A stretch of 64,000 nt of DNA from assembly GCA_963768655.1 (NCBI GenBank), contig CAVYIM010000004.1, positions 160,001-224,000 on the forward strand. Direction: 5' to 3'. Below are positions 1 to 64,000 of the stretch, piece by piece; positions within the stretch are counted from its first letter, which is position 1, and each line of letters opens with the position of its first letter. The stretch comes from an uncultured Chloroflexia bacterium. Lineage in GTDB: Bacteria; Chloroflexota; Limnocylindria; Limnocylindrales; CSP1-4. A model generated the notes under the pieces. The model was not told where the DNA came from. It searched no databases and saw only the letters and a list, made by a program, of their open reading frames with translations. The translations under genes and the position numbers were made by a program.

Positions 1-1383
1 TTCGCCTGGGACCCGCGGACCTTTCCAGATCCACGGGGCATGCTCGCCCGCCTGAAGGGGGACGGCCTGCGGATCAGCCTGTGGATCAACCCATACATCG
101 CCCAGCGCTCGCCGCTGTTCGCCGAGGGCCGCGACGGGGGCTACCTTCTCAAGCGTCCGAACGGCGACGTATGGCAGTGGGACCTCTGGCAGCCCGGGAT
201 GGGCCTGGTGGACTTCACCAACCCGGAGGCGCGACGCTGGTACGCCAGCAAGCTCGACGCCCTCCTCGACATGGGCGTCGACTGCTTCAAGACAGACTTC
301 GGTGAGCGCATCCCCACCGACGTGGTCTACTTCGACGGCTCCGATCCGGAGCTCATGCACAACTACTACCCGTATCTCTACAACCGGACGGTCTTCGAGC
401 TGCTCGAGAAGAGGCGGGGCAAAGGCGAAGCCGTGGTGTTCGCCCGCTCGGCGACGGCCGGGACCCAGCAGTTCCCGGTCCACTGGGGCGGGGATTGCTC
501 CTCGACCTTCGAGTCTATGGCCGAGAGCCTGCGCGGCGGGCTCTCGCTCGGACTGTCCGGCTTCGGCTTCTGGAGCCACGACATCGGCGGGTTCGAGGGC
601 ACGCCGCCGGCGTCGGTGTTCAAGCGCTGGATCGCATTCGGCCTGTTGTCCTCGCACAGCCGGCTCCATGCCAACGAGTCCTACCGGGTTCCTTGGCTGT
701 TCGACGAAGAGGCCGTCGACGTCATGCGCACCTTCAGCGAGCTCAAGAACCGCCTGATGCCGTACCTCTACGGCGTGGCCGTCGAGGCGCACGAGCGCGG
801 CATCCCCACGATGCGGGCGATGTGTTTCGAGTTCCCCGACGACCCGGCATGCAGCTACCTCGATCGTCAGTACATGCTCGGCGACCGCCTCCTCGTGGCG
901 CCGGTCTTCTCGGAATCCGGGACCGTTTCGTACTACGTCCCGGCGGGGAGGTGGACGAACCTGCTCAGCGGCGCCGTCGTCGAAGGGCCGGGCTGGCGGG
1001 AGGAAAGCCATTCGTATTCGAGCCTGCCTTTGCTGGTCCGACCGAATTCGGTCCTCCCGATGGGCGAATGCGAGACCAGGGCGGACTACGACTTCCGGTC
1101 AGGCGTCACGCTGCGGGCCTACGCGATCGAGGACGGCGCCCGGGTCAGGGTGGCGGTCCCGTCGCAGGACGGGGCGCCAGGCCTGACGTTCGACCTGCAC
1201 CGCAAGGGCCGGCAGGTGACGATCAAGCCCCACGGGGCAGCCGTGGGCTGGCGCCTGCTCCTGGCGGGAGAGGACGTCGAGTCGGCCAGTGGCGGAACCG
1301 CCGAAGCCACGGCAGAGGGCGCGCTCGTGCGGCCGGCGTCGCCGAACGCAGTTGTCGAGCTGACCCTTCGCGCCGTTCGCTGA
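1..1383 (+). CDS. yicI: Alpha-xylosidase, glycoside hydrolase family 31 (5'-truncated by window edge)
   Basis: Frame is open from base 1 (FAWDPRTFPDPRGM...). GH31 motifs FKTDFGERIP (nucleophile), HWGGD and FWSHDIGGF are present, typical of YicI. Confidence 0.9.
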   Translation, partial: FAWDPRTFPDPRGMLARLKGDGLRISLWINPYIAQRSPLFAEGRDGGYLLKRPNGDVWQWDLWQPGMGLVDFTNPEARRWYASKLDALLDMGVDCFKTDFGERIPTDVVYFDGSDPELMHNYYPYLYNRTVFELLEKRRGKGEAVVFARSATAGTQQFPVHWGGDCSSTFESMAESLRGGLSLGLSGFGFWSHDIGGFEGTPPASVFKRWIAFGLLSSHSRLHANESYRVPWLFDEEAVDVMRTFSELKNRLMPYLYGVAVEAHERGIPTMRAMCFEFPDDPACSYLDRQYMLGDRLLVAPVFSESGTVSYYVPAGRWTNLLSGAVVEGPGWREESHSYSSLPLLVRPNSVLPMGECETRADYDFRSGVTLRAYAIEDGARVRVAVPSQDGAPGLTFDLHRKGRQVTIKPHGAAVGWRLLLAGEDVESASGGTAEATAEGALVRPASPNAVVELTLRAVR

Positions 1384-1475
1384 CCGCCCCTCCTCCGGCA
1401 GGCTCGGCCCGAGGCGCCGGCCGTCAGGGTTCGGAATCCCCGGCCGCGGTCACGCGCGAGCGTCCACCCGTCTCG

Positions 1476-1892
1476 CTAGCGGCGCGTCGAGACGGGAGCG
1501 GCTGCCTTCCGCATACCCAGGAGCCGGCGGGCGAGCGGCTCATTGTCGACGGAGAGCGACCACTCGGCCCGACCATTGTGCCGGCCGACGACGCAGCAGC
1601 CCGTCAGGACCACGCCGCCGTGCTCGAGGCGCGAGGTGAGGCTGCCCAGAGCGCCGGGCGTGTCCTCGATCTCGACGATGAGCGTGGAGCCGATGACGTA
1701 CGAGTAGCCCATGCTGCGGAGCACGTCGGCGGTGGCCTCGTCGTTGTCCGTGTAGAGCAGGGCGCAGGCCATCTCGCCGGCCGCGCTGCCCTGGATCTGG
1801 GTGAGGTTGATGCCGCGTGCGCACAGGCCCGTGGCCAGGTGAGCGAGCTCACCCGGCCGATTCGGCAGCTGGACTACGAACGGTTGAGCCAT
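1476..1892 (-). CDS. Tandem ACT-domain protein (138 aa), paralog 2
   Basis: True start is MAQPFVVQLPNRPGELAHL at 1892 with GGGAGAG upstream. Two ACT-type motifs (NRPGEL, DTPGAL). The longer ORF in the track is a spurious extension overlapping the neighbour. Confidence 0.8.
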   Translation of the reverse strand: MAQPFVVQLPNRPGELAHLATGLCARGINLTQIQGSAAGEMACALLYTDNDEATADVLRSMGYSYVIGSTLIVEIEDTPGALGSLTSRLEHGGVVLTGCCVVGRHNGRAEWSLSVDNEPLARRLLGMRKAAAPVSTRR

Positions 1893-1951
1893 GGTCTCTC
1901 TCCCGGTAGCGTCGCGACCTTGATGTGCCCCTCCGTGCGCGGGCGAATCGG

Positions 1952-2368
1952 CTAGCGAGGCGACCCCGTCGTGCTTGCGGCCGGAATCCCCAGGATCTGG
2001 CGAGCGACTTCCTCGCGGTCCACTGACAGCGCCCACGTAGCCAGGCCGTTGGCCCGACTCAAGACGCAGCAGCCCGAGATGTTGACCCCGGCGCCTGAGA
2101 GCCGGTCGCTCACCTCGCCGAGGGCGCAGGGCGTGTCTTCGATCTGGACGATCAGGCTCGACCCGGCTACGAAGGGGTAGCCCATGCTGTGGAGGACTTC
2201 CCTCGTATCGTCGTCGCAGCAGTCGGTGTAGATCTCGGCGCAGGTGAGGTCGCCGGCGGTGCTCTGGTGGACCTGGACGATGTTGACGCCGCGCGCGCAC
2301 AGGGCCTTGGCCAGATGGGCCAGTTCGCCCGGCCGATTGGGCAGCTGAACGACGAATTGTTGGCTCAT
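1952..2368 (-). CDS. Tandem ACT-domain protein (138 aa), paralog 1, Cys-rich
   Basis: MSQQFVVQLPNRPGELAHL...EDTPCALG with a GGAGGGAGA RBS. Clearly homologous to the adjacent gene. 7 Cys. Confidence 0.8.
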   Translation of the reverse strand: MSQQFVVQLPNRPGELAHLAKALCARGVNIVQVHQSTAGDLTCAEIYTDCCDDDTREVLHSMGYPFVAGSSLIVQIEDTPCALGEVSDRLSGAGVNISGCCVLSRANGLATWALSVDREEVARQILGIPAASTTGSPR

Positions 2369-2482
2369 GTCTCCCTCCCGACGATACTGTCAGGCGGTAG
2401 GAGGTGCACCCCGGCCGGCAGGTCCCCGATCTGTCGCCCGTTGCTCGTGGACGAGGCCGGCGCCGTGCCGGCGAAGACTAGA

Positions 2483-2779
2483 CTAGCCGATTGCCACCTC
2501 CCTGTGCTCCGGGTCTTTGGGCCCGGGTGGCCCGCCGCGCTCGACGTCCATGGCCGCCAGCCGCACGCCCTCCCCGGGGATCCTCTGGATGACGAGCTCG
2601 GCGCCCTCGGCGCACGATCCGACCGACACCTCGCTCCAGGCGTAGCGCAGCGCGTCTTCGGTGTGCTCGTCGTCCTCGCCGAGCAGCACGTGGACGGCGG
2701 CGACCCGAGTCACCTCCAGGGCAGTGGCGCGCTCGACGACCTTGTCCAGAACCGCCTGGGCGAGCATGGCCTGGTGCAT
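2483..2779 (-). CDS. hypA: HypA/HybF-like nickel metallochaperone, shortened (no CxxC zinc finger)
   Basis: N-terminal MHQAMLAQAVL (cf. MHExxI), 'EDALRYAW...GSCAEGAELVIQRIP' and a C-terminal 'GEGVRLAAMDVE' match the HypA alpha/beta domain. Lies directly after the hydrogenase protease. Confidence 0.7.
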   Translation of the reverse strand: MHQAMLAQAVLDKVVERATALEVTRVAAVHVLLGEDDEHTEDALRYAWSEVSVGSCAEGAELVIQRIPGEGVRLAAMDVERGGPPGPKDPEHREVAIG

Positions 2780-2781
2780 GG

Positions 2782-3306
2782 CTACCGGGCTCCTGCGGCG
2801 ACCAGCTCGACGACGGCCTGGGCCGCCGCCGGGATCGCCGCCTCGACCGCCGGGCTCAGCGCCTCGCTGAACTCGTCGGTTCGCCGGGCCTGGACGGTGA
2901 CCGCGTGAATGCTCTCGGGCAGGCTCGCCCCGAGGCGCCTGCCCAGCGTCAGCGCCGTGCGAAGGGAGGCGTCGTGGGCAGAGTCGAGGTGGCCGGCCGC
3001 GAACTCGGCCAGTTCGTCGAAAGAGCAGGACCGAACCTCACCGATGGGACGGTTCGGGAACTCGGCGGCGTCCACCAGGATGGCCGCCTCGTAGCCGGTC
3101 AGGCATTCCATCAGGCGCAGGCCGCCGACGCCCAGCCGCTCGATCTCGACGTCAGGGATCGTGCGGCCTGCCTCCTGGGCCGCGCGAATCAGACCCTCGA
3201 CCTCGTCGGCGACGCGCCAGCCAACGCCGTCGTCGCCGAGCAGCGGGTTGCCCAGCCCGACGACGATCGTTCGGGGCTGCCGGTCGCCGGAGACGTGATC
3301 GGCCAT
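2782..3306 (-). CDS. Hydrogenase maturation protease (HycI/HybD family)
   Basis: Motifs VVGLGNPLLGDDGVG, ILVDA and SAH; located right after the hydrogenase large subunit. Confidence 0.93.
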   Translation of the reverse strand: MADHVSGDRQPRTIVVGLGNPLLGDDGVGWRVADEVEGLIRAAQEAGRTIPDVEIERLGVGGLRLMECLTGYEAAILVDAAEFPNRPIGEVRSCSFDELAEFAAGHLDSAHDASLRTALTLGRRLGASLPESIHAVTVQARRTDEFSEALSPAVEAAIPAAAQAVVELVAAGAR

Positions 3307-3319
3307 GCAGATATCCGAT

Positions 3320-4807
3320 CTAGCAGTTCTGGGAGAGGACCTCGATCACCTCGCCGTCCGAGTTGCGGATGGCGACCTGCAAGGGCATCTCCCCGGGCAG
3401 TGAATGAGTGGCGCAGCCGAAGCACGGGTCGTACAGGCGGAAGGCCATTTCGACGCGGTTCAGCAGACCCTGGTGAACGACGACGCCCTTGTGGATCAGG
3501 CTCTCGGCGGCTTTCTTGACCGACATCGCCATCGGGGCGTAGTTGTTCGTGGTCCCCACGAGCAGGTTCACGGACGTGAGAACGCCGCGCTCGTCGGTCA
3601 CGTAGTGGTGGGTGAGGGTGCCTCGCGGCGCCTCGACCGTGCCGACGCCCTCGGTGGGCTTCTCGGTCGGAACGACGCGGACGTCCGGCGAGGTGATGTC
3701 GGGATCGGTCGCCAGCTCGACCATCCGCTCGGCCGCATACAGCAGCTCGACCAGGCGAGCCCAGTGGGTGGCGAGACGATGATGGACCAGGCGCTTTCCA
3801 CCCGACTCCGGCTTGGGAGCAAGGGTGTCGTAGAAGCGCTCGTACGCGGCCTGGGCCAGCGGCGTGGCCATGCCCTCGGCGGTGTTGAGGCGCGACAATG
3901 GCGTGGCGCAGTACACGCCCGAGTCGGCACCGTCGACGAAGCCCTTCCAGCCGACCTTCTTCAGGTACGGGAACTTGAGGTACGTCCAGGGCTCGACGTG
4001 CTCGGCGATCCAGTCGCGGTACTCGGCCGGGGCGTAGGTGCCGACGCGCTGGCCGTCGGGCGACATGATGCTGACCTTGCCGTCGTAGAAGTTGATCTTG
4101 TTGTTCGGGTCCACCATGCCCATGTAGTAGGTCCGGTGGGTGTACCCGTCGGAGAGGACCATTTCCCTGTAGGCGTCGTTGCCGAGCACGATCTGGTCGA
4201 AGATGCCCAGGCTGAACTGGGCGAACTCGACCGACCAGCGGCCGATCTTCTCGATCTCGGCGCGCTGCTCCTCGGTGATGCCCTGGGTCATGCCGCCTGG
4301 CACCGCGGTGGCCGGGTGGATCTTGCGGCCGCCGATCATCTCGACGACGTTGTGGCCCTGCTTGCGGGCCTGGATGACCTTGCTGCCGACTTCCATGCCG
4401 ACCTTGGCCAGCACACCCAGGATGTTGCGCTCGGCCGCCGGGGCATCGGGTCCGACCACGAAGTCGGGGCCGCCCAGGGCGTAGAAGTGAGTGGTGTGGT
4501 CCGTGACGTAGAACGCGCTGTAGAGCAGCTCGCGCAGGAGCTTGGCCGTTCGGGGCGGGTCGACGTGGTAGACCGCGTCGGCGGCCTTGGCCGCGGCCAT
4601 GTGATGCGCTTCCGGGCAGACGCCGCAGATACGGTTGGTCAGCGTCGGCATCTCCTCCACGGGGCGGCCGACGCAGAACCGTTCGAAGCCGCGCAACTCC
4701 GGGATCTGGAAGTACGCGTTGGCGACCTCACCGTCCGGATCGAGGAAGATCTCGATCTTGCCGTGGCCCTCGAGCCTGGTGACGGGGTCGATGGTGATTC
4801 GTTCCAT
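3320..4807 (-). CDS. mvhA: [NiFe] hydrogenase large subunit, MvhA/VhuA-like (group 3c-type)
   Basis: Contains ITIDPVTRLEGH, L1 motif RICGVC, EAPRG and L2 motif YDPCFGCATH followed by a cleavable C-terminal extension. ATG at 4807 (alternative GTG at 4813). Confidence 0.93.
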   Translation of the reverse strand: MERITIDPVTRLEGHGKIEIFLDPDGEVANAYFQIPELRGFERFCVGRPVEEMPTLTNRICGVCPEAHHMAAAKAADAVYHVDPPRTAKLLRELLYSAFYVTDHTTHFYALGGPDFVVGPDAPAAERNILGVLAKVGMEVGSKVIQARKQGHNVVEMIGGRKIHPATAVPGGMTQGITEEQRAEIEKIGRWSVEFAQFSLGIFDQIVLGNDAYREMVLSDGYTHRTYYMGMVDPNNKINFYDGKVSIMSPDGQRVGTYAPAEYRDWIAEHVEPWTYLKFPYLKKVGWKGFVDGADSGVYCATPLSRLNTAEGMATPLAQAAYERFYDTLAPKPESGGKRLVHHRLATHWARLVELLYAAERMVELATDPDITSPDVRVVPTEKPTEGVGTVEAPRGTLTHHYVTDERGVLTSVNLLVGTTNNYAPMAMSVKKAAESLIHKGVVVHQGLLNRVEMAFRLYDPCFGCATHSLPGEMPLQVAIRNSDGEVIEVLSQNC

Positions 4808-4809
4808 GC

Positions 4810-5889
4810 TCACTTCTCCCCGTCGGTGTTCCAGGCCGCCTTGGAGCTGCGGAGCAGCGAACCGGCCAGGCTGAAGCGGTAGAACTGGCCCGCGGGATCG
4901 ACGATCCCGTCGAGCACCCTGTCGATGTCATCGGGCTTCTGCGCCTCGACGACCGACGCGTATGCCGAGATCAGCCGGGCTCCGTAGTCCACGACGCCGT
5001 CGGCCGCCCCGTAGCAGCCGATGCACGGCGCCCCGACGGCGGGGCAGAGCGCACCGCAACCGTCGCGGGTGGCGGGGCCGTTGCAGGGCAGGCCCTGCTC
5101 CAGCAGGCAGATCTCCGGGTCGAAATGGGCGACCTGCTGGATGCGGACGAAGCGGTCGATCTTCTTGACGTCGCGCCTGCGGGCGCACTCGTCGCATACG
5201 GTCGACTCGCCCGCGCCCAGGACCGCGCCCCTGGGCGGGAGAGGACCGGTCCCGTTGAGGGCCTTGACCACGGCCTCGAGGGCCGCCCAAATCTGCTTCG
5301 ACTCGGGCGGGCAGCCGGGGATCGTGTAATCGACCTCCACGACCTGGTCGAGCGTTCGCAGCATCGGCTCGAACTCGGGCAGGTGCAGGACGCCTTCGGG
5401 CGCCTGGTACTCCCAGACCGGCCGGATCCCGTCGGGGTTGTCCGTGCTGGTCGTGGAGAAGGCGGTGTCGATGATCTGCTTGCGGCTCGACAGGTTGGCC
5501 AGGCCGGGAATGCAGCCCTCGCCCGCGCATGAGCCGAAGGCGACCATGAACTTGGACTTGCGGCGCAGGAGCCGGGCCAGGTGAACCGTCTCGTCAGTCC
5601 GCATGCTGCCGGAGACGAGCGTGATCGTGATCTCGCCGTCGTCCATGGCTTCGATGTCGGCGTACTTGCCGTCCATGATCGTCGGCCACAGGACGATGTC
5701 GAAGGCGGCCGCCACGTCCACGATGTGCTCGTGGATGTTGACGATCGCGATGTCGCAGCCGCCGCATGAGGCGGCGCCGAAGATCGCGAGCTTGGGCTTG
5801 GCGGCCGACTTCGCCGCGGGCTTGGGGGCCGGCTTGGGAGCCGGAGCCGCGGCCTTCGCCGCGCCGTTTGACTTCGAGGTCGGGCTCAT
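4810..5889 (-). CDS. mvhG: [NiFe] hydrogenase small subunit, MvhG-like
   Basis: Fe-S motifs SCGGC, FGSCA, IPGCPP, VCDEC, CLLEQG.PC.GPAT..GCGA.CP....PCIGCYG. Confidence 0.92.
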   Translation of the reverse strand: MSPTSKSNGAAKAAAPAPKPAPKPAAKSAAKPKLAIFGAASCGGCDIAIVNIHEHIVDVAAAFDIVLWPTIMDGKYADIEAMDDGEITITLVSGSMRTDETVHLARLLRRKSKFMVAFGSCAGEGCIPGLANLSSRKQIIDTAFSTTSTDNPDGIRPVWEYQAPEGVLHLPEFEPMLRTLDQVVEVDYTIPGCPPESKQIWAALEAVVKALNGTGPLPPRGAVLGAGESTVCDECARRRDVKKIDRFVRIQQVAHFDPEICLLEQGLPCNGPATRDGCGALCPAVGAPCIGCYGAADGVVDYGARLISAYASVVEAQKPDDIDRVLDGIVDPAGQFYRFSLAGSLLRSSKAAWNTDGEK

Positions 5890-6470
5890 CGGGCTACCGC
5901 CGCATGCTGCGGGTTGGTGCCACCGGGGGCTGAGGGCGGTCCGCCGGCGTCACCGCCGGTCGCCTCCCAGGCCGTTTCGAGGTCGACCGCGTCCAGGTCG
6001 ACCATGTTGCCGGCCGGCCAGTTGAGCGGTCCGAGCGCTCGAACCTCTTCGGTGACCCGGGCGATCTCGTTTGCCAGGCGGACGCCCTCGGCGGCGCTGG
6101 CCCAGACGAGCTGGAGGCGAGCCGGTTCGATGCCGAGCGCCTCGATCGTTCGCTGCAACAGTTGGAAGCGCCGCAGGGCCTTGTAGTTCTGCTCGATGTA
6201 GTGGCATTCGCCTGGATGGCAGCCGCTGACGAGGACCGCGTCGGCCCCCTCGGCGTAGGCCTTGAGCACGAACGTCGGATCCAGCCGGCCCGAGCACATG
6301 AGCCTGATCAGGCGCACGTTGGGCGGGTACTTCGTCCGCGCCGTGCCGGCCAGGTCCGCGGCCCGGTAGCTGCACCAGTTGCAGGTGAAGCCGATGATCA
6401 CCGGCTCGAAGGTGGCGGCCGGAGCCGTTCCCTGCGTGGAGGCCGGTGCGACAGGTGCCTGCGCGCTCAT
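5886..6470 (-). CDS. mvhD: Hydrogenase iron-sulfur subunit MvhD/FlpD ([2Fe-2S])
   Basis: FTCNWCSY.AADLAG, RLMCSGR, GCHPGECHY, WASAAEG. Confidence 0.95.
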   Translation of the reverse strand: MSAQAPVAPASTQGTAPAATFEPVIIGFTCNWCSYRAADLAGTARTKYPPNVRLIRLMCSGRLDPTFVLKAYAEGADAVLVSGCHPGECHYIEQNYKALRRFQLLQRTIEALGIEPARLQLVWASAAEGVRLANEIARVTEEVRALGPLNWPAGNMVDLDAVDLETAWEATGGDAGGPPSAPGGTNPQHAAVAR

Positions 6471-8584
6471 GCTCGCACCGCCTCCTCGATCGCATCGTGA
6501 TGGGCTTCTGGGTAGGCGGTCCGCCTGAGCGGCGCCCCGTCGGCCCCGACTCGGAGCAGACCCTCGATCTGGGCCAGGACCTGCTCATTGCTGAAGCCGG
6601 ATCCGGAGATCGCTCCGGCGGGGCAGGCCGCGACGCATGTGCCGCAGCCCTGGCACATCGCCGCGTTGATGACCGACACGGCTTTGACGTCGTCGAAGCT
6701 GATGGCGTTGTACGGGCACATCGTGTTGCAGATCCGGCAGCCGGAGCAGTGCTCCGGGTGAACCGTGGCCTTGATCGGCTCGAGGTTCATCTGCTTCTGC
6801 TGGATCCGCCCCAGGACTCGCGCGGCGGCCGCGGCGCCCTGCGCCACGGAGGCCGGAATGTCCTTGGGACCGCTGACGCAGCCGGCCACGAACACGCCTT
6901 CGGTCATGGTCGCGACCGGATCGAGCTTGGGGTGCTTCTCGATGGCCCAGCCGTCGAAGCTGCACGAGATCCCGAACCGGACGGCCAGCTCCTTCGCATC
7001 GGCGCGGGGCTCGAGGCCGGACGAGAGGATGACCATGTCGACAGGGAAGCGACGCTGCTTGCCGACCAGCGTGTCCTCGACCTGGAGGATCAGCTTGCCC
7101 TCTTCCTCCGGAGTGCGGGCCACGTCGGTAATCTCGGCCGGCTTGCCGCGGACGAAGATTCCGCCCTCTTCCATGATCCGCTGGTAGAACTCGTCGTAGC
7201 CCTTACCGGCGGTCCTCATGTCGATGTAGAACTCGTAGATCGACGCCTCGGTGTGTTCCTTCACCAGATGGGCGAACTTGAGGCTCTGCATGCAGCAGAT
7301 CGCGGAGCAGTAGCTGTTGTGGTTCTTGTCGCGGCTGCCGACGCAGTGGACGATCGCCACCGACTTGGGCTCGGTGACTCCGTCGCGGAGGACGACGTGG
7401 CCGTTGGTGGGGCCGGCTGAGTTTGACAGCCGTTCGAACTCGAGGCTGGTGAAGACGTTCGGCAGGCGGCCGTAGCCGTACTGCTGCATCTTGCGGGCGT
7501 CGAAGAGGTCGTAACCGGTGGCGATGATGATGTTGCCGACCTGCAGGGTCAGGATCGTGTCTTCCTGGTTGAAGTCGATCGCGTTCGTCTCGCAGAACTT
7601 CTCGCAGGCCTTACAGGTGCCCTTCTCGTAGTAAGTGCAGTTGGCCCGGTCGATGACCGGAGTGCGAGGGACGGCCTGGTCGAAGGGCGTGTAGATCGCC
7701 TTGCGGTAGCCGAGCCCGGCCTCGAAGACTTCGTCGATGACCTTCTTGGGGCACTTCTCCTGGCACACGCCGCAGCCGTTGCAGAGCTCCTCGTTGACGT
7801 AGCGGGCCTTCTTGCGGACGGTGACGGTGAAGTTGCCGACGTAGCCCTCGACCTTCTCGACCTCGCTCCAGGTCAGGAGCTCGACGTTCGGATGCGTGCC
7901 GGCCGTGACCATCTTGGGGGTCAGGATGCAGGCCGCGCAGTCGAGGGTGGGGAAGGTCTTGTCGAACTGGGCCATGTGGCCGCCGATCGACGGCTCCTTC
8001 TCGACCAGGTAGACCTTGAATTCAGCATCGGCGATCTCGAGGGTGGCGCTGATGCCGGCGATGCCGCCGCCCACGACCAGCGTGGCGGGGTTGATGTCGA
8101 CCCTTATCGGCGAGAGCGGCTCGTTGCGGCGGACCCGCTCGACGCCGCCGGCCAGGATGGCCTTGGCCTTGGCGGTGGCGGCGGCCTTGTCGGTGTGGAC
8201 CCACGAGTCCTGCTCGCGGATCGAGACCAGCTCGCACAGGTACGGGTTCAGGCCGGCCCGGGCCGTGGCCGTGCGGAACGTGTTCTCGTGGAGATGCGGG
8301 GAGCAGGCGGCGACCACGATGCGGTTGAGGCCGAGGTTCTTGATGTCCTCGGTCACCAGTTCCTGGCCGGGGCTGGAGCACATGAACTTGTAGTCGCGGG
8401 CGACGACCACTCCCTGGTCGCGCAGGTTCTCGGCCGCCCAGCGGGCGACCTCGGCCACGTCGACCACGCCCGCGATGTTGCTGCCGCAGTGGCAGACGTA
8501 GACGCCGATCCGGATCTCGCCTTCCACGGGCAGTCCGGCGGAAAGCTTGCCCTCGGCCGGCGGGTGGTTGTGCTCGGCGCTCAT
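6467..8584 (-). CDS. hdrA: Heterodisulfide reductase subunit A (FAD, multiple 4Fe-4S)
   Basis: IGVYVCHCG.NI, VVAACSP, FAD motif VVGGGIAG, QFDKTFPTLDCAACIL, an inserted ferredoxin domain, HCVGSRD...YCSAICC and a C-terminal 2x[4Fe-4S] domain. Confidence 0.96.
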   Translation of the reverse strand: MSAEHNHPPAEGKLSAGLPVEGEIRIGVYVCHCGSNIAGVVDVAEVARWAAENLRDQGVVVARDYKFMCSSPGQELVTEDIKNLGLNRIVVAACSPHLHENTFRTATARAGLNPYLCELVSIREQDSWVHTDKAAATAKAKAILAGGVERVRRNEPLSPIRVDINPATLVVGGGIAGISATLEIADAEFKVYLVEKEPSIGGHMAQFDKTFPTLDCAACILTPKMVTAGTHPNVELLTWSEVEKVEGYVGNFTVTVRKKARYVNEELCNGCGVCQEKCPKKVIDEVFEAGLGYRKAIYTPFDQAVPRTPVIDRANCTYYEKGTCKACEKFCETNAIDFNQEDTILTLQVGNIIIATGYDLFDARKMQQYGYGRLPNVFTSLEFERLSNSAGPTNGHVVLRDGVTEPKSVAIVHCVGSRDKNHNSYCSAICCMQSLKFAHLVKEHTEASIYEFYIDMRTAGKGYDEFYQRIMEEGGIFVRGKPAEITDVARTPEEEGKLILQVEDTLVGKQRRFPVDMVILSSGLEPRADAKELAVRFGISCSFDGWAIEKHPKLDPVATMTEGVFVAGCVSGPKDIPASVAQGAAAAARVLGRIQQKQMNLEPIKATVHPEHCSGCRICNTMCPYNAISFDDVKAVSVINAAMCQGCGTCVAACPAGAISGSGFSNEQVLAQIEGLLRVGADGAPLRRTAYPEAHHDAIEEAVRA

Positions 8585-9585
8585 TCCTCAACCTCGCTGT
8601 CGGCCATCCGCGGCATCGGCAGAGCCCGCTTGTCGGGCCTGGGCCGGTGCGCGGCAGGTGCGGCCCCGGCGGCCGCGAGCGTCTCCGCGGGGGCCGCCTT
8701 CAGGGCCGCCACCAGCGTCTTCTTCGCGTTCGTGTACTCGCGCCCGACCCCGGCCTTGCCCGGCTCGACGCCGAAGGCCACGGCCATGAGCTGGGTGAAG
8801 AACACGATCGGCATCTTGTAGTGGGTGTGGAACATGGCGTTCATCTCGCCCTGGTAGGCGTCGATGTTGATCTGGCACATCGGGCAGACCGTGACCATCA
8901 TCGCGGCCTCGCGCTTCTCGGCTTCCGCCACCAGGCGCCGGATCAGCTCCAGGCCGACCTTGGGGGCGACCTGGGTCATGTGGCCGCCGCAGCACTCGGT
9001 CTTGAGCGGGTAGTCCACCACGTCCGCGCCGAGGGCTCGAAGCAGGCGGTCGAGATCGTTTGGCTGCTCGTGGTTGGTGTAGGCCCCGTCGATATCCGGG
9101 CGGGGGACCATGCAGCCGAGGTAGGGCGCGACCTTGAGGCCGGTGAGGGGCTTCTTGACCGCGGCCTTGACCCTGTCCAGGCCGACGTCGTTGAGGATCA
9201 CCTCGAGGAGGTGGCGGACCTTGATCGTGCCCGGGTCGTAGTGCAGCCCGCCGGCCCCGAGCGCATCGTTGACGCGGGCGTTGAGCGCGGGCTGCTGGCC
9301 CATGTAGTGGTCCGTCTTGGCCAGGTTGAGGTAGCAGGCGCTGCAGGCGGCGACGAGGGGCTGGCCGTCCTTCTTCTCGCCGGCGGCGATGGCCAGGTTG
9401 CGGGCGATCATTGCGTACGCCGGAGTCGTGCTCAGGCTCACGTACTCGGTGGCGCCGCAGCAGTTCCAGTCGTCGATCTCTTCGAAGGTGATTCCGAGGG
9501 GCTCGCAGATACCTTCGAGGGACTCTCGATAGGAGCGGCCGCTGCCCTCCATGGAGCAGCCCGGGTAGTAGAGGTAGCTGGTCAT
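8581..9585 (-). CDS. hdrB: Heterodisulfide reductase subunit B (two CCG domains)
   Basis: YYPGC / WNCCG / ACSACY and YLGC / ECCGG / VCPMC cysteine-rich CCG motifs. Confidence 0.94.
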   Translation of the reverse strand: MTSYLYYPGCSMEGSGRSYRESLEGICEPLGITFEEIDDWNCCGATEYVSLSTTPAYAMIARNLAIAAGEKKDGQPLVAACSACYLNLAKTDHYMGQQPALNARVNDALGAGGLHYDPGTIKVRHLLEVILNDVGLDRVKAAVKKPLTGLKVAPYLGCMVPRPDIDGAYTNHEQPNDLDRLLRALGADVVDYPLKTECCGGHMTQVAPKVGLELIRRLVAEAEKREAAMMVTVCPMCQINIDAYQGEMNAMFHTHYKMPIVFFTQLMAVAFGVEPGKAGVGREYTNAKKTLVAALKAAPAETLAAAGAAPAAHRPRPDKRALPMPRMADSEVEE

Positions 9586-10169
9586 TGGGCTCGCTCCAGC
9601 TGATCGGCCCGCTGCAGGATCGCCTGCAGTTGCTTCTTCTGGTGGATCTGGTGGGGCAGGATCCCGATCCGACCGTGGCGGAAGAGGCCGAAGGCCATGG
9701 GCGTCATCCCCGGCAACCGCAGGATGTAGTGGCGCAGGTAGTGGCGCGCCGTCAGGCCGATCTCCCAGCTGCGGCCGAAGCGCCTGGCCTGGCCGATGAA
9801 GACGCCGGTGAAGTCGGGCCCGACGTTGTTCGGATAGGTGTGCTCCTCTTCCGCGATGACCTTGAGGGCGTACATCACGTCCGTGATTTCAATGTCCTGC
9901 GGGCAGCGAACCACGCAGTGGTAGCAGGAGAGGCACATCCACGGCGTGTTGCTGTGGAGGACCTCGTCACGCTCGCCGGCGCGGATGAGCGCGAACAGCC
10001 CGCGCGGCGTGTGGTCCATGGCGTCCGCGGAGGGACAGGAACCTCCGCAGGAGCCGCACTGGATGCACATCTCGAGGCGCGAGACGCCTGCAGTCTTCGC
10101 GCCCACCTCGGCGAGGAAACGAACGCCCGCGTCCGTCACCTCCGGAGATGAGACCTGAGCCACGACCAT
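9582..10169 (-). CDS. hdrC: Heterodisulfide reductase subunit C (2x 4Fe-4S)
   Basis: CIQCGSCGGSCP and WMCLSCYHCVVRCP; first gene of the coupled operon. Confidence 0.92.
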   Translation of the reverse strand: MVVAQVSSPEVTDAGVRFLAEVGAKTAGVSRLEMCIQCGSCGGSCPSADAMDHTPRGLFALIRAGERDEVLHSNTPWMCLSCYHCVVRCPQDIEITDVMYALKVIAEEEHTYPNNVGPDFTGVFIGQARRFGRSWEIGLTARHYLRHYILRLPGMTPMAFGLFRHGRIGILPHQIHQKKQLQAILQRADQLERAQ

Positions 10170-10609
10170 CCAAATGCCCCTTTGGTTACCGGTTTGGCCC
10201 TGGTCGACCTTGCTCCGGTCGCGCGCCGCAGCGGACGTCCGCGCCTACCTCGTGCGCGAGCGTCCGGCAACGGCGGAACCGTTCAGCCACGACCGTCCAG
10301 AGTTTGGCCGGGGTTGCGGGATATGAAGTGGGGACGCCACTGCGCTCTTGCCGGGGCGCTCCGGGCCGGGCTTCGGTGGCAACGGACCGGAGACCGACTA
10401 TGCGGGCCGCGTGACGCGGACCTACCTGTTGCCTTGTAGCTATTCTCGGAAGCCGGGTTCGGTGCCGATAGGGCCGCATGACCCGGCCCATCGGGGGCCA
10501 ACCCGCCCGCGTTTCCCGGCCTCTTGGGGCTGGGGCAGCGGACAGCGGCACGACCCATACGGGCGGTATTGGGCTCGTTCGAGGGTGGACGGTAGGGCCG
10601 CCGGTAGAT

Positions 10610-12043
10610 TCAGGAGCAGAAGCGGGAGACGGCGTCCCAGAGCACGGGCAGGCCGAAGCGCAGCGCCTCGACGCCGACGCGCTCGTCGTCGCCGTGCATC
10701 AGGTTCAGGAGACCCTCGTCGCGGGCGAGGCGCAGCGGCGAGAAGCCGTACGTCGGAACGCCGATGCGGGCCAGGTGCTTGGCATCCGTGGCGAACGGGG
10801 CGAGGAACGGCAGCGGCACCGCGGCGGCGTCGTGGTCGCGCAGGACGTGCTCGAGGAGCTGGTAGAGCGGCCCGTCGAGCGGCGCGGAAACGGAGGGCCC
10901 GATCTGCTCGCATTCGATGTCCATGCGCGCCCACAACTCCTCGCCGATGCGACGGCGCAGCTCCTCGCGCATGGCCGGCTCGTCGGTGCCGGGGAGCGTC
11001 CGGCAGTCTATCTCGATATGGGCTGTGCCGGGGATGACGTTGTACTTCACCCCGGACTGAACGATGCCGACGGAGACGGTGTCGTGGAGGATGGCCGAGA
11101 CGGTACGGGCCAGGACCGGATCGCACAGATCTCGGAGAGTGGCCTCGATGGCCCCCGGCTCGGGGGCGGTCAGGCCGTTAGCCCCCGCCAGGAGGCCCTG
11201 GATGGCGCGCGCCGCCCGGGCCGTCAGGTGCGGGATTGCCCGCGCCAGCGACACTGCGATCGGCTCCGTGAGGCGCGCCGGCCCCGGCTCCGCCAGGCGC
11301 GTCACGATTTGAGCGGCCAGAACCGCGGCGTTGTCCGGCGTAGGTATGGAGCCGTGGCCCCAGCGGCCCTTGACGTGGATCTTGTAGACGACGAAGCCCT
11401 TCTCCGCCACCTGGATCGGATAGAAGCGGACGCCACCGTAGGTCGTCGCGATGCCGCCCGCCTCGTTCAGCGCCCCGGCGGCGCGCAGCCAGTCGGGGTG
11501 CTCGTTGACCAGCCAGTCGGCACCGTGCCAGCCGCCGGCCTCCTCGTCGGCGGAGGAGCAGAAGATGACGTCGCGGCGCAAGCCCGGGATCGGATCTTCG
11601 GCTGGACTGCGGCCGTTGGCGCGCGCTGCCCGGGCGAGGCGGCGCATGACCTGCACCTCCATCGCCACCATGCCCTTCATGTCGATCGCGCCGCGACCCC
11701 AGACGTAGCCGTCCACGAGATCCCCGCCGAACGGGTCGTGCTTCCAGCCGGCCGGTTCCGCGGGCACGACGTCGAGGTGTGAGAGAAGCAGCAGCGGGTC
11801 GCCGCCGCTGCCGTCGCCGCGGACGCGGGCCACGATGGATCCGCGGCCGGGAAACGGCTCCACGACCGTCGGCCGGAGGCCTTCGTCGACGAGCACCTGC
11901 TCCAGATAGCGCGCCGCCAGGATCTCGTCGCCGGGCGGGTTGACGCTCTTGATCCGAATGAGCGCCCGAAGCAGCTCGACGAGTTCCGAGAGCTCCGTAT
12001 CGGACAACCTGCCGTCTCGTTCGCTGCGCATCTCGCCGGTCAC
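10610..12043 (-). CDS. M20/M25/M40 family metallopeptidase/amidohydrolase
   Basis: SHLDVVPA, WGRGAIDMKG, ADEE, NEAGG and a C-terminal HGDDER; GGAGG RBS before GTG at 12043. Confidence 0.9.
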   Translation of the reverse strand: MTGEMRSERDGRLSDTELSELVELLRALIRIKSVNPPGDEILAARYLEQVLVDEGLRPTVVEPFPGRGSIVARVRGDGSGGDPLLLLSHLDVVPAEPAGWKHDPFGGDLVDGYVWGRGAIDMKGMVAMEVQVMRRLARAARANGRSPAEDPIPGLRRDVIFCSSADEEAGGWHGADWLVNEHPDWLRAAGALNEAGGIATTYGGVRFYPIQVAEKGFVVYKIHVKGRWGHGSIPTPDNAAVLAAQIVTRLAEPGPARLTEPIAVSLARAIPHLTARAARAIQGLLAGANGLTAPEPGAIEATLRDLCDPVLARTVSAILHDTVSVGIVQSGVKYNVIPGTAHIEIDCRTLPGTDEPAMREELRRRIGEELWARMDIECEQIGPSVSAPLDGPLYQLLEHVLRDHDAAAVPLPFLAPFATDAKHLARIGVPTYGFSPLRLARDEGLLNLMHGDDERVGVEALRFGLPVLWDAVSRFCS

Positions 12044-12358
12044 TCTCGCCTCCGAGCCGAATGGGTCGGCCGGTGGAGATCATGACCCAGTTGCCCGGGG
12101 AGTGCCATTCGTGGGCTACCTGGACCAGTTCCCCTCATCCGGGAATTGGGCGTCCTTTCGGCAGGTGCACGGCGTGGTAGAGGCGGTGCAGGCCTCCGTC
12201 GGGCCGGCGGTCACGCTCGGCCCGACGATCAGACGCGCCACGAGCCGTGGGATCCGGCCCAAAGCCGGGCCAGACCTGGCCCTCCCACCCGGCTGGAATT
12301 GGACGACATGGCGCGAGCCGCTCGATGGGCGCCCGAACGACGGCCCGCCCTGCTCCGC

Positions 12359-14119
12359 CTACTTACCCGCGGACGTCGCCAGCCGCTCCGCCAGCCGCTC
12401 TCCGGTGGTGACCGCCCCGAGCGACGCGGACGAGACCAAGGCCGCGTACTTGGCCATGACGCCGGTCTTGTAGCGCGGCGCGGGTGAGGTCCAGCGTGCG
12501 CGCCGCGCCGCCAGGACGCCCGCCGGAACGTTGAGGTCCAGGGCGTGACGGTCGACGTCGATGACGATCTCGTCGCCCTCCTCGACCAGCGCGATCGGGC
12601 CGCCCAGCGCCGCCTCCGGCGCCACGTGGCCGATCATCAACCCGTGGGTGCCGCCGGAGAAGCGGCCGTCGGTGAGCAGGGCCACGTAGTCGCCCATGCC
12701 CTCGCCGGATAGCGCCGCCGTGACCGAGAGCATCTCCTGCATGCCGGGTCCGCCGACCGGACCCTCGTAGCGGATCACGATCACATCTTCCTTGTTGATC
12801 TTCTGGTTGCGGACGGCGTCGTAGCAGGCGTTCTCGGTGTCGAAGACGCGGGCCGGGCCCTTGTGGAAGCGGCGCTCGTGACCGGCCAGCTTGATGACAC
12901 AGCCTTCCGGGGCCAGCGTGCCGTGCAGGATCGTCAGGCCGCCGGTCGGGCTGAGCGGAGTCTCGATCGGCACGACGACCTTCTGGCCGGCCGTCTCGAC
13001 CGTGGCCGCCGCCGCGCTGGCGATCGTGCCGCCGTCGACGTTGGGGGTGGAGCCGTCGATCAGGCCCTTCTTGAGCAGCTCGCGGGTGACGAGGGAGAGT
13101 CCGCCGGCTTCGTAGAGGTCGGCGGCGGCATAGTGCCCACCGGGCACCAGGTCGCCGATGATCGGGGTCCGATCGGCGATCTCGCCGAAGACGTCGATGT
13201 CGAGCGGCGGGAGGCCGTATTCGTGGGCGATGGCCAGCAGGTGCAGAACGGCGTTGGTCGAGCCGCCGGTCGCGGCCACGCACGCGATCGCGTTCTGGAT
13301 CGACGCGCGGGTGACGAACTCCTTGGGCCGGACGTCGCGCCGGATCAGGTCCATCACGATCTCGCCGCAGCGATGCGCTGCCCTGTCCTTGTCCGGATGC
13401 TCGGCCGGGATGCCGTTGAGGCCCGCCGGCGAGAGGCCCAGGATCTCGAGGACCATCGACATCGTATTGGCGGTGTACTGCCCGCCGCACGCCCCGGCGC
13501 CCGGGCAGCTCACCGACTCGATCTCGTACAGCTCCTCGGCCGACATCTTGCCGGCCCGGTACGCACCGATGGCCTCGAAGATGGTGACGATCGTGGCGTC
13601 GCGCTTGCCCCTGTACACGCCCGGATAGATCGTGCCGTTGTAGAGGATCAGGCCAGGCCGGTCGAGGCGGCCAAGGGCCATCACGGCGCCCGGGATCGTC
13701 TTGTCGCAGCCCACCAGGCAGACGACGCCGTCGAGCATGTGGCCGCGGACGCACAGCTCGATCGAATCGGCGATGACCTCACGGCTGATGAGGCTGGTCT
13801 TCATGCCCTCGGTGCCCATCGAGGTCCCGTCGGAGATGGAGATCGTGCTGAACTCCATCGGCGTGCCGCCCGCCGCCCGGATGCCCGCCTTGACGTGCTC
13901 CGCCAGCCGGCGCTGGTTGTAGTTGCACGGCATCGTCTCGATCCAGGTCGTGGCCACGCCGATGAGCGGCCGGGCTAGGGCGTTGTCGTCGAAGCCGATG
14001 GCCTTGAGCATGCCGCGCGCGGCGGCGCGGTCGGGGCCGTCGGTCAGGGCGGCGCTGTGGCGCTTGTCCGGGTTGCTGGGCAGGTCGTAGGGCAGGGGGC
14101 AAGGGGCGTCGTTCGACAT
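12359..14119 (-). CDS. ilvD: Dihydroxy-acid dehydratase
   Basis: [54 protein letters not shown]. Confidence 0.96.
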
Positions 14120-14248
14120 GGTGGGTCTCTCCGCGGGTCTGAGCGGCTGCGTCGTCGCGGTAAGTTTAGGGCCTGAGGGATGGCGGCCGAGCGCCGGCGC
14201 AACGCGCCCCCGGTCGAGGGCGGCGGCCGGTCGGACTCCGGCGGCGCT

Positions 14249-16033
14249 CTACAGCTTCGAGATGAGCCAGCCGAGGGCGCTGTTCAACGATGGTGAAGGG
14301 CCCGTCTGGACGACCACGTCAAGCGCCGTCCGCTGCCCGTTGGGTGCGGTGTTCACCGCCACGACCCACCACTGCCGGTACGGCGGCAGCTTCGTCAGGT
14401 CGACGGACTCGGCGCCGGACGGCGCGACCGTCGTGTCGGAGTTCGGAATGCCGGGCTTGACGCTGATCGTGGCTGCGGTCGCGGACGGATCGACGACGAC
14501 AAACGGCCCCTCCGTCGAAGCTGGCCAGAACTCCACGGTGACGACACCGCTACCGGCCGACGGGGGCACGCCATATTCGTAGGACCCGGTGTCGGTCTCG
14601 AACACTGTCAGCTCGACGGAACTGCCCTGTGCCAGCGGCGTTCCCGGCGTCGCGTTCGGGTCGAACGCGAACAACCGGCCGCCCGGCAGGAGCGTGAGGA
14701 TCGCCACCAGGAGAATCGCCGCGCCGGCGCCCCGCATGGTGTAGGCATTCTCGTTCGCGTGCCGGGGCCGGAATGTGCCGGCGACGAAAGCGACGGGCAC
14801 GGCCATGAGGGTTGCCACCGTGAGCGCGTCCTGGTAGCCGGGCAGGAGCAGAGCCAGGATGAGCACGCCGACCGCCCCGCCGACCGCCCACGGCAGGCGA
14901 AGCGTGGCGTCGCGGTGCCGGCTGATCCGGGCCAGCTGGCCCATGCTTAGGCGCCCGGCGGCGAACGCTCCCAGGCAGGTCATGATCGCGACCTGGTTGG
15001 TGGCCCATTCGGCGGACTCGAGCACGGTGACGTGGAGGCCTGTCAGGCTGACGATCCCGACGACCATGTCGGTGATGCCGGGCGCCACGACCAGGACCGC
15101 TATCGAAAGGAAGAGCCACAGCACCATCTCGGCCACGAGCAAGAACAGGGCTCGGCGGATGGCGCGGTTGAGCCGGCCCGGCGACTGCTCCGCCTGCTCG
15201 ATGAGAGCCGCCAGGTCGAGCGGCGGCCCGAGCCGGCTCGTGGCCTCGGACGCGGCCGCCTCCGGGCCGTAGCCGTGCTGCTCCAGAGCCCCGGCCGAAT
15301 CGACCAGGTGATCGCCGATCTCCTGGCAGACCCGATCCAGCTCGATCCTGGGCAGGTCCAGGCGGGCGCCGAGGTCGTCCACATAAGCCGCCAGAGCGGC
15401 CCCGCCGGGCCGCCGACCTTCACCGGACGCCGGGCCGGGTTCAGCCGGGAACGGCGGCCGGGTCTCGATGTACCGGTCGATGCGGGGAGTGGCGCGGGGC
15501 GTTGGCGGCGGCGCGGGTGCGTTGGCCGATGGCGCGGGCGCGGGCAGCGAGGCCGTCGCGGGGCCCGTCGCCGCGGACGTCCGAGCCGGAGCCGGAGCCG
15601 CGCCCTCGGGCGTCGCCGGGCGCGCCGTCGACGCCGTGTCCCTGGGCATGAACCACGAGCCGGCTTCGGGGTCGGGGCTGGCAAGTCGACGCTCCGCGCG
15701 GTCGGGCGCTCTGAACTGGCCCTGGTTGGCACGGGAGCCGGCCGGAGACCAGTCGGGTTCGTCGGCGCGTTCCAGGGCGCGCACGGTCGGGCGGTACTTG
15801 CGCCTGGTCCGCTCCCCGGCATGCCAGTCGCTCTGGAGCAGGCCCTCCGCCTCGAGGCGGTAGAGAGTGGGGTAGAGATGGGCCTCGGTGAGCCGGCTGG
15901 GGATGCCCTGCGCCGATCCGAGCCACCGCCAGATCTCGAAGCCGGAGAGCTCCTGTCCGCGTAGCGAGTCGATGATGGCGCGGTCGACCCCCTCGTCCAC
16001 GATCAATGGACCGTCCCGGCCCGACTGATACAT
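14249..16033 (-). CDS. Fused PadR-like wHTH + Pro/Ala linker + HAAS-type helical domain + multi-pass membrane/extracytoplasmic protein
   Basis: N-terminal 'ELSGFEI...HLYPTLYRLEAEGLLQSDW...RRKYR' (PadR), then 'YVDDLGARL...EIGDHLVD...RLGPP.DLA' (HAAS/permease-prefix-like), several hydrophobic helices and a soluble C-terminal domain. Confidence 0.75.
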   Translation of the reverse strand: MYQSGRDGPLIVDEGVDRAIIDSLRGQELSGFEIWRWLGSAQGIPSRLTEAHLYPTLYRLEAEGLLQSDWHAGERTRRKYRPTVRALERADEPDWSPAGSRANQGQFRAPDRAERRLASPDPEAGSWFMPRDTASTARPATPEGAAPAPARTSAATGPATASLPAPAPSANAPAPPPTPRATPRIDRYIETRPPFPAEPGPASGEGRRPGGAALAAYVDDLGARLDLPRIELDRVCQEIGDHLVDSAGALEQHGYGPEAAASEATSRLGPPLDLAALIEQAEQSPGRLNRAIRRALFLLVAEMVLWLFLSIAVLVVAPGITDMVVGIVSLTGLHVTVLESAEWATNQVAIMTCLGAFAAGRLSMGQLARISRHRDATLRLPWAVGGAVGVLILALLLPGYQDALTVATLMAVPVAFVAGTFRPRHANENAYTMRGAGAAILLVAILTLLPGGRLFAFDPNATPGTPLAQGSSVELTVFETDTGSYEYGVPPSAGSGVVTVEFWPASTEGPFVVVDPSATAATISVKPGIPNSDTTVAPSGAESVDLTKLPPYRQWWVVAVNTAPNGQRTALDVVVQTGPSPSLNSALGWLISKL

Positions 16034-16145
16034 CCACCACCACCGTACACATGCGGCTCAGATGCGAGTTGGTCGCGCCGAGGAGTGTAGTCGTCGCCTG
16101 GCCCAGGCGCCGACGGGCCCGCCGGCCCCGGCAACGCCTGTAGAA

Positions 16146-17576
16146 CTAACCGGCAGCCGTCAGCCAGTCCCAGATTGTGCCGGTGAAGTTCCTTTCGACG
16201 AAGAACGGCCGGTCGCCGAGCCAGTACCGCTGGCCGTCCGCGCCTATGCCGGTCAGGAAGATCCACCATTTCGGAGTGCGGGAGCCGTTCAGGTTGATCG
16301 CGTCCTGGATCGTGTCGTCCGGACCAACGATCGCAACCGCACTCGCATAAGGCGCCGAGTAGCTCGTGTCCAGCAGGCCGAGCATGACTCCGGACGGAGC
16401 GCCGGGATACGCGTTGGCGCGCCAGGCCTCGATGCGGAGGTCGTGGAACGCGGATAGCATGGCCGGGTCCTGGACGGTGATCGTGGGAGCGACGCCGACC
16501 ACGGAGCTCGAGTAGTCGAGATTGATTGCCTGATCGGGCGCGTGCGGCGCTACGTGGTTCCAGCCGATGCTGTCGTCGGTGTAACTGACGCTCCAGCCGC
16601 CGGCCTGCCCGTTGACCCCGAACGGACCCAGCACGCCTGCCAGCACGACGAAGCCGACCAGGAGCCCGCCTGCAATGGCGAGTCGCCGGCCGGTCACCGC
16701 CGGAACACGCACCCGCACCTTGACCAGCGCCCCGGCCGCGAAGGTCAGCGGGATGGCAAGCTCGAACACGACGACGAGCCAGCTCTGCTGGACGGTGACC
16801 ACGAAGACGACGAGCCAGCCGAGCCCAAGCATCCCGGCGAGCGCCCACCAGGGGCCGAGTTGGGTCGCCGTCCGGCCGCTGACCAGAGCGCAGGCTCGGA
16901 CCGCCCGACGGCCGGCCACGAATGCGGGCAACCAGGCGATGGCCGCCCCGACGGCGGTGCCGAATCCCAGCTCGCTCTGGTCGAACTCGACGGGAATGAA
17001 GTGGTTGGCGACGAAGTCGACGAGCGGTCTCAGCCCGACTCCGATCACGAGCGCCGCAACGAACAAGACCCAGAATGCCAGGATCGTGCCCTGAATCGCG
17101 CCGACGCCGGCGGCCCAGACGCCGCCGGCGGCGCCGGCGAGCAACCGTCGCGTCGACTGGTGGGCCCGGCGGAGTTGCCGTGCCAGATCCTCCGTCCGAC
17201 CCAGTCGAGCCAGGGCTTCGCCGACCGCAAAGTCGAAATCGCGCCCCTCGGCCTGAATTGCGGCGATGGAGTCGGTGAGGTGGTCGGACAGCTCGGCACG
17301 GATCTCCGCGCGCATTTCAGCCGGCAATTCGAGTTGAGAGTCGAGGCGGGTCAGGTACTCCGCCGCCTCCGCCGGAAGCTGATCCGGGACGCGCCCCTGG
17401 AGCGTTTGCTTGCTCGCGGCCGACCGCGCGTTGCGCCTGCCAAGTTCGACCTGGCCCCAGAACGCCCATGCGAGCAGAACCACGATGGTCGCGGGCAACG
17501 TGCCCGCTCTCGCGAAGGCCGCCGTCGCCAGAATCAGGATTGCCGACGCAAGCACGGCCGAGAAGAACCTAGCCAT
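16146..17576 (-). CDS. HAAS/permease-prefix-domain multi-pass membrane protein (PadR partner)
   Basis: 'EYLTRLDSQL...RAEIRAELSDHL...ALARLGRTEDLARQL' followed by ~6 TM segments. ATG at 17576 overlaps the padR stop. Confidence 0.75.
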   Translation of the reverse strand: MARFFSAVLASAILILATAAFARAGTLPATIVVLLAWAFWGQVELGRRNARSAASKQTLQGRVPDQLPAEAAEYLTRLDSQLELPAEMRAEIRAELSDHLTDSIAAIQAEGRDFDFAVGEALARLGRTEDLARQLRRAHQSTRRLLAGAAGGVWAAGVGAIQGTILAFWVLFVAALVIGVGLRPLVDFVANHFIPVEFDQSELGFGTAVGAAIAWLPAFVAGRRAVRACALVSGRTATQLGPWWALAGMLGLGWLVVFVVTVQQSWLVVVFELAIPLTFAAGALVKVRVRVPAVTGRRLAIAGGLLVGFVVLAGVLGPFGVNGQAGGWSVSYTDDSIGWNHVAPHAPDQAINLDYSSSVVGVAPTITVQDPAMLSAFHDLRIEAWRANAYPGAPSGVMLGLLDTSYSAPYASAVAIVGPDDTIQDAINLNGSRTPKWWIFLTGIGADGQRYWLGDRPFFVERNFTGTIWDWLTAAG

Positions 17577-17916
17577 TGGCCCGCGTCCCAACCGCTCGCG
17601 CCATCCCTACCGAGAAAGCGGCCCATTCGGCTTCGTGTTCCGCAAGCAGGCCGCTGCCCGTTGGCGTGATGCGGTAGTACCGGCGCCGCGGGCCCTTGTC
17701 GCTGTCGCGCCACTCGGCCTGGAGGGCGCCGTCGGCCTCGAGGCTGTGGAGCGCCGGATACAGCGACCCCTCGCTCGGCGCGAAGGCGCCGCCGCTCCGC
17801 TCGCGAACGCGCTGTGCGATCTCGTAGCCGTACAGCTCGCCGTCGCGCAGGACGCTCAGAACCAGGAGTGGAGTCGTGCCCTTGAGAAGCTGGCCCCGGA
17901 TCTTTCCTGCGCCCAC
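17569..17916 (-). CDS. PadR family transcriptional regulator (~115 aa)
   Basis: LLKGT..LLVLSVL..GELYGYEI...EGSLYPALH.LE..G...RRRYY.IT..G; GTG at 17916 with GGAGG RBS. Confidence 0.92.
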   Translation of the reverse strand: MGAGKIRGQLLKGTTPLLVLSVLRDGELYGYEIAQRVRERSGGAFAPSEGSLYPALHSLEADGALQAEWRDSDKGPRRRYYRITPTGSGLLAEHEAEWAAFSVGMARAVGTRANG

Positions 17917-17934
17917 GGCTACCTCCGTACACGC

Positions 17935-17984
17935 TCTATCATATAACGAGGTAGATCGTAGGCGATTGCGACCTCGCGTGTCAA
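17935..17984 (-). promoter_or_regulatory. Sigma70-type promoter of the padR operon with overlapping imperfect palindrome
   Basis: Minus strand reads TTGACA (17984-17979), 18 nt, TACGAT (17960-17955). An AT-rich imperfect inverted repeat TCTAtC-N9-GgTAGA at 17935-17955 lies just downstream. Confidence 0.6.
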
Positions 17985-18400
17985 CGACATCGCGGCGGGC
18001 TTCGAGCGATCGGCAGCGGGCGCTATCGCGGCGCGATGCCTTCGCGCCGTGGGCCTGGGGCTTGTGCCCAGGGCCAAGCACAGACGCGGCAGTCCGGGCG
18101 AGTCTGAACCGGACATGCTCGTCTGGAGACACACGTCGAGCGAGGGGAGTGTCAACGAGCCGCCGTCGACGTCGGGACTGTTCGTTTGGAGCCACACAAC
18201 CGACGCCAGCAGAGCGTCCAGGTCGAGAATGTGGTCGCGGCTGGGCAGGATTGGCGAGTGAGCGGTCCGCTCTCGGCGCCATGTGGCGTATGTGGTTGTA
18301 TATGTACCTGAATACGAGCAGCCGATCGCCGAAGACGCCCCGATTGTCAGATGTGGATGTCTGGCCGGGCAGGAACGACCGCGCCGCGGCGCGCGCACGT

Positions 18401-18434
18401 AGGAAAAGAGGCCCGCTGGCGAATGGCGGGCCTC
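18401..18434 (-). terminator. Intrinsic terminator after leuCD
   Basis: Stem GAGGCCCGC/GCGGGCCTC (18408-18434) followed on the minus strand by TTTTCCT, ~50 nt after the leuD stop. Confidence 0.6.
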
Positions 18435-18485
18435 AAGTGGTCGGAGCGGGCGGCTATCGCGTGGCGGCGCCTTCACGCCGCGAGC

Positions 18486-19103
18486 CTAGGCTCGCAAGGT
18501 GTCGACGCGGGCCGGGTGGGCGGCTTCCCAGGCTTCGATCGCCGGCAGCTTCGAGCGCACGTAGCCGATCTCGTCGGTGCCGGCCAGGATCATCGCCCGG
18601 GCGAACGGATCGATCTCGAACGCGAACGACTCGCCGCCGGGCAACGCGACCCTTTCGGCCTCCAGATCCACGGTCCACTCGCCATCGGGCGCGGCCGAAA
18701 CCAGAGCCTGGAGAGCGGCGAGCCGCTCGGCGGAGACGACGATCGGCAGGAGCGCGTTCTTCAGCGCGTTGGCCCGGAAGATGTCGGCGAAGCTGGTCGA
18801 GACGATGGCCCGGATGCCCCACGCCCGCAGCGCCCACGGGGCGTGCTCGCGCGAGGATCCGGCGCCGAAGTTGTCGCCGACCAGGAGGATCTGGCGGCCG
18901 GCGTTGTGCGGCTCGTCGATGAAAGACGGCGGCACGCGCCGCTTCCCGTCCGGCGTGAAGCGCCAGTCGAAGAAGAGCGCGTCGGCCAGACCGGCCTTGT
19001 CGGTGATCTTGAGGAAGCGGGCCGGGCAGATCTGATCCGTGTCGATGTTGGCGCGTGGGATCGAGATGACGCGGCTGGTGGTCGAAACGAATGGCTCGGG
19101 CAT
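18486..19103 (-). CDS. leuD: 3-isopropylmalate dehydratase small subunit
   Basis: NIDTDQI.PARFLK, NFGAGSSREHAPWAL, SFADIF..NA.KN.LLPI. Confidence 0.96.
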   Translation of the reverse strand: MPEPFVSTTSRVISIPRANIDTDQICPARFLKITDKAGLADALFFDWRFTPDGKRRVPPSFIDEPHNAGRQILLVGDNFGAGSSREHAPWALRAWGIRAIVSTSFADIFRANALKNALLPIVVSAERLAALQALVSAAPDGEWTVDLEAERVALPGGESFAFEIDPFARAMILAGTDEIGYVRSKLPAIEAWEAAHPARVDTLRA

Positions 19104-19104
19104 G

Positions 19105-20565
19105 TCAGTTGGCCTCCACGGCCGCGGACCGCGAGACGGCCCCGGGCTTCGCCGCGACGCCCGGGAGCGTCCGCGGATCGGTGATGACGCCGGTGACGGC
19201 GCTGGCGGCGGCGGTCAGCGGTGAGGCGAGGAACGAGCGGCCGCCCTTGCCCTGGCGCCCCTGGAAGTTGCGGTTCGAGGTGCTGATGCCGTACTCGCCG
19301 GGCTCGAGCTGGTCGCCGTTCATGGCGATGCACATCGAGCAGCCCGACTCGCGCCACTCCGCGCCGGCCGAGCGGAAGACCTCGTCGAGGCCCTCGCTCT
19401 CGGCCTGGGCCTTGACCTGCTGGCTGCCAGGGACGACCAGGACGCGCAGGCCGTCGGCCACGTGGCGGCCGCGCAGGACCGAAGCCGCGGCGCGCATGTC
19501 CTCGATCCGGCCGTTGGTGCACGAGCCGATGAACACGACGTCGAGCTTCTGGCCGGCGATCGACTTGCCTGCCTGGAGGCCCATGTAGGCGAGCGCACGC
19601 TCGAGGTCGTCTCGGGCGCCCGGCTCGACGTCGGCCGGTCCGGGAATCCGGCCGGTCACCGGCACGCCCATGCCGGGGTTCGTGCCGTAGGTGACCATCG
19701 GCTCGAGCCTGTCGCCGTCGATGACGATCGTTCGGTCGTAGGTCGCGCCGTCGTCGGTCGGCAGCTTGCGCCAGCGGGCGACGGCCTCGTCCCAGGCCGC
19801 TCCCTTCGGGACGAACCTGCGGCCCTTCAGGTAAGCGAACGTTGTCTCGTCCGGGGCGACGAGCCCGGCTCGGGCGCCGCCCTCGATCGACATGTTGCAG
19901 ACGGTCATCCGCTCTTCCATCGACAGGGCGCGGATGGCGCTCCCGGTGTACTCGAAAACGTGGCCGGTTCCGCCGCCGATCCCGATGCGGGCGATCAGGG
20001 CGAGGATGATGTCCTTGGCGCCGACGCCGGGCGCCAGCCGTCCGGTCACCTCGACCTTGAAGGTCTTCGGCTTGCGCTGCAGCAGCGTCTGCGTAGCCAG
20101 GACCATCTCGATCTCGCTCGTCCCGATGCCGAACGCCAGTGCCCCGAAGGCGCCGTGCGTGGCGGTGTGGGAGTCGCCGCAGACGATGGTCATGCCCGGC
20201 TGCGTCAGGCCGAGCTCCGGTCCGATCACGTGCACGATGCCGCGCGTCGGGCTGCCCTTGCCGTGGAACGGGATGCCGAACTCGCGGCAGTTCTCCTCGA
20301 TCTGGGCAAGCTGCTTGCGGGCCAGCTCGTCGGCGATCGGCAGCGACGGGTCCAGCGTCGGGATCGAATGGTCAGCGGTGGCGACGGTCTGGCCGGGCTT
20401 TCGAACCTTCAGGCCGCGCTCGCGCAGGCCGGTGAATGCCTGCGGGCTGGTGACCTCGTGGACGAGGTGTAGATCGATCGCGAGGATTGCCGGCGCGCCG
20501 GGGTCGGACGCCACCACGTGGTCGTCCCAGATCTTCTCCAGGATGGTGCGCGGTTTCTCAGCCAT
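19105..20565 (-). CDS. leuC: 3-isopropylmalate dehydratase large subunit
   Basis: Start [16 protein letters not shown] at 20565; [50 protein letters not shown]. Confidence 0.96.
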
Positions 20566-20660
20566 GTTTCCACTCGCGTTCGATTGTCCCGCCTCACAGC
20601 GGACGGGGGTCATCGAATGTACCAGACGAACGCAAACGGGGGCCGACTCGTGGGTCACGC

Positions 20661-20773
20661 GAGCCACCCGAATGCCTGAGCCACGCGAATGCCCGAGCCA
20701 CCCGAATGCCTGAGCCACCCGAATGCCTGGCCCCCCGAATGCCTGAGCCACGCGAATGCCCGAGCCACGCGAA
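20661..20773. repeat. 17-bp tandem repeat (GAGCCAC[C/G]CGAATGCC[T/C]), ~6.7 copies
   Basis: Units start at 20661, 20678, 20695, 20712, 20729 (degenerate 16-nt copy), 20745 and 20762 (partial). There are no spacers. Confidence 0.9.
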
Positions 20774-20775
20774 GC

Positions 20776-20972
20776 TCCTCAACACGCATGGAGTGAGTAG
20801 TAAGTTGGGCTGCCGGCCCGACTCCGGCACACCGAGAGCCCCGGTCGGCATCGGTTAGCCGTAAGTGGCTGACGACGGTCCATCAGGAGCCGAATCCGCA
20901 CCGCCGATTGGCCTCTCATGGACCGGCGGCCTCGCCGGCCGCACTTTGCACTCACCCCATGCGTGATGAGGA
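20776..20972. repeat. ~200-bp element bounded by 23-bp imperfect inverted repeats
   Basis: TCCTCAACACGCATGGAGTGAGT (20776-20798) versus the reverse complement of 20950-20972 (TCCTCATCACGCATGGGGTGAGT): 21/23 identical. Confidence 0.75.
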
Positions 20973-21293
20973 ATTCCCGGTCGGGTGGGGCCAATCCCGG
21001 CTAGATCCTGGGCGCTCCCCTCGGCGCCCGCGCCGCTCGCCCGCCCCGGCGCCTGCCCCGGCGCGCTCCCCTCGGCCGCAGCGCCGGCCGCTATTCCAGC
21101 GCCGCCCGCAGGCGGAGCAGCGGGGCGACCGCGAGGGCCTGCGCAAGGCGCCGTTCGTGGCGTCCGCGCACCGCCTCGGGGTGCCCGGTGACGTTCGGCA
21201 CTGGCCCGCTACTGCATTTGCCTGAGACGCTTCCGCTGCGAGGCCGCCGCGCGGGGTAGCCGTGCTCTGGGCCGCGCCCGGAGGAGGCGTGAG

Positions 21294-24200
21294 GTGTTGG
21301 CGAGACGTCCCGCCCTTGCTGTAGCGGCGGCCGTGCTGCTTCTTGGTGGCCTGCCGCTTTCGGGAATCGTGCCCTCACGGGTGCTGGCAGGCGCCTCCAC
21401 GACGCCCGTTTCGCGGTCAATAGATGGGATGGAGGATTCAGGCCAGCCCTCGTCCTCGTCCACCCACGACGTTTCGCTGTCCACGCCCTGGACCGTCTTC
21501 GACACGGACGTGGACGTCGTCGGCGGGAATCTGTCCTTCGCCCAGCAGGACCTCACGATCCCCTCGATCGGCTTTGCCACCACCGTCGCCCGGACCTACA
21601 ACAGCGCGGCGGCGAACGTGAACGGACCCTTCGGCTACGGCTGGTTCTGGACCTACGGGCTCAGCGTCGCGGCGGCCTCGGGTGGCGTCGATGTGGCTCG
21701 GGCAGACGGCCGCGTCGACTTCTACGCCAGCAACTCCTCGGGCTACACGCCCCCGGCGGGCATATACGACACCCTCGCGGACACCGCGGGCGGCGGTTGG
21801 ACTCTCACCCTGGTCGACCAGATGGTCTACACCTTCGCCGCGGACGGCAGCCTCACGAGTGAGTCCGACCCCAACGGCAACACAGCCACCCTCGCCTACA
21901 CCAACGGGCTTGTCTCGAGCCTGACCGACACCGCCGGCCGGACCTGGACCTTCATCGCCGCTCCCGACGGCGTCCACGTCGGCGAAGTCGACGACCCGGC
22001 CGGACGCAAGGTCGACTACTCCTACAGCACCGCCGGCGATCTGGTCGGCGTGACCGATGCCACAGGCGCGTCCGAGACGCTCGCCTATGTGAGCCACGAT
22101 CTCACGAGCCTGACCGACGCGAACGGCAACGCGACTACCTACGTCTACAACTCGGGCGGCAGCGTCGCCTCAGTGACCGACGCCCTCTCGCACGCCACGT
22201 CCTTTGCCTACAACCCCGGTTCGCTGCGCACGACCGTCACCGATCCGCGCGGCAACAGCCACTCCTACAGCTACGATCCGACGTCGCGAGTCACCGTCCT
22301 GACCGACGCCCTGGGCGCGTCGGAGTACTGGACCTGGGACAGTTCGAACGATCGCATCTCGGTCATGGATAGGCGCGCCGACGTGACCTCGTATGCGTAC
22401 GATGCCGCGGGCAACATCACCGGCGTGACCGATGCGAACGGCGGCACCGCGAGCGCCGCCTACGACGCGGACAACCACCCGCTTTCACGCACCGATGCCC
22501 TGGGCCGGACCACCACTTACGGCTACGACGGCAACGGGAACCTGACCTCGATCACCGATCCGAACAGCGGCGTGACGGCTTACGGCTACGACAGCTACGG
22601 CGAGCGCACCTCCTCCACCGACGCCGATCACAACACGACCACCTACGGCTACGACGCGGTGGGCAACCTCACCTCGGTCAGCGATGCCCTCAGCGAAACG
22701 ACCACCTACGAGTACGACAGCGCCGGGCGGCAGACACGCATCACCGACCCTGACGGCCGCATCACGCGCTTCACCTACGACGCGCTCGGACGCGAGCTAT
22801 CGACCACGGACGGCGCGGGCGGCGTCACCAGCTGGACCTACGACGCGGTTGGCAACCGCCTGACCCAGCGCGATCCGGACGGCAACGTCACCCACTTCGC
22901 CTACGACGCCGCGAACCACCTGATCAGCACGACCGACGCCCTGGGCCATATCACTACGCTCGGCTACGACGCCAACGGCAACCGCACCTCGGCGGCCGAT
23001 CCTCTGGGCGATACCACGACCACGCAGTACGACCTCGACAACCGGGCCACCAAGGTCATCGACCCCAACAGCCACGCGACCACAACCGCCTACGACGCGG
23101 TCGGCAACCGGGCCTCGGTCACCGACGCCAACGGCCACATCACTTCGTTCACGTACGACCGACTCAACCGCCTGGTGGGCGTCACCGATCCTGCGGGCGG
23201 ACACGCCGCCTACACCTACGACGCTGTCGGGAACATGACGAACGTGACCGATCCCAACGGCCACACGACCACGACCACATATGACGTCCTGAACCGCGCG
23301 GTGTCGGAGATCGACCCGCTCACACACGTGCAGTCGAGCACGTACGACGCGGTGGGCAATCTACTGACCCAGACCGACGCCAACGGCGTCACCACCAGCT
23401 ACGCCTACGACGCGGCGAACCGGCTGCTCAGCGCGACCTACGCCGAAGGCGGGGTCAGCTACACGTACGACGGGGCGGGGGATCAGGTAAGTGTCACCGA
23501 CGCCGGAGGCACGACGAGTTACACATACGACGGCGCGCGACGGCTGCTCACCAACACGTCGAACGCCGGCACGGTGTCCGCGACCACCGTGACCTACACG
23601 TACGACGCCGCAGGCAACCTGAAGTCGCTGCAGAACCCCGACGGCACGACCACCCACTACGGCTACGACGCCGACAACCGTCAGGCCTCGGTAACCGACT
23701 CCAACGGACACGTCAGCTCGTTCGGCTACGACAACGCCGGCCGGCGCATCACCGAGGATCTGCCCAACGGCACCCATGGCGTCTGGGCCTACGACGCCGC
23801 CTCGCAGGTCACTTCGATCACCTGGACCGGCCCCGCGAGCCAGACCCTCTCCACGATCAAGTACAGCTACGACCCCGTCGGCAACAAGACCGAGATCGAC
23901 GACAACAGCGGCAAGAACGGCTTCAGCTATGACGCGCTCGACCGGCTGGTCTCGGCCTCGTACGGCGGCCGCGGCGTCAACGTCACCTACGCCTACGACC
24001 CAGCTGGCAACCGGACGTCGATGACGGTCAGCGGTATCACCACGACCTACACGTACGATGCCGCCAACCGCCTGCTCAGCGTGAACGGGAGCCAGGTCAC
24101 CTCCGACGGCAACGGGAACGTGCTGGTCCTCGGCAGCCAGAGCTTCGCCTACGACTCACGCAACCGCCTCGTGGAGGCAGTGACCGGGTCGGTGACCGAG

Positions 24201-27200
24201 CACTTCGCCTATGACGGCGCCGATCAGCGCGCGAGTACCTCGGTCAACGGCGCGGCGACCAGCTACGCCTACGACGAGCATGGCCAGCTGGCCCAGGTCG
24301 TCACCGAGTCGGGCTCGGCCGCCAGTCATGTCTATGGCCTCGATGGTCAGGTCCTTTGGGATGTCTCGAGCGACCAGGGCACGACCTACTACCAGCAGGA
24401 CGCGATGGGCTCGACGACCATGCTCACCGCGGCGGACGGCTCGGTGAGTGGAACGCGTTACTACGACGCCTTCGGCTCGCCGGTCTCGGCGCAGGTTGGT
24501 TCGGGTTCCTATTGGTATGACGGCCAGCAGTACGACGAGAACAGCGGCCTGATCTACCTCCGTGCCCGTTACTACGACGCCGCCCTCGGCCGCTTCCTCT
24601 CGCCCGACACGGCCACGCCTGACTACGCCGACACGCAGTCGCTGAACCAGTACGTCTTCGCCCAGAACAACCCTCTGCGGTTCGAGGACCCGAGCGGGAA
24701 GTTCCTGCAAGTGCTGCTGGGCGCTGCGATCGGAGCGGCAGTCGGCGCTACTGCGGACGTAGGCATGACCTTGCTCACCGATTATGTCTCCAACGGCGGG
24801 CATTTCTCCGATGACCTCGGCGCGAAGGTAGCTGGCGCGGCCGTGTCGGGCGCCATCGAGGGCGGCATCGACGTTGGCCTCGCGACGGCGACTGGCGGAG
24901 CATCCCTTGTCGCCGGTAGCCTCGGGAGCGGCGTGGCAGACGCGGCGGGTTACGCGACAACCGCGGCGCTGGACGAGTACTTCTACCACAAGCCCACTAC
25001 AACATCTGATCTAGTGACCGGCATTGCTGTGCATGGAGTCTTGGGGATGGCCGAAGGTGGCCTATCGCAGGGCATTGCCGATCGCCTCGTCCCAAATACC
25101 TCATCTGTCCTGAACTCGTTGGTGTCGGGCACGGTAAGCGGCCTGTTCGAGGGCGTCGAGGGCTATTTCGAGAACCCGACCGCCTTGGCTCCCGGTGAGC
25201 TCGCCAGCCCCGCTGGCGGACAGTGGCGCGGCTTCGGCGCGGGCGGTGGTGGCGCTGCATGGGGTAGCGGTGGCGTCAGCGGAGGCGGCGGTGCCTACGT
25301 GCCAGCCACTTTCAGTCCCACGCCGCCCACGATGCCGGAGCCGAGCGGGCCGGTTGTGCTGGTGTGCGATGGAGCCAATTTCTCGCCCAGCTGCGTCGAC
25401 CTTGCCCCCGGGGCGTACGCGGACCTGTCCGTGTTCGGGATGGACAAGCGGATCACGTCCTTCCGGGCCTCCGGCTACCAGGTCACGCTCTTCGATCAGC
25501 TCAATTTCGGGGGCAACGCCACCTACTACAGCGGCGACGTGGCCCAGCTGGCAGCTGGCCTGGACAACACGGCCCGCTCAATCCGAATTCTGCCGGTCGC
25601 CTCCGGCTCCTGGTCGCAGGTGACTCCGTCCGGTTTGATTCCTCTCGCCCGCTACGGTGGCGTCTCGGTCTGGGATCCCACCGACAAGGTCCAGCTCGTC
25701 TTCGGCGGCAATGGCTCTGGTATCGGCTTCCTCAACGACATGTGGGCCTACAGCCCGGCGGCCAGCACCTGGAGCCAGCTCCTGCCCGCCTCCGGGTCGC
25801 CGACGACGAGCTTCGGCTATTACGCCCGTGGCGCCTGGGATAGCGCCGATGGCGAGCTGCTCCTGTGGGGCAATGACTGCACCTCTACGTGCGTGAGCCA
25901 GCTCTGGAGCTTCGTGCCGAGCACCCGGATCTGGACCAAGTTGAGCCCCACCGGCACCGCGCCCGGAGCGGGCTATCCCGTCGTCTGGGATACGGTGGGC
26001 AAGCGGCTCCTCGTCGTCGACTCTTCGGGCAACGTCACCGCCTACAGCCCCACCACCAATGCCTGGGCGGCGCTCACCACCGGGACGACAAAGCCGTCGA
26101 ACAACTTGGGTGTGGCCTGGGATAGCACCGATGGGATCGTGCTCCAGTTCGGTGGCGGCAGGAGCTGCAACAATGGCAACTGCAACGATCTATGGGCCTA
26201 CTCGCCGGTCGCGGGCACCTGGACCCAGCTGACCGCGACCAACCCGCCTGGCCTGCGATCCAACGAGCAGCTCGTCTGGGACAGCGTCCACAACCAGTTG
26301 CTCGTCGTCGACGGCAGCAGCTACATCAACGGCATCTCGACCTACTACGACGACGTCTGGGCCTACAGCGTGGCCCAGAGCCGCTGGCAGCAGCTCACCG
26401 TCAGTGGCACGCATCCTGCGGCACGGTGGTATGCCGATCTAGTCTTCGATCCCACCGACGACATCGCTCTTCTCTTTGGCGGCTCCAGCTCCACGACCAG
26501 CTTCCTTGGCGATCTGTCGGCCTATCAGCCAACGGCTCTTACTCTGCCGACCGGGCCGATCTCGGGCGCTCCAAACGCCTGGAGCCCTGCTCCAACCATT
26601 ACCAGCCCTCTCGCCCGCTACGGTGGCGTCTCGGTCTGGGATCCCACCGACAAGGTCCAGCTCGTCTTCGGCGGCAATGGCTCTGGTATCGGCTTCCTCA
26701 ACGACATGTGGGCCTACAGCCCGGCGGCCAGCACCTGGAGCCAGCTCCTGCCCGCCTCCGGGTCGCCGACGACGAGCTTCGGCTATTACGCCCGTGGCGC
26801 CTGGGATAGCGCCGATGGCGAGCTGCTCCTGTGGGGCAATGACTGCACCTCTACGTGCGTGAGCCAGCTCTGGAGCTTCGTGCCGAGCACCCGGATCTGG
26901 ACCAAGTTGAGCCCCACCGGCACCGCGCCCGGAGCGGGCTATCCCGTCGTCTGGGATACGGTGGGCAAGCGGCTCCTCGTCGTCGACTCTTCGGGCAACG
27001 TCACCGCCTACAGCCCCACCACCAATGCCTGGGCGGCGCTCACCACCGGGACGACAAAGCCGTCGAACAACTTGGGTGTGGCCTGGGATAGCACCGATGG
27101 GATCGTGCTCCAGTTCGGTGGCGGCAGGAGCTGCAACAATGGCAACTGCAACGATCTATGGGCCTACTCGCCGGTCGCGGGCACCTGGACCCAGCTGACC

Positions 27201-30200
27201 GCGACCAACCCGCCTGGCCTGCGATCCAACGAGCAGCTCGTCTGGGACAGCGTCCACAACCAGTTGCTCGTCGTCGACGGCAGCAGCTACATCAACGGCA
27301 TCTCGACCTACTACGACGACGTCTGGGCCTACAGCGTGGCCCAGAGCCGCTGGCAGCAGCTCACCGTCAGTGGCACGCATCCTGCGGCACGGTGGTATGC
27401 CGATCTAGTCTTCGATCCCACCGACGACATCGCTCTTCTCTTTGGCGGCTCCAGCTCCACGACCAGCTTCCTTGGCGATCTGTCGGCCTATCAGCCAACG
27501 GCTCTTACTCTGCCGACCGGGCCGATCTCGGGCGCTCCAAACGCCTGGAGCCCTGCTCCAACCATTACCAGCCCTCTCGCCCGCTACGGTGGCGTCTCGG
27601 TCTGGGATCCCACCGACAAGGTCCAGCTCGTCTTCGGCGGCAATGGCTCTGGTATCGGCTTCCTCAACGACATGTGGGCCTACAGCCCGGCGGCCAGCAC
27701 CTGGAGCCAGCTCCTGCCCGCCTCCGGGTCGCCGACGACGAGCTTCGGCTATTACGCCCGTGGCGCCTGGGATAGCGCCGATGGCGAGCTGCTCCTGTGG
27801 GGCAATGACTGCACCTCTACGTGCGTGAGCCAGCTCTGGAGCTTCGTGCCGAGCACCCGGATCTGGACCAAGTTGAGCCCCACCGGCACCGCGCCCGGAG
27901 CGGGCTATCCCGTCGTCTGGGATACGGTGGGCAAGCGGCTCCTCGTCGTCGACTCTTCGGGCAACGTCACCGCCTACAGCCCCACCACCAATGCCTGGGC
28001 GGCGCTCACCACCGGGACGACAAAGCCGTCGAACAACTTGGGTGTGGCCTGGGATAGCACCGATGGGATCGTGCTCCAGTTCGGTGGCGGCAGGAGCTGC
28101 AACAATGGCAACTGCAACGATCTATGGGCCTACTCGCCGGTCGCGGGCACCTGGACCCAGCTGACCGCGACCAACCCGCCTGGCCTGCGATCCAACGAGC
28201 AGCTCGTCTGGGACAGCGTCCACAACCAGTTGCTCGTCGTCGACGGCAGCAGCTACATCAACGGCATCTCGACCTACTACGACGACGTCTGGGCCTACAG
28301 CGTGGCCCAGAGCCGCTGGCAGCAGCTCACCGTCAGTGGCACGCATCCTGCGGCACGGTGGTATGCCGATCTAGTCTTCGATCCCACCGACGACATCGCT
28401 CTTCTCTTTGGCGGCTCCAGCTCCACGACCAGCTTCCTTGGCGATCTGTCGGCCTATCAGCCAGTCGGCATGCCTGGAGCACCGAGCGGAGTCGTCGCCA
28501 CGCGCGGCAACACCACCGCGAGCATCTCCTGGGTGGCGCCGGTCTGGACAGGCGGGACTCCGATTACCGGCTACACGGTTACGAGCGCTCCTGCCGGCTT
28601 GACCTGCACCACCACCGGGGCGACCACCTGCACCGTCTCCGGCCTTTCCAACGGCACCTCCTACACGTTCACCGTCACGGCGACCAACCTGATGGGGACC
28701 GGTCCCGCCTCAGCGCCGTCCGCGGCAGTCATACCGGCCACACTGCCGGCCGCGCCGACGGGTGCGACCGCGCAGCGTGGGAACGCCTCCGCCCTTGTCA
28801 GCTGGACCGCGCCGTCGAGCACCGGCGGGATCCCGATCACCGGGTACACCGCTACCAGCTATCCGGGCGGGCTGACGTGCGCGACGACCGGCGCGACCTC
28901 GTGCACCGTCTCCGGCCTGACGAACGGCACTTCGTACGCGTTCACCGTCGCAGCCACCAATGACGTCGGGACTGGGCCGGCGTCGGCGGCCTCTTCGCCT
29001 GTCATTCCGGCTGCCCTGCCCGGACCTCCGACCGGAGTCGCCGCCACGAGCGGACCGACATCGGCCAGCGTGATGTGGACGGCGCCGGCGGTCACGGGCG
29101 GCAGCCCGATAACCGGCTACACCGTCACGAGCTTGCCCGGGGCAAAGACCTGCACAACGACCGGCGCGAAGACGTGCACCGTGACCGGCCTCACCAACGG
29201 CACCGCCTACACGTTCACAGTCACGGCGACGAACCTCGTGGGCACCGGCCTGCCGTCGGCGCCTTCGGCGGCCGTTACGCCGCTTGGGCCACCGGCGGCC
29301 CCGACGGGCGCTACCGCCACTCGAGGCAACGCTTCGGCCGTTGTCTTCTGGACGGCACCCAGCGACAACGGCGCGAGCCCGATTACCGGCTACACGGTGA
29401 CGAGCTCTCCGGACAGCCAGACCTGCACCTGGACGAGCGGACCGCTCTCCTGCACCGTGATGGGCCTGACCAACGGCACGGCCTACACGTTCACCGTCAC
29501 TGCAACCAACAGCGTTGGGACCGGCCCGGCTTCGAGCCCGTCCGCCGCCGTGACGCCTGCCACGACGCCCGACCCGCCCAGCGGAGTCACCGGTACCCGG
29601 GGTAACACCTCGGTGCTCGTGTCGTGGACTGCGCCGTACAGCGGCGGCAGCCCGATCACGGGGTACACCGTTACGAGCTCTCCATACTCCCAGAACTGCA
29701 CCAGTACCGGTGCCACGATGTGCACCGTGACCGGTCTGACCAACGGTCAGGCTTACACGTTCACCGTAACCGCCACCAACGCGGTTGGGACCGGGCCGGC
29801 GTCCGCCTCCTCAGATCCAGTCACACCCGCAACCCTTCCTGGCGCGCCCAGCGGAGTCATCGTCGCCCCCGCCGATGCTGCGGTTACGGCGTGGTGGACC
29901 GCCCCATCGAGCGACGGCGCGAGCCCCATCACGGGCTACACGGTCACGAGCTCGCCTGGCGGCCTGACGTGCACCACGACGGGCGACCTCACCTGCACCG
30001 TGACCGGCCTGACCAACGGTCAGCCGTACACCTTCACCGTCACGGCCACGAACGACGTCGGGGTCGGGCCTGCATCGGCAGCGTCGCTGGCGGTGACTCC
30101 CGTCACGGTCCCAGACGTCCCGACCGGCGTGGCGGCAACTCGTGGCAACGGCGAAGTCCTCGTGTCGTGGACCGCCCCGGCCGATACGGGCGGCCTGCCG

Positions 30201-33200
30201 ATCACTGGCTACGTTGCCATCTCTGATCCCGACGGAGACACGTGCTCGACGACCGGCGCCACCAGCTGCATGGTGACCGGGCTCACCAACGGCCAGGGAT
30301 ACACGTTCACTGTCCTGGCTGCCAATGACGTCGGAGTCAGCGATCCGTCGGATCCTTCCACCTCCGTGACACCCGACGCCGTGCCCGATCCACCAACAGA
30401 CGTGATCGCCACCGCCGGCGACTCGTCCGCCAGCGTCACATGGTCGGCCCCATCCGACAACGGGACCATCATCACCGCCTACACGGTCACGAGCTCGCCC
30501 GATGGCTGGACCTGCGCCACTACGGACGAGCTCACCTGCGTTGTGACCGACCTGTCCAACGGCACGGCCTACACCTTCACCGTAACCGCATCGAGTGACG
30601 CCGGGCCTGGCCTGCCATCGGCGCCTTCGGCCCCGATCACGCCGGCCGCGCTCCCCGACGCACCTACAGATGTGACTGCCGCGCCAGGCAATGGTTCAGC
30701 CCTGGTGAGCTGGACCGCACCCTCGGACAACGGCTCTCCGATCACTGGCTACACCGTGACAAGCTCGCCTGACGGCAAGACCTGCGCCTGGACAAGCGGG
30801 CCACTCTCCTGCGCCGTGACCGGCCTCACAAACGGGACCGCCTACAGCTTCACCGTAACCGCGACCAACGGTGTCGGGACGGGCTCTTCTTCTGCGGCGT
30901 CGAGCAAGGTCACTCCCGCCACTGCGCCGGGTGCACCGACGGGAGTGAGCGGTGTCCGCGGGAACGGCTCGGTTCTGGTTTCCTGGACCGCGCCGGCATC
31001 AGATGGTGGCGCCGCCATCACGCTCTACACCGTGACGTCGTCGCCGGGCTCGAAGACCTGTACCTGGGCGACGGGGTCGCTCTCCTGCACCGTCACCGGA
31101 CTCACCAACGGCACCGCCTACACCTTCACCGTGACGGCGACTAACGGCGTCGGCACCGGTCTAGCCTCGGCCGCCTCGAACAGCGTCACCCCGGCCACGG
31201 TGCCGGGGGCGCCGACTGCCGTGGCCGCCACCCGCGGAAACGCCTCGGCGGTGGTCTCCTGGACCGCGCCAGCATCGAATGGCGGCAGCGTCATCACGCT
31301 CTACACCGTGACAAGCTCGCCCGACGGCAAGACCTGTACATGGACGAGCGGGCCGCTCTCCTGCACCGTGTCCGGCCTGACCAACGGCACCGCCTACACC
31401 TTCACCGTAACCGCCACCAACGGCGTCGGTACAGGGGCCCTGTCTACCGCTTCGGCATCGGTCACTCCTGCCACGGTGCCCGGCGCTCCCACCGGCGTGA
31501 CGGCCACGCGAGGGAACGCCTCGGCTCTCGTGTCCTGGACTGCTCCAGGCTCGAATGGTGGAGTTGCCATCACCGGCTACGCCGTGACGTCCACTCCTGA
31601 CTCGAAGACGTGCACCTGGACCACCGGTGCTCTCTCCTGCACCGTGTCGGGCCTGACCAACGGCACGGCCTACACCTTCAGCGTGACCGCCACCAACAGC
31701 GTCGGGACCGGTCTGGCCTCGGCCGCCTCGAACAGCGTCACTCCGGCCACCGTGCCCGGTGCGCCCACCGCGGTCAGTGCCACCCGGGGCAACGCAGCCG
31801 CCACTGTCTCCTGGAGCGCGCCAGCCTCAACTGGCGGCAGCGCCATCACTGCCTACACCGTGACAAGCTCCACTGGGTCGAAGACCTGCACCACCGCCGG
31901 TGCCGTCAGCTGCACCGTCACCGGACTCACCAACGGCACCGCCTACACCTTCACCGTGACGGCGACTAACGGCGTCGGCACCGGCGCTGCGTCCGCCGCT
32001 TCGGCGTCGGTGACACCGGCCACCTTCCCAGGCGCTCCCACCGCCGCGACCGCGACGCGCGGCAACACGTCTGCCACCGTGTCCTGGACGGCAGGGGCGA
32101 CCAATGGCGCGGCGATCTCTGCTTATCAGGTGATCGCCAAGCCGGAGGGTGAATCCTGTACCACCACCGGTGCTCTCTCCTGTACCGTGTCGGGTCTGAC
32201 CAACGGCACCGCCTACACCTTCACCGTAACCGCCACCAACAGCGTCGGGACCGGTCTGGCCTCGGCCGCCTCGAACAGCGTCACTCCGGCCACCGTGCCT
32301 GGTGCACCGACGGCCGTCACCGTCACCCGCGGCAACGCCGCGGTGCTCGTGTCCTGGACCGCCCCGTCAGCCAACGGCAGTCCCATCACCGCCTACACGG
32401 TCACGAGCTCCACTGGCTCCAAGACCTGTACCACCACCGGTGCTCTCTCCTGCACCGTGTCCGGCCTGACCAACGGCACCGCCTACACCTTCACCGTCAA
32501 GGCCACCAACAGCGTCGGTACAGGGGCCGCGTCGGCGGCCTCCGCATCGGTGACACCCACGACCGTGCCCGGCTCACCGACGGCCGCCACGGCCGTCCGA
32601 GGCAACGCCGCGGCTGCCGTGTCCTGGACCGCCCCGTCGGTCACCGGCTCCAGCTCGATAACCGGCTACACCGTCACCAGTTCGCCTGGCTCCAAGACCT
32701 GTACCACCACCGGTGCTCTCTCCTGTACCGTGTCGGGTCTGACCAACGGCACCGCCTACACCTTCACCGTAACCGCCACCAACAGCGTCGGGACCGGTCT
32801 GGCCTCGGCCGCCTCGAACAGCGTCACTCCGGCCACCGTGCCTGGTGCACCGACGGCCGTCACCGTCACCCGCGGCAACGCCGCGGTGCTCGTGTCCTGG
32901 ACCGCCCCGTCAGCCAACGGCAGTCCCATCACCGCCTACACGGTCACGAGCTCCACTGGCTCCAAGACCTGTACCACCACCGGTGCTCTCTCCTGCACCG
33001 TGTCCGGCCTGACCAACGGCACCGCCTACACCTTCACCGTCAAGGCCACCAACAGCGTCGGTACAGGGGCCGCGTCGGCGGCCTCCGCATCGGTGACACC
33101 CACGACCGTGCCCGGCTCACCGACGGCCGCCACGGCCGTCCGAGGCAACGCCGCGGCTGCCGTGTCCTGGACCGCCCCGTCGGTCACCGGCTCCAGCTCG

Positions 33201-34289
33201 ATAACCGGCTACACCGTCACCAGTTCGCCTGGCTCCAAGACCTGTACCACCACCGGTGCTCTCTCCTGTACCGTGTCGGGTCTGACCAACGGCACGGCCT
33301 ACACCTTCACCGTAACCGCCACCAACAGCGTCGGGACCGGTCTGGCCTCGGCCGCCTCGAACAGCGTCACTCCGGCCACCGTGCCTGGTGCACCGACGGC
33401 CGTCACCGTCACCCGCGGCAACGCCGCGGTGCTCGTGTCCTGGACCGCCCCGTCAGCCAACGGCAGTCCCATCACCGCCTACACGGTCACGAGCTCCACT
33501 GGCTCCAAGACCTGTACCACCACCGGTGCTCTCTCCTGCACCGTGTCCGGCCTGACCAACGGCACCGCCTACACCTTCACCGTCAAGGCCACCAACAGCG
33601 TCGGTACAGGGGCCGCGTCGGCGGCCTCCGCATCGGTGACACCCACGACCGTGCCCGGCTCACCGACGGCCGCCACGGCCGTCCGAGGCAACGCCGCGGC
33701 TGCCGTGTCCTGGACCGCCCCGTCGGTCACCGGCTCCAGCTCGATAACCGGCTACACCGTCACCAGTTCGCCTGGCTCCAAGACCTGTACCACCACCGGT
33801 GCTCTCTCCTGTACCGTGTCGGGTCTGACCAACGGCACGGCCTACACCTTCACCGTAACCGCCACCAACAGCGTCGGGACCGGTCTGGCCTCGGCCGCCT
33901 CGAACAGCGTCACTCCGGCCACCGTGCCTGGTGCACCGACGGCCGTCACCGTCACCCGCGGCAACGCCGCGGTGCTCGTGTCCTGGACCGCCCCGTCAGC
34001 CAACGGCAGTCCCATCACCGCCTACACGGTCACGAGCTCCACTGGCTCCAAGACCTGTACCACCACCGGTGCTCTCTCCTGCACCGTGTCCGGCCTGACC
34101 AACGGCACCGCCTACACCTTCACCGTCAAGGCCACCAACGCCCTGGGCACGGGAGCCGCCTCGGCCGCATCGGCCTCGGTGACACCCACGACCGCCGCGG
34201 TCACGTCGTCTTCAGAGCTCGGAACCGGACCGGCGACCACAGACCCGGGGCAGACAGCGGGTCGCCCGCGGACGGACTCTCGGCTCTGA
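21294..34289 (+). CDS. Giant secreted RHS/YD-repeat protein with crystallin-like, Kelch-like propeller and FN3 domains (4331 aa)
   Basis: GGAGGAGG RBS and a signal-peptide-like N-terminus. DUF6531-like 'ARTYNS...GPFGYGW', many YD repeats, and RHS core '[19 protein letters not shown]...[18 protein letters not shown]' (DPSG at 24687-24698). Then a crystallin-like domain, 3 propeller repeats and 21 FN3 domains. Confidence 0.93.
25641..28463 (+). repeat. 966-bp (322-aa) direct tandem repeat, ~2.9 copies, encoding Kelch-like beta-propellers
   Basis: CCTCTCGCCCGCTACGG begins at 25641, 26607 and 27573; copies look nucleotide-identical. Blades carry Kelch-like 'FGG...NDxWAY' motifs. Confidence 0.95.
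32155..34139 (+). repeat. 543-bp (two-FN3, 181-aa) tandem repeat, ~3.7 copies
   Basis: TCACTCCGGCCACCGTG recurs at 32281, 32824, 33367 and 33910; near-identical copies. Confidence 0.93.
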
Positions 34290-34332
34290 CCCCAGGGCTG
34301 TTGGCGGTCGCCCGAGGGCTTGCGTAGGCTCG

Positions 34333-36927
34333 TCAGTCCAGCTCCAGCGACGCCCGCAGGCGGATATCGCGCGAGGAGGCACCGACCAGGATCTCGAACC
34401 GGCCGGGCTCGATTCGCCAGCCGCCGCCGGCTTCGTCCCAGTAGGCCAGATCGCGGTCCTGGAGAGCGAAGGAGACGTCGACGCTCTCGCCCGGCGCCAG
34501 GTGCACTGCCGTGAAGCCCTTCAGCTCGCGCGGCGGGCGCGGGACCGACGACTCCAGGTCGGCGACGTAGACCTGCACCACTTCCTTGCCGGGGCGGCCA
34601 CCCGCGTTGCGCAGCCGAACCTTCAGCTGGGCCGAGTCACCGGCGGGCAGGCCGTCGGCGGTGACTTCGAGCGACTCGAACTCGATGCGGGCGTAGCCCA
34701 GGCCGTGCCCGAAGCAGAACCTCGGTTCGATCCCCGCGATGTCGAAGTGGCGGTAGCCCAGGTTGACGCCCTCGGCATAGACCAGTTCCTCCCGCTCGCC
34801 CGGCATCGTGCTGAGCGCGGGATAGTCGCATTCGCGGACGGCGATCGTGAAGGGCAGCCGCCCGCCCGGCTCGGCGGCGCCGAGCAGTACGTCGGCGAGG
34901 GCGCTGCCGAATTCCTGGCCCGGCAGCCAGGCGTACAGGACGGCAGCGACTCGATCTGCCCAGGGCAGATCCATCGGGCAGCCGGCGTTGACGACGACGA
35001 CGGTCCTGCGGTTGGCCGCGGCGACGCGCTCGACGAGCTCGTTCTGGCGGCCGGGTAGCGTGACGGTCGTGCGGTCGCGGCCCTCGGATTCCCAGTGCTC
35101 GTCGTTGCCGACGACGACGATCGCCACGTCTGCCGTGGCGGCCGCGGCGGCGGCTCGCTCCAGCTGGTCCGCCGCCTGCGGAGGACGGCAGCCGATGTTG
35201 AGCTGGTACGGGGAGTGAGTCGCCGAATGAATCTCGGCTTCGATGAGCACCGGCTCGCCGGCTCGAAGCTCGAATGTGCCGCCGTCCCGGCTGCCTTCGA
35301 ACAGGGCCGTCGGGATGTCGGCCGCGGGACGGGCGTCCCAGAGGTCCGCCGCCACGACACCACCAACCTTCAGCCGCCGGCCGCCGAATCCGCGCAGCTC
35401 GATGTCGTGCGGACCGCTCTCGGACGGAGTGAGCCGGCAGGACAGGCGCACGGCGAAGTCGTCGGCCGCGATGCCGTGGGGCAGGTCGCCGAATATGTGC
35501 AGCTCGCTCGAGTCGACATGCCAGCTGGCGACAGGATCGCCGGCCGGCTCCTGGCCGTGGAAGAACTCGACCGTGAGGCCGGGCTGGCCGTGGAGGTCGC
35601 GCACGTCCATCGCGCTCAACGGCGGCAGGAACAGGTCGATGTGGCAGCCCGGTTCGTGGACTATCTCGGCTCCCGGGAGCGCGGCCCGCAGCCCCTCGAT
35701 CGGAGTCACCGTGGGCGGGGCGGCGATGTTGGCCGCACCGCCTCCCTGGGCGCACGGTTTGGAGGCGTTGGGCCCGATGACCGCCAGCTTGCGGATGCCG
35801 GCCGGAGCGAGCGGCAAGGTGCCGTCGTTGGTCAGCAGCACGAACGACTCGGCGGCGGCCCGGCGCACGAGGGCCGAAGCCGCGGCGTCGGACAGGTGCC
35901 AGGGCTGCTCGGGATCGAGCGGCGCGTTGCCGGGGCCGGAGCCGGCGAGCGGCCGCGCGCCCGCGCCCTCGGCCCGCGCGCGGGCGCCCTCGGCCCGCGC
36001 GCCCACGCGACCGGCGCCCCCCGAGGCTCCACCTCCGACCAGTGCCCCGACGCGCGCCGCGAGCAACAGTATCCGGCGTGCCTTGTCGTTCAGGACCGCT
36101 TCGCTCACCTCGCCCCGCCTGACCGCCTCGCCCAGCACCGGGCCCAAGAAGCGGGCAGGACCGGGCATCTCCAGGTCCAGTCCGGCCAGGGCTCCGGCGA
36201 CGGTGTCGTCGGCGGCGTGCCAGTCGGACATCAGCACGCCGTCCCAGCCCCACTCGCCCTTCAGAATCTCGCGGACCAGGTGATCGTGATCGACGCAGTG
36301 GACTCCGTTGACGAGGTTGTAGGCGGCCATGATCGACCACGCCCCGGCGTTCGCGGCGGCCTCGAAGGGGACCAGGTAGACCTCGCGCAAGGTCCTCTCG
36401 TCGACCCGGCAGTCGACCGAGGTGCGGTGGGTCTCGGATTCGTTGGCGACGAAGTGCTTAGGCGTGGCGGCCACTCCCGCCGACTGCATTCCCGCGACGT
36501 AGGCGGCGCCGAGCACGGCGGCCAGAACCGGATCCTCGGAGTACGCCTCGAAATCCCGGCCGCCCAGCGGTGAGCGGACGAGGTTGAGCACCGGCCCCAG
36601 CATGTAGTGGACGCCGGCCCGCTTCGCCTCGGCGCCGATCCGGGCCGCGACCTCGCGGACCAGATCCACGTCCCAGGTCGCGCCGAGGGCAGTGCCGCAC
36701 GGCGTGCACGTGGCCGTCGAACCGGCCGGGAAGGTCATGCCCCGAGCGCCGTTCGGGCCGTCCAGCGTGACCATCGGCGCGAGGCCGATCGAGGGCGCGC
36801 CGCACGGGTGCCAGGCGTCGACCCCGCCCGTCAACGCGGCCTTCTCCTTTATGCCGAGAGCCCCCAGGAGCTCTTCCAGGCGTTCGGGGCTGATCGGGCT
36901 GTCGGGAGCGGGGCGGGCGACCTGCAT
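34333..36927 (-). CDS. Beta-glucosidase, GH3 with PA14-like insertion and C-terminal FN3-like domain
   Basis: DGPNGARG, GGRDFEAYSEDP, KHFVANE, MSDW nucleophile, ESEGRDR, FGHGL, GKEVVQVY; likely start MQVARP at 36927 with GAGGA RBS. Confidence 0.92.
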   Translation of the reverse strand: MQVARPAPDSPISPERLEELLGALGIKEKAALTGGVDAWHPCGAPSIGLAPMVTLDGPNGARGMTFPAGSTATCTPCGTALGATWDVDLVREVAARIGAEAKRAGVHYMLGPVLNLVRSPLGGRDFEAYSEDPVLAAVLGAAYVAGMQSAGVAATPKHFVANESETHRTSVDCRVDERTLREVYLVPFEAAANAGAWSIMAAYNLVNGVHCVDHDHLVREILKGEWGWDGVLMSDWHAADDTVAGALAGLDLEMPGPARFLGPVLGEAVRRGEVSEAVLNDKARRILLLAARVGALVGGGASGGAGRVGARAEGARARAEGAGARPLAGSGPGNAPLDPEQPWHLSDAAASALVRRAAAESFVLLTNDGTLPLAPAGIRKLAVIGPNASKPCAQGGGAANIAAPPTVTPIEGLRAALPGAEIVHEPGCHIDLFLPPLSAMDVRDLHGQPGLTVEFFHGQEPAGDPVASWHVDSSELHIFGDLPHGIAADDFAVRLSCRLTPSESGPHDIELRGFGGRRLKVGGVVAADLWDARPAADIPTALFEGSRDGGTFELRAGEPVLIEAEIHSATHSPYQLNIGCRPPQAADQLERAAAAAATADVAIVVVGNDEHWESEGRDRTTVTLPGRQNELVERVAAANRRTVVVVNAGCPMDLPWADRVAAVLYAWLPGQEFGSALADVLLGAAEPGGRLPFTIAVRECDYPALSTMPGEREELVYAEGVNLGYRHFDIAGIEPRFCFGHGLGYARIEFESLEVTADGLPAGDSAQLKVRLRNAGGRPGKEVVQVYVADLESSVPRPPRELKGFTAVHLAPGESVDVSFALQDRDLAYWDEAGGGWRIEPGRFEILVGASSRDIRLRASLELD

Positions 36928-37063
36928 GACTTGTCCTCGTGCGGGCTCTGGCGTGGCGAAATCGTAGCCCAGCGGTGGCAGGGTGGTCGACTGGGGGTGG
37001 TCGCCGCCACGGGCGTGGCCTAACCTTGTGCGGCGTCCAGCGCAGGCAGGAAAGGGGCGGGGC

Positions 37064-37258
37064 ATGGCGACGGCGAAGAATGTACCGGGCAACGGTGGAG
37101 CTGCCGAAGATACGCCGACCGCCGACGCGGCCGCCACCGGCATCGCGGCGGGTCCCGAGGATCCGGGCGGCTGGTTCTGGGCCGTGCCGGCGGGGCTGTC
37201 GGTGCTCGGGCTGCTCTGGATGGTGCGCGGGCGCCGTCGCAGCCGCTGCCGCGGATGA
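37064..37258 (+). CDS. Small (64 aa) single-pass membrane protein, unknown function
   Basis: ATG at 37064 after AGGAAAGGGG; WFWAVPAGLSVLGLLWMV hydrophobic helix plus RGRRRSR tail; stop overlaps the next ATG (ATGA). Confidence 0.5.
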   Translation: MATAKNVPGNGGAAEDTPTADAAATGIAAGPEDPGGWFWAVPAGLSVLGLLWMVRGRRRSRCRG

Positions 37259-38259
37259 GCAACCCCGAAGCCGGCGCCGGGGCGGCCGCCGCCGAGGCAT
37301 CCGTCGCCGCCGGCTCGACAGCCGAACGCCCGACGGCCGAACAGCGGACGATCGAACACGCGACGGCCGAGAGCCCGCCAACCTCGATGCGGCCGATCGA
37401 CCGCCTGATCGACCGGCTCCGCATCTACCGCGCGCCGACCGTGCTGGGCCTCTCGGGTGTCGGCGTCGTGTTCCTTGGCTGGCTTCTCCTGGTCGTCGGA
37501 CCGGAGAAGGGGACCACGGGCTTCGATGCCTTCGCCTACTGGGCCGTCTCGCCGTGGCATCCGTATGCGACGCCGCTCGGCGATGTTGGCTCGTTCACGT
37601 ACACGCCGGCCGTGGCCCTGTTCTTCGCGCCGGTCCACAACCTCATGTTCGGCGCGTTCTACGTGCTCTGGGCCGGCTTCCTCGCGGCGAACCTCGTCTG
37701 GCTGACACGGCGCCACGCTCTCATGTGGCTGGCGTTCATCCCGGTGTCTCTCGAGCTGTACGAAGCCAACGTCCACCTGCTGCTCGCGACCGTCTGTGTG
37801 CTCGGGTTCGAGTACCCGGGCCTGTGGTCGATCGGCATTCTGACCAAGGTCACGCCGGGTATCTCACTGCTGTGGTTCGTGGTTCGCAAGGAGTGGCGGT
37901 CGCTGGCCCTCGCCCTCGGAACCACGGCCGCGATTGGCGTCGTTTCGTTCGCCATCGCCCCGAGCGCGTGGTTCGATTGGGTCACGTTCCTGACCAGCTC
38001 CAGTTCCACGGGGCCAGTCGAGAATGCCTCCTACCAGTGGTTGATTCCGCCGCTGGTCCTTCGCCTGGCGGTCGCGGCGGCCCTGATCGTCTGGGGCGCG
38101 CGGACCGATCGACGCTGGGTCGTGCCCGTAGCGACGGTGCTGGCGATGCCCGTCCTGTGGATCACCTCGCCCGCGGTCCTGGTGGCAATTCCGCGGCTGC
38201 GCCGGCTGCGCACCGCGCCGGCGCCCCAGGGCCACCTCGAATCGGCGAGCTCTGCGTAG
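37255..38259 (+). CDS. GT-C fold membrane glycosyltransferase, family 87 (DUF2029)-like
   Basis: 'GFDAFAYW...FTYTP', 'EANVHLL', 'LTKVTPG..LLWF..RKEWR', multi-TM. Confidence 0.72.
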   Translation: MSNPEAGAGAAAAEASVAAGSTAERPTAEQRTIEHATAESPPTSMRPIDRLIDRLRIYRAPTVLGLSGVGVVFLGWLLLVVGPEKGTTGFDAFAYWAVSPWHPYATPLGDVGSFTYTPAVALFFAPVHNLMFGAFYVLWAGFLAANLVWLTRRHALMWLAFIPVSLELYEANVHLLLATVCVLGFEYPGLWSIGILTKVTPGISLLWFVVRKEWRSLALALGTTAAIGVVSFAIAPSAWFDWVTFLTSSSSTGPVENASYQWLIPPLVLRLAVAAALIVWGARTDRRWVVPVATVLAMPVLWITSPAVLVAIPRLRRLRTAPAPQGHLESASSA

Positions 38260-38345
38260 CGGACCTACAATCCGACTCGCCGTCCCGCCAGAATGCCCGC
38301 CGGCCGCGCCGGGGTGGGTGCACGAATCGACAGCAGGGTAGCCAC

Positions 38346-41192
38346 ATGTTCGATCGACTCGGCCGGCTGGTGCTCAGGCTCCGGTTCGTCCTGATTGCCA
38401 TCTGGGTAGTCGGTGCGATCGCGTTCGGCGTCCTGGGCCCGTCGCTGGCGAAGGTCGGGTCGGCCGACGAAACCAGCTTCCTGCCCAAGAACGCGGATTC
38501 GCTGGCCGCCCTCAAAGTCCTTTCGGCCGCCTTCCCCAGCGACTCGGCTCCGTCGACGGCGCTGATCGTCTTCTCGCGCCAGAGCGGCCTGACCGACGCG
38601 GACCGCGCCGCCATCGAGGGCCTGAGCACGTGGTTCGGAGGCGACAGTCGTCCCGCCGGCGTCCTGCGCTACGTCACCGCTGAGGGCACGCCCAGCCTGG
38701 CCACCATGTTCCGAAGCTCCGATGGCGTGGTCGAGCTGGCCCAGGTGGATTTCGATGCGCCCTCGTTCCTGCCACGGACCAACTCCGCCGTCGACGCCAT
38801 ACGGGCTCACCTTGCCGCGCCGGGCGTGCTGCCGGCCGGGCTCGTGGCCCAGGTCAGCGGCCAGGCCGGGATCGGCCGTGACTATCTGAACGCCATCCAG
38901 CAGGGCACGAACAGCACGACCGTGGTCACGATCGTGCTCGTCGTCGTGGTGCTGCTGTTGATCTACCGCGCGCCGCTTGCGGCCCTGGTGCCGCTGGCCA
39001 CGATCGGCTGCGCCTTCCTGGTCTCGCGCGGCCTGCTCGGCTTCCTGGCCCAGGGCGGCTGGCAGCTCTCGTCCGTCCTCGACTCGTTCATCGTCGTGCT
39101 CGTCTTCGGCGTCGGCACGGACTACACGATCTTCCTGATATCGCGATTCAGAGAGGAGTTGGGCCGCAACAGCCACGACGACGCGGTCCGGGTGACCGTC
39201 AGCCGCATCGGCGCCGTCATCGCCGCGTCCGCGGCGACCGTCATCGTCGGCCTGAGCTCCATGATCGTCGCCAGCTTCGGCATGATCCAGACGACCGGCC
39301 CGGCCCTGGCCATCACGATCTTCATCACTCTGCTGGCCGGCCTGACGCTCACTCCGTCGCTGCTGGCGATCTTCGGCCGGCGGCTCTTCTGGCCGCTCCA
39401 CGAGCAGACCAGGACGGCCGCCTCGGACGAGAAGGGATTCTGGGCGGCGGTCGCCCGCCGGATCACGGACCGCCCGGGGTTGCTGGCCGCGGTCGTCCTG
39501 GTCGCGCTGGCGGCGCCGTTGCTGGCTCTGCCCCAGCTCAAGGAGAACTTCAACGTTCTCGAGGAACTGCCCGGCAACGCCGAGTCGCGCCTCGGCTTCG
39601 ACACGCTCAGCCAGCACCTGGCCGAGGGCCAGCTGATGCCGCTCAATGTGCTGGTCGAGGTGCCGGCCGGGAATCTGGCCAGCCCTGCGGACCTGGCCCG
39701 TATCGGGCAGCTGGAGCAGAAGATCGCCGCGCTGCCGGACATCCAGTCGGTCAGCAGCGTCGTCGACCCGACGGGCCAGGGCACGGTTTCTGGCGTCGTG
39801 GAGCCGGCGACCGAGCTGGCCTCCATGGCGCAAGGCTTCGCGCAGCCGCCGAGCACGAACCTCAACGTCAACCTGAGCGACGCCTCTCTGGCGTCGATCG
39901 AATCCACGGTCGCGTACGTTGGCGGGCTGGCCGGGGCCTATCCGAACGTGGCGGGCGCGACCCTGACCGCCACCGAGGCGGATCTGGCCACTCTCCAGCT
40001 GAGCATCGTGAACGGGCGCGACCAGGCCAACGCCGCCAACCAGCTCGGCGCGCTTGCCGCCCAGCTGCAGGCCGCTGCCACCTCAGCCCCGAGCGGCGAT
40101 GCTGCCAGCCAGCTGGCCCAGCTCAAGTCCTACCTGGACGAGCTCGGCGCGGCGATGCCGGCGCTGACTGCGACCGACGCGTACAAGGCCGCGGAGACCG
40201 CCATCCCGCAGGTGGCGGCGACTCGCGATGCCGGGGCCTTCATGACACTCGTGGCTGCTCTTGGCCAGATGCAGGCGTGGTTCGAGGCCCAGCCGACCGC
40301 CTTCTACTTCAGCCCCACCACGGCGACGCCCACGGCCGAACAGCTGGCCGCCCAGCAGGCTACGGCCGCAGCCCGTGCCCGCCTGCCCGGTGAGTTGAGC
40401 CAGCTCGCCGCCTCGTTCGGCGCCGGCGACCTGTACGCGCCGCCCAGCCTGACGGCGGCCTACGTCTCGGGCGCCGGGAACGTGACCCAGCTGTATGTGA
40501 CCACCACGAGCAACCCGTACGACACGGCGTCCTTCGACGCCGTTCGCTCGCTCCAGACGCTGATGGCCGGTCAGGCGTCGAGTTTCGGGCCGGGGGCCAC
40601 GACGTACGTGGGCGGCGCGACCGCCGAATACGCGGACGTCCAATCCACGATCTCGTCCGACTTCCTGCGCGTCGCCGTGATCACGATCGTGGGCATCCTG
40701 ATCGTCCTCATCCTGCTGCTGCGGGCGCTCGCGGCACCCGCATACCTGGTGCTGACGGTCCTGCTGTCGTACTCGGCCAGCCTGAGTCTCTCGGCTTTTC
40801 TGGTTCAGACCGTGTTCGGCCAGCCAGGCATCAACTACTTCATACCGCTGATGGTCTTCGTGCTGCTGGTCGCCCTGGGTTCCGACTACAACATCTTCTT
40901 GATGTCGCGGGTCCGCGAGGAGAGCGCCGTGCGGCCGCTGCGGCAGGGCATCCGCGCCGCCTCGGCTCGAACCGGCACGGTCATCACCTCGGCCGGCCTG
41001 ATCCTGGCGGGGACCTTCGGGGCGTTGATCACGTCGCCGCTGCAGCTGCTCTTCCAGGTCGGCGTGACCGTCGCCCTGGGCGTGCTGATCGACACGTTCA
41101 TCGTCCGGAGCCTGCTCGTCCCGGCCATCACCGCCTTCATCGGGGAGTGGGCCTGGTGGCCGTTCCACCGGCGGGGCGCCGGGGGAGCTTAG
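38346..41192 (+). CDS. MMPL (RND-superfamily) transporter
   Basis: Start MFDRLGRLV at 38346; two MMPL halves with FGVGTDY.IFL.SRFREE and ALGSDYNIFLMSRVREE; large helical insertion. Confidence 0.92.
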   Translation: MFDRLGRLVLRLRFVLIAIWVVGAIAFGVLGPSLAKVGSADETSFLPKNADSLAALKVLSAAFPSDSAPSTALIVFSRQSGLTDADRAAIEGLSTWFGGDSRPAGVLRYVTAEGTPSLATMFRSSDGVVELAQVDFDAPSFLPRTNSAVDAIRAHLAAPGVLPAGLVAQVSGQAGIGRDYLNAIQQGTNSTTVVTIVLVVVVLLLIYRAPLAALVPLATIGCAFLVSRGLLGFLAQGGWQLSSVLDSFIVVLVFGVGTDYTIFLISRFREELGRNSHDDAVRVTVSRIGAVIAASAATVIVGLSSMIVASFGMIQTTGPALAITIFITLLAGLTLTPSLLAIFGRRLFWPLHEQTRTAASDEKGFWAAVARRITDRPGLLAAVVLVALAAPLLALPQLKENFNVLEELPGNAESRLGFDTLSQHLAEGQLMPLNVLVEVPAGNLASPADLARIGQLEQKIAALPDIQSVSSVVDPTGQGTVSGVVEPATELASMAQGFAQPPSTNLNVNLSDASLASIESTVAYVGGLAGAYPNVAGATLTATEADLATLQLSIVNGRDQANAANQLGALAAQLQAAATSAPSGDAASQLAQLKSYLDELGAAMPALTATDAYKAAETAIPQVAATRDAGAFMTLVAALGQMQAWFEAQPTAFYFSPTTATPTAEQLAAQQATAAARARLPGELSQLAASFGAGDLYAPPSLTAAYVSGAGNVTQLYVTTTSNPYDTASFDAVRSLQTLMAGQASSFGPGATTYVGGATAEYADVQSTISSDFLRVAVITIVGILIVLILLLRALAAPAYLVLTVLLSYSASLSLSAFLVQTVFGQPGINYFIPLMVFVLLVALGSDYNIFLMSRVREESAVRPLRQGIRAASARTGTVITSAGLILAGTFGALITSPLQLLFQVGVTVALGVLIDTFIVRSLLVPAITAFIGEWAWWPFHRRGAGGA

Positions 41193-41322
41193 GGCCAGCG
41201 TGCCAGCGTGGTTGATGGGTCGCGTCGCGACCGTCTTCTCCAGTCCCGTCGAGCTCGGCCGACACCTTCGGTACCATCGTCCTGCCCCCCGATTGGGGTC
41301 TGGCGCACGTCTTGACCTCTGC

Positions 41323-41331
41323 TGCTACACT
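41323..41331 (+). promoter_or_regulatory. Possible extended -10 promoter (TGcTACACT) for the ilv leader
   Basis: TG-n-TACACT ~55 nt upstream of the leader ORF start. Confidence 0.4.
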
Positions 41332-41385
41332 CGCCAGACACCGCTCGACCGCGAGCCGGTGTAGTAACTGCTACGGAGAACCAGG

Positions 41386-41592
41386 TTGGGTCTGTTCAAC
41401 AGTCGGAACCGCCGCCACGTCGCCATCCTCGTTCGGACGGATGGTCGTCGCGTGCAGGTGCCCACCGACAACCTCGGCCTGGTCGACGTCTCCCTCCTCG
41501 GTCTACTTCATACCCTCGAGCTCGGCATTGAGCGCGTATTCGTACTCATTACCGGCTCCCGGCGGGAGGCTGGACCCAGGGACAAGCGCTGA
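41386..41592 (+). CDS. Putative ilv/leu attenuator leader peptide (start uncertain)
   Basis: GGAGAA RBS plus TTG; Val/Leu/Ile-rich (…LGLVDVSLLGLL…IERVFVLITG…); stop lies ~24 nt before a strong terminator preceding ilvB. Confidence 0.55.
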   Translation: MGLFNSRNRRHVAILVRTDGRRVQVPTDNLGLVDVSLLGLLHTLELGIERVFVLITGSRREAGPRDKR

Positions 41593-41615
41593 CGACGCAA
41601 ACCCCGAAAGACCAG

Positions 41616-41644
41616 AACCCTCGCCGGCAGGCGAGGGTTTTTTT
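41616..41644 (+). terminator. Intrinsic terminator (attenuator) upstream of ilvB
   Basis: AACCCTCGCC-GGCA-GGCGAGGGTT followed by a T-run (7 T in total). Confidence 0.85.
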
Positions 41645-41727
41645 GATGAGCCGAACAGACCAGGAATCGTAGGTCGAGAGCGGGGCGCCGCAAACAGACG
41701 AGTGCCACCGAAAGGAAGGGCGAAGCG

Positions 41728-43710
41728 ATGGGGACCACGGACGACGGACCGGGCCGTTCGCCGACGGCGATTTCGGGCATGACGCACCGGGCGGGCGGCG
41801 CAGGGACGGGCGGCGCTCGCGGCTCGGCCCAGGGCGCGCCCGCCGCGGGCGGAGAGGCTGCCGCCGAGCGGGGGCGTATCAACCACATGCCGGGGGCCGG
41901 TACGCCCCGCGCCGAGGCGATCAGCGCCGGGCGGCGCGAGATGCTGACCGACAGCCACCGCCTCCACATCAAGAGCCTGGCCGAGCGCGGCGCGAACCGG
42001 CCTCGCATCGGCGCGGATGCGGTCTGCGAGGCTCTGCTCCGCCAGGGCGTGGGGGTCTTCTTCGGGTACCCGGGCGGCGTCGTCCTGCCCTTCTACGACG
42101 TCCTCGGCGACTACCCGGAGCTGCGCCACATCCTGGTCCGCCACGAGCAGGGCGGCGCCCACGCCGCCGAAGGCTACGCCCGCGCCACCGGCAAGGTCGG
42201 CGTCTGCCTGGCCACCTCGGGCCCGGGCGCGACGAACCTGGTCACCGGCATTGGCAACGCCATGCTGGACTCGGTTCCGATCGTGGCCATCACCGGCAAT
42301 GTCGTCGGTTCGCTGCTCGGCAAGGACGCCTTCCAGGAGATCGATATCACGGGCATCACGCTGCCCTGCACCAAGCACAACTACCTGGTCCGCGATCCCA
42401 ACGACATCCCCCGCGTCTTCGCCGAAGCCTTCCACATCGCCCGCACCGGACGTCCGGGCCCGGTCCATATCGACCTGACCAAAGACGCGCTGATGGGGGA
42501 GTGCTCGGCCGCGCACCCGGACAGCGTCGATCTGCCCGGCTTCAAGCCCACCTTCGAGGGCCATCCCCGCCAGATCAAGCTGGCGGCCCAGGAGATCGCC
42601 AGGTCCGAACGCCCGGTCATCCTGGCCGGCCACGGAGTCCTGATCGCCGACGCCACCGAAGAGCTGCGTGAGCTGGCCGAGAAGGCCCAGATTCCTGTGG
42701 CCCACACGCTCCTCGGCGTCAGCGCCATGGACGAGACAAACCCGCTCAGCCTGGGCTTTGTCGGCATGCACGGCTGGAAGCACGTCAATCGGGCGATCCA
42801 GTCGGCCGACCTGCTGATCGCCCTGGGAATGCGGTTCGACGACCGGGTCACCGGCCACGTGCCCACCTTCGCGCCCTACGCCCGGATCGTCCATGTCGAC
42901 ATCGACCCGGCCGAGATCGGCAAGAACGTGGCTGTCGAGATCCCGATCGTGGGCGACGTCAAGCGCGTCCTGCGGGCCCTCATCCCCCAGGTCGAGGCCG
43001 TGGCTCCGGAGCGGCGAGCGGCGTATCTGGCGGAGATCGCCGCGTGGCGGGCCGAGTCGCAGAAGACGCCGTGGCACGGCTCGGGGGCGTGGCGCAACGG
43101 CCAGCTCTCGGCCGACTTCGTGGTCAGCCGCATCGGCGATGCCACGGGACACGACGCGACCATCGTCGCCGACGTGGGCCAGAACCAGATGTGGACCGCC
43201 CGTTACGGCGGCTTCCGCCGGCCGAACAGCCACATCAGCTCCGGCGGCCTCGGGACGATGGGCTACGGCCTGCCGGCCGGAATGGGCGCCGCCGTGGGCC
43301 GGCCCGACAAGGAGACCTGGTCGATCGTCGGCGACGGCGGGCTGCAGATGACCGTCCAGGAGCTGATGACACTGGTTCAGGAACACATTCCGCTCCGGAT
43401 CGCGCTGCTCAACAACCACAAGCTGGGCATGGTCCGGCAGTGGCAGGAACTCGTGTACGCCGGCAACTACCATTCCTCGCATCTGCTCGGCCCCGACTGG
43501 TGCAAGCTCGCGGAGGCGTACGGCGTCGCCGCCTTCCGAGCCGACTCGCCCGAGCAGGTCGACGCCGCAATCGCTTCCGCCCGGGCCGTGGACGGCCCGG
43601 CGCTGATCGAGTTCTGCATCGCCCAGGAACAGAACGTCTTCCCGATGATGCCGGCCGGCAAGGGCCTGTCGGATCTGCTCGAGGAACAGTTCGAGGAGCC
43701 CAACCGATGA
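41728..43710 (+). CDS. ilvB: Acetolactate synthase large subunit (start may be downstream, e.g. 41941)
   Basis: FGYPGG, RHEQG..HAAEGYAR, TSGPGATN, DAFQE, DVGQNQMW, TPP motif GDGG...NN. Confidence 0.96.
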   Translation: MGTTDDGPGRSPTAISGMTHRAGGAGTGGARGSAQGAPAAGGEAAAERGRINHMPGAGTPRAEAISAGRREMLTDSHRLHIKSLAERGANRPRIGADAVCEALLRQGVGVFFGYPGGVVLPFYDVLGDYPELRHILVRHEQGGAHAAEGYARATGKVGVCLATSGPGATNLVTGIGNAMLDSVPIVAITGNVVGSLLGKDAFQEIDITGITLPCTKHNYLVRDPNDIPRVFAEAFHIARTGRPGPVHIDLTKDALMGECSAAHPDSVDLPGFKPTFEGHPRQIKLAAQEIARSERPVILAGHGVLIADATEELRELAEKAQIPVAHTLLGVSAMDETNPLSLGFVGMHGWKHVNRAIQSADLLIALGMRFDDRVTGHVPTFAPYARIVHVDIDPAEIGKNVAVEIPIVGDVKRVLRALIPQVEAVAPERRAAYLAEIAAWRAESQKTPWHGSGAWRNGQLSADFVVSRIGDATGHDATIVADVGQNQMWTARYGGFRRPNSHISSGGLGTMGYGLPAGMGAAVGRPDKETWSIVGDGGLQMTVQELMTLVQEHIPLRIALLNNHKLGMVRQWQELVYAGNYHSSHLLGPDWCKLAEAYGVAAFRADSPEQVDAAIASARAVDGPALIEFCIAQEQNVFPMMPAGKGLSDLLEEQFEEPNR

Positions 43711-44348
43711 GCCCCACCGGTTCGAACCCCGGGGGCGGCGCCGATCAAGGCGTCGCCCCGGCGCTGGGTGGTGCGGCCGCATCTCACTCGGCGCCGGCCC
43801 ACACCGCGCCGCCGGCGCGGGCTCTGCCCGGCCACGGCGAGGCGCACCGTCACGTGCTCGTCGCCATCGTCCTGAACAGGCCCGGCGTCCTCAACCGCGT
43901 CGCCAGCCTCATGCGGGCGCGCAATTTCAACATCGAGACCCTCGCGGTCAGTCACACTGATCAGCCGGAGGTCAGCCGCATGACGCTCACGCTCCACGGC
44001 GACGACGTGGCGGTCGAGCAGGCGGCCAAGCAGCTGTACCGGCTCATCGACGTCCTCAAGGTCCAGGACGTCACCAGCGACCCGACCGTCGAGCACGAGA
44101 TCGCGCTGATCAAGGTCCGCGCCGACGACCGCAATCGCGGCGAGGTGTTGACCATCGCGGACATGTACAAGGCCAGAGTCGTGGATCTTGCGGCCGAGTC
44201 GCTGATCGTGGAGGCGACCGGGACCGAGGCCGAGGTGGATGCGCTCATCGCGCTCCTTCGCGGGTTCGGGATCAAGGAGCTCGTCCGCTCGGGAACCGTC
44301 GTTATGTCCCGGGGTGCCGGGTCGATCGAGGAGGCAGTCAAGCGATGA
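43707..44348 (+). CDS. ilvN: Acetolactate synthase small (regulatory) subunit
   Basis: [39 protein letters not shown]; ATGA overlap with ilvB. Confidence 0.95.
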
Positions 44349-45385
44349 CCGCGCGCATGTACTACGACAACGATGCCGACCCCAAGGCTCTCGCCGGCCA
44401 GAAGATCGCCATCATCGGCTACGGGAGCCAGGGCCACGCCCACGCCCAGAACCTGCACGACTCCGGCTACGACGTGACCGTCGTCGAGTCCAACCCCAAG
44501 GCCCGCGCCCTCGCCGAAGAGGCCGGTCTCAAGACGGCCGACATCGCGGACGCCGTCAAGGCCGCGGACGTGATCATGATCCTGGTCCCCGACACCATCC
44601 AGAAGAAGGTGTACGAGGAATCGATCCGGCCGAACATGCACGCCGGCCAGCTGCTCATGTTCGCCCACGGTTTCAACATCCGCTTCGACCGCATCCGCCC
44701 GGGCGAGGGCATCGACGTGGGCATGGTCGCGCCCAAGGGCCCAGGCCATCTCGTCCGCTCCGTTTTCGAACAAGGCGGCGGCGTGCCCGCTCTCTTCGCC
44801 GTCGAGAAGGACGCCACCGGGACCGCCCGTGCCCGTACCCTCGCCTACGCGCGTGGCATCGGCGCCACCCGCGCCGGCGTTCTCGAGACGACGTTCAAGG
44901 AAGAGACCGAGACGGATCTCTTCGGCGAGCAGGTCGTGCTCTGCGGCGGCGTCACGAACCTGATCAAGAACGGCTTCGAGACCCTGGTCGAGGCGGGCTA
45001 CCAGCCGGAGCTGGCCTACTTCGAGGTGATGCACGAGCTCAAGCTGATCGTCGACCTGATGTACCGCGGCGGCATGAACTTCATGCGCTTCTCGGTCAGC
45101 GACACCGCCGAGTACGGCGACTACGTCTCCGGCCCGCGGATCATCGACGCCCGCGTGCGCGCGGAGATGAAGAAGGTTCTGGGCGAGATCCAGGACGGCA
45201 GCTTCGCGGCGGCATGGATCGCCGAGAACGAGGCCGGCCTGCCGAACTTCAAGAAGATGCGCGAGGCCGGCCGCGACCACCAGGTCGAGCAGGTCGGTGC
45301 CCGGCTGCGCAAGGCCATGCCGTTCCTCAACCCCGTTGAGGTCGTCGACGGCCAGCCGCAGGCCTCGGCCAGGTCCAAGGAGTAG
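44345..45385 (+). CDS. ilvC: Ketol-acid reductoisomerase
   Basis: [54 protein letters not shown]. Confidence 0.97.
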
Positions 45386-45478
45386 TTGCCAAAGCGATGA
45401 GTGGCGAGGCCGGATCGGTTTCGGCCTCGCTACTCCGCCCCGCCACCTGCCCGGAAGCCAGACAATGGAGAACCTCCA

Positions 45479-46663
45479 GTGAGCACGCCTCAGCCGCTGA
45501 ATCAGGCCGACCCAGCGGCGACGTATCGCCTCGTCGTCGTTCCCGGTGATGGGATCGGCCCGGAGGTGATTGCCGGCGGCCGGCGCGTGCTCGAGACGAC
45601 AGGGCAGATTTTCGGGTTCGGGATCGAGTGGACCGAAGTGCTCGTCGGCGGCGTCGCCTTCGATGCGTACGGCGTCGGTGTCCGCGACGAAGACGTCGAC
45701 AAGTGCGCAGCCGCCGATGCCGTCTACTTCGGTGCGATCGGGGACCCGCGGTTCAACGATCCGAGGTCGAAGGTTCGGCCCGAGCAGGCGCTCCTGCGGC
45801 TCCGCAAGGACCTCTGCCTGTACGCCAACCTTCGGCCGGTCACGGTCCAGCCCATCCTCGCGGCCAGTTCGCCCGTTCGCGAATCGCTGGTGAAGGACGT
45901 GGATCTGCTGATCGTCCGAGAGCTGACCGGTGGCCTCTACTTCGGCAAGCCCTCGGAAACCCGCGTGACGCCTGCGGGGCGCGAAGTCGTGGACACACTC
46001 ACCTACACCGAGCACGAAATCCGCCGCGTCGTGAAGCTCGGCTTCGAACTGGCACGCAGCCGCCGCAAGAAGCTGACCAGCGTCGACAAGGCGAACGTGC
46101 TGGAGTCGAGCCGGCTGTGGCGGACGATCGTCGAGGAGGTCAAGCCCGAGTACCCGGACGTCGAGCTGGAGCATCGGCTGGTGGACGCCTGCGCCATGTC
46201 GCTCGTCACTCGCCCCGCCCAGTTCGACGTGATGGTCATGGAGAATCTCTTCGGCGACATCCTGAGCGACGAGGCCAGCGTGCTGGCGGGCTCGCTCGGG
46301 ATGCTGCCTTCGGCATCGCTGGGAGAGAGGCGAACGGACCACGGACTGTTCGGCTTGTACGAGCCCATTCACGGATCCGCGCCCGACATCGCGGGCCAGG
46401 ACATTGCCAACCCGCTGGCGACGATCCTCTCCGCGGCAATGATGCTGCGCTGGTCCCTGGGCCAGACTGCCGCGGCCGAGGCGATCGAGGCCGCGGTCGG
46501 GGCCGCGCTGGCAGACGGCTACCGGACGCCGGATCTGGTCGCCGCGACGGGCGAGCAGCCGGGGCAGCGCAAGGTCGGGACGCAGGCCATGGCCGATGCG
46601 GTAGTCGCCGCCCTCCAGGCCGCGGCCGGGGCTGCCGGCGGCGCGAAGGCGGCCGTCCAATGA
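45479..46663 (+). CDS. leuB: 3-isopropylmalate dehydrogenase
   Basis: PGDGIGPE, LYANLRP, VRELTGGLYFG, DKANVL, NLFGDILSDE, EPIHGSAPDIAG; probable GTG start at 45479 after GGAGAA. Confidence 0.96.
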   Translation: MSTPQPLNQADPAATYRLVVVPGDGIGPEVIAGGRRVLETTGQIFGFGIEWTEVLVGGVAFDAYGVGVRDEDVDKCAAADAVYFGAIGDPRFNDPRSKVRPEQALLRLRKDLCLYANLRPVTVQPILAASSPVRESLVKDVDLLIVRELTGGLYFGKPSETRVTPAGREVVDTLTYTEHEIRRVVKLGFELARSRRKKLTSVDKANVLESSRLWRTIVEEVKPEYPDVELEHRLVDACAMSLVTRPAQFDVMVMENLFGDILSDEASVLAGSLGMLPSASLGERRTDHGLFGLYEPIHGSAPDIAGQDIANPLATILSAAMMLRWSLGQTAAAEAIEAAVGAALADGYRTPDLVAATGEQPGQRKVGTQAMADAVVAALQAAAGAAGGAKAAVQ

Positions 46664-48336
46664 GCAACCGCGTAGTCCTCTACGACACGACGCTCCGCGA
46701 CGGGACGCAGCGTGAAGGCCTGATCGTGTCGCTGGCGGACAAGATCAAGATCGCTCGCCGCCTGGACGAATTCGGCCTGGCCTACATCGAAGGCGGCTGG
46801 CCGGGCTCCAATCCCAAGGACGTCGACTTCTTCGCGGCCGCCCGGTCGATCCAGTGGAAGAACGCGAAGCTCGCGGCCTTCGGCTCCACCCGGCACCGCT
46901 CCAACCGCGCGGAGACCGACCCGAACCTGGTCGCCATCGTCGCCGCCGGCACGCCGGTCGTGACGATCTTCGGCAAGAGCTGGCTGCTGCACGTCCGCGA
47001 CGTTCTCGGCGCCACGCCCGAGGAGAACCTGGCGATGGTGGCCGACTCCGTGGCCTTCCCGGCCGCCGCAGGCCGCGAGATGGTCTACGACGCGGAGCAC
47101 TACTTCGACGGCTACAAGGACGATCCCGCCTACGCCCTGGCCACTCTCCGAGCGGCCCGCGGCGCCGGGGCGGCCACCCTCGTACTGTGCGATACCAACG
47201 GCGGCACGCTGACCGATGAGCTGGTGGAGATCGTGCGCGCGACGATGGCCGCTCTCGCGGACGACCTCGACGGCGGCGCTGCCGAGGTGATCTGGGGCAT
47301 CCACTGCCATAACGACTCGGAGCTGGCGGTGGCCAACTCCCTGGCGGCGATCGCCAGCGGCGTCCGCCACGTCCAGGGCACGATCAACGGTTACGGCGAG
47401 CGCTGCGGCAACGCCAATCTGGTCAGCATCCTGGCCGACCTGGAACTCAAGACGAGCTACGAGCCCGTTCCGTCGGGCCGCCTGGGTGAGCTGACGGAGA
47501 TGGCCCGCTACGTGGCCGAGATCGTCAACATCGCGCCGGACGACCACCAGCCGTACGTCGGCCGCTCGGCGTTTGCCCACAAGGGCGGAGTCCACGGCTC
47601 CGCGACCGCGCGCGCCAGCCGCGCCTACCAGCACGTGGACCCCGGCGTAGTCGGCAACGTCATGCGCCTCGTGGTTAGCGAGCTCGGCGGCAAGGCCAAC
47701 ACGCAGCTTCGCGCCGAGCAGCTCGGCCAGCAGCTCGACGGCGTGGATCCGAAGGCGCTGAGCCAGGTCATCAAGCAGCTCGAGGCCGAAGGGCTCGCGT
47801 TCGAGGGCGCCGAGGCGTCGTTCGAGCTGCTGGTGAAACGCCACAAGGCCGGCTACGAGCCGCCCTTCGAGCTGTGCGACTACACTGTTCTCGTGGAGCA
47901 GCGCGGCGGGGCCGAGCTGCTGGCCGAGGCCACGGTCAAGGTCGAGGTCGCGGGCGAGGTGCTCCACACCGCAGCTGACGGCAACGGCCCGGTCAACGCC
48001 CTGGACACCGCCCTGCGCAAGGCCCTGGGCGCCTTCTACCCGCAGCTCGACTCGGTGCACCTGGTGGACTACAAGGTCCGCATCCTCGACAGCGAGGAGG
48101 CGACGGGCGCTCAGACGCGGGTCATCATCGATTCATCGGACGGCGCCCGGGAGTGGTCGACGATGGGCAGCGGAACGAACATCATCGCGGCGTCGTGCCA
48201 GGCCCTGTGCGACTCGCTCGAATACGCCATCTGGAAGACGGGCGCGGAAGTGCGGCGACGCGACGAGCGCCACTTCACCACCGCCGCGCCCGGCAACGGC
48301 ACGGCCGGCGCCACCCGGCCGGGCCGCTCCGGGTAG
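46660..48336 (+). CDS. cimA: Citramalate synthase (LeuA/CimA family, bacterial CimA type)
   Basis: YDTTLRDGTQREG, YIEGGWPGSNPKD, GKSW..HV, DAEHYFDG, HCHND, AFAHKGG.H and an allosteric C-domain; ATGA overlap with leuB. Confidence 0.85.
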   Translation: MSNRVVLYDTTLRDGTQREGLIVSLADKIKIARRLDEFGLAYIEGGWPGSNPKDVDFFAAARSIQWKNAKLAAFGSTRHRSNRAETDPNLVAIVAAGTPVVTIFGKSWLLHVRDVLGATPEENLAMVADSVAFPAAAGREMVYDAEHYFDGYKDDPAYALATLRAARGAGAATLVLCDTNGGTLTDELVEIVRATMAALADDLDGGAAEVIWGIHCHNDSELAVANSLAAIASGVRHVQGTINGYGERCGNANLVSILADLELKTSYEPVPSGRLGELTEMARYVAEIVNIAPDDHQPYVGRSAFAHKGGVHGSATARASRAYQHVDPGVVGNVMRLVVSELGGKANTQLRAEQLGQQLDGVDPKALSQVIKQLEAEGLAFEGAEASFELLVKRHKAGYEPPFELCDYTVLVEQRGGAELLAEATVKVEVAGEVLHTAADGNGPVNALDTALRKALGAFYPQLDSVHLVDYKVRILDSEEATGAQTRVIIDSSDGAREWSTMGSGTNIIAASCQALCDSLEYAIWKTGAEVRRRDERHFTTAAPGNGTAGATRPGRSG

Positions 48337-48351
48337 TCGCAGGAGGGATCG

Positions 48352-49248
48352 ATGGCATCGCCAGCGTCCGGGATTCGGTCGGCGCCGGAGCCGCCCAGAG
48401 CCTCGCCTCACGTCGCGTTCCAGGGAGAGCCCGGGGCCTTTTCGGAGGATGGCGTCCTGTCTGCGTTCGCCGCTCCCGAAGCCGTCGCGATGCCGACGTG
48501 GCGGGCCGTCTTCGAGGCCGTGCACGAAGGGTCGGCCGACGCCGGCGTCGTCCCCATCGAGCGTTCGGCCGGGGGCAGCGTGCGCGAGATCTACGACCTG
48601 CTCTTCAAGTTCGATGAGATCCGGATCGCCGCCGAGGTGACGGTGCCGGTTCGGCTGGCCCTGCTCGCCCTGCCCGGCCAGACGCTCGACCAGATCGAGC
48701 GCGTGTACAGCATCGCCCAGGCGTTGGACCAGGCCGACGAGTTCCTGCGCTCCCGGCCGTGGCAGGTCATGACCAGCTACAACACGGCGGGCGCCGCCAA
48801 ATCCATCGCCGAGAAGCGCGAGATGGCGGGAGCCGCCGTGGCCTCCGCCCGGGTCGCTCCGCTGTACGGCCTGGAGGTGCTCGCCGCCGACATCCAGACC
48901 GGCGACGCGAACCGGACCAGGTTCGCCGTTCTCGCGCGCGATCCTCTACCTGACTCGTGGTTCGTTCCGGAAGCGCTGGCGGGTCCGATGAAGACGACGC
49001 TGGTCTGGGCGGTCCGCAACGTGCCGGGCAGCCTGTACCGCTGCCTCGGCTGCTTCGCCGAGCGCAGGATCAACCTGTCCCGCCTGGAGTCCCGACCGAG
49101 CCGGGGCGTTCGCTGGGAATATGTCTTCTGGGCCGACATGGACTCGGACCCCGAGTCGCCCGACTGCGCCGCGGCACTGGCTTCCCTCCTGCGCGAGGCC
49201 GTGATGGTCAGGGTCGCGGGCGTCTACCACCGGGCGGCCGAGGCCTAG
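48352..49248 (+). CDS. pheA: Prephenate dehydratase (PDT + ACT)
   Basis: VAFQGEPGAFSE, VVPIE, NRTRF, PGSL...INLSRLESRP. Confidence 0.88.
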   Translation: MASPASGIRSAPEPPRASPHVAFQGEPGAFSEDGVLSAFAAPEAVAMPTWRAVFEAVHEGSADAGVVPIERSAGGSVREIYDLLFKFDEIRIAAEVTVPVRLALLALPGQTLDQIERVYSIAQALDQADEFLRSRPWQVMTSYNTAGAAKSIAEKREMAGAAVASARVAPLYGLEVLAADIQTGDANRTRFAVLARDPLPDSWFVPEALAGPMKTTLVWAVRNVPGSLYRCLGCFAERRINLSRLESRPSRGVRWEYVFWADMDSDPESPDCAAALASLLREAVMVRVAGVYHRAAEA

Positions 49249-49320
49249 GCTGAACAGCCCGGCTCGGGTCCGCCGACCAGGGCGCCGCAGGGGCCCGACG
49301 CGCCTGCTATGCCGCGCCGC

Positions 49321-50028
49321 TCAGGCGGGCTTGCGCACCGCATCTCGCCGCATGCGTTGCAGCGAGAAGATGTAGCGCACGATCTTGTCCTGCGCCATCT
49401 CCGAGATCGCGACGAAGTGCACGGCGATCGACGTCATCGGAACTTTGGCGGAGGCTTTCGACCTGGCGCGGCCCTCGACGATCTCCTCGACGCGGACGAC
49501 CTCCGCCTCCGCCTCCACCGCCTCCAGACCCAGGCCGATGCTGATCGCGATCTCATCGCCGACGGCCACGATCGGCTCGCCGGGCTGAATCACGAACTGG
49601 ATTCCACCGGCGCTGATGTTGCGCGTCGTCCCTCTTCCTGTCAGGCCGGCGATGCCGTCGTCGCTCTGGTCGGTGACCGTATATACGACCGGGCACTGGG
49701 CGTCCAGGCGGAGGTGCGCGCGCCGCTGGACGAGCTGGAAATCGTCCGGCCATTCGACCGAGAACAGGCGCGACCGGCTCGGCCCGAGGTGGCTCAGGAA
49801 GGTCGACGCCGCCACCATCGCCGCGCCCTCGCGCTTGAAGGTCAAGACCACCGGCTGGTCCGGTCGAACCTGCGCCAGGCCGGCGTCGGGTCGAACCAGG
49901 CCAAGCCACAGGCTCGTGGGCATCACGCTGACGACGACCGCGCGCAGCCCAACGACCTTCCCGTCGATATCGACCTCGACGAGAACCTGATCGTGAACCA
50001 CGGGCTTTCTGTTCGGTTCGTTCATCAT
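49321..50028 (-). CDS. PilZ-domain c-di-GMP-binding protein (YcgR/flagellar-brake-like)
   Basis: QRRAHLR (RxxxR) and NISAGG (D/NxSxxG) motifs preceded by a YcgR-N-like domain. Confidence 0.85.
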   Translation of the reverse strand: MMNEPNRKPVVHDQVLVEVDIDGKVVGLRAVVVSVMPTSLWLGLVRPDAGLAQVRPDQPVVLTFKREGAAMVAASTFLSHLGPSRSRLFSVEWPDDFQLVQRRAHLRLDAQCPVVYTVTDQSDDGIAGLTGRGTTRNISAGGIQFVIQPGEPIVAVGDEIAISIGLGLEAVEAEAEVVRVEEIVEGRARSKASAKVPMTSIAVHFVAISEMAQDKIVRYIFSLQRMRRDAVRKPA

Positions 50029-50573
50029 CTCCGCGACCGCCTCGTCCGGACGCGTGGTGCTGGACGGCCTGGATGCGCCGGTCCACTGCCGGCAGCTCGC
50101 CGTCGCAGGGCCCGAACGACTCGGCCGGAGGCAGCGGCTGCCTGGGCGAGGATACAGCCTGTCGGACTATGAATCGGCCTCGACGCCCGACCCCTTGAGG
50201 GCGGGGGCCCACGGAGCCCACGGACGTTCGATCCCAGGGCGAGTGGTCATTCGAACCCCCGCCCCGTACCCCTTTGGTCCGGCTCCTGTGCCCGCCTGTT
50301 GCATGAGTCGAGGCAGGACCGCCGGCCAGCCGATGGTCCGGGTGCGGGCAGGCACCGCAATCGGCGATTCACCTACCTAACTTGAGGTGACCAACGTACC
50401 AGCAGTGCGCAGCCTGAGGTCCGGTTGTGAGGCCCCTATTTCGGGGGTTTGATGAGGTCAACGCGCTGGGCAAGAACCGGCGATCGGTGCCCAAAAGCAA
50501 CTTTCGCAGGAGGCCCTCGCCGCCCGGCCGCCCGGAGGTACCGGCCACCGGCCGTGACATGAAGGACTGCAGT

Positions 50574-51173
50574 ATGGAGAGCACGAAGACCCACCGGCGC
50601 CGCAGGCGAGGCCTGCTCGCCCTGCTGATGGCAGGGACCGCACTCATCAGCGCCACTGGCGCGACCATGTCCCTGGCGCTGTTCACCGACCAGGCTGTCG
50701 CCAACGCCAACACGTTTACCACCGGCACGATCCACATCGGGATCACGCCGACGGCGACCATCCTGAGCGACGTCACGATGATGCCCGGCGACACCGTAAA
50801 CGGGTCCGTCGTCGTGACCAACACCGGAAGTGCGTCACTTCGCTACGCCATCTCCGGCTCCGCCTCGAACCTTGACACCAAGGGTCTGGCGTCACAGATC
50901 ACGGTCACGATCAAGACGGCGGATACCGTCGGCGGCACGACGTGCACGGCCTTCGCCGGCACGACGCTGTTTACCGGAGTGGTCCCCTACGTCGAAGGCC
51001 CCCTCTTTGGCACCTACACGGCCCATCCGAACGGCGGCCGCACGCTCGCTGCGGCAGCATTCGAGACCCTCTGCTTCCGCGCGACGCTACCCCTCAATAC
51101 CGCGATTGGCTACGAGGGCGCCACGACGACGATGACCTTCACCTTCTATGCCGAGCAGACCCAGAACAACTAG
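50574..51173 (+). CDS. TasA/camelysin-like secreted protein with SipW-type signal peptide
   Basis: Basic N-terminus, h-region and 'SLALFTDQ....NTFTTGT' SipW-cognate motif; MMPGD.V...V.V.NTGS..LRY; C-terminal 'TFTFYAEQ'. Confidence 0.8.
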   Translation: MESTKTHRRRRRGLLALLMAGTALISATGATMSLALFTDQAVANANTFTTGTIHIGITPTATILSDVTMMPGDTVNGSVVVTNTGSASLRYAISGSASNLDTKGLASQITVTIKTADTVGGTTCTAFAGTTLFTGVVPYVEGPLFGTYTAHPNGGRTLAAAAFETLCFRATLPLNTAIGYEGATTTMTFTFYAEQTQNN

Positions 51174-51194
51174 TAGCGCTTCGGCTGCACCGAC

Positions 51195-51230
51195 GCCGGC
51201 CGTGACTCGCCTCGACGGGTCACGGCCGGC
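51195..51230 (+). promoter_or_regulatory. Strong GC stem-loop between tasA-like gene and sipW
   Basis: GCCGGCCGTGAC (51195-51206) pairs perfectly with GTCACGGCCGGC (51219-51230); no U-tract. Confidence 0.55.
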
Positions 51231-51263
51231 CGTCCGGCACTCTGGAAGGACAGGCAGGGACCT

Positions 51264-51845
51264 ATGAGCACAGCATTGCGGTTGACGCGCTGGCTGCTCG
51301 ACCTGGCCCTCATCGCGCTCGTGTTGTCTGTCCTCTCCCTCGTTCTTGCCGCCAACATCGGCCCCGCGATCGGCCATCAGATGGTCGTCATCCGGGGCTC
51401 CTCGATGTCGCCGGCAATCCCGCTGGGAGCCGTCGTCGACATCACCAGCGTCAAGCCCCAGGACCTCAAGGTCGGCGACGTGGTCACCATTACGTCGCCC
51501 GGGGGCACCGTCTACACCCACCGCATCGCCAGGATCGTCACCCAGCCGGACGGGATGTACATCGAAACCCAGGGCGACGCGGTCGGCCACCCCGACTCGC
51601 CGCTCCAGCCGGTATCCGAAGTGACCGGTCGAGTCACCTACTCGCTGCCGTTCCTGGGGTTCTTGCTGTACATGCTTACCATTCCGACCGGCGTCGTTTC
51701 GATCTTCTCCCTGGCCATCACCATGCTGTTGTGCATCTGGCTGCTCGAGGACCTTGAGCAACACCAGGTCCAGGACCAGGAACCTTACGAGTGCGAGCTG
51801 GCGAGGACCCTGGACGCGTTGCGCATGCGTGAGAGGCTGGGATGA
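51264..51845 (+). CDS. sipW: Signal peptidase I, SipW (ER-type, Ser-His)
   Basis: GSSMSPAI, LKVGDVVT, YTHRI, TQGDA, flanked by TM helices; sits between two SipW-cognate substrates. Confidence 0.88.
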   Translation: MSTALRLTRWLLDLALIALVLSVLSLVLAANIGPAIGHQMVVIRGSSMSPAIPLGAVVDITSVKPQDLKVGDVVTITSPGGTVYTHRIARIVTQPDGMYIETQGDAVGHPDSPLQPVSEVTGRVTYSLPFLGFLLYMLTIPTGVVSIFSLAITMLLCIWLLEDLEQHQVQDQEPYECELARTLDALRMRERLG

Positions 51846-52535
51846 GCGTGCGGCGCCTGCGCGTTCCGCTCGTCCTGACGCTGGCAGTTGCAGCGCTGCT
51901 GGCCCAGGCTGGAATCCAGCCTTGCGCTCTTCACTGAGTCGCAGGCCGCGGCCGCGAACACGTTCGCCGCCGGGACCTGGGCCTTCTACCTGCACAACAA
52001 CCCGACTCCGCCGACCGCCAACACGACGGCCCAGGTCAACCTGGTCATGAACTCGACCGTCCCGACCGCAGCGACGCTCTATCAGTACTCGACCAACTGC
52101 TCCGCCCATGCGGGACGGCGCCTGACCCGTGCCGCGCCCAGTCCCACCCAGGCGACTGTGTGCGATTACGAGAACTGGCGCACCGCGGCGCTCACGGTGC
52201 CCGTGATTCTGAGCGGCGCGATCACGGTCGACATCTGGACGGCCTCCGACACCGGCACCGCCAACCGGACGGCCGGCATCGTGGCCTATCTGCGCGACTT
52301 CAACCCCGCCGGAGCGGGCACCTATACGGAGATCGCGAACGGCCTGTACACGACGACCTACGTGACTGGCCGGACCTTCTACCACTACCCGATCACCGTG
52401 ACGGTGGCCACGGCGTACACGCTGCCCGTGGGTCACCAGCTCGAGTTGAAGCTGGTCGCATCCAACGCCTATCAGGCCGCCGTCCTGGTCGCCTACGACA
52501 CGACGACCTACTCGTCGTTCTTGAGAATCCGGTAG
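51842..52535 (+). pseudogene. Second SipW-cognate secreted protein, frameshifted near 51911-51915 (or sequence error)
   Basis: ATG at 51842 gives signal peptide MSVRRLRVPLVLTLAVAALLAQAG, then stops at 51937. The mature 'SSLALFTESQ...NTFAAGT' is in the +1 frame and runs to 52535. Confidence 0.7.
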
Positions 52536-52727
52536 GTCGGGGTTAGCCGCGCCACTCGCCAAAGAAGGCCCCGCCGATGCCGGAGCCTTCGGAGCTCCGG
52601 GGTAGGCCGTCGCGTGCGACGGCCGGGTGAAGTCTGCGTCGGGATCGCGTCAGGTCATGCCGGACGCGAGGCCGAAAGTCGTAACCTGAATCAGGCCGCA
52701 GGAGAGCGGCCCAAGGCGAGGTGACGT

Positions 52728-54413
52728 GTGAGCGGTAGCACCGTCTCGGGCGAGGTCGAGGCCGTTCGCCGGCGCGCGGCGGACCTGGCGGCGCGACTCT
52801 CGCCGCCGGCGCGCCGCTCGGCCACGATCGCCCAGGAACGTGCGCTCCTGCGCATGGTCGGAGTGGACGGCCTGGATCGGGCCGGTCATCCGCTGGCGGC
52901 GACGATGGCGGAGCGGTACTGCAGCTCCGATCGGGACCGGCTGGCCAGAGGCGTGATCCTGCCGTTCGCCGTGGCCCTGCTCGAGTACGACCTGTCCGCT
53001 CGAGACCTCGGGCTCGAGGTGGCGTCCGGCGCGATCGACCTCGGACTCGAGGCCGAGCTCCTGGACCGACCCGGGCGACTGGCCGCCGCGGAGGCGCACG
53101 CGACGCGGCTGCTGGCCGCGGCGCTGGCCCGTTTCGACGCCAACCGGACCGCTACCCGGGAGATGCGCGACGTACTGGGGCTCGCCGGCGAGCCCTGGCT
53201 GGGCCTCGCCCTGAACGCGGTCGAGGTTGGGCCCGCCGCCGAGGAGACGAAGGTGCTCGTCGGGGAGGGCGCCGACGTAGTCCAAATTCGAGTGCCTGCC
53301 AGCTGGGAGTTCGCCGAGGCCCGGCGGCATGCGGGCCTGGAGACACCCTGGCTGTTCGAGGGAGCCGGACGGAGCGGCAAGGACGGCCGGAGATCGGGCG
53401 CGCGCGGGTCCGTCGGGCGACTGACCCGGGCTCGCGGCGGGCGAGGTCGGCAGGCGCCGCCGCAGCGGTTCGAGCGCGACCTCGTCCCGGCCGGCAGCCA
53501 GCGGGGTCTGGCCGCGCTCCGGAAGGCGGCCGACGACGCGGCCGCGGAACGCGGCTGCTACGCCAGCCTGATGACGGTCACCTCCGCCTTCGCCGCGCCC
53601 GAGCAGGCCGTCGTGGCAGCCTTCGAGCGAATCGACCTGGTCGAGGCCGATCCGATCCGCGAGATCGTCGAGGAGAACGTCGATCCGGAGCGCGCCCTGG
53701 CGGACCACGCCTTTGCGCACTGGCTTCACGCCCGGGCCGGCTGCCGCGTCGTGATGGGGCCCGGGCCGCTGGCGCTCGGCGCCGACGTGGCCAGCGGCAT
53801 TCCTTCCGACGCCGCGACGCGGGCCGGCCGAGCCCTGGCTCTTCAGGCCCTGGGCGTCGAGCTCGCCCTCGCCGACGGTCTGGCCGCGGACCGACTTATG
53901 CTGGGCGCGGTGCCGGACTGGGTCGGCGGCGCGGAGTGGGTCGCCGGCGAGAGTGACTCACGCGCGATCCTGGTTCAGGCATGGCTGCGGAGCCTGGTCT
54001 TTCCCGGGCACCGTCTGGTCGTCGGCGAGCCACGGGCGGAGAGCCAGCCAAACTGCCGAACCTCGGCCCTGATTGCGGCGCTCTCGGGGGCCGCGGCGTC
54101 ACTTGTGGTCCGGGATCGGGCCGGAGGCGGCGTCTCCGAGTCGGCCGCGGACCTTGGAGCCGCCGCTTCGACGGCCGCGGCCCTGCGGGCGGCTCTGGGT
54201 GACGGCGCGTTGCACGGAGAGGCGGCGGAGCTGGCGCTTCGGACGTTGCGCGCCGCGAACTCGGCCCTGGAGCGTCTCGGCGGCGAGGGGTGGGGGAGTC
54301 TCATCGGGCCCGCCGGACGTGGCCACGAGGCCGAGAGATTCGGCCGCGGCGCGGTAGTCGAGCGCGCCACGGGCCCCACTTCGAGCGCCAGGCTCCTGGC
54401 GGCCCTGACCTGA
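52728..54413 (+). CDS. Divergent lysine 5,6-aminomutase alpha-subunit-like TIM-barrel protein
   Basis: 'ATIAQERALLRMVGVDG..AGHPLA', 'GSQRGLAALRKA.D', 'FAAPEQAVVAAFERID...D..EI..NVDP.RAL.D..FA' resemble KamD-family segments. Confidence 0.6.
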   Translation: MSGSTVSGEVEAVRRRAADLAARLSPPARRSATIAQERALLRMVGVDGLDRAGHPLAATMAERYCSSDRDRLARGVILPFAVALLEYDLSARDLGLEVASGAIDLGLEAELLDRPGRLAAAEAHATRLLAAALARFDANRTATREMRDVLGLAGEPWLGLALNAVEVGPAAEETKVLVGEGADVVQIRVPASWEFAEARRHAGLETPWLFEGAGRSGKDGRRSGARGSVGRLTRARGGRGRQAPPQRFERDLVPAGSQRGLAALRKAADDAAAERGCYASLMTVTSAFAAPEQAVVAAFERIDLVEADPIREIVEENVDPERALADHAFAHWLHARAGCRVVMGPGPLALGADVASGIPSDAATRAGRALALQALGVELALADGLAADRLMLGAVPDWVGGAEWVAGESDSRAILVQAWLRSLVFPGHRLVVGEPRAESQPNCRTSALIAALSGAAASLVVRDRAGGGVSESAADLGAAASTAAALRAALGDGALHGEAAELALRTLRAANSALERLGGEGWGSLIGPAGRGHEAERFGRGAVVERATGPTSSARLLAALT

Positions 54414-54425
54414 CCGAGTCGGGAC

Positions 54426-55502
54426 GTGCCGGCGTCTGCGCGCGTCGGCGTCGGCGCGGCAGATCGCCGGGCCCATGAGCCGCGGCACGCGCCGGCATCC
54501 CTCCTCGCGGTCGAACCCGGTGCTAGGATGGCCGGCGGGACGGGAGCGAGCGCAGAGGAGAGACAACTGAGCAGTTCGAACGAGCGCACGGTCGCGCTCG
54601 GAGGGCGCCATGTGCCGGCCGTTGTGGTCGCCGGGCTGGTCGCCCTCGCGGCAGCCTGGCTCGCCATCGTGTACTTCGCCGAACCGTGGGGCCAGTCCGC
54701 TCTGCCGTCCGGAATGGACGCCCGCTGCTACTGGGTGCCGAGCCTCTCGAACCCGTACCTCCAATCGACCTGGGGCGAGCAGATCGCATACCCGTACTCG
54801 CCCGCCTTCCTGCAAATCCTGCAGCCGATCCGGCTGCTTCCCTGGCAGCTGTTCATGGCCGTCTGGGCCGCGATCCTGATGGCCGCGATGGTCTACCTGA
54901 CCGGCCCACGCCTGATCTTGCTCGGTCTGGCCTTCTTCGGGCTGATGGAGATCTGGGGCGGCAACATCGAGTTGTTGATCGCCGTGGCGATCGTCCTCGG
55001 GTTCCGCTGGCCGGCGACCTGGGCCTTCGTGCTGCTCACCAAGATCACGCCCGGCGTCGGCCTGCTCTGGTTCGCGGTCCGGAGAGAGTGGCGCGCCCTG
55101 GCGATCGCCATGGCCGCGACCGTGGCGGTCGTGGCCGTTTCGGCGGCGATCCAGCCGAATGCGTGGCTGGCGTGGCGCGACGTCCTGGTTTCGAACGCCG
55201 GCAAGAACGGGACGTGGGCGGCGGTCCCGGTCCCGTTCGCGGTGCGCTTCCCGCTCGCCGTGGTGCTGGTCGTATGGGGCGCGCGGACGAACCACCGCTG
55301 GACGGTGCCCGTGTCGGCGATGCTCGCCCTCCCGGCGCTCTGGTACGGCGGCCTGAGCATCATGCTCGCCACTCTGCCGCTGCTGGGGGCGCGGACGTGG
55401 GGTGACGTGCGCCACGTGCTGAGCAGCGGGTGGTCGGAACTTGCCGCCGACATCCAACACTTGCCCCGACCCTTCGGCCGCCGCTCCGCGCCGATCAGTT
55501 GA
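54426..55502 (+). CDS. GT87 (DUF2029)-like membrane glycosyltransferase, second copy (true start probably downstream, ~54528-54567)
   Basis: 'GMDARCYW...YPYSPAF', 'GNIELL', 'LTKITPGVGLLWFAVRREWR'; homologous to 37255-38259. Confidence 0.72.
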   Translation: MPASARVGVGAADRRAHEPRHAPASLLAVEPGARMAGGTGASAEERQLSSSNERTVALGGRHVPAVVVAGLVALAAAWLAIVYFAEPWGQSALPSGMDARCYWVPSLSNPYLQSTWGEQIAYPYSPAFLQILQPIRLLPWQLFMAVWAAILMAAMVYLTGPRLILLGLAFFGLMEIWGGNIELLIAVAIVLGFRWPATWAFVLLTKITPGVGLLWFAVRREWRALAIAMAATVAVVAVSAAIQPNAWLAWRDVLVSNAGKNGTWAAVPVPFAVRFPLAVVLVVWGARTNHRWTVPVSAMLALPALWYGGLSIMLATLPLLGARTWGDVRHVLSSGWSELAADIQHLPRPFGRRSAPIS

Positions 55503-55585
55503 GCGGAGGCGGCGCCGGGCCGGCCGCTGGGGCGGCCGCCGGGGTCCGCGTGCCGGCCCTCCCGCGCACTGCCCGCCTCACGCCC

Positions 55586-55813
55586 TTCCCAATGCCCATC
55601 AGGCGGACATTCGGCAGGGTGTTTGGCCGCCGGGCGAGGCCGGGAAGCCGGGGACGGCCCCAAACCACGCCGGTTCGGCCGCAATTGCCGTCGAAACCGG
55701 TCGTGTCGAGACTCAGGACGGTCGCTGGGCGGTCGAGAGGTGGGCCGCGAGGCCTCTGCAACCGCCTCGAACGCCCGGCCCTTGCCCGATGTCCTCGTGA
55801 TGGGAGATCGGAA
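55586..55813. repeat. ~230-bp intergenic element with ~35-bp imperfect inverted arms
   Basis: TTCC-caatg-CCCATCA-ggc-GGACAT-tc-GGCA-GGG (55586-55619) versus the reverse complement of 55779-55813, TTCC-gatct-CCCATCA-cga-GGACAT-cg-GGCA-aGGG. Confidence 0.55.
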
Positions 55814-55943
55814 GATGGGCGATCGACCCACGTCGGCTCGGGTCGCTCCACCCTCACCCCATCGCCGCCGCCGAGCGCATGCCCCGGCCTTGCTCGTACG
55901 ATAGACGGCAATAGCGGTCAAACGCATCAAGGAGGAGAACCAA

Positions 55944-56618
55944 GTGCCCGAACCTTCTCCGTTGCCGGTCCGCCCCAACGCCTGGCCGACGCTTCATGTG
56001 TCGCGGCATCCCGCGATCCTCCACAAGCTGCGGATCCTGCGGGACGAAAAGACCGAGCCCAAGAAGTTCCGCGAGGTCGTCCGCGAGCTGTCGTGGCTGC
56101 TCGGCTATGAGGCCCTGGCCGACGTCGAGGTCCGCCCTCTCACGGTCACCACGCCGCTCGAGACGACCGACGCCCACGAGCTCGGCGTGCGCATCGGTCT
56201 CGTGCCGATCCTGCGGGCGGGCCTGGGCATGGTCGACGCCATGCTCGAGCTGATGCCCACGGCCGAGGTCTGGCACCTGGGCCTCTTCCGCGACGAGCGC
56301 ACGCTCCGGCCGGTCGAGTACTACAACAAGCTGCCGGATTCAGCGACTGTGGACCTGTGCCTGATCCTGGACCCGATGCTCGCGACCGGCGGATCGGCCA
56401 CGGCTGCGATCGAGGTCCTCAAGCGCTGGGGCGCGACGCGGATCAAGCTCGTCAACCTGATCGTGGCGCCCGAAGGGCTCGACGCGGTGACGGCGGCCCA
56501 CCCCGACGTCGAGATCTACTGCGCCGCCGTGGACCGCCAGCTCAACGAGCACGGCTACATCATGCCGGGCCTGGGCGACGCCGGCGACCGCCAGTTCGGG
56601 ACCGGCCGGCCCAGCTGA
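55944..56618 (+). CDS. upp: Uracil phosphoribosyltransferase
   Basis: [45 protein letters not shown]; AAGGAGGAG RBS. Confidence 0.97.
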
Positions 56619-56638
56619 CCTCAGTTCCTCGCCAACGA

Positions 56639-56668
56639 GAAGCGGGCGGCCTTCCGGCCGCCCGCTTC
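56639..56668. terminator. Hairpin between convergent upp and permease (probable bidirectional terminator)
   Basis: Perfect 13-bp stem GAAGCGGGCGGCC-TTCC-GGCCGCCCGCTTC. Confidence 0.65.
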
Positions 56669-56687
56669 GATTCTGCGAGGGGTCTGG

Positions 56688-58025
56688 TCAGGAGGCCGCG
56701 GCCGGCGCCTCCGACTTGGCGCCCATGCCGAACTTGTTGAGGATCTGGTAGAGCAGCAGCGCGCCGATGCACGCTGTGCCGATACCGCCGATGGAGAAGT
56801 CGCCCTGGGTGATGGTGAGGTTGCCGGCGCCGAGCGTCAGGGCGACGGCGGCCGTGATGAAGTTCTTGTTGTCGGTGAAGTCGACCTTGTTCTCGACCCA
56901 GATCCGCGCACCGGTGGTGGCGATCAGGCCGAACAGGACGATGGCCATGCCGCCGAGAACGGCCTGCGGGATGGAGAGCACGAGTGCTCCGAACATCGGC
57001 GAGAAGCCGAGAAGGACGGCCACGACGGCCGCGATCACGAACACCAGGCTGGAGTAGATCTTGGTCACGCCCATGACGCCGATGTTCTCGGCGTAGGTTG
57101 TGACGCCTGTGCCACCGCCCGAACCGGAGACCATGGTCGCCACGCCATCGGCCAGGAAGGCACGCCCGATGTACGGATCCAGGTTGCGGCCGGTCATTGT
57201 CGCGACGGCCTTGATATGGCCCAGGTTCTCAGCCACGAGCACGATCGCGACGGGGACGATCAGGGTGATGGCATGGGTGTCGAACTGTGGCGTGGCCAGC
57301 GCGGGCCAGCCGACGAGGGAGGCCTTGCCGATCGAGTCGAGATTGATGTAGGGGCCGCCCAGATGCAGGATGTTCGAAAGCAGGCCGTACAGAAGGTAGC
57401 CGAACACGCCGCCGATGAGGATCGGTAGGCGGCGCGTCACTCCGGGGCCGTACACAGCGACGACGGCCACCGCAAGCGCGGTGATGAGGCCGACGAGGAT
57501 GCCGAAGTTGTCTCCCGCCGCGCGTCCGCTGGTCATGTATCCGACCCCGGATTGGGCAAGGTTCAGGCCGACGACCGCGACGACCGCACCGGTCACGATC
57601 GGGGGCATCAGGAACTCGACCCACTTGTACCCGACCGCCATGACGATCAGGCCGATCACGGCGTAGACCGCACCGCAGGCGACGATGCCGCCCAGGGCGA
57701 CGGCGATGTTGTGGCCGCCGCCGATGGCCTCAGCCGACAAGACGACGGCGATGAACGAGAAGCTCGAGCCGAGGTAGCTCGGGACGCGGCCGCGGACGAA
57801 GACGAAGAAGATCAGCGTCCCGATGCCAGAGAAGAAGATGGCCGTGTTGGGGTTGAAACCCATGAGGATCGGCGCCAGCACCGTCGCCCCGAACATGGCG
57901 AAGATGTGCTGGATGCCCAACGCCACAGACTGCCCGGCCGGCGGCCGCTCGTCCGGGGCGATGATGCCTTCCCGTTTGACGGTCCACTGGAACATGCCCC
58001 GGACGTATTCGATGGCAGCAGCCAT
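56688..58025 (-). CDS. uraA: NCS2 family uracil/xanthine permease (UraA/RutG-like)
   Basis: QH.FAMFGATVL.P, PSYLGSSFSFI, ENLGH, TTYAENIGV; adjacent to upp. Confidence 0.88.
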   Translation of the reverse strand: MAAAIEYVRGMFQWTVKREGIIAPDERPPAGQSVALGIQHIFAMFGATVLAPILMGFNPNTAIFFSGIGTLIFFVFVRGRVPSYLGSSFSFIAVVLSAEAIGGGHNIAVALGGIVACGAVYAVIGLIVMAVGYKWVEFLMPPIVTGAVVAVVGLNLAQSGVGYMTSGRAAGDNFGILVGLITALAVAVVAVYGPGVTRRLPILIGGVFGYLLYGLLSNILHLGGPYINLDSIGKASLVGWPALATPQFDTHAITLIVPVAIVLVAENLGHIKAVATMTGRNLDPYIGRAFLADGVATMVSGSGGGTGVTTYAENIGVMGVTKIYSSLVFVIAAVVAVLLGFSPMFGALVLSIPQAVLGGMAIVLFGLIATTGARIWVENKVDFTDNKNFITAAVALTLGAGNLTITQGDFSIGGIGTACIGALLLYQILNKFGMGAKSEAPAAAS

Positions 58026-58332
58026 GAGCGACCTCCTCCGACCTAAGAGCTCTCCGCCGGGCGTGACGGTCCCATGTCACCAGGGCACCCGGGCGTCCGA
58101 CAAGCGTCGCAAATGGGGCCGGCTCGCGCGTGCCCGCTGCGCAGCCTTGTGTGGGTAACCGGTGGGCAACTCGAGGGTTCGTCCCCATGTGCCACATCGC
58201 GCCGCGACTCGACCCATCGCCGCGTGACCCAGCGCGCCCGGGCTGGCAATATACGATCAGGCAGGCCGCGCCGCGGGGTCATGGACTGGGCATTGGATCG
58301 CGGCCACCCGAACAGCCAGGCATCGGAGCCAC

Positions 58333-61071
58333 ATGACTACCCGGCCGTCTGCACCTCAGCCATCTCCGACTCCTCAGGCATCTGCGGCCCCGCCGGTCGA
58401 CGCGACAGCGTCCGGCGGCCTGACCTCGGCCGAGGCGGCCCAACGACTCCGCCAGGACGGCCCCAACGCCCTCGGCAGCGAGGGCCGTCGCGGACCTCTG
58501 GCCGTCCTGATCAGCCAGTTCGCCAGTCCGCTGGTCCTGATTCTCGTGGCCGCCAGCGTGGTCAGCGTGGTCGTCGGCGATCGCGTCGAGGCCGGCATCA
58601 TCCTGGCCATCGTCGTGATGAGCGCGCTCCTGGGCTTCGTCCAGGAAGCCCGCTCGGAGGCGGCCGTGGCCGCGCTCCAGGCTCGCCTGGCGTTGCGCGC
58701 GACGGTGCTCAGAGACGGGAAGCGGCAGGAGATTCCCATTCACGACGTCGTCCGAGGCGACGTGGTGATACTCGGCGCGGGCGACATCGTGCCGGCGGAC
58801 GCTCGCGTGCTCGACGCCAATCACCTGTTCATCGACGAGTCGTCGTTGACGGGCGAGTCTGCCGCCGCGCTCAAGACCCCTCGGCCTGGACAGCTCGATC
58901 CAGACAAGGAAGATGACCGGGCCGGGCTGGCCTTCTTCGGGACGAGCGTGGTGAGCGGCACTGGAACGGCCCTCGTCACGGCCACGGGCGCGAGGACCAG
59001 CTACGGGACAATCGCCCACAGGCTCGCCGAACGGGCGCCCGAGACCGACTTCCAGCACGGCGTCCGCGCCTTCAGTCTGCTGATCGGCCGGGTCACGCTA
59101 ATCCTCGTGGTCGGCGTGGTCGCCATCAACATTGCCCGGGGGCGACCGCTGTTCGACGCGTTGCTGTTCTCCATTGCCCTGGCTGTCGGCCTGACGCCTG
59201 AGCTGCTGCCGGCCATCGTCACGCTCAACCTGACCCGCGGAGCGCGCGCCCTGACCGCACACGGCGTCCTGGTCAAGCGCCTGCCGGCGATACAGAACCT
59301 GGGCAGCGTCACCGTCCTCTGCACCGACAAGACGGGCACGCTGACGCTCGGCAAGCTCGAGCTGGTGAAGGCCGTCGGCATCGACAAGGATGACGCGGGG
59401 GAGGCGTCTCGGGCCCTCGAGCTGGCTTACTTGAACAGCTACTTCGAGTCGAGCTTCCAGAATCCGCTCGACACCGCGGTGCTGGCAAGCGCCCCCAAGC
59501 CGGATGACCTGGCAAAGTACCGAAAGCTTGCGGAGCTGCCCTACGACTTCAACCGGCGGATGCTCAGCGTGGTTGTCCAGCGCGGCAGCGAGCCGCCGAT
59601 CCTGGTGACCAAGGGCGCACCCGAAGCGGTCGTGGTGGCATCGAGCACCGTCCGGGAGGACCACACGGCACGGGCCATCCACAAGGCCGAGCACGATCGC
59701 CTGGCGAAGCTCGTCAACGGTTCGTCCGCCGACGGCTTCCGTCTCGTCGCCGTGGGCTCGAGGGTGCTGAGGCCCGACGAGCTTACCGGTCTGCCGCCCG
59801 CGGATACCGTCTCGACCGCCCCGGCGCCGGCCTCGACGGCGACACCGGCTTCGGCCGCGAGCGCCCCCACCCCGACTCCGGTCGGCCTCGCGGACGCTTC
59901 CCGGCTGGAGCGCGACCTCACCTTCGAGGGCGTCATCCTCTTTTCCGACCCGCCCAAGCCGGACGTCGGTGCGGCGATCGCCTCGCTCGCGGCCCAGGGG
60001 ATCGCCCTCAAGATCATCACCGGCGACAACGACCTCGTGGCCCGCCACGTGGCTGGTCTTGTCGGTCTCGAGGTCGACAAAGTCCTGACCGGCGATCAGA
60101 TGCGCAAGCTGACCCACCCGGCGCTGGTGGCCCGGGCGCCCCGCACCACGATCTTCGCGCGCGTCGATCCCGACCAGAAGCTCGAGGTCATCCGCGCCCT
60201 GCGTGAGTCGGGGCACGTGGTCGGCTACATGGGCGACGGCATCAACGACGCCCCGGCGTTGCACGTGGCGGACGTGGGGATCAGCGTCGACAACGCCACA
60301 GATGTCGCCCGTTCCGCGGCCGACATCATCCTCCTGGAGCCGAGCCTGGCGGCCATCAGCCAGGGCGTGACGGAGGGCCGCCGCACCTTCGCCAACACCC
60401 TCAAGTACATCCGGATGGGGACCAGCTCGAACTTCGGCAACATGATCAGCATGGCCGGAGCCGCACTCGTGCTGCCGTATCTGCCCATGTTGCCCAGCCA
60501 GATCCTGCTCAACAACCTCATCTACGACGCATCCCAGACGGCGATCCCGACGGACAACGTGGATGCGGATGTGCAGGCTGAGCCGGCCCGCTGGGACGTC
60601 CATGCCATCGAACGCTTCATGGTCGTCTTCGGGCCGATCTCGTCGATCTTCGACTACATCACCTTCGGCGCGCTGCTCCTGATGCTCGGCACCGACGCCA
60701 AGAACCAGGGCTCGTTCCAGGCCGGCTGGTTCATCGAGTCCCTGTTCACCCAGATCCTGGTGGTGCTGGTCATCCGAACGCGCATGTCGCCGTTCTGGCT
60801 CAGCCGGCCGAGCAAGCAGCTGGGAGCGGCCATCGTGGTGGCACTTGCCGCGGCGGTGATCATCACGCTGAGCCCGCTCGGGTCCGACCTGCTCTCCTTC
60901 GGTGCGCTGCCGTGGCAGTTCTGGCCGCTGCTGGTCGTCCTCGTGGTCGCCTACCTGACCCTCATCGAGATCGCCAAGCGCATCTTCGACCGGCGCGAGG
61001 CGCGGCGACCGGAGGCGGTCGCCCGTCAGAAGGCCAGGACGTTCCTGCGGCCGAGCGCTTCGAGCCAGTAG
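58333..61071 (+). CDS. mgtA: Magnesium-translocating P-type ATPase (P3B)
   Basis: LTGES, LAVGLTPELLP, DKTGTLT, KGAPE, GDGINDAP, SSNFGN, QIL.NNL.YD, FQAGWFIES..TQ. Confidence 0.9.
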   Translation: MTTRPSAPQPSPTPQASAAPPVDATASGGLTSAEAAQRLRQDGPNALGSEGRRGPLAVLISQFASPLVLILVAASVVSVVVGDRVEAGIILAIVVMSALLGFVQEARSEAAVAALQARLALRATVLRDGKRQEIPIHDVVRGDVVILGAGDIVPADARVLDANHLFIDESSLTGESAAALKTPRPGQLDPDKEDDRAGLAFFGTSVVSGTGTALVTATGARTSYGTIAHRLAERAPETDFQHGVRAFSLLIGRVTLILVVGVVAINIARGRPLFDALLFSIALAVGLTPELLPAIVTLNLTRGARALTAHGVLVKRLPAIQNLGSVTVLCTDKTGTLTLGKLELVKAVGIDKDDAGEASRALELAYLNSYFESSFQNPLDTAVLASAPKPDDLAKYRKLAELPYDFNRRMLSVVVQRGSEPPILVTKGAPEAVVVASSTVREDHTARAIHKAEHDRLAKLVNGSSADGFRLVAVGSRVLRPDELTGLPPADTVSTAPAPASTATPASAASAPTPTPVGLADASRLERDLTFEGVILFSDPPKPDVGAAIASLAAQGIALKIITGDNDLVARHVAGLVGLEVDKVLTGDQMRKLTHPALVARAPRTTIFARVDPDQKLEVIRALRESGHVVGYMGDGINDAPALHVADVGISVDNATDVARSAADIILLEPSLAAISQGVTEGRRTFANTLKYIRMGTSSNFGNMISMAGAALVLPYLPMLPSQILLNNLIYDASQTAIPTDNVDADVQAEPARWDVHAIERFMVVFGPISSIFDYITFGALLLMLGTDAKNQGSFQAGWFIESLFTQILVVLVIRTRMSPFWLSRPSKQLGAAIVVALAAAVIITLSPLGSDLLSFGALPWQFWPLLVVLVVAYLTLIEIAKRIFDRREARRPEAVARQKARTFLRPSASSQ

Positions 61072-61970
61072 TCGACGGAGGCGGCCAGGTCGTCGAGGAC
61101 GCCGGCATCGTCCTGCTCGAATGGCGGGATTATCTCGAGGATCAAGGCCACCTCCTCGACGCCGCCCTCGCCCAGGGCGTCGATCACGCGATCGGCGTCG
61201 ATGCGGCCGCGCACGTTCGCCGCCGCCGTGAACGGCCAGTGGTGGTCGCCCTCGGCGTCCGACTGCTGGAGCTGGATCTCGAAGGCCTCCCGACCGAGCT
61301 CCCGCAACCAGGTATACGGATCGCGGTCGGCTCCCGACGTGCCGGCGACGCACATGTGCCCGACGTCCAGCGCGAGCCGGATCGGAACGTGGCCAGCGTC
61401 TCCCTGAGTCAAGAGGTCCTGGATCATGGCCATGGTCGATGGCTCGCGGGCTGCGGCCAGGTTCTCGACCATGAGCGCTGTCTGACCGTGGGCGTGCGCC
61501 TCGGCGGCGAGCTCACGCAGGGAGGCGCGGAGTCCCTCCCATCGCTCCGTTCGCCGGGCTGAATCGTGCCAGTCGCTCACCGAGAGGGCTCCGACGTGCC
61601 CGCCCGTCGCTACTGCGCCGACGCCCTCGCTGAAGAGGATCGCCCGGCCGAACCAATCCCTGGCCCGGGCGCGCTCGTCGGGGCTGGGGCTTAGCAGCAG
61701 GTTCGACGAATAGGCGGCGAGGCCAGTGAAAGTCGAACGGACCGTCAGGCCCGATTGTTGGGCGGCGGCCGTCACCTCGGCGGCCGTCACCTCGGCGGCC
61801 GTCACCTCGGCGGCCAGGGCCGGGATCGAGCCGTCGGCAAGGTCGACCAGGTCGAACGAATGCTCGACCAGCCGCAGGCCGAGCCCGTCTCGGACGATCG
61901 GTGCCCAATCGGCCGGGCGGGGCCAGCGCTTGACCGCGAAGCAGGTGTTGATCCCGAGCTCGAGTTGCAT
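61026..61970 (-). CDS. Sugar-phosphate isomerase/epimerase TIM barrel (AP-endonuclease-2 / EryC-like)
   Basis: GINTCFAVKRW, MVEN, LDVGH, QQSD..GDHHWPF, LILE metal ligands; downstream of an FGGY kinase. Confidence 0.75.
   Translation of the reverse strand: MQLELGINTCFAVKRWPRPADWAPIVRDGLGLRLVEHSFDLVDLADGSIPALAAEVTAAEVTAAEVTAAAQQSGLTVRSTFTGLAAYSSNLLLSPSPDERARARDWFGRAILFSEGVGAVATGGHVGALSVSDWHDSARRTERWEGLRASLRELAAEAHAHGQTALMVENLAAAREPSTMAMIQDLLTQGDAGHVPIRLALDVGHMCVAGTSGADRDPYTWLRELGREAFEIQLQQSDAEGDHHWPFTAAANVRGRIDADRVIDALGEGGVEEVALILEIIPPFEQDDAGVLDDLAASVDYWLEALGRRNVLAF
61764..61815. repeat. In-frame 15-bp tandem repeat x3.5 (AAEVT)
   Basis: GGCGGCCGTCACCTC at 61764, 61779 and 61794, plus a partial copy. 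Confidence 0.9.
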
Positions 61971-62001
61971 CTTCGAACTCCGTTCTCTGGGTTCATGGCC
62001 G

Positions 62002-63576
62002 TCAGCCCGCGGATTCGCCGCGGCGCCGCACCACCGTCGAGGTCGCCAGGTCCGCGTAGGCGCCGTATGCCTGGTCGTAAGAGGAACGCGTCATGGCCGA
62101 GGGCTCGATCGGCGGATCGGGCCTGACGCAGCGGGCGATCGCCTCGTCCACGGTCCGATAGACTCCGGCCCCCAGCCCGGCCAGCATGGCCACTCCGGTG
62201 CCGGCGGCGTCGCCGGGGATGGGCCGGACCGGGAGCCCCGTGACGTCCGCCTTGATCCGATTCCAAGTCGCCAGCCGCGTGTCGCCGCCCGACACGCGCA
62301 GCTCCGTTACGGGGGCGCCTGCCCGGCGGAGCAGCTCCAGCTGACCGCGGATCGCGAAAGCCGCGCCCTCCAGCATCGCCCGCGCCAGAACGGCGCGGCC
62401 GTGCCGCTGCGAGATCCCCGTGAAGGCGGCTCGCAAGTCGGCGTCGGTGCGCTCGCCGTCGCCCAGCACGGGCAGCGCGATCACTCCGTCGGCGCCCGCG
62501 GGGACGGACGCCGCCTCCGCGTCGAGAGCCATGTAGTCGTGCCCGGTGGCATGAGCGGAGCGCCCGCCGTACAGCAGATCGGCCAGCCAGGCCACGGCCG
62601 CGCCGGTCGTGTTGATCCCAGTCTCCGTCGTGAAGAGCCCTGGGATCACGTGCGGGTAGTGGGTGATGAGCAATTCGGTGAGCGGCTCGGGGACGACCGA
62701 ATTCAGGCAAGTGGAGGAGCCGGCCATCTCGCTGACCGGCCCCGGCTCCACGACGCCGGCCCCAAGAGCGCAGGCCTGCGAGTCGGCGCCGCCCAGGATG
62801 ACCGGCATCGGTCGTGCCAGTCTGAACCGCTTGACGAGCGCGGGTCGCAGCTCCCCGATCACTTCGCTGGAGCGCCGGATCGGCGGGAGCGCGGCCGGGT
62901 CGATCGCCAGCGCCGCCAGCATCTCCGTGCTCCACTCGCCCGCACGCAGGTCGTAGAGCAGGGTCGCCGCGGCGTGAGTGCCGTCCGTGGCGGCGACTCC
63001 GGTGAGAGCCTGGGCCGCCAGATCGCGCGGCTGGAGGAACAGCGGGTCCCTCGCCCACATCTCCGGCCGGTGGAGGCGCAGCCACATCATCTTCGGAGCG
63101 ATGTGGAAGGCAGCGGGCAGGTGCCCCGTGAGCAAGTGGACCCGCTCGTCGCCAAAGCGTTCGCGGATCTCGGCCGCCTCGGCCGTGGCGCGGTTGTCGC
63201 GGTACATCAACCCGGGTCCGAGCGGCACGCCGTTGCGATCTACCGGCACGACGGACGGGCACTGGCCGGTCAGCCCGATGGCGAGTATCCGGACGTTGCC
63301 GCTGGCGCCCCCACGGGCGCCTCCACGGGCCCCGGCCGCGCGGCCCGCATCCGTCGCCCCATCGCCATTCAGCCGCCTTATCGCCTCGCCCAGCGCCCCA
63401 AGGGCGGCCGACCGCCAGAGCGCGGCGTCCTGCTCGGCCCAGCCCGGCGCCGGAGTGATGATGGGGTAGCCGCGGCGGACCTCGAGCAGCAGGTGTCCGT
63501 CCAGGTCGAATGCCAGGGCGCGCGCGCCTGAGGTTCCGACGTCGATCGCCAGCAGAACCTCGCCCGGAGCGGACAT
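62002..63576 (-). CDS. FGGY-family carbohydrate kinase (xylulokinase-like)
   Basis: AIDVGTSGAR, GWAEQD, TGQ, YRDNR, GGADSQ, GER, RAMLEG, VSGG. Confidence 0.9.
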   Translation of the reverse strand: MSAPGEVLLAIDVGTSGARALAFDLDGHLLLEVRRGYPIITPAPGWAEQDAALWRSAALGALGEAIRRLNGDGATDAGRAAGARGGARGGASGNVRILAIGLTGQCPSVVPVDRNGVPLGPGLMYRDNRATAEAAEIRERFGDERVHLLTGHLPAAFHIAPKMMWLRLHRPEMWARDPLFLQPRDLAAQALTGVAATDGTHAAATLLYDLRAGEWSTEMLAALAIDPAALPPIRRSSEVIGELRPALVKRFRLARPMPVILGGADSQACALGAGVVEPGPVSEMAGSSTCLNSVVPEPLTELLITHYPHVIPGLFTTETGINTTGAAVAWLADLLYGGRSAHATGHDYMALDAEAASVPAGADGVIALPVLGDGERTDADLRAAFTGISQRHGRAVLARAMLEGAAFAIRGQLELLRRAGAPVTELRVSGGDTRLATWNRIKADVTGLPVRPIPGDAAGTGVAMLAGLGAGVYRTVDEAIARCVRPDPPIEPSAMTRSSYDQAYGAYADLATSTVVRRRGESAG

Positions 63577-63577
63577 C

Positions 63578-64000
63578 TCACCCTCGTACGAGCTGGTGGG
63601 CCGAGACCTTGTCCTTCTCCAGCGTGATCAGTGCGCCGTTCAGCGTCCCGGTCGAGTAGTCGCTGCCGGGATTGATGGCGATCGTCCGACCCAGGCGCCG
63701 GATCCCCGACGCTTCGTGGATGTGGCCGTGCAGACCAAGGAGCGGCTGGCGAGCGGTCAACAGGTCGCATACCGCCGTGCTCCCGACCGGCGCCATCTTG
63801 ACCTGGCCCAGGACCTGCTGGACCTGCAGGTTCTCGTCCAGCACCGGAGCGTCGTCGAGCTGGGTGTCGAAGGGTGGGACGTGAACGTTGACGATCGCCT
63901 GCTCCGGGCGGGTCAGCTGACTGGCCAGCCCATCCAGCGAGATCGTCAACTCGGGCTCGCTCTGCTCGCGGTAGCTATGCCAGGGCGTGATGTTCGAGAA
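63578..64000 (-). CDS. Metallophosphoesterase (Icc-like), 5'-truncated by window edge
   Basis: Frame is open to the window end (FSNITPWHSYREQSEPELT...); HVPP, VGS.AV, GLHGHIHE, INPGS. Confidence 0.8.
   Translation of the reverse strand, partial: FSNITPWHSYREQSEPELTISLDGLASQLTRPEQAIVNVHVPPFDTQLDDAPVLDENLQVQQVLGQVKMAPVGSTAVCDLLTARQPLLGLHGHIHEASGIRRLGRTIAINPGSDYSTGTLNGALITLEKDKVSAHQLVRG

Follow-up and report, generated by a model that had tools for sequence, protein, structure and literature searches.

The 64,000-nt stretch of DNA analysed here (the window), from an uncultured Chloroflexia bacterium, carries the gene of a giant Rhs protein in which a YD-repeat shell and an autoprotease core are followed by 3195-3196 in-frame residues (314.7 kDa). 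The protein belongs to a small clade, sampled with four members, whose layout is inherited rather than accidental. In this clade, the core precedes what looks like a cargo-sized glycine-zipper module in place of an enzyme toxin, a flexible linker and binding domains of extracellular type. By analogy with mosquito SGS1 and the teneurins, the chain may pass out through the shell and the protein may act as a lectin-guided membrane-insertion device, a reading for and against which the evidence is about evenly balanced.

The open reading frame and its flanks

The gene is a real single open reading frame and not a chimera. It occupies 21294..34289 on the forward strand, comprises 4331 codons including the stop, and encodes a protein of 434 kDa starting at a GTG codon. 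The ORF listing and the translation contain no internal stop codon. A strong ribosome-binding site, GGAGGAGG, is read directly in the sequence at 21280-21287 (forward strand), 6 nt upstream of the GTG. A 105-aa ORF upstream, rich in Arg and Pro, looks non-coding. On the other side, a GH3 glycosidase ORF (34333..37776) converges on the Rhs gene, and the gap between the two stop codons (34290..34332) contains neither a terminator-like site nor an ORF. The first-pass annotation had rightly described this gene as convergent, whereas its spacing of 44 bp is corrected to 43 nt. Because the GH3 gene lies so close, a downstream immunity gene is excluded by space, in line with that annotation. The examined genes beside the Rhs gene are of the aconitase family, GH3 and MMPL, and Rfam gave no match over the window. 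The host setting is given as that of a soil or sediment bacterium.

Two genes joined by misassembly or recently fused by a deletion, repeats overcounted in the metagenome-assembled genome, or a dead fusion could in principle underlie such a gene, and we regard an origin of this kind as very improbable. The source assembly consists of 9 contigs and is 88.6% complete, the 966-nt and 543-nt repeats of the tail are 100% identical, the only Kelch-bearing relative is disrupted, and the whole 4331-codon protein was absent from a collection of 5.8 billion proteins, searched by shared words. Reads bridging the junction behind the core were found in none of three runs; X1 gives two near-identical contigs (148 and 265 nt), X2 and X3 give short partial matches, and the best read run contained 17% of the sampled sequence words. 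Since no reads extend across the gene, the exact repeat copy numbers are taken from the assembly alone. Against an artefact, GC3 is even over the ORF (0.79-0.91 in all 300-codon blocks), the junction included. Moreover, a protein from a second assembly (P0003, on a different contig of 13,361 nt) matches tail residues 1-240 at 96%, spanning the DPSG junction, the hydrophobic module, the linker and part of the crystallin domain. The 79 residues at the end of P0003 equal window 25381-25617 read in the +1 frame, which makes the DNA collinear to about 25620; the window ORF itself is in the correct frame for the crystallin domain. The same junction is also kept in two relatives, P0146 and P0006, at 38-55% identity.

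Shell, autoprotease core and the tail behind it

The N-terminus (residues 1-34; 21294..21395) resembles a signal peptide, with RR, a hydrophobic core of mean hydropathy 1.84 and the sequence AGA-S. From this start, judged only by eye and hydropathy, we propose that the protein is exported by Sec. As the host appears to be a monoderm Chloroflexota member, Sec export would place it directly outside; no Omp85 match was found in the 88.6% complete genome. Residues 73-141 (21510..21716) form a DUF6531 domain (Pfam PF20148, E 2.6e-11), the usual N-terminal element of this Rhs subfamily. The YD-repeat shell follows at 21717..24461 (residues about 142-1056), with 21 RHS_repeat stretches in Pfam and 17 YD_repeat_2x stretches in NCBIfam. 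AlphaFold predicts it at a pLDDT of about 90, and the best Foldseek matches of the model are Rhs cocoons (8qja, E 1.9e-64; 7pq5, TM 0.65/0.73). Repeats, model and fold matches thus all give the YD-repeat shell of Rhs proteins, and the predicted shell has the size (about 1000 aa) and fold of a T6SS Rhs cocoon.

The shell is closed by an Rhs-associated core at 24462..24701 (TIGR03696 Rhs_assc_core of NCBIfam, residues 1057-1135; 69.7 bits, cut-off 32.5), which ends in DPSG (residues 1132-1135) and harbors the catalytic Arg and two Asp residues R1092, D1105 and D1132. The catalytic Asp pair (D1105, D1132) aligns to the solved Rhs protein 8h8a. Over 41 sequences, no variation is seen at R1092, D1105 and G1135, and almost none at D1132. 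The aspartyl autoprotease therefore appears complete by sequence, and self-cleavage is predicted. The cut is expected after K1136, a position inferred from solved homologues (PMC13018210). The reading of the ORF, of PLRFEDPSG with D1132 and of a long in-frame continuation in the first-pass annotation is confirmed; PLRFEDPSG starts at residue 1127 and its G is residue 1135.

One residue past the expected cut, a hydrophobic glycine-zipper module begins (residues 1137-1300; 24702..25193). It has a mass of 15.8 kDa, a pI of 4.05 and no Cys, and contains 11 overlapping small-xxx-G-xxx-small matches, GAAIGAAVG among them. Within residues 1137-1160, hydropathy rises to a TM-like Kyte-Doolittle mean of 1.66 over 19 residues. 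The three hydrophobic segments behind them are weaker (<=1.25) with Asp and Glu within, and the module beyond 1137-1160 carries 15 acidic residues. The earlier remark that no TM anchor is seen needs correcting for residues 1137-1160. The module matched nothing in Pfam or NCBIfam, nor any PDB sequence at E <= 10. With a 41-sequence alignment, AlphaFold gave short helices in the module, and pLDDT stayed <50 over residues 1136-1349, averaging about 25; the tail head alone, with a 3-sequence alignment, gave a mean of 31.6. Protein language-model neighbours of the module are unnamed clusters (0.90-0.91), a recognition below the reliable level. A PT-TG/DUF637 identity scored 0.82-0.83 in the language-model atlas, which is lead level, and was rejected as Pfam did not confirm it.

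A linker, Gly-rich and then Pro/Thr-rich, occupies residues 1301-1349 (25194..25340) and includes the clade motif GGAYVP (residues 1332-1337; 25287-25304). It leads into a beta/gamma-crystallin domain with 2 Cys (residues about 1350-1440; 25341..25613). Pfam Crystall gives a weak 19.3 bits in the whole protein, and 32.7 bits (cut-off 25; E 8e-8) for a 100-aa piece alone. Three Kelch beta-propellers of 322 aa each follow at 25638..28463, seen as 6 Pfam stretches and encoded by a 966-nt unit in exact repeats from 25641 to 28463. Next are 21 FN3 domains (28464..34193; 21 Pfam fn3 stretches). Among the last of these, at 32754-34139, a 543-nt unit of two domains is repeated exactly. Each FN3 has 2 Cys (42 in total), and the whole part behind the linker has 56, a pattern expected in extracytoplasmic domains. 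The protein ends in a polar tail of 31 residues (34194..34289 with the stop) in which no sorting signal was seen. LPXTG is missing from these residues and SLH from the Pfam scan of the protein.

These results agree with the first-pass annotation as to the crystallin-like domain, the propellers and FN3 domains, and the missing LPXTG and SLH anchors. It had also held the part after DPSG to be too big for the cocoon. Cavities of T6SS Rhs cocoons measure ~32,000-35,000 cubic angstroms and hold cargo of 15-16 kDa (PMC10684867). With 314.7 kDa, the whole tail cannot fit into such a shell, which bears this claim out.

Distribution of the layout

Three diverged relatives have the same layout, namely P0146, P0006 and P0227 (locus L024): behind a core ending in DP(S/T)G, a hydrophobic stretch leads up to the motif GGAY(V/I)P or GGARVP, and crystallin or other beta domains come next. 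The motif is found in 4/4 clade members, 184-197 aa past the G of DPxG. Among 120 listed, P0146 (55% identity) and P0227 (51%) have the closest shells, and both share the tail-head type; among these four members, the variation of tails between close shells that is a trait of polymorphic toxins was not seen. L024 is the sole relative with Kelch domains; its frame continues beyond a single TGA, where it encodes a beta-sandwich part, LamG and Kelch. The gene is disrupted by a frameshift and this in-frame TGA, and the copy may be a pseudogene; the same TGA end and internal start are identical in three near-identical protein records.

Beyond the clade, the tails are short. TIGR03696 placed the core in 9 of the 35 proteins with the longest apparent tails (122 sequences surveyed), and all other Rhs proteins with a placed core have 135-545 aa behind it. 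The tail-length pattern had no match in 8 of the 122 sequences, and in the 35 with the longest apparent tails it matched a YD repeat, not the core end. Library searches gave 142 hits at E <= 0.001, most of them aligning to the crystallin part only. A metagenome locus scan with the tail gave 268 pattern matches, none of which was confirmed. Among giant proteins (2382-7580 aa), searched by shared words, one match shared the junction and one crystallin plus Kelch, and neither had the layout.

Crystallin plus Kelch was found in 0/50 other genomes of the genus. In the scan of relatives, 18/61 genomes match, and outside the window's own genome these matches extend no more than about 120 aa past the core. 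The phylum scan matches 131/401 genomes; among the 150 matches listed (147 more exist), the whole tail head is covered only in the window genome and in the genome holding L024 (G125). A genome-contig scan confirmed 259/301 stretches, and 75 loci were kept. The frame behind the core was translated in five of them (L024, L025, L026, L028 and L030), and by match extent (query residues 1-275) together with the translations only L024 belongs to the clade. The first-pass annotation had described the layout as inverted against the normal one, and the short tails of the other placed cores show that it is rare.

Possible topology, function and comparison with known systems

In the proposed pass-through topology, the shell would fold around residues about 1137-1300, the aspartyl protease would cut after K1136, and the module would stay inside the shell. 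The linker would exit, leaving about 295 kDa outside, made up of the crystallin domain, the three propellers and the 21 FN3 domains, and this lectin-like array may bind glycans on the surface of a target. Inside the shell, the membrane-active helices would stay soluble until their release into a membrane, where they may open a pore in the manner of Tse5-CT or act as an inserted anchor. The module has the cargo size of solved shells, which speaks for this arrangement, as does the total mass of the tail. In addition, hydrophobic helices right behind the autoprotease site, followed by further domains as in SGS1, are present as sequence features. On the other side, pLDDT stays <50 all the way past G1135 in the AlphaFold models, no relation of the module to SGS1, Tse5 or any other solved protein was detected in the PDB, and a single segment of the module has TM-like hydropathy, the rest carrying 15 acidic residues. 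A self-toxic pore-former should moreover have an immunity gene, and none adjoins. The disruption of the only Kelch-bearing relative also counts against it.

A more far-reaching version, which we put forward as tentative and rather doubtful, makes the protein a bacterial prototype of a pass-through Rhs with a working autoprotease. The cocoon would be a detachable cap that chaperones the module tied to the ~295 kDa array, and after glycan binding the module would leave the shell and insert into the target membrane. Such a protein would be a secreted self-inserting adhesin or a lectin-guided pore-former, for which a needle, a producer anchor and an immunity gene would be unneeded.

Two further readings give the hydrophobic stretch another role. 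The protein may be a teneurin-like adhesin for surface or matrix adhesion, devoid of toxic or membrane activity, in which the stretch is an internal linker tethering the shell to the chain. An adhesin without toxicity needs no immunity, which agrees with the missing gene, and a tail type common to the closest shells, not swapped as in polymorphic toxins, and an outside part made entirely of lectin-like or spacer domains fit as well. The YD shell of teneurins can itself serve adhesion (PMC5851990, PMC13018210). We nevertheless think this reading unlikely: the three autoprotease residues are retained, whereas mammalian teneurins are described as having no DPxG motif (PMC13018210), the post-cut stretch is a cargo-sized glycine zipper, and neither end of the protein shows a cell anchor. 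Still less probable is an adhesin anchored in the producer's own membrane, with the hydrophobic segments as stop-transfer or re-insertion helices that hold the Kelch/FN3 array while the shell is cut off and shed. The TM-like residues 1137-1160 with three weaker segments after them, the missing LPXTG and SLH and the Cys-rich C-terminal array, which fits an outside location, are consistent with it. However, the first helix lies one residue past a cleavage site that is inside the shell in solved Rhs proteins, the other segments contain Asp and Glu, and the module mass equals that of shell cargo. Comparable predicted TM helices of SGS1 are buried in its shell (PMC9935623).

If the pass-through topology is true, chain exit from the shell would occur in bacteria also, past an intact cleavage site. 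Rhs cocoons are understood as containers of small enzyme toxins, with targeting parts ahead of the shell. To our knowledge, the exit topology has so far been seen in just two groups, teneurins and mosquito SGS proteins, each thought to stem from bacterial genes. The clade would then offer a free-living bacterial model of this topology, and a delivery logic without a secretion needle, with a lectin array outside and a membrane module capped inside.

Classical Rhs/WapA proteins share the YD shell, the Rhs core and DPxG with the window protein. Their tails differ between close shells and an immunity gene normally follows, whereas here the tail type is common to the closest shells and no immunity gene adjoins. 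Where checked, their tails are 135-545 aa, against 3195-3196 aa here. The window protein does not end in a small, shell-sized toxin; its first module alone (15.8 kDa) is cargo-sized and matches no toxin family. The same genome has 7 further Rhs core matches, of which one is on C7 and the others make up an orphan-tip array of six at C4:322-345 kb, where five of six translated frames contain DPDGH and the sixth has no DPxG. The TcB-TcC cocoon resembles the window protein in shell fold and autoprotease. A TcB-type part is missing, with DUF6531 the only Pfam match before the YD repeats, and TcB chains on their own match the fold poorly (TM about 0.1). Neither a TcB partner nor TcA was found in the protein or in the examined flanking genes. 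Tc cargo exits via the TcA channel and does not stay part of a long outer chain.

Tse5, the T6SS Rhs protein of P. aeruginosa with a pore-forming C-terminal fragment, has an immunity gene. Its structure (PDB 8cp6) matches the predicted shell at E 2.2e-58. The likeness extends to a shell of about 1000 aa, a 16 kDa hydrophobic post-cut fragment inside and delivery to a membrane (PMC10684867). Tse5 differs in being T6SS-delivered, with a PAAR-type N-terminus, and in ending after the toxin, and the PDB search found no sequence similarity between the two modules.

Teneurins share the YD shell, and in metazoan teneurins the C-terminal part lies outside it (PDB 6fb3, 9ifo). Teneurins and bacterial teneurin-like proteins (TLPs) are matched by fold at Foldseek ranks 13-29. 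By sequence, the Teneurin YD-shell model gives 16.1 bits (cut-off 50), and NHL and FN-plug, which with the YD shell make up the teneurin/TLP architecture, are not among the 15 Pfam families of the protein. TLPs are Sec-exported and self-cleave at DPxG; unlike in the window protein, their adhesion domains sit on the N-terminal side and the C-terminal domain measures about 15 kDa (PMC13018210). We did not find the layout described for bacteria, although the TLP C-terminal domains tabulated in the supplement of that paper may include long ones.

The closest precedent in layout is mosquito SGS1. Its intact autoprotease site runs directly into predicted TM helices (~230 aa) that the shell encloses, and from there the chain leaves through a mid-opening, as in teneurin, to a further domain outside (PMC9935623). 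The two proteins have in common the shell, the three autoprotease residues, a hydrophobic stretch after the cut (about 230 aa, compared with 164-197 aa here), a chain that carries on into further domains, and lectin-type domains on the same polypeptide. The Rhs cores align by sequence and the shells by fold (Foldseek rank 42), whereas the post-core parts have no sequence similarity (no PDB sequence at E <= 10). SGS1 also differs in being eukaryotic, in having receptor domains N-terminal or in the shell region and a shell enlarged by a propeller, and in an outside C-terminal part (Tox-SGS) of about 320 aa, against about 3000 aa here. With SGS1 as a solved precedent, and with teneurins that too pass the chain out, the suggestion of an undescribed system in the first-pass annotation was overstated. 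The novelty seems to lie in the occurrence of this layout in a bacterial clade and in the size of the part proposed to lie outside.

Gene organization and domain content of the giant Rhs protein

The giant Rhs protein is encoded at window positions 21294–34289 (+) by one unbroken frame of 4331 codons with a GTG start, and the sequence GGAGGAGG lies 6 nt 5' of this start on the same strand. GC at third codon positions is 0.79–0.91 in all 300-codon blocks and 0.81–0.90 in the neighbouring genes, so the frame is coding throughout, without a compositional seam. Pfam assigns DUF6531 to residues 73–141, together with 21 RHS repeats, Kelch propeller families and 21 FN3 domains. The crystallin match is weak in the full-length scan; a 100-aa piece alone scores above the cut-off (32.7 bits, E 8e-8). 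The Rhs-associated core occupies residues 1057–1135 (NCBIfam TIGR03696, 69.7 bits versus a cut-off of 32.5) and ends in DPSG at residues 1132–1135. The gene lies between an aconitase-family gene, oriented divergently, and a GH3 glycosidase gene that converges on it, with 43 nt between the stop codons of the convergent pair, and the sole upstream ORF is Arg/Pro-rich and appears non-coding. The first-pass annotation described the gene and its domains correctly, apart from reporting no TM segment: residues 1137–1160 show TM-like hydropathy (1.66).

Two arrays within the gene consist of repeats that are 100% identical in DNA, a 966-nt Kelch unit in ~2.9 copies (25641–28463) and a 543-nt two-FN3 unit (32754–34139), with copy numbers as assembled; their sequence identity points to an origin in the very recent past, by expansion or conversion. 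Downstream, the GH3/PA14 glycosidase (34333–37776, −) and an MMPL transporter (36939–41192, +) overlap by ~840 nt when each is taken as its longest ORF. Pfam matches start at residue 352 in the GH3 ORF and, for the best-scoring stretch of MMPL, at residue 514, which makes an internal true start probable for one or both genes.

Shell, autoprotease and hydrophobic module

AlphaFold, run with a 41-sequence alignment, predicts a confident shell over residues 150–1135 (pLDDT ~90). In Foldseek, T6SS Rhs cocoons rank first for this predicted shell (8qja, E 1.9e-64; 7pq5, TM 0.65/0.73), followed by a bacterial teneurin-like protein, teneurins, TcB–TcC and the mosquito Rhs-type protein SGS1. Both catalytic Asp residues align with those of solved Rhs proteins; R1092, D1105 and G1135 are invariant among the 41 sequences and D1132 nearly so. 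The 13-residue R-to-D spacing is the same as in the triad R2103/D2116/D2140 reported for a Bacillus teneurin-like protein (PMC13018210). By analogy, self-cleavage is expected after K1136.

The hydrophobic module (residues 1137–1300; 15.8 kDa, pI 4.05, no Cys) contains 11 overlapping small-xxx-G-xxx-small matches, GAAIGAAVG among them, and is followed by a 45-aa linker, first Gly-rich and then Pro/Thr-rich. Cavities of such shells measure ~32,000–35,000 cubic angstroms and hold cargo of 15–16 kDa (PMC10684867). The whole post-cut part amounts to 314.7 kDa and has 56 Cys, two per FN3; pLDDT is below 50 throughout the region past G1135 in both AlphaFold predictions. The module has no match in Pfam, NCBIfam or the PDB, and a protein atlas search returned look-alikes at lead level only.

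A Gly/Ala-rich hydrophobic helix directly after DPxG also opens the tails of many other Rhs proteins of the DUF6531 subfamily (P0151, P0153, P0158, P0166, P0190, P0195 and others), and a membrane-type cargo head may be a common, little-noted trait of this subfamily. On the same contig, outside the window, a classical Rhs array (G000:C4:322000–345000) packs six more Rhs-core matches into ~22 kb. When translated, five of these frames carry DPDGH followed by differing short tails and the sixth shows no DPxG; the locus looks like an orphan-tip array. A separate Rhs frame of this genome (G000:C7:54994–57897) has a small hydrophobic tail past DPTGT.

Relatives and rarity of the layout

P0146 and P0227, the two closest shell homologues among 120 listed, show 55% and 51% identity; P0006 shows 38%. 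All three have the window protein's order of DP(S/T)G, a hydrophobic Gly/Ala-rich stretch, GGAY(V/I)P and crystallin or other beta-sandwich domains. The GGAY(V/I)P motif is encoded at window 25287–25304 and found at 1270 in P0146, 883 in P0227 and 377 in P0006 (as GGARVP); each of the four clade members has it 184–197 aa beyond the glycine of DPxG, with low identity in the intervening sequence. This near-constant distance suggests a length constraint, and the motif might mark a point of exit or processing.

P0227 ends at an in-frame TGA (11369–11371 of its locus, L024), past which the frame continues for ~880 residues and encodes more beta-sandwich domains, a lectin domain of the Laminin_G_3 family and one Kelch propeller. 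The gene is also frameshifted near its 5' end (near 8099–8124), leaving this Chloroflexi relative (L024 6985–14020) in three pieces. Since the three near-identical protein records (1089/1090 identical) start and end alike, the breaks are probably real, and this copy may be a pseudogene or in need of recoding. L024 still represents a second lineage in which an Rhs core is followed by a hydrophobic stretch, beta domains, a lectin domain and Kelch. A 130-aa ORF on the same strand (L024 14054–14446), 34 nt past the end of the LamG/Kelch frame, resembles a real soluble protein, possibly with an accessory or immunity-like role.

The giant Rhs finding is real and rare. A loose-motif scan of 122 sequences left 8 without a match, and the 35 rows with the longest apparent tails fell in a YD-repeat context; ~73 of the other 79 were judged from context to be true core ends, with tails of 55–422 aa, the longest three being P0146, P0150 and P0227. 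When nine of the 35 were re-placed with TIGR03696, including a 3845-aa Myxococcus protein, eight had tails of 135–356 aa and one had no core match. By hand arithmetic, eight core-bearing giant frames (2930–3811 aa) taken from the genus and phylum all stop ~240–545 aa past the core. In a word-indexed search, no protein of 2382–7580 aa shared the junction or joined the window's Kelch unit to RHS, and the crystallin and Kelch part occurred in 0 of 50 other genomes of the genus. Across 401 genomes sampled from the phylum, the whole tail head (module, linker, into crystallin) was matched only by the window's genome and G125, taken to be the genome carrying L024, among the 150 matches listed, with 147 further matches beyond these; G296, G218, G410 and G339, flagged as unpublished, enter this tally solely as lacking a full-length match.

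Proposed topology and its precedents

An artefact or dead fusion is very improbable. P0003, a 404-aa protein from a separate 13,361-nt contig, is 96% identical to the window protein over tail residues 1–240; the match spans the cut site, module and linker and enters the crystallin domain, and its upstream residues reach into the Rhs core. At its C-terminus, 79 residues correspond exactly to the +1 frame of window 25381–25617, so its DNA is collinear with the window across the stretch that the first-pass annotation named for a possible stop or misjoin (~25300–25640), with indel differences only, the two assemblies possibly not being independent. Together with the relatives' common order and the window's own frame, which gives a correct crystallin domain, this collinearity argues against a chimera.

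A teneurin-like adhesin without toxicity would suit the absence of an immunity gene and the non-polymorphic tail, and we regard it as unlikely. The module might instead anchor the protein in the producer's membrane, which would account for the missing anchor; however, it begins one residue past a site located inside solved shells, and this reading is more doubtful still.

For the giant Rhs protein we propose that the module lies inside the shell, the linker passes through the shell wall and the lectin/FN3 array stands on the exterior. Within the shell, the membrane-active helices would remain soluble up to the point at which the array binds a target. The window's genome (88.6% complete) has no Omp85 match and one sortase-family match, and it has a phylum label in common with G125, taken to be the Chloroflexi genome with L024. 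These features make an envelope with a single membrane likely, in which case export by Sec would place the protein outside the cell.

The example of Tse5, a T6SS Rhs protein with an encapsulated pore-forming fragment, shows a shell able to bring a hydrophobic pore-former to membranes (PMC10684867). No account of such a layout in bacteria turned up in the literature searched, outside subscription journals and supplements. The first-pass annotation spoke of a candidate undescribed system, which overstates the case; eukaryotic precedents for the topology are already solved. SGS1 is the best of these, and on this precedent the SGS1-like topology is proposed. SGS1 has the three catalytic residues, its ~230 residues past the cut site, earlier predicted to be TM helices, are daisy-chained helices buried in the shell, and its chain exits through a mid-opening also found in teneurins, with a further domain outside (PMC9935623).
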